NCBI GenBank assembly: GCA_964491435.1
Contig: CAZBGE010000002.1
Span: 5,256-69,255, forward strand
Source of the DNA: an uncultured Smithella sp.
Lineage (GTDB): Bacteria; Desulfobacterota; Syntrophia; Syntrophales; Smithellaceae
Reading direction: 5' to 3'
Length of the DNA stretch: 64,000 nt
Shown here: one piece after another, positions 1 through 64,000 of the stretch
How the letters are laid out: every line of letters starts with the position of its first letter
How positions within the stretch are numbered: position 1 is the stretch's first letter
Program-made: the position numbers and the translations under genes
Notes under the pieces: model-generated
What the model saw: only the letters and a program-made list of their open reading frames with translations
Databases searched by the model: none
What the model was told of the DNA's origin: nothing

Positions 1-1481
1 CCAGTGAAATTCCACTTTTGATGAATGCGGATGTGGAAAAAGAAATTCGTTCATTTCAGGGTTATGAAAGAGAATTTTTTATGTCATCTTATGAGCGTTC
101 TGGAATGTTCAAAGAGATTATCGTTGGTGAATTAAAGAAAGCGGGGGTTCCCGAGGAATTTTTCTGGCTCCCTCTGGTGGAAAGCGGATTTAAGGTAAGC
201 GCTTATTCGCGTGCGCGAGCCTTGGGGTTATGGCAGTTTATTCCCTCAACAGGATATAAATTTGGATTGATGCGTGACGAATGGATGGACGAGCGTATGG
301 ATGTCTTAAAGTCCACGCATGCAGCCATTGCATATTTAAAGGAACTGCATGGCATGTTTGGCGACTGGCTGACGGTGCTTGCGGCTTATAATTGCGGCGA
401 GGGCAGGGTTTTGCGCGTGATCTCCAGACAGCACATCAATTACTTTGATCATTTCTGGGATCTTTATTCCAACTTACCCAATGAAACCGCGCGCTATGTT
501 CCCCGTTTTCTCGCGACCCTACATATTATTAAGAATCCTTCACGATATGGGTTTGATTTGCCGACACCAAAGGATTCATTGTTTAATTATGAAACGGCGA
601 AGGTCAACAAGATGATGAAGTTGTCTGATGTGGCCTCAAAAATGGAGGTATCCGAAGACACAATTAATATACTTAATGCGGAACTAAGATCAAAAATGAC
701 GCCGGATCGGGAATATAACGTCAAAATTCCTCAGGGGACGCTTGAAAAATTCAATCTGGTTTACAACGATATCCCCGCGGCGGAAAAGCCAAATGTCAGG
801 TACAGCAGCGCCAGTAGCAGTAACAGAAATACCAGCAGCGGAAGTTCTTCTTATATCAGGCATCGCGTTCGTCCTGGTGAAACAGTGGCGTCCATCGCCA
901 AACGATATCGTGTGCCCAAGCAGGCCATTTATAAATCAAACCTGATCAACAAAAAGAAGAAATTGGCAAGAGGACGAATCATTCGTATTCCTATTAATCG
1001 CTTGGAAATCGCAAGCGTGCAAGAAAAACCTTCCGACCGGAAAATTGTTAAGGGACGTAAAGTGACCGGCGCGGTGAAAACATATAAGGTGAAGAAAGGA
1101 GATTCTTTGGCGGAAATTGCCAATCGATTTAATATTCCGGTGGCCAAACTCAAGAAAGCAAATAATTTAAAAACCAATAAGATTCAAGCTGGACGAAAAC
1201 TGAAGGTTCCATGCGATGAGGTGGGGAATATCAGCGATGAAAAGCAGGAAAAAGTAATCAAAGCGGTAAAATCGGCGGCCAAAACCAATGTTGTTGGTAA
1301 AAAATTAACGGCCGAGGAGGTTGCACAGTTGGGGACAAATAAACATATCGTAACTAAAGGAGAAAGTTTGTCCACTATTGCCCGAAAATACAACACGGAG
1401 CCAATTAAATTACAGCGAATAAACAATCTCTCCGATGATGATTCCATTGCGCCGGGACAGGTTCTTGTCGTCAAACAATAA
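1..1481 (+). CDS. mltD: Lytic murein transglycosylase with an SLT (GH23) domain and three C-terminal LysM repeats (MltD-like). The N-terminus is probably cut by the window edge.
   Basis: ORF 18..1481, but the frame stays open back to nt 3. SLT motifs 'LPLVESGF', 'GLWQFIPSTG', 'AAYNCGEG'. LysM-like repeats 'YIRHRVRPGETVASIAKRY', 'YKVKKGDSLAEIANRF', 'HIVTKGESLSTIARKY'. Confidence 0.8.
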   Translation, partial: SEIPLLMNADVEKEIRSFQGYEREFFMSSYERSGMFKEIIVGELKKAGVPEEFFWLPLVESGFKVSAYSRARALGLWQFIPSTGYKFGLMRDEWMDERMDVLKSTHAAIAYLKELHGMFGDWLTVLAAYNCGEGRVLRVISRQHINYFDHFWDLYSNLPNETARYVPRFLATLHIIKNPSRYGFDLPTPKDSLFNYETAKVNKMMKLSDVASKMEVSEDTINILNAELRSKMTPDREYNVKIPQGTLEKFNLVYNDIPAAEKPNVRYSSASSSNRNTSSGSSSYIRHRVRPGETVASIAKRYRVPKQAIYKSNLINKKKKLARGRIIRIPINRLEIASVQEKPSDRKIVKGRKVTGAVKTYKVKKGDSLAEIANRFNIPVAKLKKANNLKTNKIQAGRKLKVPCDEVGNISDEKQEKVIKAVKSAAKTNVVGKKLTAEEVAQLGTNKHIVTKGESLSTIARKYNTEPIKLQRINNLSDDDSIAPGQVLVVKQ

Positions 1482-1505
1482 TTGTTTAACGTAACCAGAT
1501 TCCAT

Positions 1506-1958
1506 TCAGATTTCATCAGACTGCGTTAATAACCGGAAAAGTTCTTTTTCTTTCTTCTTCATTCTCAGAGCATTTGTTTTAGAAGTGTTTTCATGGTTAT
1601 AGCCTATTAAATGCAACATCCCGTGAATGATTAAAAAAATTATTTCCTCATCGAAACTGAGATTGCCGCTATCCGCATCCCGGCGCGCGGTATCAACGGA
1701 GATAACGACATCACCGAGCATATTAGGATTAATGCCGCTGAATTCTCCTTCCTGAAGAGGGAAAGACATGACGTTGGTGGGCCTGTCTTTGGAAAGGTAT
1801 TGTTTGTTGAGATGTTGCATGGCTTTGTCATCGACAAACGTGATGCTGATTTCCATACCCGCACAATCCAGCAGCTTCAACAATTTAGTCACTTCCGCGC
1901 GGATTTTTCTTTTATTGATTGGAATTTGTTTCTGTTGATTTTCGATTTGTATTTTCAT
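1506..1958 (-). CDS. ybeY: rRNA maturation endoribonuclease YbeY
   Basis: 150 aa with zinc-binding motif 'HGMLHLIGYNHE'. It is the last gene of a phoH / HD / ybeY cluster and its 5' end overlaps the upstream gene by 47 nt. Confidence 0.9.
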   Translation of the reverse strand: MKIQIENQQKQIPINKRKIRAEVTKLLKLLDCAGMEISITFVDDKAMQHLNKQYLSKDRPTNVMSFPLQEGEFSGINPNMLGDVVISVDTARRDADSGNLSFDEEIIFLIIHGMLHLIGYNHENTSKTNALRMKKKEKELFRLLTQSDEI

Positions 1959-4242
1959 TGGATTCTTTCTTAACGTTTGATTCCTTCAGTGGTCCTTCGG
2001 GGTAGTCAACACGATGATGAAAGATACCCGTTAAAATTCGTGTGAACGTTTCCGCGATGGTGTTTAAATTTTTCAGGGTTAACTCGCAATCGTCCAATTG
2101 GCCATCCGCATATATCCGATCGATTCGTTCACGCACCAGCGAGCGAATTCTGGCGGGCGTCGGATTTGAAAGCGTGCGTGAGGAGGCTTCAATGACATCG
2201 CCCAGCATGACCAGGCCTGCTTCTTTGGTTTGTGGCTTAGGTCCCGGGTAACGAAAATCACTTTCCGAGAGGGAACGAATCGATTCATCCTTGTCTTTTT
2301 TGGCTTTGTCAAAAAAATAACTGACAAGACTGGTTCCGTGATGTTCACGGATAATATTGATTATCGGTTGGCCAAGTTTCACCTGTGAAGCAAGTTCGCA
2401 ACCCTCCTTAACATGAGAAATGATAATCAGCGAACTCATTTTCGGTGATAGTTTATCATGACGATTATCGTATCCCGGTTGATTCTCAATATAGTAATGC
2501 GGTTTGGCCAATTTGCCAATATCATGGTAATAAGCGCTGACTTTGGCCAGCAATGAATTGGCTCCAATAGCTTCAGCCGCGGCTTCCACCAGCGAGGCAA
2601 CGATAATACTGTGATGATATGTGCCAGGCGCTTCAATAATCATCCTTTGAAAAAGAGGTTGATTGAGATTGGCCAGTTCTAATAGCTTGATGTAGGTAAT
2701 AAATCCGAAAAGGCTTTCAAAAACAGGCGTGATGCCTGCAACCAGAATACCGGTGACAAAGCCGCCCAGAAAACCCATAGCCAGACTGATCAGCAAATCA
2801 TGAAGGTCATTAAGCAATCTCCCGGTTAGCAGATTCAGACAAAGAATGGCGGCGACATTAATAACCGCCAGGAAAATTCCAACCTTAAGAAAATTTGACC
2901 GCTGGCGGCTGTCAACGATGTGATAAGAAGCGGCTACGGATCCCAAAAACGAAAAAAGCGGAAAAATGATTTCTTCATCAAAGAGCAGACCGATAAGAAA
3001 TGATGTCAGAATACTCATGATCATCGCTACATTACGATTCACGAGCACGGCAATAATCATGGCGCCGCAGGCAAAGGGTATTGCAAAATAGCAGGCTTCA
3101 ATGGGAATAGAAGGGAAAGCCCGGTTGATGGCAATGGCGATGAAGATACCGGCTTTGACAAAAAGCATCTGTAATACGGCCACAATGGCAAAAACGAAAA
3201 AATCCAAATTGGAACGGGCGGAAGTTTTGAGCCAGTTTCGCGTCCGCCAGAAGTATAAGAGCAACGTTAGAAACATAGAGATGCAGAATATACCCAAAAT
3301 AACCAGCAGACTGGAAATCCTATTTGCCGTAATGGTTTTATGAAACGCATCCAATTTGGCCAGTTCCAAATATCCGATTTTTTCGCCTTCACGGACGATC
3401 ATTTCGTTTTTTTGCACCTGAAAATAAACTGGTTTAACGTTTTGAGCCGCCAATAACATTTTCCTGCTTGTTGCTTCCTGATTAAAGGAAAGGTTGGGTT
3501 CTATAAGCTTTTTCAGAATCAATAAAGAAAAACGCCGGGTATGAGGTTGATCGTCATTAAATACAGCATTCACTTTTCTGGCCAATACCGGATCAATATT
3601 TTTTATATTCAGAATAGACGATACATCCTTGATATTTTCTTCAACTCGCGTGATGCCGTTAACGATGGTGACACCTTTGTGTCTTTCGTTACTTTCAAAG
3701 ATGCTTCGCGTGACCAGTGTGTTTTCGTAAAATGATGATATGACTTTTGAGAGTTTTCGTAAAAGGTCATCGGAAAAGTTATTTGACCTCAAAAAAGAGT
3801 ATTCTTCCTGCGTCAGCAAAATGCCTAATGATTTTTCCAGCAGCGCCTTATGCTGTTCGTTTTTCTGTTCTTTTAACGCCAGGCTAAAAGAATTTCCAAT
3901 TTTTGTTCGGATGACAATAGCCATTTCTGAGTCGTAATCATAGATTGGCCGAACATTTGCAGATGCTTCATTTGTTTTTTGCCGGGTGGAATGAACGTCT
4001 TCGACTAAAAAATCTCGATCTGCTTTAATATTGTTCTGGGCAATCATGCCATGTTGGTATTTCGGGATGGTGTTATAGAAGGTTGGCGCAATAATCAGCG
4101 TTAAGGCGACACTTAAAAAAATTGCGATCGCCCAACGCTGAAAAAATGTATTATACAGAATCTGGAAAGAAACATTGTTCTTTTCTTTCAATTCGTGAAA
4201 GAAAGAAAATATCTTTTCCGATGTCGAGTCTAAAAAATTCAT
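1912..4242 (-). CDS. 7TM-HD (HDIG) membrane phosphohydrolase, PgpH/YqfF-like
   Basis: 776 aa. A central polytopic hydrophobic block is followed by an HD domain ('HHSIIVASLVEAAAEAIG...AYYHDIGK', 'REHHGT'). Confidence 0.85.
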   Translation of the reverse strand: MNFLDSTSEKIFSFFHELKEKNNVSFQILYNTFFQRWAIAIFLSVALTLIIAPTFYNTIPKYQHGMIAQNNIKADRDFLVEDVHSTRQKTNEASANVRPIYDYDSEMAIVIRTKIGNSFSLALKEQKNEQHKALLEKSLGILLTQEEYSFLRSNNFSDDLLRKLSKVISSFYENTLVTRSIFESNERHKGVTIVNGITRVEENIKDVSSILNIKNIDPVLARKVNAVFNDDQPHTRRFSLLILKKLIEPNLSFNQEATSRKMLLAAQNVKPVYFQVQKNEMIVREGEKIGYLELAKLDAFHKTITANRISSLLVILGIFCISMFLTLLLYFWRTRNWLKTSARSNLDFFVFAIVAVLQMLFVKAGIFIAIAINRAFPSIPIEACYFAIPFACGAMIIAVLVNRNVAMIMSILTSFLIGLLFDEEIIFPLFSFLGSVAASYHIVDSRQRSNFLKVGIFLAVINVAAILCLNLLTGRLLNDLHDLLISLAMGFLGGFVTGILVAGITPVFESLFGFITYIKLLELANLNQPLFQRMIIEAPGTYHHSIIVASLVEAAAEAIGANSLLAKVSAYYHDIGKLAKPHYYIENQPGYDNRHDKLSPKMSSLIIISHVKEGCELASQVKLGQPIINIIREHHGTSLVSYFFDKAKKDKDESIRSLSESDFRYPGPKPQTKEAGLVMLGDVIEASSRTLSNPTPARIRSLVRERIDRIYADGQLDDCELTLKNLNTIAETFTRILTGIFHHRVDYPEGPLKESNVKKESNENTNRKSTETNSNQ

Positions 4243-4247
4243 GTCAT

Positions 4248-5228
4248 TTAGTGTTTTCTCTTGTTCCAGGACGCATAAGCGGAAACGATATCAGCGACCA
4301 AAGGATGCCGGACCACATCCACCTGTGAAAAATGAACAATACGAATCGCGTCGATATTTTTCAGGATATTTTCCGCTTCAACCAGACCGGATGATTTTTC
4401 GGATGGGAGATCAATCTGGGTGATATCGCCAGTAACAACCGCTTTGGAATTGAATCCCAACCGCGTGAGAAACATTTTCATCTGTTCCGATGTCGTATTC
4501 TGGGCCTCATCCAAGATAATGAAGGAATCATTGAGTGTCCTTCCGCGCATGAAAGCAAGTGGTGCGACTTCAATCAGCCCCTTGCTGATCAGGGCGCCTG
4601 CCTTTTCCATATCCACCATGTCATAAAGCGCATCATACAGGGGTCGCAGATATGGATTGACTTTTTCGGCAAGATCACCAGGCAAAAATCCCAGCCGTTC
4701 GCCAGCTTCTACGGCGGGCCGGGTCAGAATAATGCGTTGCACTTTCTTTTCCAGTAAATGCGATGCGGCCATGGCCATGGCCAGATAGGTTTTACCAGTG
4801 CCGGCCGGTCCGACAGCCAGGACCATGTCGGAGTTTCTCATGGCGTCAATGTAGTGGCGCTGGGCAATGCTTTTGGGGGTAATCACACGTTTCTTTGATG
4901 ATATGAAAACCGTGTCCAGAAAAACGCGGGCTAAATCGAAAGAGATATCTTCGCTGAGAATGCGGTGTGCGTAATCGATATCGGATAAATGAATGCGCCA
5001 TCCCTTGCCCAAGATCGCATAAAGCTGCTTGAGCAGCAACGAAATCTTCAGCACCGCCTCTTCCTGCCCCGTGATGGCAAGGTGGTTCCCCCAAGGCTTT
5101 ATCGTGACCTGTTCCAGCTTTTCAATCAGCTTCAGGTGCTTGTCGTGTTCGCCGCAGAGACTCTTCAGTAAATTCTGATCGGTGAAAACAATTTTTTCTG
5201 TCTGAATATTTTTAGGCGCTTTAATCAA
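4248..5228 (-). CDS. phoH: PhoH-like ATPase
   Basis: Walker A 'GPAGTGKTYLAMA' and Walker B-like 'FIILDEAQN'. Apparent TTG start at 5228 with GAGG about 10 nt upstream. Confidence 0.9.
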   Translation of the reverse strand: MIKAPKNIQTEKIVFTDQNLLKSLCGEHDKHLKLIEKLEQVTIKPWGNHLAITGQEEAVLKISLLLKQLYAILGKGWRIHLSDIDYAHRILSEDISFDLARVFLDTVFISSKKRVITPKSIAQRHYIDAMRNSDMVLAVGPAGTGKTYLAMAMAASHLLEKKVQRIILTRPAVEAGERLGFLPGDLAEKVNPYLRPLYDALYDMVDMEKAGALISKGLIEVAPLAFMRGRTLNDSFIILDEAQNTTSEQMKMFLTRLGFNSKAVVTGDITQIDLPSEKSSGLVEAENILKNIDAIRIVHFSQVDVVRHPLVADIVSAYASWNKRKH

Positions 5229-5259
5229 AAATTATTAGCCTCGAAAATATTGTTTTTTT

Positions 5260-5316
5260 AATCAAATGCAGTTGCCGTTTTTTTTCGACCAGCATGAACG
5301 GCAACTGCATTTGATT
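5260..5316 (-). terminator. Perfect 20-bp inverted repeat with a 17-nt loop, downstream of the M20 gene. Possible terminator or structured element.
   Basis: AATCAAATGCAGTTGCCGTT (5260..5279) pairs exactly with AACGGCAACTGCATTTGATT (5297..5316). It lies 38 nt past the M20 stop. On the minus-strand RNA an A-tract follows it, not a U-tract, so it is not a canonical intrinsic terminator. Confidence 0.35.
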
Positions 5317-5354
5317 GATTTTCTAGCATTAGAAGTCATGCAATGCAATAGAAT

Positions 5355-6605
5355 TTAAACTTGAAGAAATAGGTGGGCAAAGACCTTGGCATTGCCCAAC
5401 ATATTGTCAATCGGGCAATTTTCATCCGGCTGATGGGCTTTCATGTTGGTTTTGGACCAGACAGCGACCGGATAGTTTCTTTTGCGCAGATAGGCGGCCA
5501 CCGTTCCCGCTCCGACGCCTCCTGCAAAGGCTTTGATTTTATATACTTTCTCGATGGCCTGCTGCAATGCGCCAACCACTGGAGCATCGGCTGGCGTGGG
5601 ACGGGCGGATTGAACATATTGTTCTTTTGAAATCTCAATTTTCACTGAAAATTTTTTTTCCACTTTCTTCGTAATCTTTTGAATCTCGTCTAAAACTTGC
5701 TCCAGATCGTATTGTGGAAGAATACGGCAATCCATATAAAAAACGTCCTCACCGGGAATGGTGTTGATATTGCCGACGTTGGCTTCTTTTTTGGTCGGTT
5801 CAAATGTGCTGACGGGAGGATCAAAAAGTGGAACAGATGCGTCGAAAATCCTGCGCAGTTTTGTCAATTGCGTTACCAGGTAAGATGCAGCCGAAAAAGC
5901 ATTGTTACCCAATTGAGGTTTGCTGCCGTGGCATTGTTTGCCGGTCGTTTTGAACCCCAGCCAGAGGATGCTTTTTTCCGCAACCTCGATAAGTGTTCCA
6001 TAGGGATTTCCTGAATCTGGAACTACAATGATATCATCATTATGAAAAATCTTTTCCGGCAAATCGAGGACATGATACAAACCTTTGCCGCTGGAAGTTT
6101 CCTCGTCCGCAACAAAGAACAGATTTACGGGAAAAGACGGAACAACTCCCTCGTCAAGAAATGCTTTTGCCGCAAAAATGGAGGCCACCATGTCCTGCTG
6201 ATTGTCTTCCGTGCCTCGGCCGTAAATATGATTGTTTTTGACATAAGCCGTGTAGGGATCGGCGCTCCAGAGGCTAAGTTCGCCCGGCGGAACAATATCC
6301 AGATGCGTGATAATCCAGATGCGGCGTGATTGCTTATGGCCTTCCAACGATGTAAAAAAGTTGGGGCGAAAACCGGACGAAACGGCGGGATCAGGCGCAT
6401 CGTAATGAGAAAAAGACTTAAAACCCATGTCAATCAGTCTTTTTTTCAGCATTTGGGCTTTCAGCATTTCTCCGTCGCCGCCATTGACCGGGCCGACGGC
6501 AGGCGCCGATGTCAGCGCTTTTTGCAGTTCAATCATATCATCGCGATAAGTGTCTATTCTGGTTGCTATTCTCTCAAATATCTTCTCGTCAATCATCTTC
6601 GTCAA
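5355..6605 (-). CDS. M20 family metallohydrolase (ArgE/DapE/CPG2-like)
   Basis: 416 aa with M20 metal-ligand motifs 'THLDIVPPGE', 'GRGTEDNQQD', 'VADEETSS'. Confidence 0.8.
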   Translation of the reverse strand: MTKMIDEKIFERIATRIDTYRDDMIELQKALTSAPAVGPVNGGDGEMLKAQMLKKRLIDMGFKSFSHYDAPDPAVSSGFRPNFFTSLEGHKQSRRIWIITHLDIVPPGELSLWSADPYTAYVKNNHIYGRGTEDNQQDMVASIFAAKAFLDEGVVPSFPVNLFFVADEETSSGKGLYHVLDLPEKIFHNDDIIVVPDSGNPYGTLIEVAEKSILWLGFKTTGKQCHGSKPQLGNNAFSAASYLVTQLTKLRRIFDASVPLFDPPVSTFEPTKKEANVGNINTIPGEDVFYMDCRILPQYDLEQVLDEIQKITKKVEKKFSVKIEISKEQYVQSARPTPADAPVVGALQQAIEKVYKIKAFAGGVGAGTVAAYLRKRNYPVAVWSKTNMKAHQPDENCPIDNMLGNAKVFAHLFLQV

Positions 6606-6613
6606 ACCTCATT

Positions 6614-8044
6614 CTATGGTTGTGGTGAAATAAAAACAGGTTTTTCCCAACTATCAGGCAATTTACCGAACCGGTCCGTATCTCCGACAATAACCGTCAA
6701 TTTTTTCCCCTTATGTAGATACCCGGCGGCAACACGTTTTAAATCACCAAGAGTCAAAGCCTCGATTCTTTTTCGATAGCCGAGCAGATGGTCGGCAGGT
6801 AAATTTTCATAGTCGATGGTCATTTGCTGAGAAACAATGTCGCCTGGTTGCTCAAAGGAAAAGATAAAACCGTTAATGGTGGATTTCTTCGCCCATTCCA
6901 GTTCGCTTTGCGTGATGGTTCCGGCGGCGATATTCTTCATGATGGAATTTATCAAGTTCAGCGCCTGAATAGTTGATTCCGTTTTAGTAAAAGCATATGT
7001 TCCGAAAACGCCGTAATTTGGTCGCGCACGGTAGAAACTACCAGCACTGTAAGCAAGCCCCTCGTTATTACGCACCGCGCTAAATATGCGTGAAGGGAAA
7101 CCGCCGCTGCCAATAATAAAATCAAGCAACGAAAAAGCATAATAATGCGGATCATTTTTACTGACCGTGAATTCGCCGCTAACCACGGTCGATTGCGGAA
7201 GCTGTTTCCGGATCAGAAAAACGCCATGCCCCGCCCGGATAGGAGGGCTGGCGATATTCAGGCCGTTTTGCGAATTTTTCCAGTCACCGAAGTATTGTCT
7301 AATTTTATTGATGGCTTCTTCTTTGGAAACGTCTCCGGAAACGGCTATCAGCATATTGGCTGGAAAAAAATATGCCTTGTGAAACGCAGTAAGATCATCA
7401 CGAACGATTTTGCGGAGAGATTCCGGCGTCGCGTAGCGGCCGCGCGGATCGTCAGGATACAACAGGCGGTTGAATTCACGAAAAGCCAAACGCTGCGGAT
7501 TATCCGCAATCCGGCGCAGTTCTTCCTGCTTTAATGAAAGCGCCAGGGATAGTTTTTCTTCCTCAAATGCTGGCTTCATCAGCATCTGGGAAAACAAATC
7601 CAGGCAGGCGTCCAGGTCGTTTTTGAGAAAAGAAAATTTGAGTGAAGCGGAATCTAGAGACATGGTAATCGATGGCGAGGCCGCAAGGAAATCCAAGCGC
7701 TTGTCGATTTCGGCGCTCGGCAGTTTTGATGTGCCGCCAGTTCTCATGACGGAGGCGGTCAGATCCGCCAAGCCTTCTTTACCAGCAGGGTCATACATAG
7801 AGCCGGTTCGCAACATGACGGATATGGATACAAGCGGCAATTCGCGATCCTGTAAAAAAAATAAAACCATGCCATTGTCCAGCACAATCCGTTCGGCTTG
7901 CGGGATGCGAAATCCCAGAGCGGGATATTTAATTTTTCCGGGTGGCTGGAATGTGGAACCGGCAAGAGCATTTAACGGGAGAATTTCGCACAACAGGAAC
8001 AGGGTTAAATTTACTAATAGGTAATAATAAATATTATTTCTCAT
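6614..8044 (-). CDS. M16 family peptidase-like protein, non-catalytic subunit type
   Basis: 476 aa with a signal-like N-terminus and M16-like layout. The HxxEH site is replaced ('GLADLTASVMRTGGT'). It starts 1 nt after the upstream M16 gene ends. Confidence 0.75.
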   Translation of the reverse strand: MRNNIYYYLLVNLTLFLLCEILPLNALAGSTFQPPGKIKYPALGFRIPQAERIVLDNGMVLFFLQDRELPLVSISVMLRTGSMYDPAGKEGLADLTASVMRTGGTSKLPSAEIDKRLDFLAASPSITMSLDSASLKFSFLKNDLDACLDLFSQMLMKPAFEEEKLSLALSLKQEELRRIADNPQRLAFREFNRLLYPDDPRGRYATPESLRKIVRDDLTAFHKAYFFPANMLIAVSGDVSKEEAINKIRQYFGDWKNSQNGLNIASPPIRAGHGVFLIRKQLPQSTVVSGEFTVSKNDPHYYAFSLLDFIIGSGGFPSRIFSAVRNNEGLAYSAGSFYRARPNYGVFGTYAFTKTESTIQALNLINSIMKNIAAGTITQSELEWAKKSTINGFIFSFEQPGDIVSQQMTIDYENLPADHLLGYRKRIEALTLGDLKRVAAGYLHKGKKLTVIVGDTDRFGKLPDSWEKPVFISPQP

Positions 8045-8045
8045 C

Positions 8046-9548
8046 TTATTCTTTGACCGTTTTTTTGTTTAATACTGCTATCGTCCGATTTTCAGCCGTC
8101 AGGTATTTGGCCGCCGCTGCCTGAATATCGCCGGCCGTCACTTTTTCAATTTGAGCATGGTAATTCGCAAAATACCGGTAATCACCCAACAGCAGTTCAT
8201 AATATGAAAGGGTGGATGCCAGTTCGGAATTGGAATCCAGGCTTTTCAGATAATCCATCTTTATTTGTTTTTTGGCCTTCCGCAATTCTTCTTCGGTTAC
8301 AGGTTGGTTCCTGATATTCTCCAACTCCCGGAAGATGACGGCTTGAAGCTCATCATTTGTGTGAGGATGACGAGGTTTGGCGAAAATCGCAAACAGATTG
8401 GGATAGCGTGTGGCGGGCAGACCGTTATGAACACTGACGCTTTCGGCAATTTGCATCTCCAGGATCAGTTTTGAATACAAGCGGCTGGTCCTGCCTTTGC
8501 TTAAAATAGCCTCCAAGACATCTAATGTATAATCGTCAGGATCGGGAGCGGTCGGCTTGTGATAACCGATGATCATGGAAGGATTGGCATCGAAAGCAAT
8601 TTCAACCTTTCTTTCCACGGTTTGCCGCGGTTCCACCGGAATGAAAACAGGTTGAGAATCGCCCTTGGAGATCCGTCCAAAGTAACGATTAATCAGCTTC
8701 AGTGTTTTCTTTGGATTAATGTCTCCGACTACGGCAATGATGATATTTCCCGGCGACAAATATTTTTGGTGAATACTCCGGATGGCGGAAGGGCTCATGT
8801 ATGATAAATCCTGACGCAGGCCGAGAATCGGCACGCCATAAGGATGAACCTGATAAGCGGTTTTCATGAAAGCCTCATAAAGTTTCCCGTCGGGGCTGGC
8901 TTCCGTCCGCTGACGCCACTCTTCCAGAATGACATCCCGCTCCGTGTAGAAATCGCGGAAGACGGGGTTGAGCAGACGATCCGCTTCAATGCGCGCCCAG
9001 AGCTCGATTTTATTGGCGGGCAGACTGACAAAATAAGTTGTCACATCCTGACCGGTGGATGCATTCATTTCCAGGCCGCCGTTTTCCGTGTAGAGACGGT
9101 CGATTTCATTGGGAATGTAATACTGCCGGTGTTCAGATTGCCATTTTTTCAGTTGAACGGTAAGGCGCTCGATGCGCTTTGGATCAGCCTCTTTCAATTT
9201 CTTTTTTTCGCGATCCAGAGCCAGTCCAGTTTCTTCGATTTGGGCCAGTAGCTTTTTTTCCTTAACGTAATGCTTCGTGCCAATGGTTGTTGTGCCTTTA
9301 AACATCATATGTTCCAGAAAGTGGGCCGCGCCGCTTTGCCCCCTGGCCTCATCAACCGCACCCACACGGTAGCGGATATAAAGGGATACGGTGGGGCTGA
9401 ATTTGCGATCCAGCATGAGTACGGTTAGGCCATTATTAAGTTTGGCTTTGATGACTTTCTTCTCCAGGTCAAACGCCTGTGCCCATCCGGATAACCCCAG
9501 AACAAGCAATCCGAGCAGCATTAAAAGGAATTTATTTCGTGTCCGCAT
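8046..9548 (-). CDS. M16 family zinc peptidase (pitrilysin-like), catalytic subunit type
   Basis: 'GAAHFLEHMMFKGT' is the HxxEH inverted zincin motif. Signal peptide 'KFLLMLLGLLVLGLSGWAQA'. ATG 9548 preferred over the ORF-track start at 9596. Confidence 0.85.
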   Translation of the reverse strand: MRTRNKFLLMLLGLLVLGLSGWAQAFDLEKKVIKAKLNNGLTVLMLDRKFSPTVSLYIRYRVGAVDEARGQSGAAHFLEHMMFKGTTTIGTKHYVKEKKLLAQIEETGLALDREKKKLKEADPKRIERLTVQLKKWQSEHRQYYIPNEIDRLYTENGGLEMNASTGQDVTTYFVSLPANKIELWARIEADRLLNPVFRDFYTERDVILEEWRQRTEASPDGKLYEAFMKTAYQVHPYGVPILGLRQDLSYMSPSAIRSIHQKYLSPGNIIIAVVGDINPKKTLKLINRYFGRISKGDSQPVFIPVEPRQTVERKVEIAFDANPSMIIGYHKPTAPDPDDYTLDVLEAILSKGRTSRLYSKLILEMQIAESVSVHNGLPATRYPNLFAIFAKPRHPHTNDELQAVIFRELENIRNQPVTEEELRKAKKQIKMDYLKSLDSNSELASTLSYYELLLGDYRYFANYHAQIEKVTAGDIQAAAAKYLTAENRTIAVLNKKTVKE

Positions 9549-9771
9549 GATCCATCTCATTATTTGATTTGTTCGGGAAAAAGCGAAAATAAACATAAAG
9601 GAGGCTGGCGATGGAAAACAGGATGATGAAGGAAGCAGAAAACAATGTCATGACAAATTCCAGGGGGTTAGCCATTTTAAAAGAACGTATCAGAATATCG
9701 ACGCCGAATACCAGGAAAAATAACGACAACGCAAGCACAACAATATTTTTGATCACAACCAGCGCATTCAT
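9532..9771 (-). CDS. Small two-helix membrane protein, unknown family
   Basis: 79 aa with two long hydrophobic segments. There is an 11-nt gap to the radical SAM gene and a 17-nt overlap with the M16 start. No motif recognised. Confidence 0.4.
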   Translation of the reverse strand: MNALVVIKNIVVLALSLFFLVFGVDILIRSFKMANPLEFVMTLFSASFIILFSIASLLYVYFRFFPNKSNNEMDHADTK

Positions 9772-9782
9772 TGCGTAAGACC

Positions 9783-11138
9783 TTAATTTACCGGCATTAT
9801 TTTCAGTTTGGCTTTTATCCTGCCGTAAACTTCATAGCTGAAATCATCATTGCGGCAGCATAAAAACGAGTTGTTATGATATAGGGGTTCATGCTGAATG
9901 TCAAATGGGGAAGCAGCAACTGCGTCGGGCCACATTTTGGTGCCGGGAATCGGCGAATACTCGGCAAGCACCGGTTTTGCTCCGCATTCCATAACAAAAT
10001 CAATGCTATGTGTGACATCCGCTGTTCTCTGTCCAGGGATACCGCATAAAAGATAAACGCCGATGTCTTTTGTCTGATACCCCGCGTTTTTAAGATGAAT
10101 AACCGCCCGCCTTAGTTCTTTATTTTGAACCTTACCGCCTGTGTTTTTCTGTAACTGAAAATCAGCCGTCTCAAAACCAAACCGGATGGTTTTGAATCCG
10201 GAATCATAGAGAATCTTGCTTAATTCTGAATCAATTTGCCTGAGGTGCAAACCGTTGGGGCAATGAAACCGGCAGGATAAATTCCGCTTTTTGACTTCCT
10301 GAAGCAAAGGAATAATCATGTTGTCCGGATCAATCAGAAGCGCATCATCGTAAAAGCTGAAATCCGTCACGCCAAAATTCTTTTGCCAATGTTCGATTTC
10401 GTCAGCAACGCGGACAGGATCTCGACGCAGGTAATCCTGGTAAAATAAATTCGATGAACAATAACTGCACCGATAAGGGCATCCCAGCGATGTGATAATC
10501 GGGATCTGGTCAATCCGATCCAGCAAATCAAATGCAGGGTAGGGCAGGGTGTCCAGATTGTTTTCCTCCGGCATGAAGAAAGGGTCATCGTGAAACAAAT
10601 CTTTAAGTAAATCCAGCACTGCTTTCTCACCCCGGCCGGAAACAATATAATCCGCGCCGGAATAAGCCGCCGCATGCTCATAACACAGTGAAGCATATTT
10701 CCCTCCCAGGACCACTGACGCGCCTGGCAGAATTTGTTTAATAATTTTAATAGCCTCAAAGACGCCTGGATACCAGTAGGTCATCATGGACGTGACCAGA
10801 ACCAAATCCGTGCCGGGGTAGCGTTCCAGCTCCGTGCGGAAAACATCGGGGGCGATGCCATACCGGCAATAGCTTCTGGGCAGTCCTTTGAGGCACGCAG
10901 GTTTATCAATGACCTGCCGGAAAAATCCGCCGTGGCCGTAAGCATGACGTCTTGGAGATTTTGCGCCATTTTTCAGCATCAAAGGAGAATAGGGATTCAG
11001 GCAATCGATATAAGAAACGCGGTGACCGTTGGCGCGCAATAGTCCGCCCAGATACAAAAGCCCCATGGGTTTCAGCCAGAAATCATAAGCCGCGAAATCA
11101 TGAATCCAAGGATTGATTAACAGAATGTTCTTACTCAT
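9783..11138 (-). CDS. B12-binding-domain radical SAM protein
   Basis: CX3CX2C motif 'GCPYRCSYCSS'. N-terminal B12-binding-type region 'ILLINPW...GLLYLGGLLRANGH'. ATG 11138 preferred to TTG 11159. Confidence 0.8.
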   Translation of the reverse strand: MSKNILLINPWIHDFAAYDFWLKPMGLLYLGGLLRANGHRVSYIDCLNPYSPLMLKNGAKSPRRHAYGHGGFFRQVIDKPACLKGLPRSYCRYGIAPDVFRTELERYPGTDLVLVTSMMTYWYPGVFEAIKIIKQILPGASVVLGGKYASLCYEHAAAYSGADYIVSGRGEKAVLDLLKDLFHDDPFFMPEENNLDTLPYPAFDLLDRIDQIPIITSLGCPYRCSYCSSNLFYQDYLRRDPVRVADEIEHWQKNFGVTDFSFYDDALLIDPDNMIIPLLQEVKKRNLSCRFHCPNGLHLRQIDSELSKILYDSGFKTIRFGFETADFQLQKNTGGKVQNKELRRAVIHLKNAGYQTKDIGVYLLCGIPGQRTADVTHSIDFVMECGAKPVLAEYSPIPGTKMWPDAVAASPFDIQHEPLYHNNSFLCCRNDDFSYEVYGRIKAKLKIMPVN

Positions 11139-11261
11139 GGAAGATCTTCTAGCATACAAGTCATGAATTACAAAGCGTTAACCCACATAATAATCCGGAA
11201 GCTTGATATAGCGTTAAGCAGTCTGCAATTGTCTGCCCTGTATTTCAAGTTCTGAATCTTC

Positions 11262-11290
11262 TTGACATGCGGGGAGCCTCCGAATATATT
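11262..11290 (+). promoter_or_regulatory. Sigma70-like promoter upstream of fba
   Basis: TTGACA (11262..11267), 17-nt spacer, TATATT (11285..11290). RBS GGAAGGAGG precedes ATG 11329. Confidence 0.5.
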
Positions 11291-11328
11291 TTTACGCATC
11301 GCACACAGACTGGAAGGAGGCATGGAGC

Positions 11329-12360
11329 ATGGAAAAGAAAACCGATGGAATAAATGAGGCCGTCAGTTATAAATCGTTGGGTTTGTCAAACACCAGAGAA
11401 ATGTTTCAGAAGGCGTTTGCCGGGAAGTATGCCGTTCCCGCTTATAACTTTAATAACATGGAACAGCTTCAAGCCATCATCACCGCCTGCGTCCAAACCT
11501 CGTCTCCTGTCATTCTGCAGGTTTCCAGCGGCGCTCGCAACTATGCGGATGAGACCCTTTTGCAGTATATGGCCCAGGGCGCTGTTGTTCTGGCCCGCAA
11601 AATGGGAAGCGAAATCCCGATTGCGCTTCATCTTGACCATGGCGACAGTTTTGCTCTGGTTAAATCCTGCATCGGCAGCGGGTTTTCATCCGTCATGATC
11701 GACGGGTCGCATCTTCCTTTTGAAGAAAACATCGCCTTATCCAAGAAAGTTGTTGAATATGCCCATCCGCGTGATGTGTCAGTGGAAGCCGAACTGGGTG
11801 TTTTGGCCGGAATTGAGGATGAGGTTTCCCACGCGCAGTCGCATTATACAAACCCGGATGATGTTGAAGAATTTGTTCACAGGACAAGCGTGGACAGCTT
11901 GGCGATCTCTATCGGAACCAGTCATGGCGCTTTCAAATTTAAACCGAAAGACTGCGTCTTGAACGCGGACGGTATCTTAACGCCTCCTTCGCTTCGATTT
12001 GATATTCTTGAGGAAGTTGAAAAACGCATTCCCGGATTTCCCATTGTTTTGCATGGGTCTTCATCGGTTGTTCCCAAATATGTCAATATGATAAATCAAT
12101 ACGGCGGCAGACTGGAAGCGGCGATCGGTATTCCCGAGGAGCAGTTGCGCCGGGCCGCCGAAAGCGCCGTTTGCAAAATCAATATCGATAGCGACGGCCG
12201 TTTGGCCATGACAGCGGCAATCCGTAAAGTTTTCTCCGAAAAGCCGGGTGAATTCGATCCCCGGAAGTACCTAGGGCCGGCCCGCGCCGAGTTGATCGAA
12301 CTTATTAAACATAAAAACGTAAACGTTTTAGGCAGCGCCGGACGGTATCCGGTTACCTGA
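11329..12360 (+). CDS. fba: Class II fructose-1,6-bisphosphate aldolase
   Basis: 343 aa with class II aldolase motifs 'PVILQVSSG', 'LHLDHG', 'SVMIDGS', 'IGTSHGAFKF', 'LVLHGSSS'. Confidence 0.9.
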   Translation: MEKKTDGINEAVSYKSLGLSNTREMFQKAFAGKYAVPAYNFNNMEQLQAIITACVQTSSPVILQVSSGARNYADETLLQYMAQGAVVLARKMGSEIPIALHLDHGDSFALVKSCIGSGFSSVMIDGSHLPFEENIALSKKVVEYAHPRDVSVEAELGVLAGIEDEVSHAQSHYTNPDDVEEFVHRTSVDSLAISIGTSHGAFKFKPKDCVLNADGILTPPSLRFDILEEVEKRIPGFPIVLHGSSSVVPKYVNMINQYGGRLEAAIGIPEEQLRRAAESAVCKINIDSDGRLAMTAAIRKVFSEKPGEFDPRKYLGPARAELIELIKHKNVNVLGSAGRYPVT

Positions 12361-12997
12361 TTTTCAGTGCCGCTTTCCGTTCAAGCTCTTCGATGCTGAT
12401 CACGCCTGTCCGCAAAATGATTGGTTTTGCGGATGTGATGTCAATAATTGTCGATCCGACAGTTCCGCCTTGTTCCTCCAGAGCAATAACAGCGTCAATT
12501 TTATCGCCGAGCTGAGCGACAACCTGCTCGGATGTCGTGCACACGGGTGCTCCCGAAAGATTGGCACTGGTTGATGTGATTGGTCTGCCTGTCTTTTCCG
12601 CGATTTTCCTGGCCGCTTTCAAACCGGACAACCTGACGCCAATCTTTCCGGTTCCTGCTGTGAGAAGCGGCGAGATTCCATCTGCGGCTTCAAAGACAAT
12701 TGTCAGCGGACCTGGCCAGAAAGCGTTCATTAAAATTCGGGCGGCGTCGGTGATTTTACGAACCAAGGGGTCAACATCCCCGATGGCGCCGATGATGACC
12801 GAAATGGGATGGTTAAAATTCCGGCCCTTGATCTCGAAAATCCGGCAAATCGCCTCTTCATTTGTGGCGTCAGCGCCGAGACCGTAAATCGTTTCGGTGG
12901 GATACGCAATTACGCCGCCGCGGGAAATAAGCGCGGCGGCGCGGCTGATGATATCTTCCTCGGAATGTCTTGCGCTGACTTTCAGGATTTCAGGCAT
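12353..12997 (-). CDS. tsaC: L-threonylcarbamoyladenylate synthase (YrdC/TsaC type)
   Basis: 214 aa with YrdC-domain motifs 'GGVIAYPTETIYGLGADA', 'IKGRNFNHPISV', 'TSTSANLSG'. Confidence 0.85.
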   Translation of the reverse strand: MPEILKVSARHSEEDIISRAAALISRGGVIAYPTETIYGLGADATNEEAICRIFEIKGRNFNHPISVIIGAIGDVDPLVRKITDAARILMNAFWPGPLTIVFEAADGISPLLTAGTGKIGVRLSGLKAARKIAEKTGRPITSTSANLSGAPVCTTSEQVVAQLGDKIDAVIALEEQGGTVGSTIIDITSAKPIILRTGVISIEELERKAALKIR

Positions 12998-13503
12998 AAA
13001 AGTTTTTCCTGCTTTTTCTCTACGTCTTTTGCCATTTTCGTTACATAAGCAGAGAGTTTTGCGTTCAAAGCATTATCTTCCAGCGCAAGGAACCTGACGG
13101 CGAAAAGAGCGGCGTTTTTCGCTCCGGCTTTGCCGATGGCCATTGTCGCCACGGGAATGCCTCCAGGCATCTGCACCGTAGCCAGCAATGCGTCCAGACC
13201 ATGCAAAGATGTTGCGTCAATAGGAACACCAATAACCGGCAGTAGTGTTTGCGAGGCAATCACGCCAGCCAGATGCGCTGCGGCGCCCGCGCCGGCAATA
13301 ATAACTTTCACCCCGCGCGCGGCCGCCGCTTTGGCGAATTTTGTTGTCCGCACTGGCGTACGATGCGCCGATGTCAGTATCAATTCATAACCAATACCAA
13401 ACTCTTCCAGAATTTTTACCGCTTCGTTCATAACAGGCAGATCTGAGTCACTGCCCATCACCACGCTGACAGATACATCTTGGAAGACGCTTTTGCCTTT
13501 CAT
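12982..13503 (-). CDS. purE: 5-(carboxyamino)imidazole ribonucleotide mutase
   Basis: 173 aa with motifs 'VSVVMGSDSDLPVM', 'SAHRTP', 'IIAGAGAAAHLAGV', 'PVIGVP'. Confidence 0.9.
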   Translation of the reverse strand: MKGKSVFQDVSVSVVMGSDSDLPVMNEAVKILEEFGIGYELILTSAHRTPVRTTKFAKAAAARGVKVIIAGAGAAAHLAGVIASQTLLPVIGVPIDATSLHGLDALLATVQMPGGIPVATMAIGKAGAKNAALFAVRFLALEDNALNAKLSAYVTKMAKDVEKKQEKLLCLKS

Positions 13504-13674
13504 GCAAGCTCCTTGATAAATTATTTAAATAACGACGCCGTCTTAACGCATTGGAAAGTACTTTGCAAGATGGTTTTTACTTTGAAAAAATCAACCGGTG
13601 ATCATTAAAGTGCGTCTCATCCATCTGGATAAAACTGATGTTTTACCCCAATCCGAAATAGCGCCCAAATTCAG

Positions 13675-13703
13675 TTGACATAAAAATCTTCTCTTCATAT
13701 ACT
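13675..13703 (+). promoter_or_regulatory. Sigma70-like promoter upstream of purO-purH
   Basis: TTGACA (13675..13680), 17-nt spacer, TATACT (13698..13703). The GTG start of the ORF-track ORF (13705) falls at the predicted transcription start site. This supports ATG 13756 as the real start. Confidence 0.55.
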
Positions 13704-13755
13704 CGTGCCACAAATAAAATGGCGCATTATCCATAACAAGGAGAGAAGTAAAAAA

Positions 13756-14487
13756 ATGAAAGAAAATTTATATGAATTCCTGGCTGGCAACGACTATCCG
13801 GGACGCGGCATCTGCATCGGAAAAACGCCCGGCGGGGAAAAAGCAATGATTGGCTATTTTATCATGGGGCGCAGCGTAAACAGCCGTAATCGCGTATTTG
13901 ATCCTGTTGACGGGGGCATTCGCACCATGGCGGCGGATCCTTCAAAAATGACGGATCCGCATCTGATTATTTACAATCCCGTACTGACTCTGGGTAACAC
14001 GACGGTTGTGACCAATGGCGATCAGACCAATACAATCTACAATTTTATAGCCCGTAACGATTTTCCCGGTTTCAGTTTTGAAGCGGCGCTGAATACGCGC
14101 AGCTTTGAGGATGATGCTCCGAACTGGACGCCCCGTATTTCCGGTGTGGTGGATATGCGCTTTGGCGGTTATAAGCTGAGCATTTTGAAGAGCGACGGCG
14201 GCAATGAGAAGAGCGTACAGCGCTTCACCTTCGATTATCCGCAGCCCCTGCCGGGAGAAGGACATTTCATCAGCACATACAGATGCAATGGAACGCCAAT
14301 TCCCAGTTTTACGGGCGAGCCGTTGCGTGTCGCCATGGACGAGGAAGATCCCGGTCAATATGCAGCCAAACTTTGGAAAGCCCTGAACGGGGAGAATAAG
14401 GTAAGCCTTTTTGTACGCGCCATCGATCTGGCGACCAAGACCTATCATGACGTTATTATCAATAAATACAAGAGAGTGGAGGAATAA
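13756..14487 (+). CDS. purO: IMP cyclohydrolase, PurO-like (archaeal type)
   Basis: N-terminus 'YPGRGICIGKTPGGEKAMIGYFIMGRSVNSRNRVF' resembles the PurO / IMP_cyclohyd family as I recall it. RBS AAGGAGAG precedes ATG 13756. It sits directly upstream of an AICARFT-only purH. Confidence 0.7.
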   Translation: MKENLYEFLAGNDYPGRGICIGKTPGGEKAMIGYFIMGRSVNSRNRVFDPVDGGIRTMAADPSKMTDPHLIIYNPVLTLGNTTVVTNGDQTNTIYNFIARNDFPGFSFEAALNTRSFEDDAPNWTPRISGVVDMRFGGYKLSILKSDGGNEKSVQRFTFDYPQPLPGEGHFISTYRCNGTPIPSFTGEPLRVAMDEEDPGQYAAKLWKALNGENKVSLFVRAIDLATKTYHDVIINKYKRVEE

Positions 14488-14490
14488 GGA

Positions 14491-15669
14491 ATGAACGAAT
14501 TAGCGTTGAAATACGGCTGCAATCCCAACCAGAAGCCTGCCCGGATCTTCATGGCTGATGGAGGCAATCTGCCGGTGACCGTGTTAAACGGCAAGCCCGG
14601 CTATATCAACTTTTTGGACGCTTTAAACAGCTGGCAGCTTGTCAAAGAACTTAAAGAAAATACCGGTATGGATGCCGCTGCTTCCTTTAAACATGTTTCC
14701 CCCGCCGGCGCCGCGCTGGGCTATCCCCTGGACAATGTCCTGCGTAAAATGTATCACATCGACGCCGACATGCAGTTATCCCCCTTGGCTTGCGCCTACG
14801 CGCGCGCCAGAGGCGCAGACCGCATGAGCAGCTTTGGCGACTGGATTGCGCTATCCGGCGTGTGCGACACACCCACGGCGCAGATCATCAAATCCGAGGT
14901 CACTGACGGTATCATCGCCCCCGGCTATGAGCCGGAAGCCTTGGAGATTTTAAAAACCAAGAAAAACGGCAACTACAACGTGGTTTCCATTGCCCCCGGC
15001 TATGAGCCGGAAGCCCTGGAACATAAGCAGGTTTATGGCATTACTTTCGAGCAGGGCCGCAACATCCTGAAGATCGACAACAACCTGCTGAGCAACATGG
15101 TGACAAAGAACAAAACTTTAACTGACGCGCAGAAGCGCGACTTGGTGCTGGCTCTGATTACCTTGAAATATACGCAATCCAATAGCGTTTGTTTTGTGCA
15201 GGATGGTCAGGTCATTGGCGTAGGCGCCGGTCAGCAGAGCCGCATTCATTGCACCCGTCTGGCCGGTCAGAAGGCTGATAACTGGCAGCTTCGGCATATG
15301 CCCAAGGTGTTGGATCTGCCTTTCCGCAGCGATATTTCCAAACCTAATCGGGACAACGCCATTGACGTTTACATTGGCGATACGCCGGAAGATGTTATCG
15401 GCGAGGATGTTTGGTCTGAAACCTTCATCCGCCGTCCCGATCCTTTAACGGCGGCAGAGAAGAAACAATGGCTTGGCCAAGTGACGGGCGTCGCCTTGGG
15501 CAGCGACGCGTTTTTTCCCTTTGGCGATAATATCGAACGTGCGCATCGTAGTGGCGTGACCGCTATTGTCGAGGCCGGCGGTTCCATCCGCGATCAACAG
15601 GTGATTGACACCTGCGACAAATATGGCATTGCCATGGCTTTTTGCGGCCTGCGTCTTTTCCACCATTAA
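14491..15669 (+). CDS. purH: AICAR formyltransferase (PurH C-terminal AICARFT domain only, no MGS-like IMPCH domain)
   Basis: 392 aa beginning 'LKYGCNPNQKPARIF'. Motifs 'SFKHVSPAGAA', 'ARGADRMSSFGDW', 'GVGAGQQSRIHC', 'LGSDAFFPF'. Confidence 0.85.
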   Translation: MNELALKYGCNPNQKPARIFMADGGNLPVTVLNGKPGYINFLDALNSWQLVKELKENTGMDAAASFKHVSPAGAALGYPLDNVLRKMYHIDADMQLSPLACAYARARGADRMSSFGDWIALSGVCDTPTAQIIKSEVTDGIIAPGYEPEALEILKTKKNGNYNVVSIAPGYEPEALEHKQVYGITFEQGRNILKIDNNLLSNMVTKNKTLTDAQKRDLVLALITLKYTQSNSVCFVQDGQVIGVGAGQQSRIHCTRLAGQKADNWQLRHMPKVLDLPFRSDISKPNRDNAIDVYIGDTPEDVIGEDVWSETFIRRPDPLTAAEKKQWLGQVTGVALGSDAFFPFGDNIERAHRSGVTAIVEAGGSIRDQQVIDTCDKYGIAMAFCGLRLFHH

Positions 15670-15709
15670 TGATACATAAGAACATCCGGAAAGAGCACAG
15701 GTTTTTACC

Positions 15710-15738
15710 TTGACATATCATCTTAAAATTTTTAAAAT
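15710..15738 (+). promoter_or_regulatory. Sigma70-like promoter upstream of the cyclophilin gene
   Basis: TTGACA (15710..15715), 17-nt spacer, TAAAAT (15733..15738). RBS AAGGAGA precedes ATG 15769. Confidence 0.55.
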
Positions 15739-15768
15739 TTCAGTCAGGTATTCTATAAGGAGACGATC

Positions 15769-16308
15769 ATGAAAAGTAAGCTTATCGCAGTCATCGAAAC
15801 AGATAAAGGCGCCATCCGTTTGAAATTATATGCCGAGCAGACACCCATGACGGTCAGCAATTTTGTCAACCTGGCGCGGCGCGGCTATTATAACAATCTT
15901 AAATTTCATCGTGTTATTCCCGACTTTATGATTCAGGGCGGCTGTCCCTCAGGCGATGGACGCGGAGGCCCAGGTTATCGATTCGGAGATGAGTTTGTTA
16001 AGGAACTGCGTCACCATAAACCAGGCATATTGTCCATGGCCAATGCCGGACCAAAAACCAATGGCAGTCAGTTTTTTATTACCCACGTGCCCACGCCTTG
16101 GCTTGACGGGAAACACACAGTGTTTGGCGAAGTGGTCAGCGATGTTGATCAGGAAATCGTCAATGCTATTGAGCAGGGAGACAAAATCCATTCTATTGTC
16201 ATCGAAGGCGACATCTCGGAGTTAATGGAAAGTACAAAAACGATGGTCGATAAATGGAACGCCGAACTGGATGCAAATTTCCCTAAACTGCCCAAAGTAT
16301 TGCCATAA
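15769..16308 (+). CDS. Cyclophilin-type peptidyl-prolyl cis-trans isomerase
   Basis: 179 aa with motifs '[13 protein letters not shown]', '[18 protein letters not shown]', 'HTVFGEV'. Confidence 0.9.
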
Positions 16309-16337
16309 GGACTATTTGATTCCGGAGATGCAATATT

Positions 16338-17378
16338 GTGAGAAATGTGCAGATGTCCCCAGTACAAATGGTGGCGGAAGACGGAGCGATTAATTTCGGG
16401 ACTTTCCGCACACCGTTTCGGAACGCCAATATTCTGGATGCGCCGTTATATCCTTTTCCCACGCCTCGTTTCTGGAAAAATTTTCGTTTGAAGGAATGGC
16501 AGCATTACGGAATTATTACACCATCTTACTACTTCGGAATGGTGATTTTCGACGCCAAGTTTGCAGGCATTTCTTTTTTCTATGCCTATGAACGGATAAA
16601 TAATATCAGATTTGAACATAACCGGCAGGCGTCTGGCAAATCGGTGCATATTGCAGCGCAGCCTTATCATGACGGCTGCTGTTTTGATGCCAAAGGTTAC
16701 AGTCTGCGTTTTGAAAACAATTTGGAGCAGGGGCGCCACAGTCTTTTCATGGACATTGAACAGGACAAAAACCGTCCATCGGTCAAAGGTGAAATAACCG
16801 TTTACGAAGATCTGAACATCATCGAACCGCTGGTTCAGGTTTCTCCGATTACCAGCACGCGCCCTTTTTACACTCACAAAGCAGCTGTGCCTGCGTCGGG
16901 TATGATCAGGTTGGGCGCACAGGAGATTGTTTTGGAACAAAATGCCTGCATCGCCCTGATCGATGAGCAAAAAACTTATTACCCGTATTTTGGCTTCTGG
17001 AAGTGGGCGACAGCCGCCGGTTACAGTGATGACGGAAAGCTTCTGGCTTTTAACCTTTGCCGGAATATGATTTCCGGGGATGAAGATTACAATGAAAACT
17101 GTTTCTGGGCGGATGGAAAAATTTTCTGTTTGAAATCCGCCCGATTTGATTTTGATGATGTCATGAAACCATGGCAAATTAAAACAACAGACGGAATATT
17201 GGATTTATCTTTTGTCCCTTTAGGAGAAAGGTCTCAGGACCTCAACGCCGGTATTATCCGCTCTGATTTTCATCAACCATTCGGTCTTTACAAAGGCGCT
17301 TTCCGTGACGGACAGGGTGTTAAATATTCCATAAACGATCTTTTCGGGTTGGCCGAACATCATGTGACAAGATATTAA
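16338..17378 (+). CDS. Conserved hypothetical protein (possibly DUF2804 family)
   Basis: 346 aa with a GTG start and GGAG upstream. The protein is coherent and soluble-looking. The family assignment is from memory of 'W.HYG...' type N-terminal pattern only. Confidence 0.55.
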   Translation: MRNVQMSPVQMVAEDGAINFGTFRTPFRNANILDAPLYPFPTPRFWKNFRLKEWQHYGIITPSYYFGMVIFDAKFAGISFFYAYERINNIRFEHNRQASGKSVHIAAQPYHDGCCFDAKGYSLRFENNLEQGRHSLFMDIEQDKNRPSVKGEITVYEDLNIIEPLVQVSPITSTRPFYTHKAAVPASGMIRLGAQEIVLEQNACIALIDEQKTYYPYFGFWKWATAAGYSDDGKLLAFNLCRNMISGDEDYNENCFWADGKIFCLKSARFDFDDVMKPWQIKTTDGILDLSFVPLGERSQDLNAGIIRSDFHQPFGLYKGAFRDGQGVKYSINDLFGLAEHHVTRY

Positions 17379-17407
17379 TTCGATTAAAGAATCATGGAGG
17401 TACGGTC

Positions 17408-18904
17408 ATGCTTAAATGCCTTATCGTTGACGATGAAGAACAAAACCGCTACTTCCTGGATGTCCTTCTGCGGGGACACGGCTATGAAACGATGGTTGCT
17501 GCAAATGGCGCAGACGCCTTGAAAAAGGCGCGCGTCAACAAGCCGGACCTGATTATTTCCGATATTATGATGCCGGTCATGGACGGTTTTCAGTTTTGCC
17601 GGGAATGCAAGACGGATCCGAACTTGAAAGAAGCGCCATTTGTATTCTACACGGCGCAATACACGGAAAAACAAGATGAAAAACTGGCTCTTGCCTTGGG
17701 CGCGGACCGTTTCATCATCAAACCTCAGGAACCTGAGACCTTTCTGGCAATCATGAAGGAGGTCTTGAATCTTTACCAAATCAGGGGTGAGGCAGGAAAA
17801 TCATCATTGGACAGGGAAGCTTTTCTTTCCGCTCATGACGAGCGAATCGTCAAAAAGCTTGAAGAAAAAATGGCTGATTTGGAGAAAATGAATCAGGCCC
17901 TCCGCGAAAGCGAGGAAAAGTACCGGCTGCTGGCGGAAAATGTTCATGACATCATCTTTGTTTTGGGCATGGATCTGCATTACAGCTACATCAGCCCTTC
18001 CATAAAGTTTCTGCGGGGCTATGAACCGGCGGAGATATTGGGACATGCGCCTTCGGAGACCATGACGTCTGCATCCTGGGAATTGGCCGCCAAGGTTTTT
18101 AACGAAGAAATAGAGCAGGAAAAAGCCGGGCAGGGGGATTACAGGCGCTCTCGCACCCTTGAACTGGAAATGCTGCGGAAAGATGGGACGACGGTATGGA
18201 TGGAGGGAAAGTTTTCTCTGCTCCGGAATGACCGGGGCAAGCCGACTGGTATTCTCGGTGTCACCCGCGACATTACGGAGCGTAAAAAAGCAGCCGAGGC
18301 CTTGAACAAAAGCTTTGCGCAATTACGGAACGCGCTGGTCGGCACCGTGCAGGCGATGACCTCCTTGGTAGAAACAAGGGATCCTTATACAGCAGGTCAT
18401 CAGCGCCGGGTCACCGGTCTTGCTGTGGCCATTTGCCAGGAAATGATTCCTTCACCGGATCGGATTGCCGGCCTTCATTTGGCCGCCATGATTCATGATA
18501 TCGGTAAAATATCCATTCCCACCGAGATACTGGCCATGTCGAGGAAATTAAATGATCTGGAATTCAGCCTCATCAAAATCCATCCTCAGTCCGGCCATGA
18601 TATCCTGAAAGATATCAATTTCCCCTGGCCCATTGCGCGGATTATCCAGGAGCATCATGAAAGAATGGATGGTTCAGGATACCCCAACGGTTTAACTGGC
18701 GATCGTCTGCTCCTGGAATCCAGAATTCTTGCGGTGGCCGATGTGGTGGAAGCGATGGCTTCCCATCGTCCGTACAGGCCCGCTTTGGGGGTGGAAGCGG
18801 CTTTAAAGGAGATTTCAGAAAAAAGTGGTTCTCTCTATGATCCAGTTGTGGTCGAGGTCTGTTTGCGGCTTTTCAGGGAAAAGGGCTACCAAATGACAGG
18901 TTAA
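17408..18904 (+). CDS. Response regulator with receiver, PAS and HD-GYP domains (putative c-di-GMP phosphodiesterase)
   Basis: Receiver 'CLIVDDEE...DLIISDIMMPVMDG'. PAS region ending 'GILGVTRDITERK'. HD-GYP motifs 'HQRRV', 'IHDIGKISIP', 'HHERMDGSGYPNGL'. Confidence 0.85.
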   Translation: MLKCLIVDDEEQNRYFLDVLLRGHGYETMVAANGADALKKARVNKPDLIISDIMMPVMDGFQFCRECKTDPNLKEAPFVFYTAQYTEKQDEKLALALGADRFIIKPQEPETFLAIMKEVLNLYQIRGEAGKSSLDREAFLSAHDERIVKKLEEKMADLEKMNQALRESEEKYRLLAENVHDIIFVLGMDLHYSYISPSIKFLRGYEPAEILGHAPSETMTSASWELAAKVFNEEIEQEKAGQGDYRRSRTLELEMLRKDGTTVWMEGKFSLLRNDRGKPTGILGVTRDITERKKAAEALNKSFAQLRNALVGTVQAMTSLVETRDPYTAGHQRRVTGLAVAICQEMIPSPDRIAGLHLAAMIHDIGKISIPTEILAMSRKLNDLEFSLIKIHPQSGHDILKDINFPWPIARIIQEHHERMDGSGYPNGLTGDRLLLESRILAVADVVEAMASHRPYRPALGVEAALKEISEKSGSLYDPVVVEVCLRLFREKGYQMTG

Positions 18905-18907
18905 TGC

Positions 18908-20605
18908 ATGAAGAGTACTGTGTGGACATTATTGACGCCTCTCCTGTTTTCCGCCCGGAATGGATTAAGTCGGGACAAACAAAAAAACAACCGGACACGT
19001 CTTTTCCTGTTTCTTTTTATCGGTCTGGTTTTCTGGATAGGCGCCTTTCTCATCGTTTACCGTGTTTTGATCTATTTTCAAAGCGTGCAGGATTTTGGCG
19101 ACATCCTGGCCATGAAACTTCTTTCCATGATGATCATCACCTTCTTCACGCTACTGCTGTTCAGCAGCATCATCAACAGCCTGTCTCACTTGTATTTAAG
19201 CCGGGATTTATCCTTGCTGCATTCTCTGCCGGTTTCCATCCGGGATATTTTCTTTTCCCGGTGGCTGGCGAGCGCCTTTGATTCTTCCTGGATGGTGGTG
19301 GCTTTCAGTCTTCCCGTTTTTTTGTCTTACGGTCTGGTTTATAAAGCCGGCATTGTTTTTTACCTGATGGCACTTGCCGCAATCATTTGCCTGTGCCTGA
19401 TCGCCTCGGCTGTCAGCAGTCTTCTTGTTTTGCTGGGCGCGGCGCTGCTGCCCGCAGGAAAGATCCGTACTCTTTTCGTGATTATGGGCGTATTCCTGGC
19501 ACTTTTACTGGTGATGGTGATGAGGATGATCCAGCCGGAACAGCTTGTTAATCCGGATAGTTTTGCCTCGGTTGTTCTTTATTTAAATTCGATGCAGGCG
19601 CTCAGCCTGCCGTATCTGCCCACCACCTGGATTACCGATACGGTAAGATATTCCCTGAAAAATGAATGGAACCAGTCCTTTTTCAATCTGGCGCTTTCGG
19701 TGAGCTGTTTTTTTTCATTGATATTTTTCAACGAAATAGCTGCCCGCGTCACCTACTTTCGCGGCTTTTCCCGCGCTCAGACAACAGCTAAAAGGCTTTT
19801 TGCGCCGGTTAAATTAAACGGACACAACTGGGAAACCCTGCTGAATTTTCTTTCGCGCCCGGCTAAGGCTTTTGCCGTCAAGGAAATCCGCTCCTTTTTC
19901 CGCGATGCCACACAATGGCCGCAGCTTTTTTTAATCTGCGCGCTGATTGTGGTTTATCTTTATAATTTTTCCGTCTTGCCCCTTGATAAATCACCAATGA
20001 AAACAGTTTATCTCCAGAATGTATTTTCTTTTTTGAATGTCGGGCTGGCCGCTTTTGTACTGTCAGCCATCGCCGCCCGTTTTGTTTTTCCGGCGGTCAG
20101 CATGGAAGGGGAGGCTTTCTGGATTATTCAGTCGGCCCCTGTCTCGATGAAAACATTCCTTTGGATTAAGTTTTTTCTCTACTACATACCGCTCTTGATT
20201 TTGTCCGAGGTCCTGATTGTCGCTTCCAATATCCTGCTGGGGGTGACGCCGTTTATGATGTTTTTATCCGTCCTGACGATATTTTGTCTTGTGCCCGCCG
20301 TTGTGGCTCTAGCCGTGGGACTGGGCGCCCGCTATCCTGATTTCAAGTCGGAAAATCCGGCCATGTCGGCAACCAGTTTCGGCGGGGTGCTTTTTATGCT
20401 GCTCAGCTTTGGTCTTATTGCGCTGGTGATTATGCTGGAAGCTGGTCCTGTTTATCGTATCTTTATGTCCAGAATGCACGGCCAGAGTTTTACCCTGTGG
20501 CAAATTATCTGGTTTGTCTTTTCCTTTGCTTTTTCGCTTTTCCTTTGTATTTTTGCTGTTTTCTATCCCATGAAACTGGGTGAAAATAATCTGCGCAAAA
20601 GATAA
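18908..20605 (+). CDS. Polytopic integral membrane protein, unknown function
   Basis: 565 aa with at least 10 hydrophobic helices. It starts 3 nt after the response regulator stop. No catalytic motif recognised. Confidence 0.6.
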   Translation: MKSTVWTLLTPLLFSARNGLSRDKQKNNRTRLFLFLFIGLVFWIGAFLIVYRVLIYFQSVQDFGDILAMKLLSMMIITFFTLLLFSSIINSLSHLYLSRDLSLLHSLPVSIRDIFFSRWLASAFDSSWMVVAFSLPVFLSYGLVYKAGIVFYLMALAAIICLCLIASAVSSLLVLLGAALLPAGKIRTLFVIMGVFLALLLVMVMRMIQPEQLVNPDSFASVVLYLNSMQALSLPYLPTTWITDTVRYSLKNEWNQSFFNLALSVSCFFSLIFFNEIAARVTYFRGFSRAQTTAKRLFAPVKLNGHNWETLLNFLSRPAKAFAVKEIRSFFRDATQWPQLFLICALIVVYLYNFSVLPLDKSPMKTVYLQNVFSFLNVGLAAFVLSAIAARFVFPAVSMEGEAFWIIQSAPVSMKTFLWIKFFLYYIPLLILSEVLIVASNILLGVTPFMMFLSVLTIFCLVPAVVALAVGLGARYPDFKSENPAMSATSFGGVLFMLLSFGLIALVIMLEAGPVYRIFMSRMHGQSFTLWQIIWFVFSFAFSLFLCIFAVFYPMKLGENNLRKR

Positions 20606-20782
20606 ATACCTGCCTGCCCGGCTAAAAGATGATTTCATTTTGCAAGGGTCGTTCCGGAAAATGTCAGCACTTGAAAATGATCTTGATTTTACCTGCCGGA
20701 TAAGCTAAGCATTCCCACATTCTGAATGACCTGTTGCATCAGCTCTTTCAGCGATCTTGTTGAGATATTGAAAGGAGTTTTC

Positions 20783-22864
20783 ATGGCAAAGTACGAATCC
20801 AAATCCCTCAGAAATATGGCCGTCATCGGCCACGGCGGCACGGGTAAAACCTCTCTTTGCGAATCCCTGTTGTATGTTTCCGGAAAAAACGAACGGCTGG
20901 GACGGGTGGACGACAACACCTCCACTATGGACTTTGAACCGGAAGAACAGAAAAAGCATGTTTCCATTTCATCGGCAGCCAATTTTGTCGAATGGGATAA
21001 ACATAAGATCAATATTGTCGATACGCCGGGTGATTCCAACTTCACCTTTGATATTCAGTGCTCGCTGAGCGTTGTGGATAACGCCGTTGTGGTGATTGAT
21101 TCCGTGGGCGGTGTGGAATTCCAGACGCAAAAAGTCTGGGAACTGGCCGATCAGTATGCTCTTCCCCGCATGATTTTCATCAACCGCATGGATCGGGAAA
21201 GAGCGGATTTTAATAAGGTGCTGGAAAGCATCAAAACCAAACTCAAGAAGAAAGCAACCCCCATTTGCCTGCCCATCGGCGCCGAGGAGAAATTTCAGGG
21301 GATTGTTGATCTGATTTCCATGAAAGCCTATACTTTCGCCGACAACAAAGGCGTCGGCAAGGCAGGAGACATCCCCGCAGATCTGATGGATGATGCTAAG
21401 AGTATGCACAGCTCCATGGTGGAAGATATTGCGGAATCCGATGACGAATTGATGAACAAATACCTGGAAGAAGGCGAACTTTCCCCCGATGAAATCAAAA
21501 CCGGCCTGAGGAAGGGCGTTCTGTCCGGAAGTGTTATTCCCGTGATCTGCGGGTCGGCTGCCAAGGGAATCGGTGCAACGATGCTGATGGATCTGGCGGT
21601 CAGTTCTTTCGCGTCGCCTGTTGACCGGGGGCCAGTGAAAGGCAAGAAACCCGGCGCCGAAAACGTGGAAGAAAGAAAACCGTCTGAAGACGAGGCTTTT
21701 TCGGCCATTGTCTTCAAGACCATCGCCGATCCCTACGCCGGACGTCTGACATTATTCCGGGTCTATTCAGGTAAACTCAATTCCGATACGGCGGTCTATA
21801 ACGCTTCGAGAAAAATCACGGAAAAATTCGGTCATATTTTCTTTCTGGAAGGCAAAAATCAAAAACAGGCGGAAATACTGGTTCCTGGTGATATCGCCGG
21901 TGTCGCCAAGCTGAAGGAAACCGTTACCGGCGATACGCTCTGCGCCGAAAAAAGTCCCATTGTGTTTGAGAAGGTTGCCGTGCCGCCGCCAATCATGTCT
22001 TTTGCCGTCGAGCCGAAATCGCGGGGCGACGAGGACAAAATCGCCTCCTCTATTCACCGCCTGACGGAAGAAGATCCGACGATCGTCTTCTCCCGCAATG
22101 TCCAGACGAAGGAGATGATCCTTTCCGGCATGGGGCAGGTGCACATTGAAGTGAATATCGAAAAAATGAAGAGAAAATTCGGCGTGGAAGTCAACCTGAA
22201 TACGCCGAAAGTTCCTTATCTGGAAACCATCAAAGGAAAGACCAACATTCAGGGCCGGTACAAGAAGCAGTCGGGCGGCCGCGGCCAGTTCGGAGATTGC
22301 ACGATCGACATGGAACCCCTGCCGAGGGGCGGAGGCTATGAATTTCTTGATAAAATCGTCGGCGGGGTAATTCCGGGACAATACCGGCCAGCTGTAGATA
22401 AAGGCATTCAGGAAGCGGCGGCCAAGGGAGTTATCGCCGGCTATCCCGTGGTGGATTTCCGTGTATCGCTGGTTTTCGGATCATACCACACGGTGGATTC
22501 GTCGGAAATGGCGTTCAAAATTGCCGGTTCGCTTGCCTTCCAGAAGGGCGTGATGGAATGCCAGCCGATCCTGCTGGAACCAATCGTGAACATTGCGATT
22601 GAAGTTCCTGATGAATACATGGGCGACGTCATCGGTGATCTCAACAGCCGGCGGGGCCGCGTTCTGGGTATGGATACCAACGGCGTCAATCAGGTCATCA
22701 AAGGCCAAGTGCCGCTGGCGGAAATTTTAAAGTATGCACCCGATTTGCGTTCCATGACCAGCGGGCGCGGCAACTTCACCTATACCGAATCACATTATGA
22801 AGAAGTTCCCTCTTACATCGCGGACAAGATTATCGCGGAATCGAAGAAAGAAGCGGAAGAATAG
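20783..22864 (+). CDS. Elongation factor G paralogue (EF-G-like translational GTPase)
   Basis: G1 motif 'AVIGHGGTGKTSL', 'DTPG', 'NRMD', plus EF-G domains II-V ('QSGGRGQFGD', 'GSYHTVDSSE'). RBS GAAAGGAG precedes ATG 20783. It is not in a str-operon context. Confidence 0.85.
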   Translation: MAKYESKSLRNMAVIGHGGTGKTSLCESLLYVSGKNERLGRVDDNTSTMDFEPEEQKKHVSISSAANFVEWDKHKINIVDTPGDSNFTFDIQCSLSVVDNAVVVIDSVGGVEFQTQKVWELADQYALPRMIFINRMDRERADFNKVLESIKTKLKKKATPICLPIGAEEKFQGIVDLISMKAYTFADNKGVGKAGDIPADLMDDAKSMHSSMVEDIAESDDELMNKYLEEGELSPDEIKTGLRKGVLSGSVIPVICGSAAKGIGATMLMDLAVSSFASPVDRGPVKGKKPGAENVEERKPSEDEAFSAIVFKTIADPYAGRLTLFRVYSGKLNSDTAVYNASRKITEKFGHIFFLEGKNQKQAEILVPGDIAGVAKLKETVTGDTLCAEKSPIVFEKVAVPPPIMSFAVEPKSRGDEDKIASSIHRLTEEDPTIVFSRNVQTKEMILSGMGQVHIEVNIEKMKRKFGVEVNLNTPKVPYLETIKGKTNIQGRYKKQSGGRGQFGDCTIDMEPLPRGGGYEFLDKIVGGVIPGQYRPAVDKGIQEAAAKGVIAGYPVVDFRVSLVFGSYHTVDSSEMAFKIAGSLAFQKGVMECQPILLEPIVNIAIEVPDEYMGDVIGDLNSRRGRVLGMDTNGVNQVIKGQVPLAEILKYAPDLRSMTSGRGNFTYTESHYEEVPSYIADKIIAESKKEAEE

Positions 22865-22870
22865 GCATCA

Positions 22871-23365
22871 ATGTTCCAGGCTGGAATCATCACTGTGAGT
22901 GATAAAGGCTCACAGGGCAAACGGGAAGACTTAAGCGGCCCCGCAATTGCAGAAATGCTTGCGGGTGCCGCTATTGAAATCAAACAGACTCTCATTATCC
23001 CCGACGAAATCGATCAAATACAGCAGGCCATTATAAAATTTGCAGACATTGAAAGACTGGATTTGATTATAACCACCGGCGGCACGGGAGTCAGTCCTCG
23101 CGATCTGACGCCTGACGCAACCATTAAAGTAATCGATAAGGAAATTCCTGGAATGGCAGAATCCATGCGCTACGCAAGCATGAAGATTACGCCGCACGCC
23201 ATGATTTCCCGCGCGGTCGTCGGCATTCGCGGCCGGTCTTTAATTCTTAACCTTCCCGGAAGTCCCAAAGGTGCAAGGGAAAATCTAGCCGCCGTCCTCC
23301 CCGCGCTTCCACACGCTATCGATAAAATCAAAGGCGATGACCGCGACTGCGCTGTTTCTCTATAG
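22871..23365 (+). CDS. mog: Molybdopterin adenylyltransferase / MoaB-MogA family protein
   Basis: 164 aa with motifs 'IITVSDKGS', 'IITTGGTGVSPRDLTPDAT', 'LNLPGSPKG'. Confidence 0.8.
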   Translation: MFQAGIITVSDKGSQGKREDLSGPAIAEMLAGAAIEIKQTLIIPDEIDQIQQAIIKFADIERLDLIITTGGTGVSPRDLTPDATIKVIDKEIPGMAESMRYASMKITPHAMISRAVVGIRGRSLILNLPGSPKGARENLAAVLPALPHAIDKIKGDDRDCAVSL

Positions 23366-23391
23366 ACTGAAAATTTTAAACGGGATGTTTC

Positions 23392-23841
23392 ATGCGCGCA
23401 GTGATTCAAAGAGTTGACCGGGCTTCCGTCAACATAAATTCTCAATTATTTTCAGCCATTAATCAGGGGTTGCTGGTGTTGCTGGGGGTGGAAAAAGGTG
23501 ATTCCGAAAAAGATGCTGATTATATTCTGGAAAAAACGGTCAATTTACGCGTTTTTGAAGATGAGCAGGGAAAGATGAATCTTTCCCTGATGGATATCGG
23601 AGGCGAAATGATGGTCGTTTCGCAGTTCACTCTGCTGGGAGACTGCATCAAGGGACGGAGACCATCGTTTACCAGGGCGGAAGAACCGGTCAAAGCACAT
23701 AACCTTTATGAGTATTTTGTTCGCCAGGCATCTGCGAAGGTCAAACAACTTACCACAGGAAGGTTTCAGGAAATGATGCAAATCGAATTAATCAATAGCG
23801 GTCCGGTAACTTTATTACTCGACAGCAGGAAAACATTTTAG
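23392..23841 (+). CDS. dtd: D-aminoacyl-tRNA deacylase
   Basis: 149 aa with motifs 'MRAVIQRV', 'GLLVLLGV', 'VVSQFTLLGD', 'GRRPSF'. Confidence 0.9.
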   Translation: MRAVIQRVDRASVNINSQLFSAINQGLLVLLGVEKGDSEKDADYILEKTVNLRVFEDEQGKMNLSLMDIGGEMMVVSQFTLLGDCIKGRRPSFTRAEEPVKAHNLYEYFVRQASAKVKQLTTGRFQEMMQIELINSGPVTLLLDSRKTF

Positions 23842-23842
23842 C

Positions 23843-25784
<1,942 letters not shown>

Positions 25785-25791
25785 CTGAACA

Positions 25792-28700
25792 ATGAAACAT
25801 GCAAATTTTGTCCACCTCCATGTCCATACGCAATACAGTCTCCTGGACGGTATGATTCGCCTTGATGACCTCTTTAAAAAGGCAAAGGAATTCGCGATGC
25901 CGGCCATGGCCATTACTGACCACGGCAACATGTTCGGCGCCATTGATTTTTACAAACAGGCCTATGCCAACGGCATAAAACCGATTATCGGTTGTGAACT
26001 TTATGTCGCGCCCAGAAGCCGTTTTGATAAGACAACTTCCTCCATCGGTGAAGCCACACGCCATTTGCTTGTTCTCGTTAAAAATATGCAGGGATATAAA
26101 AACCTGATGAAGCTGACTTCCGCCGCCCACATTGAAGGTTTTTATTACCGCCCACGCGTTGATAAGGAATTACTGAAAGAATGCAGAGACGGCCTGATCG
26201 CCTCCAGCGCCTGTCTGCATGGTGAGATCGCCTCTCATATTGTGAGAGGAAACATGGAAGATGCCCGAAAATCCGCACGGGAATATCTGGAAATTTTTGG
26301 AGAGGGAAATTTCTACCTGGAAATCATGGAAAACGGAATTCCCGATCAGAAAATCGCCAACCAGGGGTTGATTGCACTAAGCAAGGAATTATCCATCCCG
26401 CTTGTCGCCACCAATGACTGTCATTACCTCAATCGCGACCATGCAGAAGCGCACAATGTACTTTTGTGCATCCAGACAGGAAAAACCATCGAAGACAATG
26501 ACCGTATGGGAATGGCTACCGACCAGTTTTATGTCAAGTCTCCCGAGGAAATGCAGTCGCTTTTTGCAGTTATACCGGAAGCAATAGCCAACACTGTGAG
26601 TATCGCTGAACGCTGTAATCTGTCTTTTGAATTCGGAAAGTTCTATCTGCCGAAATTTGAGGTTAAGAATCCCGAAGAATCTCTGGAAGATTATCTGGAG
26701 CGCAAGGCGTCAACAGGGTTGGAAAAGCTCATGCCGACCATTTTAAAATATCAGAAAGACGACGAGGCTGTAGTACGGGAAAAATACCACAAGCGCCTGC
26801 GCTTAGAGCTTGGAATCATTAAAAAGATGGGGTTTGCCGGTTATTTTCTGATCGTTTCGGATTTTATCAAGCACGCTAAACATAATGATGTTCCAGTGGG
26901 TCCCGGGCGCGGTTCCGCCGCCGGTTCCCTGGTGGCTTATGCTATTCGCATCACCGATATTGACCCTCTTCGCTACGGGCTGTTCTTTGAACGTTTTCTG
27001 AACCCGGACCGTATTAGCATGCCGGATATTGATATAGATTTCTGCCAGGAACGCCGTGGAGAAATCATCAAATATGTGACGGAAAAATATGGTAAGGATA
27101 AAGTCACGCAAATTTGCACCTTTGGAAAAATGCTGGCCAAAGGCGTCATCCGCGATGTGGGGCGAGCGCTCAATATTCCCTACGGCGAGGTTGATCGTAT
27201 CGCCAAGCTTGTGCCTAATGTCTTGAATATTTCGCTTACCGAGGCTTTCAAAATGGAACCCCGGTTTTCCGAAGAACGAAAGAAAAATCCTCAGATTGAC
27301 AAGCTATTGTCGCTCTCGCTGATCTTGGAGGGTCTCAACCGTCATTCTTCCGTTCACGCCGCAGGCGTTGTCATTTCGGATGTTCCGCTGGTTGAACGCG
27401 TGCCGCTTTTTGCGCCTAAAGACGATATTGTTTCCCAGTATTCGATGAAGGATATTGAAGCAGTCGGATTGACCAAATTTGACTTCCTGGGGCTCAAGAC
27501 ATTGACTGTCATCAGAAATGCTCTGAATTTCATCAAGAATTCACATCATATGGACATTAATATCAATGATTTGCCGCTAGATGATCCCGAAACCTATCAA
27601 CTGTTGATGAAAGGTGAAACGGACGGTGTCTTTCAGCTGGAAAGCTCCGGCATGAAAGATCTGCTGGTCAATTTTAAACCGGATCGCATCGAAGATGTCA
27701 TTGCCCTGATTGCGGCTTATCGGCCCGGGCCCATGAAAATGATTCCTGATTTTATCGCGCGCAAGCATGGAAAACAACAGATCACCTACGAACTGCCGCA
27801 GCTTGAACCTATTTTGAAAGAAACCTACGGTATTATCCTGTATCAGGAACAAGTGATGCAAATTGCCAACGTCATTGGCGGCTATACCATGTCACAAGCC
27901 GACACACTGCGCAAGGTGATGGGCAAGAAAAAAGTTGCCGACATGGAAAAAGAGAAACCAAAATTTCTTGAGGGCGCTAAAAAGCAGAAAATTAATGAGA
28001 TCAAGGCAAAAACAATTTGGGACCAGATGGAGACCTTTGCCGAATATGGATTTAACAAGTCGCACAGCGCTGCCTATGCGATCATCACGTATCAGACTGC
28101 TTATCTCAAAGCGCATTATCCAGTCGCCTTTATGGCCGCGTTGCTCACCAGTGAAAAGGACAACCGCGATAAAATTATCAGACACATGACCAATTGCAAA
28201 GAAATGGGCATTAATATTCTTCCTCCGGATATTAATGAATCTCAGAAGGATTTCAGTGTATCCGGAGATAATATCCGTTTTGGATTGGGAGCAGTTAAAA
28301 ATGTCGGAGAAGCAGCGATCGAATCGATCATTGCCATGGGCAAAGAGTCGAAATTTACCTCTTTTATGGATTTTCTCAGCCGTGTTGACTTGCGCAAAGT
28401 CAATCGCAGAGTCATTGAAAGCCTGATTAAATGCGGTTCCTTTGATTCAATGGAATACACAAGGCACCAGCTCATGGAATGTCTGGATGCCGCCATGGAA
28501 GAGGCGCAGCGCAAGCAAAAGGAACTATTAAGCAATCAGGCAAGCATCTTCGATGAGTTGGATGCTGCGGAACAATCTAACGCCAATGGAGGAACATCTT
28601 TTCAAATACCCAATCTTCCTGAATGGGACCGCAAAGAACTCCTCTCGATTGAGAAAGATACCCTTGGTTTTTATATTACCGGCCATCCTTTGCACGGTTA

Positions 28701-29259
28701 TGACGATAAATTGAAACTGATCACCAATGCCAATTCCACAACCTTGAACACCAAAAAGGATAAGGATACCATTACCATCGTCGGCGTCGTCAGTTCTATC
28801 AGCGAACGTTTGACCAAGAAAAAGGACATGATGTGCAACGTCGTTTTGGAAGACTTGCAGGGATCCATCAATATCATCTTCTGGCCGGATATTTATAAGA
28901 AATTTTATGAATTGCTCCACGCGGATGAACCGGTTGTTATTCAGGGCAATATTGATATTGGCGATGAATCTTTAAAAGTCATCGCTCAGGATGTCATCCC
29001 ATTAAACAAAGCTTTGGAAAATCCTTATAAACAAGTACGCTTCATGGTTGATGCAGAAAAGATTGCACCTGAAAGTATCACATTGCTGAACGAGACGATT
29101 CAAAAATATAAAGGTAAATACGAATGTTATATACATATTCTTAATGAAAAAAGTGAAACAATTGTCAGATTGGGAGATGATACACGAATTGATATTTGCG
29201 ACAGGCTGCAACGGGAGACGGATGGCATTTTGGGAGAGGGCAGCACGATTTATTGTTGA
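25792..29259 (+). CDS. dnaE: DNA polymerase III alpha subunit
   Basis: 1155 aa. PHP domain 'FVHLHVHTQYSLLDG', 'ITDHGNMFGA'. Polymerase core 'GPGRGSAAGSLVAY', 'PDIDIDF', 'NKSHSAAYA'. OB-fold C-terminus. Confidence 0.95.
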   Translation: MKHANFVHLHVHTQYSLLDGMIRLDDLFKKAKEFAMPAMAITDHGNMFGAIDFYKQAYANGIKPIIGCELYVAPRSRFDKTTSSIGEATRHLLVLVKNMQGYKNLMKLTSAAHIEGFYYRPRVDKELLKECRDGLIASSACLHGEIASHIVRGNMEDARKSAREYLEIFGEGNFYLEIMENGIPDQKIANQGLIALSKELSIPLVATNDCHYLNRDHAEAHNVLLCIQTGKTIEDNDRMGMATDQFYVKSPEEMQSLFAVIPEAIANTVSIAERCNLSFEFGKFYLPKFEVKNPEESLEDYLERKASTGLEKLMPTILKYQKDDEAVVREKYHKRLRLELGIIKKMGFAGYFLIVSDFIKHAKHNDVPVGPGRGSAAGSLVAYAIRITDIDPLRYGLFFERFLNPDRISMPDIDIDFCQERRGEIIKYVTEKYGKDKVTQICTFGKMLAKGVIRDVGRALNIPYGEVDRIAKLVPNVLNISLTEAFKMEPRFSEERKKNPQIDKLLSLSLILEGLNRHSSVHAAGVVISDVPLVERVPLFAPKDDIVSQYSMKDIEAVGLTKFDFLGLKTLTVIRNALNFIKNSHHMDININDLPLDDPETYQLLMKGETDGVFQLESSGMKDLLVNFKPDRIEDVIALIAAYRPGPMKMIPDFIARKHGKQQITYELPQLEPILKETYGIILYQEQVMQIANVIGGYTMSQADTLRKVMGKKKVADMEKEKPKFLEGAKKQKINEIKAKTIWDQMETFAEYGFNKSHSAAYAIITYQTAYLKAHYPVAFMAALLTSEKDNRDKIIRHMTNCKEMGINILPPDINESQKDFSVSGDNIRFGLGAVKNVGEAAIESIIAMGKESKFTSFMDFLSRVDLRKVNRRVIESLIKCGSFDSMEYTRHQLMECLDAAMEEAQRKQKELLSNQASIFDELDAAEQSNANGGTSFQIPNLPEWDRKELLSIEKDTLGFYITGHPLHGYDDKLKLITNANSTTLNTKKDKDTITIVGVVSSISERLTKKKDMMCNVVLEDLQGSINIIFWPDIYKKFYELLHADEPVVIQGNIDIGDESLKVIAQDVIPLNKALENPYKQVRFMVDAEKIAPESITLLNETIQKYKGKYECYIHILNEKSETIVRLGDDTRIDICDRLQRETDGILGEGSTIYC

Positions 29260-29375
29260 AAGGCCATGTGTCATGGGCAATAACTTATCAGAAGTGTCCA
29301 CTACTTGTAGAAATGGGGAAATTTCAAGATTGCACGTAAAATGTATTTCCGTTGTGCTGTGGATAAATACTTAAA

Positions 29376-30095
29376 ATGACGTATGAGAAAAGAATCTACA
29401 GATCATTAATTAATAAAGATAATCTTATTTCATATAGAGTCAAAATCGCTGAAAGCGATCTTTTTATAAGTTCTGACTCAAACCTTTCAAAATTAGCTGA
29501 AAAATCTCTAACGCAACATCGTTATTCTTTAGAATCTTACATAAACAACCATCCAAACTTTCGTACATCTCTTCTACCGCTTCCCGATGACCATTTGGCG
29601 CCGTCGATTGTTCGAGACATGATCGCCAAATCAAAGGTTTGCGGCGTGGGGCCAATGGCTTCAGTTGCCGGTGCCGTTTCTGAATTTGTGGGAAACGACC
29701 TTCTCGATTCGACGGATAGCCTTATTATCGAAAACGGTGGAGACATCTTTCTCTTGTCTAGAAGAAATTTGACTGTTGCCGTTTATGCCGGAGAATCTAC
29801 ATTAAGTTATAAAGTCAATCTAATTATAAAACCAGAGGAAACACCGCTAGGAATTTGCACATCATCGGCTACGGTAGGACCGTCTTTAAGCTTTGGAAAG
29901 GCCGATGCCGTTTGTGTTATTTCCAAATCGGCGATATTAGCAGATGCGGCAGCATCCGCCATTGGCAATCGTGTAAAAGATAAGAAAGATATCAAACCAG
30001 CACTGGATTGTGGAATTAAAATTCCAGGCGTTCAAGGAATTGTGATTATCATCGGCAGTGATATGGGTGCAATCGGAAACATTGAACTGGTTTAG
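29376..30095 (+). CDS. UPF0280 / ApbE-like family protein
   Basis: 239 aa. 'GVGPMASVAGAVSEFVG', 'IIENGGDIFL' and 'GICTSSATVGPSLSFGKADAV' are recalled as UPF0280-type patterns. Confidence 0.5.
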   Translation: MTYEKRIYRSLINKDNLISYRVKIAESDLFISSDSNLSKLAEKSLTQHRYSLESYINNHPNFRTSLLPLPDDHLAPSIVRDMIAKSKVCGVGPMASVAGAVSEFVGNDLLDSTDSLIIENGGDIFLLSRRNLTVAVYAGESTLSYKVNLIIKPEETPLGICTSSATVGPSLSFGKADAVCVISKSAILADAAASAIGNRVKDKKDIKPALDCGIKIPGVQGIVIIIGSDMGAIGNIELV

Positions 30096-30224
30096 ATGAA
30101 TCAAAAAAACATTTTAAGTAGACATAACATTTATTATAGGACGTAATAAAAAATGGCCGGAACGGAAAAGGGAGGAAAATCATGATTTAAGTCATGGACG
30201 TAAAGTGGACATTGAAATGAAATT

Positions 30225-31190
30225 CTAAATCCCATCAGCCGCCAGTTGCTCGATAAGTTTCAACTGCTTGTCTGTCAATCTCCTCGGGACCTCGACGTTG
30301 ATTTTGACGTATTGATCTCCCCTGAGGGAGCCTTTGAGTCCTGGAACGCCATAGCCTTTCATGCGGATCTTAGTGTTGTTTTGTGTGCCGGGGGCAATCT
30401 TCAACCTTTTTGTCGTTCCATCCAACGTCGGAATGTCGATGGTTGTTCCCAGAGCCGCTTGGGTAAATTTGATGGTCTTTTCAATATACAGGTCATTGCC
30501 GTCCCTGGCGAATATTGGATGTGGTAATATATTGATATTTAAATATAAATCACCATTGAGACCGCCGTTGACACTTGGCATACCCTTTCCAGGCAACCTC
30601 AGTTTCTTACCGGAGCTGATGCCTGCGGGAATCTTCACATTGATATCTTCAATATGATTTTCCATTTGAAACGAGATTTTTTTATCTGTTCCCAATACTG
30701 ATTCTTCTAATGATACGGATAAATTATACTCGGCGTCCTGGCCTTTTTGCGGCATGTTGCCGTACTGACGGCTACCGCCGCCACCCATGCCGCCAAAAAT
30801 GCCTGCAAATGGGTCTTCCTCCTGATAGCCGCCTCCGCCTCTCCTGCCGCTGCGAAATGTTGCTCGCCCCCCTGCCCTAGGTCCTCCAAATCCGAAACTA
30901 CGCAAAATCTCATCGAGATCGAACCCCCGGAAAATGTCCTCCTGTGTATATTGCTGACGATACTGATCTGCGGAACCAAACTGGTCGTATTGCTCTCTCT
31001 TCTTCTCATCACTTAAAACAGCATAAGCTTCGCTGATTTTTTTGAATTTCTCTTCAGCGGCTTTGTTACCGGGATTTTTGTCCGGATGCCATTTGACAGC
31101 CAGTTTACGATAGGCTTTCTTGATTTCATCCGCAGGTGCTTTTTTATCGACACCCAGAACTTGATAGTAATCTTCTGCCATATTTTTCAA
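30225..31190 (-). CDS. cbpA: J-domain co-chaperone without zinc finger (CbpA-like DnaJ homologue)
   Basis: J domain 'DYYQVLGV...[14 protein letters not shown]', then a G/F-rich linker and DnaJ C-terminal domains. There is no CxxCxGxG repeat. Confidence 0.8.
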
Positions 31191-31227
31191 TATTCCTTTT
31201 CTATTATAATATCATGATGGCAGTAAT

Positions 31228-31809
31228 TTAAGCAGCAATTCCCATTTGGAAAGCATCTAAATTCAATTTAACTAATTTTTGTGGGAAAGATTTTTTTATA
31301 ACACCCTCCCAAATAGATTGCTCTACGTTTATCAGATTTGATAAAGCGCCCAGCAACACAACATTGGCCGCTTTAATGTTGCCGGCTTTTTGCGCAAGTT
31401 CGGCTGCATTAAATGCGATCACTTTAGGGTAATGAGTTTTTAAAAACCCAACAATATCAGATGGATATGCGGTGATGCCCAAATTAACCGCCGGCGGATA
31501 AATTTCTTCTGTATTTACGATAAGAGATGCATCTTTGCTTAAGAATTTCAGGTAGCGAAGAGCTTCCATTTTCTCAAAAGAAATTAGTATTTCACCACTT
31601 CCGGCTTCAGCTAATGGCGAATATACTTTCTTGCCGTAACGAACATCACTGTTCACGCAACCGCCTCGTTGCGCCATACCGTGGACTTCGCTCTTTTTTA
31701 CATCGAAACCGGCTTCCATCATAACCACACACATGATATCGCTGGCTCTTATAATGCCCTGACCGCCGACTCCGGCGAATAATATGCTATGTACGTCTAA
31801 ATCGTTCAT
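31228..31809 (-). CDS. iorB: Indolepyruvate:ferredoxin oxidoreductase beta subunit
   Basis: 'ILFAGVGGQGI' near the N-terminus. ATG 31809 overlaps the iorA stop by 4 nt (ATGA). The ORF-track 5' extension was rejected. Confidence 0.8.
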   Translation of the reverse strand: MNDLDVHSILFAGVGGQGIIRASDIMCVVMMEAGFDVKKSEVHGMAQRGGCVNSDVRYGKKVYSPLAEAGSGEILISFEKMEALRYLKFLSKDASLIVNTEEIYPPAVNLGITAYPSDIVGFLKTHYPKVIAFNAAELAQKAGNIKAANVVLLGALSNLINVEQSIWEGVIKKSFPQKLVKLNLDAFQMGIAA

Positions 31810-33593
31810 TGATGTTTTCCTTTTCCATAACTGATTGCCCCGAACTTGCAGACTTGAGTGCATAAACCACAACCAATACAAAACGTTTCATCAATAAAGG
31901 TAACGCCTTTACGCTTGGATCCTTCTTTCGTGACCCCTTCTTTCCATGAAATCGATGGGCAATTTAGATTCAGGCATACTTTACATCCTTCGCATTGATC
32001 TTCGTCAATTTTCGCCGGTGGCACGGTTTTTCGATTTGCCCGTTTAAACAGGACACAGGGACTTTGTGAAATAATGACGGATGGACCGCTTCTGCTCAGT
32101 TCTTCCTTGATTACGATTTGAGTTTCTTCTATATTATAGGGATTGATAATCCTTATATTATCAATCCCTAGCGCAGAAACTAAAACAGTTAGATTAACTT
32201 TTTTTGTTTCTTTTCCCATTAAATTGTAGCCTGTGCCAGGATGTTCCTGCATGCCGGTCATGGCTGTTGTACTATTATCTAAAATAATAATAAGAGCATC
32301 ACTGTTATTATAGGCCATATTCAATAGAGGAGTAATGCCTGAATGCAAAAATGTAGAGTCGCCAATGACGCCGACCACCTTCCCCCGTCCTCTCTCTTTG
32401 AGCGCCTTGCTCATGCCATGAGCCATGCCGATGCTTGCACCCATGCAAATGCAGGAATGCAATCCTTCCAGGGGTTTTAAATAAGATAGAGTATAACAGC
32501 CGATATCACCATGAACATAAGCCTTTGATTTTTTAAGCGCGTAAAACAGAGCGCGATGCGGACAACCGGGGCAAAGATTTGGCGGACGATGGGCCAGACT
32601 TTCTTTATAAGGAGAAACAGCGCCTTGTAAATTCGTATTAATTGCGTTCTTAATAATGCCCGGATCAAATTCATTGGTATAAGGGAAAATGTCCTTGCCA
32701 ATCACCTGTATTCCCATAGCCTTGATCTGTTCTTCAAGATAAGGATCGAGTTCTTCGATGACATATATTTTTTTAACTCTCGAAGCGAAATTACGAATCA
32801 ATTTTTCAGGCAAAGGATAGACCATGCCCAGTTTCAGGTAGGAAAAATCCGGAAAAACATCTTTAGCATAGTTGTAAGGCATGCCAGCGGTGATGATGCC
32901 GACTTCCGGATCGTTAATTTCCATTTTATTTTCAGAGAAATTCTCCACGAATTTTCTGAGTGCCATCTGACGCTTTTCCACTTCCACTCTTCTTGTGCGG
33001 GCATTAATGGGAACCATGACATATTTTTCCGTATTATGAACGAGTCTGGTTCTATCTTCGGCTATCTGCGGTTCTTCGAGAGTGACCACGGATTTGGAAT
33101 GAGAAACTCTGGTGGTTGTTCGAAAAAAGACAGGTGTATCGAATTGTTCGCTAATTTGAAACGCGAGCTTTATATAGTCTTTAGCTTCTTGAGGATCTGC
33201 CGGTTCGAGCATGGGAATTTTAGCAAACTTGGCGTAATTGCGATTGTCCTGCTCGTTTTGTGAACTGTGCATGGAAGGATCATCAGCGCTGATGATGACC
33301 AGCGCTCCTTCGATGCCGGTGTAACTCACGGTAAAAATCGGATCGGCGGCAACATTCACACCGACATGCTTCATTACCGCCAGCGCTTTAGCTCCGCCCA
33401 AAGCAGCGCCAATGGCTACTTCCACCGCGACCTTTTCATTAGGCGCCCATTCGGCGTAAACACCATCATATTTTGCAAATTCCTCCATAATTTCGGTGCT
33501 GGGCGTACCGGGATAGGCGGCGGCAAAACGAACTCCCGCCTCATACACACCGCGGGCGATGGCTTCATTTCCTGACATTAATTGTTTTTTCAA
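31806..33593 (-). CDS. iorA: Indolepyruvate:ferredoxin oxidoreductase alpha subunit
   Basis: 595 aa with TPP motif 'GDSTFLHSG' and two C-terminal 4Fe-4S motifs, 'CEGCKVCLNLNCP' and 'CIGCGLCTQVCKFGA'. Confidence 0.85.
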   Translation of the reverse strand: MKKQLMSGNEAIARGVYEAGVRFAAAYPGTPSTEIMEEFAKYDGVYAEWAPNEKVAVEVAIGAALGGAKALAVMKHVGVNVAADPIFTVSYTGIEGALVIISADDPSMHSSQNEQDNRNYAKFAKIPMLEPADPQEAKDYIKLAFQISEQFDTPVFFRTTTRVSHSKSVVTLEEPQIAEDRTRLVHNTEKYVMVPINARTRRVEVEKRQMALRKFVENFSENKMEINDPEVGIITAGMPYNYAKDVFPDFSYLKLGMVYPLPEKLIRNFASRVKKIYVIEELDPYLEEQIKAMGIQVIGKDIFPYTNEFDPGIIKNAINTNLQGAVSPYKESLAHRPPNLCPGCPHRALFYALKKSKAYVHGDIGCYTLSYLKPLEGLHSCICMGASIGMAHGMSKALKERGRGKVVGVIGDSTFLHSGITPLLNMAYNNSDALIIILDNSTTAMTGMQEHPGTGYNLMGKETKKVNLTVLVSALGIDNIRIINPYNIEETQIVIKEELSRSGPSVIISQSPCVLFKRANRKTVPPAKIDEDQCEGCKVCLNLNCPSISWKEGVTKEGSKRKGVTFIDETFCIGCGLCTQVCKFGAISYGKGKHQ

Positions 33594-33614
33594 ATGCTTA
33601 TGCCTCCGAATTCA

Positions 33615-34295
33615 TCAACTCAGCAAAGATATTTTTCTTTTGATAAAAATGGTTGCTGAAGGTTCCTTAGTATTCTCCAAAGCCTTTTTATAATACTCCA
33701 ATGCTTTACCCTTATTATTCAATTCCTCATGGGCGCGAGCGATATTGCGTAATCCAATCATTTCGAAACCGACGTGATAAACGTTTTGCGCTTTTTCAAA
33801 ATATTTCAGAGCGACTTTAAAATCTTTTTTGACTTCATAGGCATAGCCAACAGAGGTCAAAGCCATGAATTTAACACCTGTTTTATCAGAACCGGTCTTG
33901 CTGGCAAATTTTTCATAAGCGTTGATCGCCTTGTCCATTTCGCCTTGCTGGTAATAAATATTGCCTAAATGATAATAAGCCATCCGGCCGCTCCAACTGT
34001 GCGAATATTTATCAATCAGTTCTTGAAATATTTTAATGTTTTCAGCAGAGTTTTCTTTGTTGTCGCCGCTCTTGAGTATATTCCCCTGAGCTCTAGCGTA
34101 TAATTTTAAGGCGGAACTTGTGTATTGATTCCAGTATAAGTAAATCCCCATGGCGATAAGGAAAGCGCAGACTAAAGCCGCTCCAATCACAGTAACGCGA
34201 GTTTTATTTTCAGCAACATAATCACCTAATTTTTCGAATGTCGTTTGAAACGCATCTGGACTTTTGAGTTCTTTTTTAGATAACTTTGCGGCCAT
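33615..34295 (-). CDS. Membrane-anchored TPR-repeat protein
   Basis: 226 aa with one N-terminal TM helix ('VTVIGAALVCAFLIAMGIYLYW'), followed by TPR-like repeats ('AYYHLGNIYYQQGEMDKAINAYEKF'). Confidence 0.65.
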   Translation of the reverse strand: MAAKLSKKELKSPDAFQTTFEKLGDYVAENKTRVTVIGAALVCAFLIAMGIYLYWNQYTSSALKLYARAQGNILKSGDNKENSAENIKIFQELIDKYSHSWSGRMAYYHLGNIYYQQGEMDKAINAYEKFASKTGSDKTGVKFMALTSVGYAYEVKKDFKVALKYFEKAQNVYHVGFEMIGLRNIARAHEELNNKGKALEYYKKALENTKEPSATIFIKRKISLLS

Positions 34296-34296
34296 G

Positions 34297-34725
34297 TTAT
34301 TCCCCTTTATTGATATGATATTTTTCGGTCAATGCCAGAATCAACTTAGGTATCCGGCGGATTTTGCCTTCATGGTTAGTGCAGGCATGTATGGTATAAC
34401 CTTCCACAAGAAGCTTTTGTTGATTTTCATCCCATATTTTTGAATTAAATTTAATACTTGCCCTTTTTATATAATCGAATTTTGTTTCAACGATCACCAA
34501 ATGGTCATATTTAGCCGGCGCCAGATAATGACAGTACACTTTCGTCAGCGGAAGATTGAAGCCCAGTTTTTCTATTTCCGTATAGGCCACACCCAATTGC
34601 CGCATCAACTCATTGCGGCCAAGCTCAAACCAGCGAATGTAATTCGTATGATAAACAATTCCCATCGCATCCGTGTCGGCAAAGATCACGCGGACTTTTG
34701 TAAAGTTACTTTCCAAGGAACGCAC
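34297..34725 (-). CDS. Acyl-CoA thioesterase, 4HBT/YbgC family
   Basis: 142 aa with hotdog-fold signature 'VIFADTDAMGIVYHTNYIRWFELGR'. Confidence 0.75.
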   Translation of the reverse strand: MRSLESNFTKVRVIFADTDAMGIVYHTNYIRWFELGRNELMRQLGVAYTEIEKLGFNLPLTKVYCHYLAPAKYDHLVIVETKFDYIKRASIKFNSKIWDENQQKLLVEGYTIHACTNHEGKIRRIPKLILALTEKYHINKGE

Positions 34726-35932
34726 TCCAGTCGCGGATGAATTTATCCATTAGCAAATGGCCGGGGGATATCAAAATGCCGCTTTCCCTGGCGTTCACTT
34801 CAGTAAAGGCGCGTCCCAAGGACTGGTTTTCTTCAGGGATCGACGATATGACAGCAAAAGGACTTGGATCGCCGACGTGCGTTTTTAAATCAATCGGAGT
34901 CGGGTGATCGCTTAAAACAAGAATGCGGTAATCACCCAGTTTGCCAATATTCGTTAATATCGGGCCTACTATTTTTTCATCAAAAAATTCAATAGCCTGA
35001 ATTTTACCTTGAGCATTGCCTTCATGCCCCATTTCATCCGGAGCCTCTAAATGGAGAAATATGAAATCCATGAATTTGAGCGCATCCAGCGCCATTTTTG
35101 CTTTTCCTTCATAATTGGTGTCGATGTAGCCGGTAACCCCTTCTACGCGCAATGGTTTTAATCCAGCGTTGACACCCAAGCCATTGAGAAGATCAACAGC
35201 GGAAATCATGCCGCCATTGAAATTATACTTTTTGGTTAAAGGAACGATTTGAGGTTTTTTCCCCTGTCCCCAAAGCCAGATGGAATTGGCAGGTTTTTTC
35301 CCATCGGACAGACGCCTGGCGTTTACCGGATGATCCTTTAAAATTTCCGCCGCTTTTTGCATCAGATCCTTCACTTCTACAGAAAAGTCTCCTGAAGGAA
35401 GATAGGGAGCAATCACCTTGCCCGGAATATCGTGAGGTGGAACGGCTTGCGGAGCCCCTGCGGCGTTGCGCCATACCAGTAAATGGCGGTAGCCCACCCC
35501 GGGAAAAAACTGCAAAAGAGGTGACCCCAGGATTTTATTGAGATCCTGGATGATCTCGCCGGCTTCCGCTGAAGAAATATGTCCGGCGGTAAAATCATCC
35601 ATGAATGCCTGAACCGAGCCTTGCTCGCCAATGGTTACCAGATTGCAGCGATAGGCGATATCATTGGGACCCAGTCCGACGCCCATGCTGGCTGCTTCCA
35701 ACGGTCCGCGGCCCGTGTAAGTTTCTTCAGGATTGTAGCCCAGCACGCTGAGATTGGCCACATCAGAACCAGGCGTAAACCCTTTGGGAATTGTATCAAC
35801 CAGTCCCATTGTACCATGTGCGGCGATTTGATCCAAAAAAGGCGTCAAAGCGCACTGAAGCGGCGTTTTACCTCCGAGTTTTTCACTGGGATAATCCGCC
35901 ATACCGTCGCCCAATAATACTACGTACTTCAT
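34706..35932 (-). CDS. apgM: Cofactor-independent phosphoglycerate mutase-like metalloenzyme (ApgM family; possible alternative homoserine kinase)
   Basis: 408 aa with motifs 'VVLLGDGMAD', 'PGSDVANLSVLGY', 'HLEAPDEMGHEG', 'LVLSDHPTP'. It lies immediately downstream of hom. Confidence 0.75.
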   Translation of the reverse strand: MKYVVLLGDGMADYPSEKLGGKTPLQCALTPFLDQIAAHGTMGLVDTIPKGFTPGSDVANLSVLGYNPEETYTGRGPLEAASMGVGLGPNDIAYRCNLVTIGEQGSVQAFMDDFTAGHISSAEAGEIIQDLNKILGSPLLQFFPGVGYRHLLVWRNAAGAPQAVPPHDIPGKVIAPYLPSGDFSVEVKDLMQKAAEILKDHPVNARRLSDGKKPANSIWLWGQGKKPQIVPLTKKYNFNGGMISAVDLLNGLGVNAGLKPLRVEGVTGYIDTNYEGKAKMALDALKFMDFIFLHLEAPDEMGHEGNAQGKIQAIEFFDEKIVGPILTNIGKLGDYRILVLSDHPTPIDLKTHVGDPSPFAVISSIPEENQSLGRAFTEVNARESGILISPGHLLMDKFIRDWSAFLGK

Positions 35933-35954
35933 AAGCTACTTCCTGAATGAAAGT

Positions 35955-37265
35955 CTAATTTAACTCATCTTCTATGCGAATCAAAATTGTCTTGGCCTTG
36001 ACAATTTTCAGTTTGTCTATTTTCTTCAACGCCTGGCGCACATTCTTTTCTTTCGCCTTATAAGTTGTCATGACAACCGGCACGGCGCCCTTCTCTTCCC
36101 TGGATTTTTGTATAACAGTGGCGATGCTGATCTGATGCTCTCCTAAAATACCGGATATTTTTGACAACACACCAGGCTGATCCAATGCCGAAAAACGGAA
36201 ATAATATTTAGTTTCAACATCATCCATTGGAAGAAGGCTGATTTCCTTCATGCCAGTTTCATGAATGGATCTCAGCGGCACACGGCCGGAAATCCCTTTT
36301 AAAACATTGCGCGCACTGTCTAAAATATCACTGAAGACGGCGCTCGCCGTGGGCATCATTCCCGCTCCTTGACCGAATAGGAACACAGGGCCGGAAGCAT
36401 CGCCCACCAGATGAAACGCATTATAGTTCCGATTTACGTTGGCCAGCAAATGCCCCGAAGCAATCATCGTCGGGTGAATTCTGGCTTCCACCCTGCCCTC
36501 TTTTAACATACCGATTGCCAGCAGCTTGATCCGGTATCCAAGTTCTTTGGCGAAAGCGATATCCTCGTCGCTGATTTTCGTAATACCCTCCAGGTAAATA
36601 TCCTTGAGGTTGACTTTTTTCCCATATGCCAGCGAAAGGACAATCGCCATCTTGTGAGAAGTATCAATGCCTTCAATATCAAAAGTCGGGTCCGCCTCGG
36701 CAAACCCCAGTTGTTGCGCTTCCTTCAACACGAGATCGAAGGGCTTTCCTTCGTCTGTCATTTTGGTCAAGATGAAATTGCAGGTTCCATTCATGATGCC
36801 GACAATGGAATTGATATGGTTGGCGACAAGCGATTCCTTAAGTGTTTTGATAATTGGAATCGTTCCGCCAACACTGGCTTCAAAACCAATATCGACACCC
36901 TTGTTTTGAGCTGCCGGAAATATTTCGTTGCCGTAAGTAGCCAGCATGGCCTTGTTAGCAGTCACCACATGCTTGCCTTTCGAAATGGCTTCCAGAACAA
37001 ATGTCCTCGCCGGTTCGTAACCGCCCATCAGTTCAATGATAATGGATATTTCCGGATCATTGATAATTTCCCGGGCATCGGTTGTAAGCAGATTTCCGGA
37101 AATTTTAATCCCGCGCGGCGATGTAATATTAATGTCCGCGATCTTTTTCAAATCCAGTTTCGCGCCAAGCTTTTGTGTAATAATATCATTATTTTGCCGG
37201 AGCAATTTTACAACGCCGGTTCCGATATTGCCCAACCCGATTAAACCGATTGAAATTTTCTTCAT
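35955..37265 (-). CDS. hom: Homoserine dehydrogenase with C-terminal ACT domain
   Basis: 436 aa with motifs 'IGLIGLGNIGTGV', 'VVTANKA', 'FEASVGGTIPII', 'GIMNGTCNFIL', and an ACT-like tail. Confidence 0.9.
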   Translation of the reverse strand: MKKISIGLIGLGNIGTGVVKLLRQNNDIITQKLGAKLDLKKIADINITSPRGIKISGNLLTTDAREIINDPEISIIIELMGGYEPARTFVLEAISKGKHVVTANKAMLATYGNEIFPAAQNKGVDIGFEASVGGTIPIIKTLKESLVANHINSIVGIMNGTCNFILTKMTDEGKPFDLVLKEAQQLGFAEADPTFDIEGIDTSHKMAIVLSLAYGKKVNLKDIYLEGITKISDEDIAFAKELGYRIKLLAIGMLKEGRVEARIHPTMIASGHLLANVNRNYNAFHLVGDASGPVFLFGQGAGMMPTASAVFSDILDSARNVLKGISGRVPLRSIHETGMKEISLLPMDDVETKYYFRFSALDQPGVLSKISGILGEHQISIATVIQKSREEKGAVPVVMTTYKAKEKNVRQALKKIDKLKIVKAKTILIRIEDELN

Positions 37266-37334
37266 TTATTCACCCCTGTAGATTACGGAAAATGGTGAAA
37301 GCCATCCGTCCCTTGCCCTTTCACAAGCCTTGTT

Positions 37335-37363
37335 ACCTATAACAAAACCATTTACTTTGTCAA
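37335..37363 (-). promoter_or_regulatory. Possible sigma70-like promoter for hom
   Basis: On the minus strand: TTGACA (37363..37358), 17-nt spacer, ATAGGT (37340..37335). About 70 nt of leader precedes ATG 37265. Confidence 0.35.
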
Positions 37364-37434
37364 ACGGATATGAGAATGTAAAGAATATTTTCAGATAAAT
37401 AATAAACCTTTAAAATCGCTCGACAAACACGATC

Positions 37435-38517
37435 TTATCTGGGCGCCTTATGATAACCAGCCTTGATTGCATCCGCCTCCGACTCAAACTCCACACGGTG
37501 ATACGCCTTGACTGCCTTGTAGTATTTCATGCCGGGGAGATGATAACGTTTGCTGTCTCTATTACCGATAACTTTTATTTTTAGTAATGCCGAGGGCGGC
37601 GTTTCTTTTGCAGCGCTTGGCATCTTCTCTGCGAGGTCCTTTGTTTGTAACGCTGCCGTAGTTGCGGACATGGTTGTCGCCGTCTTTTGAATTTCTTCAC
37701 CAGGCATTTCTTGCATGGGCGCGGCCTGCACCGGCTTATCTAATACGAAGGATGATGTTTTCGTTTCAGTTGAATTTAGCGCCGTTTCCTGTTTTACATC
37801 CGTGCTATTCCCCCCCGGTTTCATTGTCGGCACGGTTGGCACTTTTGATAATTCCTTTGTTTTTGAAGTCACCTCTGGCGCTTCCGCGCTTGCCACGGGA
37901 GCTTCTGAATTTGGTTCCGTCGTTTGTTTTTCCGTAGTTTGCCGCGTCACCAACGGCGTTTTGGGCGCTTCCGCAACTGAAACAGGAACTTCCGCCGGGG
38001 CATTTTGGGGCATTCTATTTATTTTATTACCCGCCGGCATATTTTCTTTTTCGGCTGATGCAGTGTTAAATAAAGTAAATACTCCATCCGTTGAAACATC
38101 TCCGCTGTTTATGACATTCCTGTCTGTTTCAGACAATGTAAAATTGAATAAAGTAAATAATCCTTCTTCAGAAACATTGACGTCGTTAATAACAACTCGC
38201 TGAAACATCACTGTGTCCTTACGGAGAGGATGTTTAATAAATAATACATAGATGTTAAATTTATTATTCTTCATGTTATACAGCCATTGAGCATCACTTA
38301 CTTTCATCCATTTTCCCGGCTCCATGCCCTTGATGAATTCATTGAGAGAGCATTGTGTATATTTCTGATAAACAGGATAGTCTATGGCCACTTTTCTATT
38401 GAAAAAATCATCGTCCGGCACGGCTCTTCCGGAGAAATCGCTGGAGCGTGTCGCGGCGCACCCCATTAAAATTAAATGTAGCACAGCTAAGATCAGCACA
38501 AAGTAACATTTTTTCAT
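37435..38517 (-). CDS. Lipoprotein with a low-complexity T/P/A/E-rich linker and a C-terminal Cys-less 'sunset/Ada-like' motif
   Basis: Lipobox 'LILMGCAA'. Internal repeat 'GLFTLFN' / 'GVFTLFN'. C-terminus 'SKRYHLPGMKYYKAVKAYHRVEFESEADAIKAGYHKAPR'. ATG 38517 preferred over 38547. Confidence 0.6.
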   Translation of the reverse strand: MKKCYFVLILAVLHLILMGCAATRSSDFSGRAVPDDDFFNRKVAIDYPVYQKYTQCSLNEFIKGMEPGKWMKVSDAQWLYNMKNNKFNIYVLFIKHPLRKDTVMFQRVVINDVNVSEEGLFTLFNFTLSETDRNVINSGDVSTDGVFTLFNTASAEKENMPAGNKINRMPQNAPAEVPVSVAEAPKTPLVTRQTTEKQTTEPNSEAPVASAEAPEVTSKTKELSKVPTVPTMKPGGNSTDVKQETALNSTETKTSSFVLDKPVQAAPMQEMPGEEIQKTATTMSATTAALQTKDLAEKMPSAAKETPPSALLKIKVIGNRDSKRYHLPGMKYYKAVKAYHRVEFESEADAIKAGYHKAPR

Positions 38518-38874
38518 GTTGCATTCCCCAGCCAATTCATATGGCAAAAGATTATTTTTTGTGCGTCAAGCATATGGAAGAATTTCTTCCATGTCAATTT
38601 TTTTTGAAATCCACGGTTTTTCTGTATTGGCGACGCAGGTTTACCCTCCATGTCAAAGTAACGAGGGATTCTTTTCCCCTGGTTGAAGCAAGCCAAGTGA
38701 TCATTTTTGCCTTGTAAATCATAATTTATATAAATTTCAAGCTGTCCTTAATCACGAACTTTTATATTTTTTTACATCATTTTAGTTGATATATCCTTAT
38801 TTTATTGATAGTTAATCACAATTATAGGTGAGTGGATATACATCAAACATAAACTAAAAAAACAGGAGCACGGT

Positions 38875-40257
38875 ATGAGCAATGGAAATGCATGGTCGCG
38901 ATTGCGGGAATCCATTATCGATCGTTATGAGGGATTCGATCATCTCACGCAGCAATTGGCTTGGTTTTTTTACATTTTTTGCTTTTCCGCCATTGGTTTA
39001 TTTATCATCCTGGCGGGAATGCTGATTGTGATAGCTCCCGACAAAGCAATGAAAGCCGGCCCGCTGATTCTGGTCATCATCGTTTCCGCCGCCGCCGGCA
39101 TTATCCTGACCCGGAAGAAAAAATTCACCATGGCCGCCTATATCCTGCTGGTGATCATCTGCATCACCAACACACTGGGGTTCGTCAGCAAGTACATGAG
39201 CCCCGTCATTTACGAAGGCTTTGTGAGCTATAACAATTTCCTTTTCATGATCATCTTCATCGCCACGCTCTTTACCAGCAGGAAAGCCGTGATCGGCGTG
39301 ATGGTCTGGTTTATGACCGTTTATATCGTTTATTATATCGCAGTCATCGGCGAACTGACATCAAGTGAAGCGCGTAGCGTGACAACCAGTTCATTTGTTG
39401 ACGGCCTCATCGCCATCGGCCTGTGTTCTGTTGTATCCATCCTGATTACAACCGCCATGCGGCGGGCCAATTCCAAACTGGTGGATTCCGTAGCCGATAT
39501 CCGCGAAAGTTCTATTAAACTTACCGAGATCGCCGGAGTGATTGACGCATCCAGCCAGAATATGGCCGAAGGCGCCACGACTCAGGCGTCGGCGATGGAG
39601 GAAACTTCCGCCATGCTGAAGGAAATTTCCGAGAAAACAAAAAAGAATACGGAAGTGGTCACTGATGCACAGAAACTCATGGCTGATACTTCTCATATTG
39701 TCATCAAGACCAACGAGTCACTGAAGGATCTGCGCAACTCCATGGATAATGTTAACGAAGCCAGTGTCAAAACAGGACGTATTGTCCAGACCATCGATGA
39801 CATTGCCTTTCAAACCAATCTGCTGGCTCTCAACGCCGCCGTTGAAGCGGCCCGCGCCGGTGAATACGGAGCGGGGTTTGCTGTTGTCGCCGATGAGGTG
39901 AGAAATCTGGCTCGTAAATCCGCCGAGGCTTCGAAGAACACACAGGATATTATTACCCATAGTATTCAAAATATAAAAAGAAGCAGGGAATTGGCGATCA
40001 GTTCTGATGAAGCCTTTTCTACTTTTGTGAAAGTTACGGAAAAGCTTCTTGAACACCTTAAGATAATAACCGAATCTTCCCAGGATCAAACCCAGGGAAT
40101 CGTAGAAATAGAAAGAGCCATTAATGATATCAACATGGTCATCCAGAGTAATGCGGCAGGTTCTGAGGAGCATGCCGCCGTGTCCGCTGAACTCTCTCAA
40201 ATGTCTGTAAACATAGAGGAATTTGTTAAAAAGCTCGACCGGATGGTCAAAACATGA
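38875..40257 (+). CDS. Methyl-accepting chemotaxis protein with a membrane-embedded N-terminal module
   Basis: The N-terminal ~190 aa is polytopic with no obvious periplasmic domain. Signalling domain '[36 protein letters not shown]'. Confidence 0.9.
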
Positions 40258-40284
40258 GAATTGTGAAAACTGCCAAAGAAAATA

Positions 40285-40319
40285 CCTTCAGGAAACGGAT
40301 TTAAACTGTTTCCTGAAGG
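40285..40319 (-). terminator. Intrinsic terminator between the convergent MCP and phaC-like genes
   Basis: CCTTCAGGAAAC (40285..40296) pairs with GTTTCCTGAAGG (40308..40319) and is extendable to 14 bp. On the minus-strand RNA the hairpin is followed by UAUUUUCUUU. Confidence 0.6.
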
Positions 40320-40349
40320 CGCTTGGATGTAATTCAGATAAGCTTACCC

Positions 40350-41930
40350 TTATTTTTCCAAATCCAGTTGATATCTGACCGGACCGCGGCATCCATTGCC
40401 GTATGTTTTATGAAGAGCATATTCCGTATCCGGATGCGACCAGGTCGTGGCAATGGCGCCATGTCCTTTAGGAAATGGCGTAACCTCCGCATCAATAAAA
40501 TCCAGCGCGGCCAGTGTGGTATCCTTATCAACCAGATCATCGCCCTCGCCATAGCAGATCAGCCACTTGATCCCTTTTTCTTTCATTCTCCTGAAATTAA
40601 GCGCTCTTCCGAATAATTTAACAGGAAGCGTTCCGTCGCCAGCTATGGGAATGGTGTAAGAATCAAAACTCATTTGCGTGATGGCCATAGGCAGGTCAAG
40701 GCGATCATAGGTCAACCAGTGCAGCAGCGCCGCAGCGGTTTTATTGACTTTTAATTTATCGCCGGCCCTGCTCATGCTCTGCACGGACGCCAAATCACGG
40801 CTGAACGTAACCAGAGGCGCTTCTTTGTCCATGCTTTTCAATTTATAAACCCAACTCATTACCTTACCGTCAACGACAAGATTTCCTGTAGGCATTTCTT
40901 TGGCAGCGTAACTCAAGTCGCGGAAACGCGGGGGAATATGTTGAAGATATTCAACAAGCGCCTTACTGCGCGTTCCGTCAATCGGCGCCACGCAGGTTAT
41001 TAAAGCATCCACCAGATTATCCAGCTCACCGGAAAGCAGATTACAGACGCAGATAAAACCTCCCTGGCAAAATCCGTTTAATGTTACCATTTTGTTATGT
41101 TTTTTCTTAATAATCTCACAGAAATATCTTGTATCGCGGGCGTCATCTTCTCCGGTCATGACTTGCAGCGCGTGATTCTGGTTAATATTCTTTAAAACCC
41201 GCATGTAAGTTGGAATGCCTTGATCGGCAAAAGCGTGGGCGTAGCTTTTCTTTTCGTCTGGTAAAAAGCCCAGAATATTCGCACCCAATACATAAGGGTG
41301 GACAATAATAACAGGTTTTGCCTTCGCGCGCACTTTGATATTTTTATTGCGGGAAAATACCTGATAGAGAGTAAAACGGTCTGTTTCGGCAATTTTCGTA
41401 TAACCGCCGTCATCGAAATGAAACCCAAATTCTTTTTTTACGTCCTGAACAGCCTGGGGAAACGCCCTAATTAAATTATCCAGTGATCTCAGGCTGTTTT
41501 TAGATACATCATTGATGTTTTCTCCATCAATGTTAAATAGAAATCTGATAAAGGCCGCCATGAATTTTTCTATCTGATCACGATGAAAATCGTGTGTTCC
41601 GGCGATGGATGGCGTTAAACTTTTTTCGGCAATCTGCATGTTGAATTTCAGCAGCTCAATGTAATCATTGATAGTTTCTAAAAAATGAACCTCCATAACC
41701 TTATTTTTTTCCTTGGTTAAAAAGGAATTGAGCGACGTCCAGAATGGAGTTGAAAATTCATTGAAATAAGAAAGAATTCCGAGACAGTATAACTGCTGAG
41801 CGCTCAGAGACTGCAATGATAGTTCCAAAATATCCTCAGGCATTTTCCGCGTTTTCTGCTGGTAGCCGGTTATTACTTCATGACTAATATCATTTAATTC
41901 TTTCAGATATTCTAAGGTTATGTTCACCAT
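40350..41930 (-). CDS. PHA synthase (PhaC)-like alpha/beta hydrolase with a long N-terminal extension
   Basis: 526 aa. The lipase-box variant 'GFCQGG' matches the PhaC G-x-C-x-G-G box. Downstream 'GEGDDLV' and 'KGHGAI' are candidates for the catalytic Asp and His. Confidence 0.6.
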   Translation of the reverse strand: MVNITLEYLKELNDISHEVITGYQQKTRKMPEDILELSLQSLSAQQLYCLGILSYFNEFSTPFWTSLNSFLTKEKNKVMEVHFLETINDYIELLKFNMQIAEKSLTPSIAGTHDFHRDQIEKFMAAFIRFLFNIDGENINDVSKNSLRSLDNLIRAFPQAVQDVKKEFGFHFDDGGYTKIAETDRFTLYQVFSRNKNIKVRAKAKPVIIVHPYVLGANILGFLPDEKKSYAHAFADQGIPTYMRVLKNINQNHALQVMTGEDDARDTRYFCEIIKKKHNKMVTLNGFCQGGFICVCNLLSGELDNLVDALITCVAPIDGTRSKALVEYLQHIPPRFRDLSYAAKEMPTGNLVVDGKVMSWVYKLKSMDKEAPLVTFSRDLASVQSMSRAGDKLKVNKTAAALLHWLTYDRLDLPMAITQMSFDSYTIPIAGDGTLPVKLFGRALNFRRMKEKGIKWLICYGEGDDLVDKDTTLAALDFIDAEVTPFPKGHGAIATTWSHPDTEYALHKTYGNGCRGPVRYQLDLEK

Positions 41931-41945
41931 TATCCATTCACCTTG

Positions 41946-42239
41946 TTATTTTCTGTCTTCTGGGGCTTTCGGCGCTACGCCTGAATTTGCAAAATATTCT
42001 TCAACTTTCTCAAAATTTTTATCAGCTTTGTCTTTAAAATCAATGAGCCCTTTTTTATAAATACCTATCCAATCATTAATGACCACCTTACCTTCAGATG
42101 GAATTCCATTACTGTGTATAAAAAAGATTTGCAGCATTTTCTCCGCCTGCTCCTGCATAATCGTTAAGGCTTTAAATGTATTATCAAAAGTCGCCTTGTG
42201 AAAATCACTGATTTGCTTAGCCATTATTATATTTTCCAT
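41946..42239 (-). CDS. Phasin-like small helical protein
   Basis: About 98 aa counting from ATG 42239 (GGGAGGT lies 10 nt upstream). 'FHKATFDNTFKALTIMQEQAEKML...DFKDKADKNFEKVEEYF' resembles phasin / PHA-regulator helices. It is 15 nt upstream of the phaC-like gene. Confidence 0.45.
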   Translation of the reverse strand: MENIIMAKQISDFHKATFDNTFKALTIMQEQAEKMLQIFFIHSNGIPSEGKVVINDWIGIYKKGLIDFKDKADKNFEKVEEYFANSGVAPKAPEDRK

Positions 42240-42503
42240 GGTTGATGTTACCTCCCGCCGGTTGTAAAAGTGCATGCAGACACATATAACAATTGCTGTG
42301 GCTATGTCAATAATAATGTTGCGGTGCAATAATTTACATATTTTCATTTCAGACAATGCAGCTAAATTTAATTAATAATATTATCAAATATTTATAATTA
42401 TTAAGTTGATTTATAAAACAGAGAGCATGCTTTAATGTCCAATCATTTGTTGCATTATTTCGTAAAAAAGCTTTTGCGGCGAAACTGACGATTGAACATG
42501 TCT

Positions 42504-44969
42504 TTATCCTGTTCTCGCCAGTTCAAGTTTTCCATGCCATTTTGCAATCAGAGCTTCTCTTAAAATAATATGTTCCGGTTTTGTCAGCAGCGGATCGCGC
42601 GCGACCAGGGCTAAAGCGTCTTCCCTGGCATCATTCAGAATCCGTGCGTCGCGGATAATGCTGGCGATGCGAAAATCAGGCAGACCGGATTGCCTTGTTC
42701 CCAAAAAATCACCTGGGCCGCGAATGGCCAGATCTTCTTCCGCTAACGCAAATCCATCAGTGGTTTTTTCCATAACTTTTAATCTTTTTCGCGCATCAAG
42801 GGAGACTTTGTAATCGGCAAGCAAAATACAAGTCGAGGGGATATCGCGCCTTCCAACACGACCACGGAGTTGATGGAGTTGGGATAACCCGAAACGTTCT
42901 GCGTGTTCGATCACTATGAGCGATGCGTGCGGCACATCAATTCCGACTTCGATCACGGTGGTCGCCACCAGAATGGAGATTTTCCGGTTCAGAAAATCCA
43001 GCATAACCGAATCTTTTTCCCTGTCTTTCATCTTGCCGTGAATTAATCCTACCTGGTACTCAGGGAAAATATCTTTCTGTAAATGCTCAGCCATTTTTGA
43101 AGCGTCTTTCAGATCCAGATTCTCCGACTGTTCCACCAGCGGATAAACAATGAACGTCTGGCGGCCTTTGGAGATTTCCCTATGGATGGTTTCGTAAACC
43201 GCCTGCCTCCTGTTTTCTCCCATTACAACCGTGCGCACTGGTTTCTTGCCGGGCGGCATTTCATCAATGACTGAAACATCCAAATCGCCGTAAACAGTCA
43301 TGGCCAGCGTGCGCGGAATGGGCGTGGCAGTCATGACCAGCACATCGGCGTGAATACCCTTGTTGCGCAGGGTTGCCCGCTGCATGACGCCAAATCGGTG
43401 CTGCTCGTCAATGACCACAAAGCCCAGCTTCCTGAAGTCAACATCCTCCTGAATAAGCGCATGCGTGCCAATGACAATATCGGCTTGGCCGGATCTGATT
43501 TGTTCCATCGTTTCATTGCGCACGGTATTGTTCATACCGCCAGTCAACAGAACAACTTTCAGATTGATGGGTCCGGCCCAAGTAGAAAGCGTTGTAAAGT
43601 GTTGTTTAGCCAGGATTTCCGTAGGCGCCATCAAGGCGGCCTGATAGCCGTTTTCACAAACCGTAATCATGGACGCCATCGCCACCAGCGTTTTACCGCT
43701 TCCCACATCGCCTTGCAGCAAACGGTTCATGGCCGTGGCTGATTGAAGATCTTTGTGAATTTCCGCGATGACTCTTCTTTGCGCTCCGGTCAACATAAAC
43801 GGCAGTGAAGCATAGAATTTTTCCAGTAAAGGACCATCCCGCAGAAAAGCAATCCCTTTGTCGAGAATGCGGCCGGATTTCTTAATCGCCATGCCCAGTT
43901 GAAAAAAGAAAAACTCGTCATAAATCAGCCGCCGGTGCGCCTCGGAACGTCCTTCCAGCAAAGATGGCAAGTGTGCGTCATTTCCGGGAAAGTGAACTGT
44001 CAGCAGTGCTTCGTGAATATTGAGCAAGTTTCGTTTGCGGACAAATTCCGGCGGAACCGGCGACGCGACATAGCGCGCATAATTTTCCAGCGCGGTATCC
44101 ATAACTTTACGGATATATTTCTGATGCAGTCCTTCCGTTTCGGAATAGACTGGCACGATGCGTTTGAAATTCAAAAGATTGTCTTCATCATTCTCTTCCA
44201 GAATTTCATAATCGGGATGAATCATGGATTTACCGGCATAATCGGGGGTTACCGGACCGGTAAAAATCACACGCGCTCCTTTTTTAAAGGTGTTGGTCAG
44301 GTAGGACATGCTGCCTTTAAACCATTTAGCCGTCAGATTGGCGGTGTTATCACTGACGACAACTTCCAGAATTCTTCTTTTACCGTAAAACTTGAATTCA
44401 TTGAGGATAACAGTTGCCATGATCGTTTGGATTTTCCCCGTTTCCAGTTTATATATTTTACGAATTTCCCTGCGATCTTGATATGTTCTAGGTAAATAAT
44501 AAAGTAAATCTTCAACCGTAATGATTTTTTTTATTGAAAAACGAACGGCCATTTTCGGGCCAACGCCCTTAAGAAACTGCACTGGCGCTGAAAGTTTTTC
44601 ATTCGATAGCCTCAACTCCATAATTCTCTCATGGATTTGTTCCTCATGTAGCGGAGAGACAGGCTTACCAGCGTCGATAGTATCGGCAACATTGATGATT
44701 CTTTCAAGAATTTGCTTCGCTTCCGATATTTTTGCTTTCTTGACGGTGATATCCTGCGCATCGTAGTCAGAAAATATTTGCAGTATATTATCCATGGGAG
44801 GTTCAAATCTGTTGTTGAACGCAGGTGGAATGGCGGCAATCTGCTGACTCACCAAACTGGTCATCGATTTGCCCAATTCTCTGATATGAGGCAGATTTTT
44901 AAAGTCATCTTTTGCGGCAAAGCTTAAAGGCTGTCCGATTTTCTGCAGCTTGATTTTAAATGACTCCAT
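42504..44969 (-). CDS. recG: ATP-dependent DNA helicase RecG
   Basis: Motifs 'GDVGSGKT', 'DEQHRFG', 'MTATPIPRT', 'QLRGRVGR'. ATG 44969 (GGAGA 5 nt upstream) preferred over TTG 45035. Confidence 0.9.
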   Translation of the reverse strand: MESFKIKLQKIGQPLSFAAKDDFKNLPHIRELGKSMTSLVSQQIAAIPPAFNNRFEPPMDNILQIFSDYDAQDITVKKAKISEAKQILERIINVADTIDAGKPVSPLHEEQIHERIMELRLSNEKLSAPVQFLKGVGPKMAVRFSIKKIITVEDLLYYLPRTYQDRREIRKIYKLETGKIQTIMATVILNEFKFYGKRRILEVVVSDNTANLTAKWFKGSMSYLTNTFKKGARVIFTGPVTPDYAGKSMIHPDYEILEENDEDNLLNFKRIVPVYSETEGLHQKYIRKVMDTALENYARYVASPVPPEFVRKRNLLNIHEALLTVHFPGNDAHLPSLLEGRSEAHRRLIYDEFFFFQLGMAIKKSGRILDKGIAFLRDGPLLEKFYASLPFMLTGAQRRVIAEIHKDLQSATAMNRLLQGDVGSGKTLVAMASMITVCENGYQAALMAPTEILAKQHFTTLSTWAGPINLKVVLLTGGMNNTVRNETMEQIRSGQADIVIGTHALIQEDVDFRKLGFVVIDEQHRFGVMQRATLRNKGIHADVLVMTATPIPRTLAMTVYGDLDVSVIDEMPPGKKPVRTVVMGENRRQAVYETIHREISKGRQTFIVYPLVEQSENLDLKDASKMAEHLQKDIFPEYQVGLIHGKMKDREKDSVMLDFLNRKISILVATTVIEVGIDVPHASLIVIEHAERFGLSQLHQLRGRVGRRDIPSTCILLADYKVSLDARKRLKVMEKTTDGFALAEEDLAIRGPGDFLGTRQSGLPDFRIASIIRDARILNDAREDALALVARDPLLTKPEHIILREALIAKWHGKLELARTG

Positions 44970-45062
44970 TTTAGTCTCCGGAATACTTCGGGCTGGATTC
45001 ACAAATTTTATGAAATTATTTGTTTTCGTTAACAAACAATTCTTGTTTCCGCAAGCTTATGA

Positions 45063-45091
45063 TTGACACAAACGCTGTTTTACGTTAGAGT
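45063..45091 (+). promoter_or_regulatory. Sigma70-like promoter upstream of purM-purN
   Basis: TTGACA (45063..45068), 17-nt spacer, TAGAGT (45086..45091). Confidence 0.5.
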
Positions 45092-45142
45092 TTGACTATC
45101 AAACTTCGCTTGAAGAATTTAACATCATAAAAATGGAGTCTT

Positions 45143-46201
45143 ATGACAACAGAATCCGTAAAATCCACCTATAAGGAAGCAGGCGTCGATATTGACACAG
45201 CCAATGCGTTTGTCGATCGCATTAAACCACTGATTAAAACAACGGCGCGCAAGGAATTGCTCTCCGGCATCGGCGGTTTTGGGGGATTGTTCCGTTTTGA
45301 TGCAGCCAAAATGAAAAATCCGATTCTGGTTTCTTCAACCGATGGAGTGGGCACAAAACTTAAGATAGCTCAATTAATGGATAAACACGACAGCATCGGC
45401 ATCGACCTGGTGGCCATGTCGGCCAACGACGTCATTGTTCAGGGGGCGGAGCCACTCTTTTTCCTTGATTATCTGTCCACGGGGAAAATCGAACTGGAAA
45501 AGAGCGTGCGGATTGTCGATGGAATTGTTCAGGGTTGCAGGCAGGCCGGCTGTACACTACTGGGAGGTGAAACGGCGGAAATGCCGGGATTTTATCAAGC
45601 AGGCGAATATGATCTGGCCGGATTCTGCGTGGGGGTTGTCGATCAGGAAAAACTCATTGACGGTTCCACCATCAGCATTAACGACCGGGTCATCGGTCTT
45701 GCATCCAGCGGTTTGCACAGCAACGGCTTTTCACTGGCCCGCAAGGTGCTTTTGGGAAAAGGCAGGTTTTCTGTAAATGATTCGGCGCCGGGACTTTCCA
45801 GAACAGTTGGCGAGGAACTGCTGGAACCGACGCGGATTTACGTGAAAACCCTTTTAAATATAATCAAAAACTTCAACATCAAGGGACTGATTCATATCAC
45901 GGGCGGCGGTTTTTACGACAATATTCCCCGCATTATTCCTGATGTCTGCCGCTGTGTCATCCACAGCAAAAGTTGGGAGATTCCGCCGATTTTTTCCGTT
46001 ATTCAGAATATTGGGCATGTTGAAGAAAAAGAGATGTTCCGTGTTTTCAATATGGGTATCGGCATGATGATGATCGTGTCGGAAAAAGATGCGCAGGAAA
46101 TTCTGGAGCGCCTGAAGGCGATGGAGGAAAGCGCCTACCTGATCGGCGTGATTGAGAAAAAGGAACCGGATCAGGCTTCGGTTTGTTTCTCGGAGATGTA
46201 G
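45143..46201 (+). CDS. purM: Phosphoribosylformylglycinamidine cyclo-ligase (AIR synthetase)
   Basis: 352 aa with motifs 'YKEAGVDID', 'GIGGFGGLF', 'STDGVGTK', 'GGETAEMPG'. Confidence 0.95.
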   Translation: MTTESVKSTYKEAGVDIDTANAFVDRIKPLIKTTARKELLSGIGGFGGLFRFDAAKMKNPILVSSTDGVGTKLKIAQLMDKHDSIGIDLVAMSANDVIVQGAEPLFFLDYLSTGKIELEKSVRIVDGIVQGCRQAGCTLLGGETAEMPGFYQAGEYDLAGFCVGVVDQEKLIDGSTISINDRVIGLASSGLHSNGFSLARKVLLGKGRFSVNDSAPGLSRTVGEELLEPTRIYVKTLLNIIKNFNIKGLIHITGGGFYDNIPRIIPDVCRCVIHSKSWEIPPIFSVIQNIGHVEEKEMFRVFNMGIGMMMIVSEKDAQEILERLKAMEESAYLIGVIEKKEPDQASVCFSEM

Positions 46202-46211
46202 CGATAAATCT

Positions 46212-46874
46212 ATGACTGAACTCTTAAAACTGGGCATTCTCATCTCCGGCGGCGGCTCCAATCTTCAGTCCATCATCGATCATATTGAACAAGGAACGCT
46301 TCCGGCCCAAATCAAACTTGTCATCAGCAACAATGACGAAGCCTATGGTCTGATCAGAGCTAAAAATCATGGCATTCCCTGCGTGGTTTTAAACCATCAG
46401 GACTTTGCCGGCCGGGAAGATTTCGATCGCGAACTGGTCCGTCTTCTGCAAGAGGCAGGAGTCGAACTCATCGTGCTGGCCGGATTTATGCGGATTCTCA
46501 CCCCATCCTTCTTACGCGCCTTTCCCCAGAAAATTATCAATATTCACCCTGCCCTGCTGCCCGCTTTTCCCGGCACACACGTCCAGCAGAAAGCAATCGA
46601 TTACGGCGTTAAATTTTCCGGCTGCACCGTTCATTTTATCGATGAAGGCGTGGATACAGGCCCTGTCATTATTCAAGCTGTTGTCCCGGTGCTCCCTGAC
46701 GATGATGCGGAGACGCTGGCGGCCAGAATACTAAAGGAAGAACATAAAATTTACCCACAGGCGATCCGTTATTTTGCGGAAAGCCGAATCGTCAAAAGCG
46801 GCCGTCATGTGAGCATCAGAAGTGCCCAGGTCATTGACGCCGCCGCAGTGCATAATCCGCCACTGGACCATTAA
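46212..46874 (+). CDS. purN: Phosphoribosylglycinamide formyltransferase
   Basis: Motifs 'LGILISGGGSNLQ', 'LAGFMRIL', 'INIHPALLPAFPG', 'GCTVHFIDEGVDTGP'. ATG 46212 preferred over the 5'-extended ORF. Confidence 0.9.
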   Translation: MTELLKLGILISGGGSNLQSIIDHIEQGTLPAQIKLVISNNDEAYGLIRAKNHGIPCVVLNHQDFAGREDFDRELVRLLQEAGVELIVLAGFMRILTPSFLRAFPQKIINIHPALLPAFPGTHVQQKAIDYGVKFSGCTVHFIDEGVDTGPVIIQAVVPVLPDDDAETLAARILKEEHKIYPQAIRYFAESRIVKSGRHVSIRSAQVIDAAAVHNPPLDH

Positions 46875-46916
46875 CCGGCGTTTTTATCGGCCTGTGTTGG
46901 AGGAAAATATTAGTTT

Positions 46917-48365
46917 GTGTATGATCTGGTTGTCATAGGCGATGACCTTGCCTCTCATGTCTCGGCTGCTTTCGCTGGTCAAAACGGCCTCCGGACGCTG
47001 CTGATTGCGGAGAGCGGACTGGGCGGTTTGCAACTGATCGACGATTTTGTTTTCAATATTGATTCCACGCCGCTTTCCGGCTTGGGACCAGATCAAACGG
47101 GCTTTTCCATATTATCTGAACTGGACATTGCGCTGCCCGAAAATCATGCCGGTTCCATTACTCCCGCCTATCAGATTATTCTTCCCGAGCATCGCATTGA
47201 TTTCTTCAATGACGCGGATTTGCTCAAGGCTGACCTGGCCCGGGAATTTCCCGAACAGGCGCAGGATATCAGCGACTTCTACGATATGGCCATGGAAGCC
47301 TCATCCGTCTTCCGGGACTGGATCGCCGCACATCCGCAAATTCAACCGCGGAACTTAAAGGAATATTTTGAATACCTGAAAATATATCCTGAGATCTTTA
47401 AGTATAAATACGGAGTCATTAAATTTGATAAAATCCTGTCGCAGGATGCCTCTCTGGAAAAAGTATGGGAAGCGCAGCAAGCGCTGCTTTCCTTCAATAT
47501 CGCTGACTTGTTTTCCTTTGCTTCGGCTTTTCAATATTGCGCACCGCTGCGCGGTGTTTCCTACTTCCCGTCCGGAAAACAGTTTTTATTCAACGCACTG
47601 ATCGAGAAACTGGAATCAAACAAGGGGTTGTATCTCAACAACTGTCAGGTAACTTCCATTACAGGACATCAAATAGTCGAACTGGAAATGATGATGCCGG
47701 ACGGTGCAATATCCAAAGCGTCGGGACAAAATCTGATCGTCAGCACAAAATCTGATAAACTGTCCATGATTCAGGGCGGTAATAAACATCTCCATTTTTC
47801 AGACTGGATCCGTCCGGCAAAAATCGTTTATTATCCTTTTACAATTTTTCTGGGTGTTTCCGAAAAATGCTTGCCCGAACAGCTTGCCCGGCATGTCGCC
47901 CTGGTCGCGGATATCACGAAAGACATTTATGATGACAATTTAATTATTCTGGAAACAAGTCTTCCTGAAAAAAATAAGCCTCTCTCTTCCGCGATGACAT
48001 CTTTTTCCGCCACAGTTTACCTTTCCGGGTTAACAGAAAACTGGACGCCGGACGCCCTGCAACGCACGGCAGATTCGATTCTAAAAAGGCTTGAAGTTTT
48101 CTTTCCGTTTTTGCAGGAAAATATCGTGCTTCAAAATCTTGATAAATCCATAGACATATCAACCGATTATCGAAAAGTTGTGAATCCCAGGTTAAAGGTG
48201 CGCAACGCCTTCTTTACCTCGTTTGCCGCCAAAAACCACAAAACACGGTTTAAAAATGTTTTTCTCACAGGCGCGTCCTTGCTTTCGGACGCCGGTTTTG
48301 ACGCGGAGATGATCTCGGGCCGGAACGCCGCCATGCAAGTATTAAAGAAAGGGAAACCATTATGA
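46917..48365 (+). CDS. Phytoene-desaturase/CrtI-like oxidoreductase homologue with a degenerate dinucleotide-binding motif
   Basis: 482 aa with a GTG start. N-terminus 'YDLVVIGDDLASHVSAAFAGQNG' stands in place of GxGxxG. C-terminus 'VFLTGASLLSDAGFDAEMISGRNAA' resembles the CrtI family tail. Confidence 0.55.
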   Translation: MYDLVVIGDDLASHVSAAFAGQNGLRTLLIAESGLGGLQLIDDFVFNIDSTPLSGLGPDQTGFSILSELDIALPENHAGSITPAYQIILPEHRIDFFNDADLLKADLAREFPEQAQDISDFYDMAMEASSVFRDWIAAHPQIQPRNLKEYFEYLKIYPEIFKYKYGVIKFDKILSQDASLEKVWEAQQALLSFNIADLFSFASAFQYCAPLRGVSYFPSGKQFLFNALIEKLESNKGLYLNNCQVTSITGHQIVELEMMMPDGAISKASGQNLIVSTKSDKLSMIQGGNKHLHFSDWIRPAKIVYYPFTIFLGVSEKCLPEQLARHVALVADITKDIYDDNLIILETSLPEKNKPLSSAMTSFSATVYLSGLTENWTPDALQRTADSILKRLEVFFPFLQENIVLQNLDKSIDISTDYRKVVNPRLKVRNAFFTSFAAKNHKTRFKNVFLTGASLLSDAGFDAEMISGRNAAMQVLKKGKPL

Positions 48366-49663
48366 AACATGACTTTACCATTGCTAATCTTGGTGACTGC
48401 CAAATCGGTTCTCCTCTGAATATCAGCAGTTTTATTTCAGATCATGACCGGATTTTATTTCAAAACAGTCTTGCCAGTTATGAAGAATTTCTGGATGCTT
48501 CGGGAAAGCCTCTGTCCGTGGAACAGGCCGGCCCCCGGAAAAGGATTTTCTTTGATCCTTCCCGGACAACAGCGGCTATTGTTACTTGCGGCGGGCTCTG
48601 TCCGGGCATTAATGATGTCATCCGTTCGGTAACCATGACGCTTTTTTACCGTTACGGAGTCAAAAATATTCTTGGTATCCAATATGGATTGCGTGGGTTG
48701 AATCCTTCGTACGGCAGCAAACCCATACAGTTAACACCTGATTTTGTAAAAGATATCACTTACATCGGCGGCAGCATCCTTTCATCATCCCGGGGGCCAC
48801 AGGATCCGGCGATTATGGTGGATTATCTGGAGAGCAGGAAAATCAACATTCTTTTCTGTGTCGGCGGCGATGGAACCATGCGCGCCGCGGAAAAACTGAC
48901 GGCGGAAATCACCGCCAGAAATGCAAAGATCGCCGTCATCGGCATTCCCAAAACGATTGATAACGATCTCAACCTGATTGAAAAATCCTTCGGATTTGAC
49001 ACTGCCATTGCCAAAACCGTGGAAGCCGTCCGTAGCGCGCACGTGGAAGCCAAAGGCGCCTATAATGGCATCGGTCTGGTGAAAATAATGGGACGTTTAT
49101 CCGGCTACATCACGGCCACGGCGGCTCTGGCTCAGGGAGACGCGAACTTTGTGCTGATTCCCGAAGCGCCTTTTGATTTGTATGGAGAAAACGGATTCCT
49201 GAAATCCCTCCAGAAAAGAATAAAGGATAGCGGGCATGCCGTGATTCTCGTCGCGGAAGGCGCAGGACAGGAGCTGATGAGACAGGAATCAGATGAGCAA
49301 AAAACCGATCCATCAGGCAATATCCGTCTGCACGACATCGGTCTTTTTCTGAAAAACGCTATTGAAAATCATTTCCGGGAGAATCATCAGGAAATCAATC
49401 TGAAATATATAGAACCCAGCTATATGATCCGTTCCGTTCCGGCCAACGCCTCGGACAGCATTTACTGCAGCTCGCTGGGGCAATACTCCGTCCATGCGGC
49501 GATGGCGGGCAAAACCGGCCTTCTTGTCGCCCTGCGCAAGGAAGAATATGTCCATCTTCCCTTGTCTGCAGCTATTTCCGGCAGACGGATCGATCCCCGG
49601 GGGAATGTCTGGCTTCGGGTGCTGGAAACCACTGGTCAACCGGCAGAAATGAGAAACGGATAA
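48362..49663 (+). CDS. pfk: 6-phosphofructokinase (long PfkA-family enzyme)
   Basis: 433 aa with motifs 'TCGGLCPGINDVIR', 'GGSILSSSRG', 'VGGDGTMR', 'IGIPKTIDNDL', 'FGFDTA'. Its start overlaps the upstream stop (ATGA). Confidence 0.9.
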   Translation: MKHDFTIANLGDCQIGSPLNISSFISDHDRILFQNSLASYEEFLDASGKPLSVEQAGPRKRIFFDPSRTTAAIVTCGGLCPGINDVIRSVTMTLFYRYGVKNILGIQYGLRGLNPSYGSKPIQLTPDFVKDITYIGGSILSSSRGPQDPAIMVDYLESRKINILFCVGGDGTMRAAEKLTAEITARNAKIAVIGIPKTIDNDLNLIEKSFGFDTAIAKTVEAVRSAHVEAKGAYNGIGLVKIMGRLSGYITATAALAQGDANFVLIPEAPFDLYGENGFLKSLQKRIKDSGHAVILVAEGAGQELMRQESDEQKTDPSGNIRLHDIGLFLKNAIENHFRENHQEINLKYIEPSYMIRSVPANASDSIYCSSLGQYSVHAAMAGKTGLLVALRKEEYVHLPLSAAISGRRIDPRGNVWLRVLETTGQPAEMRNG

Positions 49664-49799
49664 TCATTGTCCTCAAGAAGAAATCCTTTTTTAAAAGAAT
49701 TGATGCAAATTGGTTTTAAGTCCGACGACCAATTGACTTTTAAAAACAGTTAAAGTAGAGAGTTTAAAATTTATATTCTTTATACGCAGGATACATGTA

Positions 49800-51527
49800 A
49801 TGAGAAAGATATTTTTGTTGATTTTGATTCCTGCCATTCTTGCGGCAATGGCATTCTCATCAGGGGCGGCCTCCGTAAAAGAAGACACTGCTCAACTGAC
49901 TTTCAGCAAGACAGCCATCCCTAAAACACCCGCTCACGCTTATACAATTCAGAAAGATGACGTTCTTTCCGCAATTGTACGCCAAATACCCGGCGTTACC
50001 GAAAAGAAGATCCCGCATTATTATAGAATGATCCAGGAAATGAATCCCAATATTAAAGATTTAAACAAATTATATGCAGGACATAAGATCATGTTACCCG
50101 GTAAAGTTACCGTCGTGGCAAAGGATAAAATGGCAACCCCGGATAACGCTGCAAATCATCAAACATCGAAAATAGTTAGCTCCCAGATCTATCAGGTTAA
50201 AAAAGGCGACAATCTCATTCGCATTGCACACCGCGTGCTTCACATAAAATCCAACACACAAAAAACAATCCTTCTGATTCAATCATTGAATCCGGCGATT
50301 AAAAACGCCAACAGGATCTACATCGGGCAGGTTCTGCATCTGCCTGATCATCAAATGACCGCGAAACCGGGAGAACAAACGACAAAGGATGAAAATGTCA
50401 CGGGAGAATCAGAGCAGGTTATTTCCCGCAAGGAGGATTCCCCGGAGCAGCAGGCCAAAGAACCTGTTATTTTACCTCCCGAGGCGCGCCTTGACGTTAT
50501 CAAGCATGTCATCACGCAAATGAACGGAACCATGCTCACCAGCGGCAAGTACTATCTGCCTGTCTCCAAAACGGCCGGACAAATTACCATTGACTGTTCC
50601 CTCATTCCCGTAGTGGAAATGGATGATCGGACAACCTTATTTCTTGATTTTGATAATCGTTCCGGAAGCGATCTGAAGAAAATCATCAGCGAGCACATGA
50701 ACAATTACCATCTGGTGAAAATTGACGCCAAAGACAACGTTATTGCCGCATTGAGCAAAATATTAAAAAATACTAAAAACTATGAGATTACGAAAGCGCA
50801 AAACCCGGTCGCTGTTGGTTCAACTCCCTCTTTGGAAATGATCATGGACTGGCTGATCACAAAAAAAGGCTCAAAATCGTCTTCAGCGAAGACGCAGGGT
50901 TTGCGATTCGTTTATGAAAACAGCACCTTGTTGCCCCGGGCCATTGTAAATTATGCACGCCGGAATTCCTTCATCATCACGGAGATTTCTCCGGAAAAAG
51001 GACTCGTCGGCAAACCGGAAGAAATTTATTCTCTCCCTCCAGCCACGATTTTATCTACGGCATCCACCAGAGATTTCTCCCGGGACCTGCTTTCTTACCT
51101 GAACATCCCGGCTGAACAAGACATTGATGTGGCAGTCTTTAACATCGACAAGGATGGATTTAATCTATCGATAAAAGCCGACATTGTTGTGAAAAGAGGA
51201 GAAAAGAAAACGATTATTTTCTCGCGTCATCTGCCCCCGCAATTCGTCAATATTCTGGAAAAGGCCGGCAATGAACTTATTTTCATATCCGATCAGGATG
51301 AACCACTCAAAAAAATGGAAAAAATTCTGAATGGTTTTCATATTGCCTTTGCTCCCGGATATTTTACCTTTTCCGGACTGGAAAAAAATCATCCGCCTTA
51401 TTCTTTCGGTTTTAATGGCGCAAAAATCAAAACGGATAAGATTACTTACGTCGTAAATTTTGATTTTAATCAGGAGTTGCAGGGATTAATGCAGGAAGCG
51501 TGGTCGGCAAACATTATCCGGTATTGA
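49800..51527 (+). CDS. Secreted protein with two LysM domains and a ~350-aa C-terminal region of unknown function
   Basis: Signal peptide 'LLILIPAILAAMAFSSGAAS'. LysM-like 'YTIQKDDVLSAIVRQ...GHKIMLP' and 'YQVKKGDNLIRIAHR...GQVLHLP'. Confidence 0.65.
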   Translation: MRKIFLLILIPAILAAMAFSSGAASVKEDTAQLTFSKTAIPKTPAHAYTIQKDDVLSAIVRQIPGVTEKKIPHYYRMIQEMNPNIKDLNKLYAGHKIMLPGKVTVVAKDKMATPDNAANHQTSKIVSSQIYQVKKGDNLIRIAHRVLHIKSNTQKTILLIQSLNPAIKNANRIYIGQVLHLPDHQMTAKPGEQTTKDENVTGESEQVISRKEDSPEQQAKEPVILPPEARLDVIKHVITQMNGTMLTSGKYYLPVSKTAGQITIDCSLIPVVEMDDRTTLFLDFDNRSGSDLKKIISEHMNNYHLVKIDAKDNVIAALSKILKNTKNYEITKAQNPVAVGSTPSLEMIMDWLITKKGSKSSSAKTQGLRFVYENSTLLPRAIVNYARRNSFIITEISPEKGLVGKPEEIYSLPPATILSTASTRDFSRDLLSYLNIPAEQDIDVAVFNIDKDGFNLSIKADIVVKRGEKKTIIFSRHLPPQFVNILEKAGNELIFISDQDEPLKKMEKILNGFHIAFAPGYFTFSGLEKNHPPYSFGFNGAKIKTDKITYVVNFDFNQELQGLMQEAWSANIIRY

Positions 51528-51604
51528 GTTTTGTTTTGAACATTCATCCAAGCAAACGTATGTCTTTCCGCAGCGCTGTTCTCCCTCCAGAGGATTTTTG
51601 AATT

Positions 51605-52576
51605 ATGGTAAAAGCAATCGCCCTTCTGTCCGGCGGTCTGGACAGCATTTTAGCCGTCAAGCTGGCGCAGCATCAAAACATAGACGTTACGGGGCTGGCC
51701 TTTACGACTCCTTTCTTCAGCGCGGCAAAAGCGCAGGCGGCAGCCAACCAGATCAACTTGCCTCTGATCATTGAAGACATTACAGATGAACATTTGCGGA
51801 TGCTCAAATCGCCGCGGTACGGCTACGGCAAAAACATGAACCCCTGCATTGACTGCCATACACTGATGTTGAAAATTGCCGGCGGAAAAATGGCGGCAAG
51901 AGGCGCTGATTTCCTGATCACCGGTGAAGTTCTTGGCCAGCGTCCCATGTCGCAGACCAAACAGTCTCTTTATGTGGTTGCGAAAAATTCCGGATACGCC
52001 GACTATATTTTACGTCCGCTTTCCGCGCACTTGCTTGATCCCACCAAGGCCGAACGCGAAGGAAAAATCGACCGCGCCCGGCTCCTGTCTATTTCCGGAC
52101 GAGGACGCAAAGAACAAATGCGTCTGGCTGAAGAATTTGGAATCCGCGTATACCCCCCTCCCGCCGGAGGCTGTCTGCTGACGGATCCGATTTTCTCCGT
52201 CCGGTTGCGGGATCTGATGTCTCATGCCGAAGACAGGCAAATCCGCGATTATGAGCTGCTAAAGTATGGACGGCATTTTCGTGCGGAAGATTTCGGTAAA
52301 ATTATTGTCGGCAGAAACAAATCCGACAATGAAGCGCTGAGCAAGCTGGCCACGGACGACGATCTGGTTTGCAATGTGGCTGATTTTCCGGGACCTTGCG
52401 TCTTCGTCCCTTATGGCAATCCATCGGCAATGGCGACAGCCGCCGCGCTGTGCGTCCGCTACTCCGATGCTCCCGCCGGTATGGAAGCCAGTGTCGTCTG
52501 CCGGCATAAAAACAAAGCCTTTGCCCTTCAAGCCAGGGCTATTTCCAGGGAAGATTGCGAACGCTGGATTATTTGA
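51605..52576 (+). CDS. PP-loop ATP pyrophosphatase (ThiI/MnmA-like tRNA sulfurtransferase family)
   Basis: PP-loop 'ALLSGGLDS' at the N-terminus, 'NPCIDCH' and 'ITGEVLGQRPMSQ'. The exact subfamily is not resolved. Confidence 0.6.
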   Translation: MVKAIALLSGGLDSILAVKLAQHQNIDVTGLAFTTPFFSAAKAQAAANQINLPLIIEDITDEHLRMLKSPRYGYGKNMNPCIDCHTLMLKIAGGKMAARGADFLITGEVLGQRPMSQTKQSLYVVAKNSGYADYILRPLSAHLLDPTKAEREGKIDRARLLSISGRGRKEQMRLAEEFGIRVYPPPAGGCLLTDPIFSVRLRDLMSHAEDRQIRDYELLKYGRHFRAEDFGKIIVGRNKSDNEALSKLATDDDLVCNVADFPGPCVFVPYGNPSAMATAAALCVRYSDAPAGMEASVVCRHKNKAFALQARAISREDCERWII

Positions 52577-54104
52577 TGGGTCCGCCGCCTTTGTGTTGCG
52601 GTCTCAAGAGATCGTAAACTGTTTTGACCGGATTGAAAACCGCAACCGGAAGTTCCACAAAGACCGTGTTCCAATAAGCCATGCCGCCGTTCCAGAGGCC
52701 GGGCATCTCCTGGACCTTGAGGCGGCGTCCCTTTTCCGTTTTGAGACTGATTAAATAAGCATCCTTGTTGACGTAATTGGCCAAAGCAAATTTCTTTCCA
52801 AGATAATTCCTGGTGCAGCATACCATGTCGACCGGATTAAAATAAGAAGCCCGCGACCAGATTTCCTTCTGTAAAGCCCGACGATGATTGACATGAGCTG
52901 ATTCCACGATCTGCAATGTTTGCGATTTGTCTTTTTCCTGAACCCAGAAAGGACCGCCGCCCGGTTCGCCTTCATTTTTGACCATCCCGCAAATACGCAG
53001 CGGGCGGTTCAATTGTAAAAACAACTGTCTTTTTTTCCCGGCTGGTTTCAACCGTGAAAATCCACCGGAAAAACTCACTTGAAGCTCAGAGCGGCAAAAG
53101 TCAGTCATGACTTCAAAATCCCCGGAATTGAGTTGATTGCTTGCCAGACATCGTAACATTTCAAAAATGGACTGACGCAATTTCAGCGCCAGGCCACCCA
53201 GCATTTTTTGGTAAGGCAGTATTTTCTTTTGCAGTATATCAGGCGCAATATTATCGATATTTTTAACAAAAATAAGATCGGCATATAATGATTGAAAATT
53301 TTCCAGCAAAGCTCCGTGTCCGCCGGGACGGAAAACCAGGCGGCCTTCGTCGTCCCGAAAAGGCAGATTCCTTTCATCGACGGCCACGATATTTGTCGCC
53401 GGAGACTGTACGGATAAATCAATTCGAAATTTAACACCGTAATAATTTTCATATTTTGGAACAATTGCGCTGAGCAAATCCTTGATGATTTTATAATGGT
53501 CTGCTGAAACCGTAAAGTGCAGGCGGCAAAACTCTCCGTGATTACCGTTCAGGAGGTTTGCGGCTTCCCCAATATGTTCTTCCAGGGCCGTCCGGACATC
53601 ATTGTTCCGGTAGACGTGGAACGGAATCAGCGCCTTGGGCAGACTGCCAAAATGAAGGCCGGAAGTAAGAATATAATCCAGGACAGCCTGAATATCCTTT
53701 TTCTTGATCATCAAACGAACTGCTTCTTGTTCCTCAAGAATCGGGGAAAAAGGCATTTTTTTCAAATCAGCCCAAAATGCCCTGTCCAGCCCGGCATTGC
53801 CGAAACCTCCCCGCTGAGCTGCGGCAAACCACGAGGCAAACATGCGGCTGGCCGCGCCCGAGGCCGGCACAAATTTTAATATCCGGCATTGAGCGGCTTT
53901 GTCATTATACAGTTTAATCAGCTGATTACGTTCGAAAGTGGTAAAAGATCGAATCCCGTCGCCCGGACGGCAAGGGCGAATGAGCTTCAGAAAAGACGGC
54001 TCACGCTGGTAGGTTTCCAGTTGCTTATTCACCTCCGGCGGCGTCAACCCCAGCGATTTGATCTGGGCAATATCTATTTTTGAAAAAGAATGTTTTTCCA
54101 CCAT
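52569..54104 (-). CDS. Conserved hypothetical protein, DUF4301-like (nucleotidyltransferase-like fold suspected)
   Basis: 511 aa. N-terminus 'FSKIDIAQIKSLGLTPPEVNKQLETYQ...FLKLIRP' and 'KFVPASGAASRMF' resemble DUF4301 / UDP-sugar pyrophosphorylase-like proteins (recalled). There is an 8-nt convergent overlap with the PP-loop gene. Confidence 0.5.
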   Translation of the reverse strand: MVEKHSFSKIDIAQIKSLGLTPPEVNKQLETYQREPSFLKLIRPCRPGDGIRSFTTFERNQLIKLYNDKAAQCRILKFVPASGAASRMFASWFAAAQRGGFGNAGLDRAFWADLKKMPFSPILEEQEAVRLMIKKKDIQAVLDYILTSGLHFGSLPKALIPFHVYRNNDVRTALEEHIGEAANLLNGNHGEFCRLHFTVSADHYKIIKDLLSAIVPKYENYYGVKFRIDLSVQSPATNIVAVDERNLPFRDDEGRLVFRPGGHGALLENFQSLYADLIFVKNIDNIAPDILQKKILPYQKMLGGLALKLRQSIFEMLRCLASNQLNSGDFEVMTDFCRSELQVSFSGGFSRLKPAGKKRQLFLQLNRPLRICGMVKNEGEPGGGPFWVQEKDKSQTLQIVESAHVNHRRALQKEIWSRASYFNPVDMVCCTRNYLGKKFALANYVNKDAYLISLKTEKGRRLKVQEMPGLWNGGMAYWNTVFVELPVAVFNPVKTVYDLLRPQHKGGGPIK

Positions 54105-54126
54105 CCACTATCCGCCATCCACTATC
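54101..54126. repeat. Tandem copies (14-nt period) of CCATCCACTATC(C), overlapping the start codon of the divergent DUF4301-like gene
   Basis: CCATCCACTATCC at 54101..54113 and CCATCCACTATC at 54115..54126. Two TATCAACTA copies follow at 54123..54131 and 54134..54142. Confidence 0.8.
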
Positions 54127-54217
54127 AACTAAATATCAACTATCCCTCGCTTTGACAAGCCTAAAATAATAGCGGGCAGTGATACAGCTCCATGCTGAAA
54201 AAACCATGGATTGTGTC

Positions 54218-54246
54218 TTGACGCAGCGAAGCTTTTCAAGTAGTAA
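54218..54246 (+). promoter_or_regulatory. Possible sigma70-like promoter for the liv operon
   Basis: TTGACG (54218..54223), 17-nt spacer, TAGTAA (54241..54246). ATG 54278 is preceded by GGAG. Confidence 0.35.
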
Positions 54247-54277
54247 ATTTGCACTATCTTCTTACGGAGTAAAAACA

Positions 54278-55402
54278 ATGAAAAGCAGACTTGTTTTCCG
54301 ATGGATTTTAATCCCCGTTTTTTTAATAACTTTCGCCGCCGCCACAAGCTTTGGCGCTGAAAACATAAAAATCGGCGTTGCCGGGGCTCACACGGGAGAC
54401 TTGGCTTCTTACGGCCTGCCCACGGTCCGGGCAGTCGAGATGATCGTCAAAAAAATAAATGCTCAAGGAGGGATTTCTGGCAGAAAATTGCAGCTTTTGA
54501 TTCAAGATGAAGCCTGCAAGCCAGAACTGGCGACCAATGCCGCCACAAAACTGGTTTCCGCCAAAGCGGACGCCATCATCGGTCACATTTGCAGCGGCGC
54601 GACCAAAGCGGCCTTGCGCACTTATAAAGATGCGAACATCATCGTCGTTTCACCTTCCGCAACCAGCCCGGAACTGACTATTTCCGGACGGTATCCGAAC
54701 TTCCACCGCACCATCGCTCCCGATGACGCACAGGCCAGGCTGGTGGTGGATTTTGCCATTCAAAAGCTAAAACTGAAAAATTTTGCCGTCATCCACGACA
54801 AAGGCGATTATGGCAAAGGCTTTGCAGAATACGCGAAAAAATTCCTTGAACAATCTCGAGTCGCAAAAATTGTTCTTTACGAAGGCATTACCCCCGGCGC
54901 CGTGGATTATTCCGCCATTGTTCAGAAAATCAGGTATTCCGGCGCGGACGCGGTTATTTACGGCGGTTACCACCCGGAAGCGGCATCCGTTATTCAACTC
55001 ATGCGCAGAAGAGGAATGAAGACCGTTTTTATTTCCGACGACGGGGTTAAAGATCAAACCTTCATCAAAGTGGCCGCCAGTTCCGCCGAAGGCGTTTACG
55101 CCTCCGGACCCAAGGACACAGCGAAAAACCCGTTGGCCATCGCCGCAATTGAGGAGCATAAAAGAACCTACGGCACAGAACCGGGAGCTTTCTATCTAAA
55201 CGCTTACAGCGCGATGCTGGCGGTTGTCAATGCGCTGTCCAAGGCAAAATCCACCGATTACAAGGCTGTGCACAAGGCTCTGCGCACCTATCCGGCAGAC
55301 ACGCCGCTGGGAAAAATAAAATTTAACGATAAAGGCGACGCCATCGGCGTCGGTTTTTCCATGTATCAGGTGCGCAAGGGCGCATACGTGGAACTGAAAT
55401 AG
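54278..55402 (+). CDS. livK: Branched-chain amino acid ABC transporter substrate-binding protein
   Basis: Signal peptide 'WILIPVFLITFAAATSFGAE'. LivJ/K-type 'IKIGVAGAHTGDLASYG' and 'GHICSGAT'. The internal ATG was chosen over the 5'-extended ORF. Confidence 0.85.
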   Translation: MKSRLVFRWILIPVFLITFAAATSFGAENIKIGVAGAHTGDLASYGLPTVRAVEMIVKKINAQGGISGRKLQLLIQDEACKPELATNAATKLVSAKADAIIGHICSGATKAALRTYKDANIIVVSPSATSPELTISGRYPNFHRTIAPDDAQARLVVDFAIQKLKLKNFAVIHDKGDYGKGFAEYAKKFLEQSRVAKIVLYEGITPGAVDYSAIVQKIRYSGADAVIYGGYHPEAASVIQLMRRRGMKTVFISDDGVKDQTFIKVAASSAEGVYASGPKDTAKNPLAIAAIEEHKRTYGTEPGAFYLNAYSAMLAVVNALSKAKSTDYKAVHKALRTYPADTPLGKIKFNDKGDAIGVGFSMYQVRKGAYVELK

Positions 55403-55418
55403 GCGCGTAGTGCACGGT

Positions 55419-55431
55419 GGATAGTGGATGG
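55419..55431. repeat. Inverted copy (GGATAGTGGATGG) of the 13-nt motif found upstream of livK
   Basis: Exact reverse complement of 54101..54113. It lies 16 nt after the livK stop, in the livK-livH spacer. Confidence 0.8.
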
Positions 55432-55490
55432 CATCACCATAAACCATCGAAACATTTGTTCATACCCGTGCTTGGACGAAACAGAAGACC

Positions 55491-56393
55491 ATGAATTATT
55501 TCTGGGACTTATTCTTGGGAGGACTGACTCGCGGCAGTATTTACGCCCTGATCGCCCTGGGCTACACGATGGTTTACGGCATCTTGCAGCTGATCAACTT
55601 CGCCCACGGCGAAATATACATGATCGGGGCTTTCACCGCGCTCATCGTGGCGTCCGTGCTGACGATGAAAGGTATGACCGGTTTATCCGTGCTGATAGTC
55701 GCCGGCGTCGTCGCGGTGCTCTACTCGGCCGCCTACGGCTTTACCGTGGAAAAAATCGCCTATAAACCGCTGCGTCAGGCATCGCGCCTGTCCCCGCTCA
55801 TCAGCGCCATCGGTATGTCCATCTTTTTGCAAAATTACGTCATGCTGGCCCAGACTTCCGATTTCCTCCCCTTCCCCAGCCTGCTTCCGCAGTCTGATTT
55901 GCTGGACAGTATCAGCCACATCATCGGTCCTTCCGACTTCATCATTATTCTGACCTCCGCAGTCGTCATGATCGCCCTTTCCCTTCTTCTGAAATTTACC
56001 AAAATGGGCAAAGCCATGCGGGCGACGGCCCAGGATCAGCAAATGGCGCTGCTGACCGGCGTAAATATCAACCGCGTCATCTCCATAACCTTTATCATCG
56101 GATCGTCACTGGCAGCCTTGGGCGGCATTCTGATCGCCTCCCATGTCGGACGAATCAATTTTTACATCGGCTTTAACGCGGGCATCAAGGCCTTTACAGC
56201 CGCGGTGCTGGGCGGTATCGGCAGCATTCCCGGCGCCATGCTGGGCGCCCTGGCGCTGGGCATGGCGGAAAGCTTCGGGACGGGCTACATTTCCAGCGAT
56301 TATGAATCCGTCTTCGCCTTTGCCTTTCTTATTCTGATTTTAATTTTCAAACCGGACGGCATTCTGGGACGGTCATCCCAGCAAAAAGTGTAA
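55491..56393 (+). CDS. livH: Branched-chain amino acid ABC transporter permease LivH
   Basis: 300 aa, polytopic, with motifs 'GSIYALIALGYTMVYG', 'INFAHGE', 'GKAMRATAQD'. Confidence 0.9.
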   Translation: MNYFWDLFLGGLTRGSIYALIALGYTMVYGILQLINFAHGEIYMIGAFTALIVASVLTMKGMTGLSVLIVAGVVAVLYSAAYGFTVEKIAYKPLRQASRLSPLISAIGMSIFLQNYVMLAQTSDFLPFPSLLPQSDLLDSISHIIGPSDFIIILTSAVVMIALSLLLKFTKMGKAMRATAQDQQMALLTGVNINRVISITFIIGSSLAALGGILIASHVGRINFYIGFNAGIKAFTAAVLGGIGSIPGAMLGALALGMAESFGTGYISSDYESVFAFAFLILILIFKPDGILGRSSQQKV

Positions 56394-56406
56394 AAGTGTT
56401 TTCGAC

Positions 56407-57618
56407 ATGAAATTTGCGGAAGAAATTAAACGATCTATCTACATTGCCCTCTGGCTGATGCTGCTGACATTTCCCATTATCGTCATTAAAGTCAACACCA
56501 TCGACAATGTCATCCTTTGGCGCTGGGGCAACATTGCGGGCATCGGCCTGTCCGCCTTTTTTCTTTCATTTTTCTGGCAGCTTTATCTTCGCAAAAAAAG
56601 CCCGGAAAAAAGCGCGGCCGCGGAAAAGGAATCCTCTGTCCGCCTCCTGCTGGAAAACCCGAAAATCTATCGCCCCGCACTGCTCATCATCGCCTCTTTC
56701 GCGCTGGTTTTTCCCTTTGTCGCATCTCATTATCAAATCAACGTCATGACCACCGCTCTTATTTACGTGATGCTGGGACTGGGCCTGAACATCGAGGTTG
56801 GCCTGGCCGGACTTCTGGATTTGGGTTATGTCGCCTTTTACGCCGTGGGCGCATACAGCTATGCTCTTTTAAATTATCATTTTGGCTTGGGCTTTTGGGT
56901 GCTCCTGCCGGCGGGCGCTCTTCTGGCCGCTTTTTTCGGCATTCTGGTGGGATTGCCTGTTTTAAGATTGAGCGGAGATTATCTGGCAATTGTGACACTG
57001 GCCTTTGCCGAGATTCTTCGGCTGGTGCTGGAAAACTGGAATGACTTCTCCTTTGGCCCCAGCGGCATCTCCAACATTCCGCGGCCGGGACTGTTCGGCA
57101 TCCCTCTGACGCCAGAACAATCGGCGGTTTATCTGTATTTTATTCTGATTGCTCTATGCCTGCTGACGATTTTTGTCATTTACCGTCTGCAGCATTCCCG
57201 CATCGGCCGCGCCTGGGTGGCCATGCGCGAAGATGAGCTGGCCTGTCAGGCTATGGGCATTGACAAAACAAAAGCCAAACTTGCCGCCTTCGCCCTGGGC
57301 GCAACCTGGGCGGGGATGGCGGGCGTTCTTTTCGCCGCAAAAACAACATTCATCAACCCGGCAAGTTTTACCTTTCTGGAATCGGCCATGATCCTGGCGA
57401 TTGTTGTTCTGGGGGGTATGGGCTCCATTTTAGGCGTCATTACGGCGGCCCTGGCCATCATTTTACTTCCGGAATATCTGCGCGTTTTCAGCGACTACCG
57501 GATGATTCTTTTTGGCGCGGCGCTGATTCTGGTCATGATTTTCCGGCCGGGCGGACTAATGGCCGAAAAGCGCAGGCAATATCAATTTCAGCAAGCAGAC
57601 ATTGAAGAAAAAACCTGA
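56407..57618 (+). CDS. livM: Branched-chain amino acid ABC transporter permease LivM
   Basis: 403 aa, polytopic, with motifs 'GLNIEVGLAGLLDLGYVAFYAVGAY' and 'GRAWVAMREDE'. Confidence 0.9.
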   Translation: MKFAEEIKRSIYIALWLMLLTFPIIVIKVNTIDNVILWRWGNIAGIGLSAFFLSFFWQLYLRKKSPEKSAAAEKESSVRLLLENPKIYRPALLIIASFALVFPFVASHYQINVMTTALIYVMLGLGLNIEVGLAGLLDLGYVAFYAVGAYSYALLNYHFGLGFWVLLPAGALLAAFFGILVGLPVLRLSGDYLAIVTLAFAEILRLVLENWNDFSFGPSGISNIPRPGLFGIPLTPEQSAVYLYFILIALCLLTIFVIYRLQHSRIGRAWVAMREDELACQAMGIDKTKAKLAAFALGATWAGMAGVLFAAKTTFINPASFTFLESAMILAIVVLGGMGSILGVITAALAIILLPEYLRVFSDYRMILFGAALILVMIFRPGGLMAEKRRQYQFQQADIEEKT

Positions 57619-57632
57619 AGGATAATCGGATC

Positions 57633-58436
57633 ATGGAAAACATTCTGGATGTCAGCGAACTCTCCATGGATTTCGGGGGTCTTCGGGCCCTGGAGAAAGT
57701 CGATCTATACATCCGTCAGGGAGAAATTGCGGCGCTGATCGGTCCCAACGGCGCGGGAAAAACCACATTGTTTAACTGTCTGACCGGAATCTACAAACCG
57801 ACGGCGGGCAAAATCATTCTGTATCCGCCTAAAAGCAAACCCAGAAAACTCAACGGATTAAAAATCAACACCATCGCAAAGCTGGGCATGGCCCGCACCT
57901 TCCAGAACATCCGTCTTTTCGGTGGCATGACCGTTTTGGAAAATGTGATGGTGGGACGCCACTGCCGGTCCGGAGCGGGACTTCTGGGCGCCATTTTTCG
58001 TCCACCCGCCACACGAAACGAAGAAAAAGAAATCGTCCGGAAAAGTTATGGCATTCTTGAATATATGGGACTGGCCGGACAGGTCAACGAACTTTCGCGA
58101 AATCTGCCCTACGGCGCACAGCGCCGTCTGGAAATCGCACGCGCCCTGGCCACCGAGCCGGTTTTGCTGCTTCTGGACGAACCGGCCGCGGGAATGAATC
58201 CGCAGGAAACCAACGAATTGGACAGCCTGATTTCCCAGCTTCAAAAAGATTTTCAACTATCCATTCTGCTGATCGAACACGATATGAAACTGGTCATGAA
58301 TCTGGCGCAAAACATCTTCGTGCTGGACTATGGCAAAGAAATCGCCCGGGGAACACCTCAGGAAGTCCGGGAAAATCCAGCCGTCATCAAAGCCTATCTG
58401 GGAGAGGAAGAAGGGCCCGATGCTGAAATTAGTTGA
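57633..58436 (+). CDS. livG: Branched-chain amino acid ABC transporter ATP-binding protein LivG
   Basis: Walker A 'GPNGAGKTT', signature-like 'LPYGAQRRLEIARAL', Walker B '[10 protein letters not shown]', and 'LIEHDM'. Confidence 0.9.
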   Translation: MENILDVSELSMDFGGLRALEKVDLYIRQGEIAALIGPNGAGKTTLFNCLTGIYKPTAGKIILYPPKSKPRKLNGLKINTIAKLGMARTFQNIRLFGGMTVLENVMVGRHCRSGAGLLGAIFRPPATRNEEKEIVRKSYGILEYMGLAGQVNELSRNLPYGAQRRLEIARALATEPVLLLLDEPAAGMNPQETNELDSLISQLQKDFQLSILLIEHDMKLVMNLAQNIFVLDYGKEIARGTPQEVRENPAVIKAYLGEEEGPDAEIS

Positions 58437-59127
58437 TGTTGAAACCCGCTACGGCGGAATCCGCGCTCTGAAAGGCATCTCTCTTTCGGTCACTCCGGGA
58501 GAAATCGTGGCTCTCATCGGGTCCAACGGAGCAGGAAAATCCACCACGCTCATGTCCATCTCAGGTATCACACCCGTTCACAGCGGACAGATCCTTTTTA
58601 ACAACAGCCAGATTGAAAAAACCAATCCCGACAAAATCGTTGCTCTGGGAATTTCTCAAGTTCCCGAAGGCAGGCACATTTTTCCTAAACTGAGTGTGCT
58701 GGAAAATCTGGAAATGGGCACCTTCCTGCGTAACGATCATGCGGATATCAAAAAGGATTTTGCCTACATCTATGAGCTTTTCCCCATCCTGCATGATCGG
58801 CGGCATCAGCAGGGCGGAACCCTGAGCGGCGGCGAGCAGCAAATGCTGGCCATTTCCCGCGCACTGATGGCGCGTCCTAAATTACTCTTGCTGGATGAGC
58901 CTTCGCTGGGACTTTCACCTTTAATGACCAAACTGATTTTTTCCATCCTGACCCGAATCAACGCCGAACACGGCACCACCATCTTTCTTGTGGAGCAAAA
59001 CGCCTTCATGGCGCTGAAACTCTCCCACCGCGCCTACGTGCTGGAAAACGGCAGCATCACCATGGAAGGAAAAGCTTCCGACCTGCTGCACAACGAAGAC
59101 ATCAAAAAAGCCTATCTGGGGATTTGA
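58161..59127 (+). repeat. Copy A of a diverged ~0.97-kb direct repeat (3' third of livG plus all of livF)
   Basis: Aligns colinearly, at a constant offset of 4603 nt, with 62764..63730. Similarity ends at the livF stop codon on the right. Confidence 0.85.
58420..59127 (+). CDS. livF: Branched-chain amino acid ABC transporter ATP-binding protein LivF
   Basis: Walker A 'GSNGAGKST', signature 'LSGGEQQML', Walker B '[11 protein letters not shown]'. ATG 58420 overlaps the livG end by 17 nt. Confidence 0.9.
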   Translation: MLKLVDVETRYGGIRALKGISLSVTPGEIVALIGSNGAGKSTTLMSISGITPVHSGQILFNNSQIEKTNPDKIVALGISQVPEGRHIFPKLSVLENLEMGTFLRNDHADIKKDFAYIYELFPILHDRRHQQGGTLSGGEQQMLAISRALMARPKLLLLDEPSLGLSPLMTKLIFSILTRINAEHGTTIFLVEQNAFMALKLSHRAYVLENGSITMEGKASDLLHNEDIKKAYLGI

Positions 59128-59235
59128 AAAGAATATCACCAAACTTTGATTTGCTTAAAAATCGGCCTACCTAATTCCTTACAGGGTCATAGGATACCCC
59201 TAATGACGAACTTAAAATATGCAGTCGCTGCCGCT

Positions 59236-60507
59236 TCAATATAGCAGTTGCGGTTCTGTCTTTCCAAAAAGAATCGTTGCCGGGGATGGTATGGCAATCC
59301 CCTTGTTTTCATCACGGCCCTGGAGGATATACCTCGGATTTTCATCGACAGATTCATTCACAGCCTGTCTGCAAAGAATTCCGATATCGCCGCCTTTCAC
59401 CCGGTTCCAAATCAACGTTAGTTTCATATTGGGAAATGCTGTGAACATTTCATAATCGCCGTCGCTGTCACCGGATGAGAAGACAGGATCCCAGTTTTTA
59501 CCGAGTCCTGTCTTAATCGCCATGTTAATCGCTTCAACTTTTCCCCCACGGTATGTCTTGACCCACCCTGCCTTATATTCGGGAAGAAGCCTTCCGTCAG
59601 CCGCTGACGCAATCTCCATCCCGATTACATTTTCGGCGGGAATATTGTACCCGAAACGGTTGATACCTGAAAATACCTCCACGATCGGTTTATAACTTGC
59701 CGTAACAATGTAAACATCAAAACCACTGTCTGTAAAGGCAGCCATCAGATTCTGCATTTCCGGAATGATACGCAACCCGGTTTTGAATGAATAACTTACC
59801 ACTCCGGCTTTTGATGGTAATGTATCCGGCGACTGCCATGTTTGTTTGCTTAATGGATTACCCAGCTCGTAAGAAATAGCTTCCGCAGCCATCTTCTTTA
59901 TTTCGTCCTTCGTATGACCCGTAAACAGGTATATCACCCAAGGATAACCGTAATCAGCCCCAATGCCGGCTGTTGAACAATACCCATCGTATAAAAAAGC
60001 AACTTTTGTCACAAAATCCCAATATTGAGGCTTGTTCTGCACCTCTGCAAACGACAACGTCCCGTTGGCTCCCAAATAATGATCGAACAAATAATTGTAA
60101 TCGTTTTCCAGGTCGGCGTTGATATCGGCTAATGGAATATTTTTGTATTCTGCGGACAATTGCGTAATGCCGTTGATATTGTCCCGGAGCAATCCTTTGA
60201 ATTGTTCCCTGGTCAATTTAAACTTCAGATGAAGCAACTGATAACGCATTGTAGCCTCTTCCACATCGAGATAAGCACAGGTCTGATCCCAATCCAGAAC
60301 AATGTATGGTGGTTTGTTCTCTTCACGGAACTTACCGCCGATGCCATAATCATCAATCAACCGCATCAACACCCTGTAGTTTTTTTCAGACCAGTTGGCT
60401 TTTTCCAGAGAGACGGGAGTGCATGCCCCGTTATTACTGCAACCGGAAATCGTCAACAGGAATACGATCAGCAGCAATGATGAAAGAAAAAATCTTTTAA
60501 TCTTCAT
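59236..60507 (-). CDS. HAD-superfamily hydrolase lipoprotein (phosphatase-like) with a large cap insertion
   Basis: Lipobox 'LLTISGCSNN'. HAD motif I 'VLDWDQT', motif II 'YIVTAS', motif III Lys in 'GGKVEAI', motif IV 'SGDSDGDYEM'. It starts 44 nt downstream of the RloB-like gene on the same strand. Confidence 0.65.
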   Translation of the reverse strand: MKIKRFFLSSLLLIVFLLTISGCSNNGACTPVSLEKANWSEKNYRVLMRLIDDYGIGGKFREENKPPYIVLDWDQTCAYLDVEEATMRYQLLHLKFKLTREQFKGLLRDNINGITQLSAEYKNIPLADINADLENDYNYLFDHYLGANGTLSFAEVQNKPQYWDFVTKVAFLYDGYCSTAGIGADYGYPWVIYLFTGHTKDEIKKMAAEAISYELGNPLSKQTWQSPDTLPSKAGVVSYSFKTGLRIIPEMQNLMAAFTDSGFDVYIVTASYKPIVEVFSGINRFGYNIPAENVIGMEIASAADGRLLPEYKAGWVKTYRGGKVEAINMAIKTGLGKNWDPVFSSGDSDGDYEMFTAFPNMKLTLIWNRVKGGDIGILCRQAVNESVDENPRYILQGRDENKGIAIPSPATILFGKTEPQLLY

Positions 60508-60551
60508 GATCCGTCAATAACCTTTCTGCCTTCCAGAGCGCATTTGAATCG

Positions 60552-61154
60552 TTAATGCTTTGATTTCCTTATGAGTCGTTCTACCAGTCGATAAAATGTT
60601 GTTCCTGTTGTTCTCGGCCAATCCTTGCATGGTGGATTATCACGTCCTTTAGCTCGCCGGACAGCGTCAGCGATCCTATCGGGGGTTATTTTGTGCGCAT
60701 CAATACTTTTGTCATAATCAGGAAGATAACGAACCAAACGCTCGGAGCATTGGCGCGAAGTTGCAATACCGCTGCCATCCTCAAAATGCAACAACAGCCA
60801 ATATTCGAATTTTGGATTACTTAATGCGAAGCCATAATTATCTTGTTCCTGAGACCATGCATGAAGCTTAGTCAGCTGCTCATCCGTCCATTGGTCTTTA
60901 TCTACGACCAGCCAAGCTTCATCAAAATTTCTTAGTTTCGTTTCTCTCAAGTGTTTTTTCATGCGTTGCAGCACATGAATCGGCGAACTTTCATTTTTAC
61001 CTTTCAGGCAATCAACATGAATCACCAATTCAAAATCATTAAAGATAGAAAAATACTGCGGTTCCGTTGCAACGCCTGCAACCGCGATAACAAACAGTCT
61101 TCGATAACGTCGTTCGCCAATTTGCCTCTGAAATTTCCTTCTTTTAGGCGGCAT
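60552..61154 (-). CDS. RloB-like (Toprim-related) protein, partner of the upstream ATPase
   Basis: 200 aa. 'FVIAVAGVATEPQYF' aligns to the RloB 'ilivCEGekTEpnYF' pattern. 'WLVVDKDQW' is DxD-like. 'LSNPKFEYWLLLHF' is also present. The start codon shares one nucleotide with the ATPase stop (TAATG). Confidence 0.75.
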   Translation of the reverse strand: MPPKRRKFQRQIGERRYRRLFVIAVAGVATEPQYFSIFNDFELVIHVDCLKGKNESSPIHVLQRMKKHLRETKLRNFDEAWLVVDKDQWTDEQLTKLHAWSQEQDNYGFALSNPKFEYWLLLHFEDGSGIATSRQCSERLVRYLPDYDKSIDAHKITPDRIADAVRRAKGRDNPPCKDWPRTTGTTFYRLVERLIRKSKH

Positions 61155-62503
61155 TATTTGTTTTCCTCATCATTTTCCGCCGCCCCGCAGGAACTTGCCA
61201 TTGTCCCTCTAAGCAATATGCGAGGAATGCCGCCTAAACGACCCTGCAGATAGCTTTTCCGAATATCCTTATCATAACGGACATCTTTGTATTCGCTGAA
61301 AGATATCATCTTCGATGCCCCAGACGAGTCTCTCTCCGCAACCCACATTTCGTCGCGACGAAGCAACTGCTGGTCCATCAGCAGAACATCATGCGTTGTC
61401 AACAGAAGCTGCGACCTTGATTCATGTGAACAGTTGGAAAGATATGAATCCAGTAGTTGACGAGTCAGCAAGGTATGCAGGCTGCGGTCAAGTTCATCAA
61501 TGACATAGACCTTTTTTGAATTTTTAGCTGAAAGTTCCAAAAACGCCGGTAGAAGATCAATGACTCGTTGTGAACCATCAGATTCTTGTCGAATATCGAA
61601 TTTTGCTTCAGAACCATCCGCTTTCGAGTGAAAAGCAACCAGTTTTTTTGCAACTAAATCCCCTTTTTTGCGAGTAAAAACAACACGCTCGTTGATGGGT
61701 TCTGTCATCATTCGCATGGTCATGCCATCTTTTATATCTTCTTGAATTTTATTTCTCAAAGGTTCTGGTATCTGTATGTTCTCAAAAGGAATCGGTTCAC
61801 CACCAAGATGAGCAATTCCTGTATCTAATTGGTGTAACATCTCATTCATTGTTATATAACGTGGATGATCTTCATCAAGAAACTGTTCAAATGGTTCAAA
61901 TCGTGAATCTGGTGCAACAAGTTCGAGAGTATCGTTAAACCAATCGTAAATAGGTTTAAAGATTTCAACTTTTTGCGAAACGGAATTTGTAAGAAAAAGC
62001 TGGTTTTCCCTGGTACCCTTAAAGGCAAATTCCAAAAATTGATCTTTAGAAAACGATTTATCAAAAATTATCTTCTCATCCTTACGATCATAAAGTGTTA
62101 TTTCACTCGTGGGTGTAATCTTCACCAGCTTTTCTTCCAGAATCGCTTTGCGAGTGACAGCAAAACTAAATTCATAAATGGTCTCATCGATAAGCAACTC
62201 AAAAATGAAACGCGATGGTAACTCGACACTTTTGGTATCCAGACGAAACGGTTCGACAGGAATCAGACTTCCGGGTCTGCTACCTTTGACAACTAATGCT
62301 TTGGCAAAATTAATTGCATTAAAAAAATTTGTTTTCCCTGACGCATTTCCGCCATAAAGCACGGCAATAGGAAGGATTCTTGTCTGGTACTTCGCCAATT
62401 TCGGTACACGTTCACTATGCTGACGCTCTTTGCTGGCTGTCATCATGAAAGTCACCTTTTCGCGAAACGACATCCAATTTTCTATCGAAAGTGATATAAT
62501 CAT
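61154..62503 (-). CDS. ABC/SMC-like AAA_21-type ATPase (RloA/AbiLi/OLD-N-terminal-like)
   Basis: 449 aa. N-terminus '[10 protein letters not shown]', Walker A '[10 protein letters not shown]', Walker B '[12 protein letters not shown]', and 'LLLTTHD'. RBS GAGGTG precedes ATG 62503. Confidence 0.8.
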
Positions 62504-62548
62504 AACACACCTCTGTGAATAATGAGAAATAATCTCTTTATGTAGGAT

Positions 62549-62577
62549 AATTTACATCTATTTATACAATAATGCAA
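62549..62577 (-). promoter_or_regulatory. Possible promoter of the ATPase/RloB operon in an AT-rich spacer
   Basis: On the minus strand: TTGCAT (62577..62572), 17-nt spacer, TAAATT (62554..62549). Confidence 0.3.
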
Positions 62578-62640
62578 GAATTAATGTGAAAATATCTCTC
62601 AATTATCTTTTGATCTGAAAAGTTAGCAATAATAGGTTTT

Positions 62641-62772
62641 TCAGCCAACTGCCTGTTCGACGATGGCGTCGGCTAAATGGATTTGGGTGGTCTGGGCTTC
62701 CCGCAATCGGGCCTTTAATTTGTCGCACAGGGCCATTAGTTCATCGACTTTGGCAACGATCCGGTGCTGCTG
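62641..62772 (-). pseudogene. hsdS: C-terminal stub of a type I restriction-modification specificity subunit (hsdS remnant)
   Basis: The minus-strand translation is '[43 protein letters not shown]'. This matches the conserved HsdS C-terminal helix ('(E)[16 protein letters not shown].LEA'). There is no upstream remainder; the frame runs into antisense livG'. Confidence 0.7.
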
Positions 62773-63039
62773 CTTCTTGACGAACCGGCGGCGGGAATGA
62801 ACCCGCAGGAAACCAACGAGCTGGACAGCCTGATTTCACAACTGCAAAAGGATTTTAACCTTTCCATCCTGCTCATCGAACACGACATGAAACTGGTCAT
62901 GAATCTGGCGCAAAACATCTTTGTGCTGGACTACGGAGAAGAGATCGCGCGGGGAACACCGCAGGAAATCCGCAACAACCCGGCTGTCATTAAAGCCTAT
63001 CTGGGTGAGGAAGAAGGAGACGATGCTGAGATTAGCTGA
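62764..63039 (+). pseudogene. livG: 5'-truncated livG paralogue (C-terminal ~91 codons only)
   Basis: It begins at Walker B '[10 protein letters not shown]'. Walker A, the Q-loop and the signature motif are absent. By my count there are 5 aa differences in 90 versus LivG 58164..58436. Confidence 0.85.
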
Positions 63040-63730
63040 TGTTGAAACCCGCTACGGCGGCATCCGCGCCCTGAAAGGCATCTCTCTTTCAGTGACGCCG
63101 GGAGAAATCGTGGCCCTTATCGGGTCCAACGGTGCGGGAAAATCCACCACGCTCATGTCCGTCTCGGGCATCACGCCGGTTCATAGCGGACAAATCTTTT
63201 TTAACGGCAGTCCGATTGAAAAAACGGAGCCGGATAAAATCGTTGCCATGGGGATTTGCCAGGTTCCCGAAGGCAGGCATATCTTCCCGAAACTGAGCGT
63301 GCTGGAGAATCTGGAAATGGGCGCATTCCTGCGCAACGACCATGCGGAAATCAAAAACGATTTTGAATACGTTTACGGTCTTTTTCCTATCTTGCAGGAA
63401 CGGCGGCATCAGCAGGGCGGAACCCTGAGCGGCGGCGAGCAGCAGATGCTGGCCATTTCCCGCGCACTGATGGCCCGGCCCAAATTACTGCTGCTGGACG
63501 AACCTTCGCTGGGCCTTTCGCCATTAATGACCAAACTGATTTTTTCCACACTGGCCAAAATCAACGCCGAACACGGCACAACCATCTTTCTGGTGGAACA
63601 AAACGCCTTCATGGCGCTGAAACTGTCCCACCGCGCCTACGTTCTGGAAAACGGCAGCATCACTATGGAAGGAAAAGCCCGGGACCTGCTGCACAACGAG
63701 GATATCAAAAAAGCCTATCTGGGGATTTGA
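63023..63730 (+). CDS. livF: Second, full-length LivF paralogue (ABC ATP-binding protein) with no partner genes
   Basis: 235 aa with all motifs intact ('GSNGAGKST', 'LSGGEQQML', '[11 protein letters not shown]'). By manual alignment there are about 21 aa differences versus LivF at 58420..59127. Confidence 0.85.
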
Positions 63731-63882
63731 ACCGGAATTTAAACGCATCATCATAAACATCCCGTAAGCCAACTTTACACTTGACTTTTACTGTCTAATC
63801 GGCCATTTTTCAGCTGCAAGTAATTCCTCATGTGTGGGCTTCCGGATGGTTGCTCGTAAATAGCACATGGGGTTTTGCATTT

Positions 63883-64000
63883 TTAGGGGAAGAGCGGATT
63901 TTCCTCCATCATCTTTTCTTTGATCAGTTTGTAATCGAATTCATCCCCATGTTCGTTTTTGCGATAAATCGACAAACAAACGACAATCAAATCGACAACC
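63883..64000 (-). CDS. 3' end of an unidentified minus-strand ORF running off the window
   Basis: An open frame gives '...VVDLIVVCLSIYRKNEHGDEFDYKLIKEKMMEENPLFP*' with its stop at 63883..63885. Only 38 codons are visible and no family is recognised. Confidence 0.25.
   Translation of the reverse strand, partial: VVDLIVVCLSIYRKNEHGDEFDYKLIKEKMMEENPLFP

Follow-up and report, generated by a model that had tools for sequence, protein, structure and literature searches.

A defence locus layered between two livG–livF copies of different lineage affinity in an uncultured Smithella species

Homology-facilitated illegitimate recombination (HFIR) is known from Acinetobacter, S. pneumoniae, P. stutzeri, and E. 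coli conjugation (PMC3240628; original papers cited in PMC5361080), and both HFIR and "sequential displacement", with the orphan 3' stubs it leaves behind, have been described (PMC3240628, PMC5361080). In the T6SS effector-immunity clusters of Vibrio cholerae and at orphan Rhs/CDI 3' ends, modules enter beside a conserved upstream anchor and push 3' ends downstream (PMC5361080). The copies in such arrays come from different strains and not from duplication, and the arrays are then moved by ordinary homologous recombination (PMC5361080). The defence system AbiL, which pairs an ABC ATPase with a TOPRIM nuclease, is grouped with PARIS (PMC11464382).

The locus considered here, in a 64,000-nucleotide stretch of DNA (the window) from an uncultured Smithella sp., resembles each of these. 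As in HFIR, one side is anchored in homologous liv DNA, the other is joined at microhomology without a recombinase, and cargo is trapped between them. The present case differs in being read from natural sequence variation, not from experiment, and in that the join would have fallen inside the homologous gene itself, leaving a 978-bp resident stub as a direct repeat. It shares with displacement arrays the presence of copies from different sources, whereas its cargo consists of phage-defence genes and its displaced stub is a housekeeping transporter gene. Unlike the retained immunity genes of those arrays, the displaced livF2 has no evident selective value and is disrupted in some strains. The features of the locus are as follows.

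54278–59127, plus strand: complete livKHMGF operon (open reading frames, Pfam, gene calls in identical contigs)
54278–55402, plus strand: livK
55491–56393, plus strand: livH
56407–57618, plus strand: livM
57633–58436, plus strand: livG
58420–59127, plus strand: livF1
57700–59100, plus strand: livG–livF1 tract of allelic replacement, ~10% different between otherwise near-clonal strains
58151–59128, plus strand: repeat copy 1 (last 94 livG codons and livF1), part of the functional operon
59143–59171, minus strand: 28-nt remnant of an older RloB/AbiLii 3' end, 16 nt after the livF1 stop codon
59236–60507, minus strand: HAD-like (HAD-IB-like) lipoprotein gene, 423 aa (weak Pfam HAD and TIGR01488 matches)
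60552–61154, minus strand: AbiLii (RloB/TOPRIM-like), 200 aa (Pfam RloB 3.6e-35, PADLOC AbiLii 4.7e-22)
61154–62503, minus strand: AbiLi (AAA_21 ABC-type ATPase), 449 aa (Pfam AAA_21 6.2e-44; PADLOC AbiLi 6.3e-76, residues 1–429)
62504–62640, minus strand: AT-rich spacer, 24.8% GC, separating the stop codon of hsdS from the start of AbiLi
62641–62769, minus strand: type I hsdS stub, last 42 codons and stop (tblastn, DNA identity)
62752–62769, no strand: hsdS'/livG' junction, an 18-nt tract, GGCAACGATCCGGTGCTG, that fits both parent genes
62754–63731, plus strand: repeat copy 2, displaced livG' and intact livF2 (open reading frames, repeat alignment, Pfam)
62755–63039, plus strand: livG' without its 5' half, within copy 2
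63023–63730, plus strand: livF2, intact, within copy 2

Independent metagenome assemblies of at least 11 samples (JGI, ENA, NCBI, and Logan), made with several assemblers, reproduce both junctions of the island at 99–100% identity, and contigs of 30–72 kb span both liv copies. These data bear out the original prediction of a 3.6-kb island between two diverged livG-3'/livF copies. The copies form an ungapped direct repeat of 978 bp that brackets 3.6 kb, covers the final 94 livG codons and the whole of livF, and stops one base past the livF stop codon. Their identity, predicted to be about 90%, is slightly lower at 87.3%; it ranges from 80 to 92% in each 100-bp window, with a longest identical run of 44 nt. 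Copy 2 starts at livG codon 174, directly abutting hsdS', and no second livK, livH, livM, or livG 5' half is found upstream of it. Excision through the repeats, also foreseen, is possible given the 44-nt run and the mosaic copy 1 of haplotype 3, but an island-free chimera was found in no contig or cluster member.

The predicted lack of an integrase, tRNA, and terminal repeats was confirmed. ARAGORN finds no tRNA in 45–64 kb, and Pfam, NCBIfam, and PADLOC find no integrase or recombinase among the three island ORFs and the downstream genes. Besides the 978-bp liv repeat, there are no short near-perfect att or terminal repeats, and no phage or plasmid similarity of the region was found. An integrase-mediated genomic island was considered and rejected, as recombinase, tRNA target, and att repeats are all missing. 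The GC content of the island is lower, as expected (42.1% against 46.3% for the window and 51.8% for the liv operon), but this value lies only at the 5th percentile of 3.6-kb windows, so that the high GC of the liv genes accounts for much of the contrast. In GC3, AbiLi and AbiLii alone stand out (0.36, z about −1.9); the HAD-like gene resembles the window as a whole (0.48).

All genes between the liv copies lie on the minus strand. AbiLi and AbiLii overlap by 1 nt at 61154, with AbiLii directly downstream. The AbiLi translation contains a Walker A motif (GGNASGKT), a Walker B motif (VYVIDELD), and TTHD, and that of AbiLii shows the motifs TEPQYF and VVDKDQW. We predict that AbiLi acts as the sensor or regulator and AbiLii as the nuclease effector. 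The pair shares the architecture of the AbiL system, and its likeness to the ABC-ATPase and TOPRIM group (PARIS, OLD, and Gabija) lies in two co-oriented, overlapping genes, one for an ATPase whose Walker A, Walker B, and His-switch motifs are intact and one for an RloB/TOPRIM protein. It is kept in nearly all of 80 related loci. AbiL is probably the working component of the region and, judged by family membership alone, would confer anti-phage activity. What distinguishes this system from known AbiL is its host, an uncultured syntrophic deltaproteobacterium-like lineage, and the centre of AbiLi, which is diverged even from the nearest cassette. That cassette, in the related locus L098, sits directly 3' of livF and is 80% identical to the window cassette over 2 kb. 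Between the two loci, dS is 0.45 for AbiLii and 0.46 for livF1, whereas the central part of AbiLi is only 69–77% identical, with a dS of 1.37, and is thus far more diverged than AbiLii.

Upstream of the AbiL pair, the hsdS stub recalls type I restriction-modification (R-M) loci with rloA/rloB-type "restriction-linked" genes. The likeness lies in an hsdS 3' end that precedes an AAA ATPase–RloB pair by 138 bp on the same strand. With intact hsdM–hsdS, this layout recurs in L115–L118, L127, L154, and L155, and intact hsdS ends 90–200 bp upstream of AbiLi in about 8 of the 80 related loci, a spacing seen in L127, L154, and L155. The window differs from these loci in that its hsdS is reduced to the C-terminal 42 codons, where an intact gene has two target-recognition domains, and hsdM and hsdR are missing. 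Neither the window tail nor the identical contigs contain an HsdM or HsdR homologue, and with such a stub no R-M system is present. The stub is assigned by tblastn, at 72% identity to genes annotated as "restriction endonuclease subunit S" (E = 9e-13), and by 77% DNA identity to an hsdS 3' end; intact hsdS homologues read on across the truncation point. At the joint, GGCAACGATCCGGTGCTG encodes QHRIVA of hsdS on the minus strand and (A)NDPVL of livG on the plus strand. It matches livG of L095 or of copy 1 at 15–16 of 18 positions, including a perfect CCGGT core, a microhomology deduced from homologues in place of the actual parental sequences. The junction microhomology of haplotype 2 is weaker (GATGCGGTGTTG).

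The spacer between the stub and AbiLi is a probable AbiL promoter region, with promoter-like hexamers in or near it on the minus strand (62629–62602 and 62528–62499). On the other side of the pair, the HAD-like lipoprotein gene is cargo unrelated to AbiL. Its domain matches (Pfam HAD, E = 1.8e-4; TIGR01488, E = 5e-6) fall short of their cut-offs, and none of the 79 other AbiL loci in the survey has the gene. Beyond its own cluster, its closest relatives share about 65% identity with it, and where their source is named they are Bacteroidota. Between this gene and livF1, the short RloB remnant matches the 3' ends of the window AbiLii and the L098 RloB at 22 of 28 positions, a score reached by 2 of 500 shuffles, and lies where the intact RloB sits in L098. 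The island is a composite of at least three modules of different history, plus stubs. Originally called foreign-looking throughout, it is not a single block of foreign DNA; the lipoprotein gene itself is foreign.

In a clade of Smithellaceae, a defence hotspot lies directly 3' of livF; the region forms its proximal part, and the hotspot runs past the window end. Among six related lineages or strains, each has its own gene set after livF, six in all and most of them defence modules recognised by PADLOC; in the relatives these include AbiL, IetAS, DRT UG5, type IIG/III R-M, PDC-M04, and toxin-antitoxin pairs. The conserved flank is ThiI-DUF4301-livKHMGF, and the livKHMGF gene order is the same in L015, L095, L097, and L186. 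After livF2, every contig continues either with PDC-M04, PsyrA-like, and type IIG R-M genes or with IS3 and UvrD genes. No integrase-bearing element was found in the hotspot variants examined, the sole mobile gene being one IS3-family transposase in L002. The pairing of a conserved flank with variable defence sets is that of chromosomal defence islands at fixed core-gene positions, with the difference that the far boundary was not reached in any contig. A full second liv operon, originally named as one outcome that synteny could reveal, is absent from this position in the relatives: their one liv operon here leads straight into variable genes.

Neither liv copy has the other as its closest relative. 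A quartet bootstrap groups copy 1 with L097 and copy 2 with L095 in 1000 of 1000 replicates and never pairs the copies (0/1000); copy 1 belongs with livGF of the L097/L098 lineage and copy 2 with that of the L095 lineage. The upstream flank pairs with L095 in 999 of 1000 replicates, the same lineage as copy 2. Copy 1 is 89.7% identical to L098 and 90.8% to haplotype 3, copy 2 is 90.5% identical to L186, and the copies are 87.3% identical to each other. Most differences between them are synonymous (dN/dS 0.066 in the livG fragment, 0.11 in livF), which indicates alleles of different lineages and not a duplicate decaying in place. By sequence comparison, both copies are orthologous to the same-position livGF of sister lineages. 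These affinities and the short tract common to hsdS' and livG' agree with the proposal that the second livG-3'/livF is DNA of another lineage joined by illegitimate recombination. Copy 2 is dispensable, since its 3' end is replaced from 63713 in L002 and L003, giving a 254-aa product.

The liv copies, and not the island, have been overwritten repeatedly by alleles from related lineages, up to the exact limits of homology. From 58996 to 62760 the island is 100% identical across haplotypes, whereas the flanking liv alleles differ by 3–12%; near-clonal strains carry the identical island between three copy-1 alleles and two copy-2 alleles. Compared with the window, L188 shows 21 differences in 9081 nt upstream and about 135 in the 57700–59100 tract. 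Left of 58996, haplotype 2 agrees with L098 at 101 of 101 positions; the contigs behind this recombinant left end stop within about 100 nt of the switch point. In haplotype 3, copy 1 is a mosaic that includes segments resembling copy 2, and divergence from the window begins exactly at the stop codon of the HAD-like gene. Because an invariant island lies between several liv alleles, the 87% identity does not date the event, and the divergence of the repeat cannot be taken, as it originally was, for a sign of age. Given such ready overwriting, the present lineage affinities of the copies need not reflect the founding event.

We consider it somewhat probable that HFIR displaced the resident livG-3'/livF. 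The AbiL cassette would formerly have lain downstream of a type I hsdS gene, which is a recurring layout. One side of the incoming DNA, which carried a complete livG-livF and the cargo, would have paired by homology with the liv operon, and its other end, inside hsdS, would have been joined illegitimately to resident livG at the short common tract. The incoming livG-livF would then have become part of the working operon, with the resident livG 3' half and livF pushed downstream, and both copies, not the island, would later have been overwritten repeatedly by alleles of related lineages. HFIR would require no integrase or att site. The sequence data show how the locus is built, that its two copies have separate lineage origins, that the hotspot varies, and that alleles turn over, whereas we infer in what order things happened, which way the import went, and by what route the DNA entered. 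The left boundary is homologous (livG-livF), the right joint is illegitimate and lies at microhomology, and the stub and the new copy come from different lineages, a difference that later overwriting could also have produced. Neither parental arrangement was present among exact look-ups of LivF1 and LivF2, cluster members, and relatives of AbiLi and the HAD-like protein; we found no island-free conspecific strain and no lineage with livF-HAD-AbiL followed by intact hsdS.

An in-place tandem duplication by unequal hsdS/livG exchange on sister chromosomes, with the liv copies later overwritten and the second island replaced, is unlikely. The hsdS/livG microhomology would also serve this exchange, hotspot content is readily swapped, and overwriting to the homology limits is observed, so divergent copies do not exclude originally identical ones. 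Such a duplication predicts a second HAD-AbiL-hsdS set after livF2, however, where every contig has other genes, and it needs at least three events against one for HFIR; no strain with near-identical copies was seen, and the copies are not closest relatives. It is rather improbable that a fragment from mid-livG to hsdS was circularised by the illegitimate join and entered resident livG-livF by a single Campbell-type crossover. This route yields the exact topology, direct repeats around the cargo with one illegitimate joint, and copy 1 has L095-like states at its start (58151–58200) and L097-like states thereafter, as expected of a crossover near 58200. Copy 2, however, lacks the reciprocal pattern, being L095-like from its first informative sites, and a Campbell-type crossover does not explain why the L095-like patch begins about 130 nt before the repeat. 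The circular form itself is without evidence, and crossovers cannot be mapped reliably after later overwriting.

A single illegitimate joint would also result if, in a genome with two paralogous liv operons, the DNA from hsdS to the second livG had been deleted, and several liv-type ABC transporter loci are frequent in bacteria. This origin, which the original prediction had entertained, is nevertheless very improbable: copy 2 DNA is 88–90% identical to the same-position livGF of L095 and L186, and its LivF is 91% identical in protein to LivF1, the orthologue pattern of sister lineages, and there is no second livKHM in the window and a single liv operon at this position in the relatives. Misjoining of two co-occurring Smithellaceae strains through shared liv sequence can hardly be the explanation. 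Related lineages do co-occur in the same samples, and several short contigs break inside the repeats, but the livF1/island and hsdS'/livG' junctions are spanned in the many samples, assemblers, and long contigs given above.

Overall, with HFIR as the favoured reading, the region is a clear but ordinary example of defence-island turnover by a known kind of process. Current concepts are unchanged; HFIR, sequential displacement, and the defence-hotspot idea now take in another host and another anchor gene. The locus affords a base-level, multi-sample view of how defence genes are assembled and reshuffled without mobility genes in an uncultured syntroph lineage of anaerobic digesters, and its stub layers (RloB', hsdS', and livG'-livF) record successive recombination events. 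Truncated housekeeping genes beside defence genes are useful markers of illegitimate recombination, and flanking-repeat divergence is unusable for dating such insertions. A doubtful further reading is that the cassette carries its own liv homology arms, a full livG-livF on one side and the livG'-livF stub on the other, with gain and loss by RecA-dependent recombination alone in any related Smithellaceae that have the liv operon, and flanks re-tailored in each host by conversion as far as homology extends. If so, defence genes would be mobilised across species boundaries among uncultured syntrophs without a recombinase.

One further tract concerns the operon upstream of the repeat. An L097-like segment in livH–livM, first read as part of the import, is also present in the conspecific haplotype 3, and it may be an older, separate introgression.

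The island lies between two diverged copies of the livG 3′ end and livF, as the original prediction held. The livKHMGF operon is complete at 54278–59127, and the last 94 codons of livG together with the whole of livF recur downstream. Local alignment gave a single ungapped repeat of 978 bp (58151–59128, copy 1, vs 62754–63731, copy 2). Its identity is 87.3%, somewhat lower than the roughly 90% first estimated, and ranges from 80 to 92% across all 100-bp windows; homology begins abruptly and stops one base past the livF stop codon. Across at least 11 samples and several assemblers, contigs reproduce both unique junctions at 99–100% identity, and some of these contigs are 30–72 kb long and span both liv copies. 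Because the junctions recur across samples and assemblers, the duplicated liv structure around the island is genuine.

GC content is 42.1% in the 3.6 kb separating the copies, compared with 51.8% for the liv operon and 46.3% for the whole window. The expected drop in GC is present, but it reaches only the 5th percentile among 3.6-kb windows, and the GC3 outliers are the two AbiL genes alone (0.36, z about −1.9), the HAD-like gene being typical. As predicted, domain scans of the island genes returned no integrase domain and ARAGORN no tRNA in 45–64 kb; the region has no meaningful match to phages or plasmids. Elsewhere in the window, several ORFs at 29376–34295 have GC3 values of 0.34–0.41 (z −1.3 to −2.2), as low as or below those of the AbiL genes, and this stretch may be another accessory segment.

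The island carries AbiL, a described anti-phage system of the group that combines an ABC-ATPase with a TOPRIM protein and that also includes PARIS (PMC11464382).

Features of the island
59143–59171, minus strand: 28-nt remnant of an RloB 3′ end (22/28 matches, a score reached by 2 of 500 shuffles)
59236–60507, minus strand: HAD-IB-like lipoprotein (family matches under cut-off)
60552–61154, minus strand: AbiLii, RloB/TOPRIM protein (Pfam RloB 4e-35, PADLOC AbiLii 5e-22), overlapping AbiLi by one base
61154–62503, minus strand: AbiLi, AAA_21 ABC-type ATPase (PADLOC 6e-76) with readable Walker A, Walker B, and His-switch motifs
62504–62640, minus strand: spacer of 24.8% GC with promoter-like hexamers on the minus strand
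62641–62769, minus strand: hsdS stub retaining the final 42 codons of a type I specificity subunit (72% identity to annotated HsdS proteins, E = 9e-13; 77% at the DNA level)

The AbiLi–AbiLii pair is intact in nearly all of 80 surveyed metagenomic loci encoding AbiLi relatives. In about 8 of the 80, an intact hsdM–hsdS ends 90–200 bp upstream of AbiLi, which marks the stub, on sequence comparison, as the residue of a "type I R-M plus AbiL" arrangement that recurs among these loci. The HAD-like gene is absent beside all 79 other surveyed AbiL loci; its closest relatives beyond its own cluster are about 65% identical, and those with a named source belong to Bacteroidota/Bacteroidales, which points to cross-phylum acquisition. 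The RloB remnant lies 16 bases past the livF1 stop codon, the position that an intact RloB gene occupies in the related locus L098. The remnant and the current AbiLii 3′ end (60558–60585) form a 79% direct repeat, and with one on either side, the HAD-like gene is flanked by an old and a current RloB end. Overall, the island is built from at least three modules, with several stubs in addition. In one sample (contig L013), AbiLi is called as two ORFs (345 and 74 amino acids), with a difference at window position ~61598; this may reflect either loss of AbiLi function in that population or a sequencing error.

The organism belongs to the Smithellaceae, and related lineages share the order LysM–ThiI–DUF4301–livKHMGF, with differing genes directly after livF.

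Genes following livF in the window type and in related loci or lineages
Window type (after livF2): PDC-M04 A/B, PsyrA-like protein, DUF3800, type IIG restriction-methyltransferase
L002: IS3-family transposase, UvrD-like helicase, DpdF/PsyrT-like giant helicase
L097: UvrD-like helicase, IetA/IetS, type III methyltransferase
L098: AbiL, UvrD-like helicase, DRT UG5 reverse transcriptase plus nitrilase
P0001 lineage: HigB/Gp49-HTH pair, DUF499
L095 and L186: radical-SAM and glycosyltransferase genes

L097 and L098 encode identical LivF proteins but differ in their downstream genes, so variation at this hotspot occurs at the strain level. The UvrD-like gene of haplotype 2 (contigs L002, L004/L012, and L013) is 80% identical to the one after livF in L097 and L098. 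The synteny comparison proposed with the original prediction thus finds variable genes following livF in relatives, but neither an empty site nor a donor arrangement among exact LivF1 and LivF2 look-ups, cluster members, metagenomic AbiLi relatives, or HAD relatives. In the window-type contig L102, positions 10981–16206 hold a candidate PDC-M04 A/B pair (E about 1e-72) and a DprA/PsyrA-like protein, then two DUF3800 proteins and a type IIG restriction-methyltransferase; with these genes after livF2, the defence island extends at least 5 kb beyond the window end.

Between the two copies, the livG fragment has a dN/dS of 0.066 and livF one of 0.11; these low values imply that the differences arose in genes that still worked, as a truncated livG cannot. 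Grouping of the liv alleles was tested by quartet bootstraps with 1000 replicates. Copy 1 grouped with the livGF of the L097 lineage and copy 2 with that of the L095 lineage in 1000/1000, and the two copies paired with each other in 0/1000. The upstream flank joined the window to L095 in 999/1000, the same affinity as copy 2. With a larger allele set, copy 1 is nearest to haplotype 3 (contigs L188–L190; 90.8%) and L098 (89.7%), and copy 2 to L186 (90.5%). These groupings indicate that the two liv copies are DNA of different lineages, in line with the earlier proposal of donor-derived flanking DNA joined illegitimately; its alternative, paralogous liv loci, is not supported. In L098, an AbiL cassette lies immediately 3′ of livF and is 80% identical to that of the window over 2 kb (83–91% over AbiLii plus the 3′ portion of AbiLi, 69–77% in mid-AbiLi). 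The dS between window and L098 is 0.45 for AbiLii, equal to that for livF1 (0.46), which fits a shared history of copy 1 and the cassette with the L098 lineage.

All intact HsdS homologues, AbiL-linked ones included, share a motif, (A/C) plus 13 protein letters, across the truncation point. Compared with this motif, the minus-strand reading of the window is hsdS-derived up to 62769, with livG-type sequence CTGCTTCTTGACGAA beyond. The 18 nt GGCAACGATCCGGTGCTG match the livG of L095 and of copy 1 (GCCACCGAGCCGGTYYTG) at 15–16 positions, with a perfect CCGGT core, and CCGGTGCTG is the tract shared by hsdS and livG at the illegitimate join. We read the join as a microhomology joint such as illegitimate recombination leaves, inferring its exact extent from homologues that stand for the true parents. 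Haplotype 2 carries two junction-proximal SNPs (62761 and 62767; L002, L004, and L013), the sole differences among haplotypes close to the junction. Both are synonymous in the hsdS frame (CAG CAC CGG vs CAA CAC CGC), and one of them changes P to A in the livG frame. Its bases at these positions are those of intact hsdS genes in two other loci (L105 and L154), which suggests that the window's version of the junction was partly converted towards livG sequence. Within the otherwise L097-like livG, 58020–58200 shows L095-like states (25 vs 9 informative sites) and covers the position equivalent to the hsdS′/livG′ junction. The outgroup L015 has the L097 state at several of these sites, so the L095-like states look derived and the stretch is probably a short recombination patch.

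Near-clonal strains contain an invariant island amid three copy 1 alleles and two copy 2 alleles. Between 58996 and 62760, haplotype 2 equals the window. Left of this stretch, it agrees with L098 at 101/101 positions, the switch falling inside a shared 26-mer; to the right, from 62761 on, it differs by 2.8% through copy 2. L188 is conspecific, with 21 differences in 9081 nt (48.4–57.5 kb, livK, livH, and livM included) and 99.8% identity through livK–livH–livM, and its livG–livF allele is ~10% different across 57.7–59.1 kb. Haplotype 3 matches the window again over the 108 nt that follow livF1 and diverges from it precisely at the HAD-like gene's stop codon (59235/59236); its next 31 nt (L189 3456–3486; L190 3020–3050) have no match in the window or 193 loci, and all three contigs stop at those 31 nt. 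Both liv copies are being overwritten by alleles of related lineages, with replacement tracts reaching the limits of homology; trimming of incoming single strands at the homology border would have this outcome.

The window is L097-like from livH onward and L095-like upstream. A single import of livH through the island from an L097/L098-like donor, based on window-vs-L098 dS values of 0.3–0.46 from livH to AbiLii between saturated flanks, was dropped once L188 proved conspecific. Because L188 shares livK–livH–livM, the L097-like livH–livM belongs to the species backbone and may predate the island. The backbone is itself mosaic: the ThiI–DUF4301 flank (48400–54200) groups with the L095 lineage (999/1000) and livH–livM (55570–57640) with the L097 lineage (1000/1000; dS 0.3–0.4 vs about 1.0). 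L188 has the same mosaic, which would reflect an older introgression into the liv operon.

The simplest account of the duplicated liv structure is homology-facilitated illegitimate recombination (HFIR), a process documented experimentally (PMC3240628; references in PMC5361080). DNA carrying livG–livF–cargo–hsdS′ would pair with the resident liv operon, and the donor hsdS end would join resident livG at the tract common to both. The working operon would thereby take up the incoming livG–livF, and the 3′ half of resident livG, together with resident livF, would be displaced downstream. A like displacement logic has been put forward for T6SS effector-immunity arrays and Rhs loci, as "sequential displacement" leaving orphan 3′ ends (PMC5361080). 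The RloB′ and hsdS′ stubs suggest earlier HFIR-like events. The region is a further example of known phenomena: AbiL in a chromosomal defence hotspot, HFIR-type displacement, and recombination in flanking genes.

A Campbell-type single crossover is unlikely, as informative-site mapping gave patterns that do not fit one crossover. An originally identical tandem duplication, with the liv copies overwritten later, is harder to dismiss on divergence than the original prediction assumed: because alleles are overwritten, 87% identity gives no date for the duplication and is unsafe as evidence against a fresh one. We nevertheless consider this route unlikely, as it needs more steps than HFIR and predicts a second copy of the island, of which none was seen.

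The original prediction also proposed that the repeats could mediate excision. Their longest identical run is 44 nt, and copy 1 of haplotype 3 is a mosaic with copy 2–like segments, which makes recombination between the two repeats plausible, but no island-free chimeric livF was found among exact look-ups or cluster members. L002 (8667–8791) and another contig, L003 (1–125), leave the window at 63713, 18 bp short of the livF2 stop codon. In L002, a gene for an IS3-family transposase is located ~210 nt from this break; with no convincing terminal inverted repeats at the break in L002 or L003, we do not claim an IS3 insertion. The livF2 product in both contigs is a 254-amino acid LivF with a foreign C terminus, and this replacement of the last codons indicates that livF2 is dispensable.
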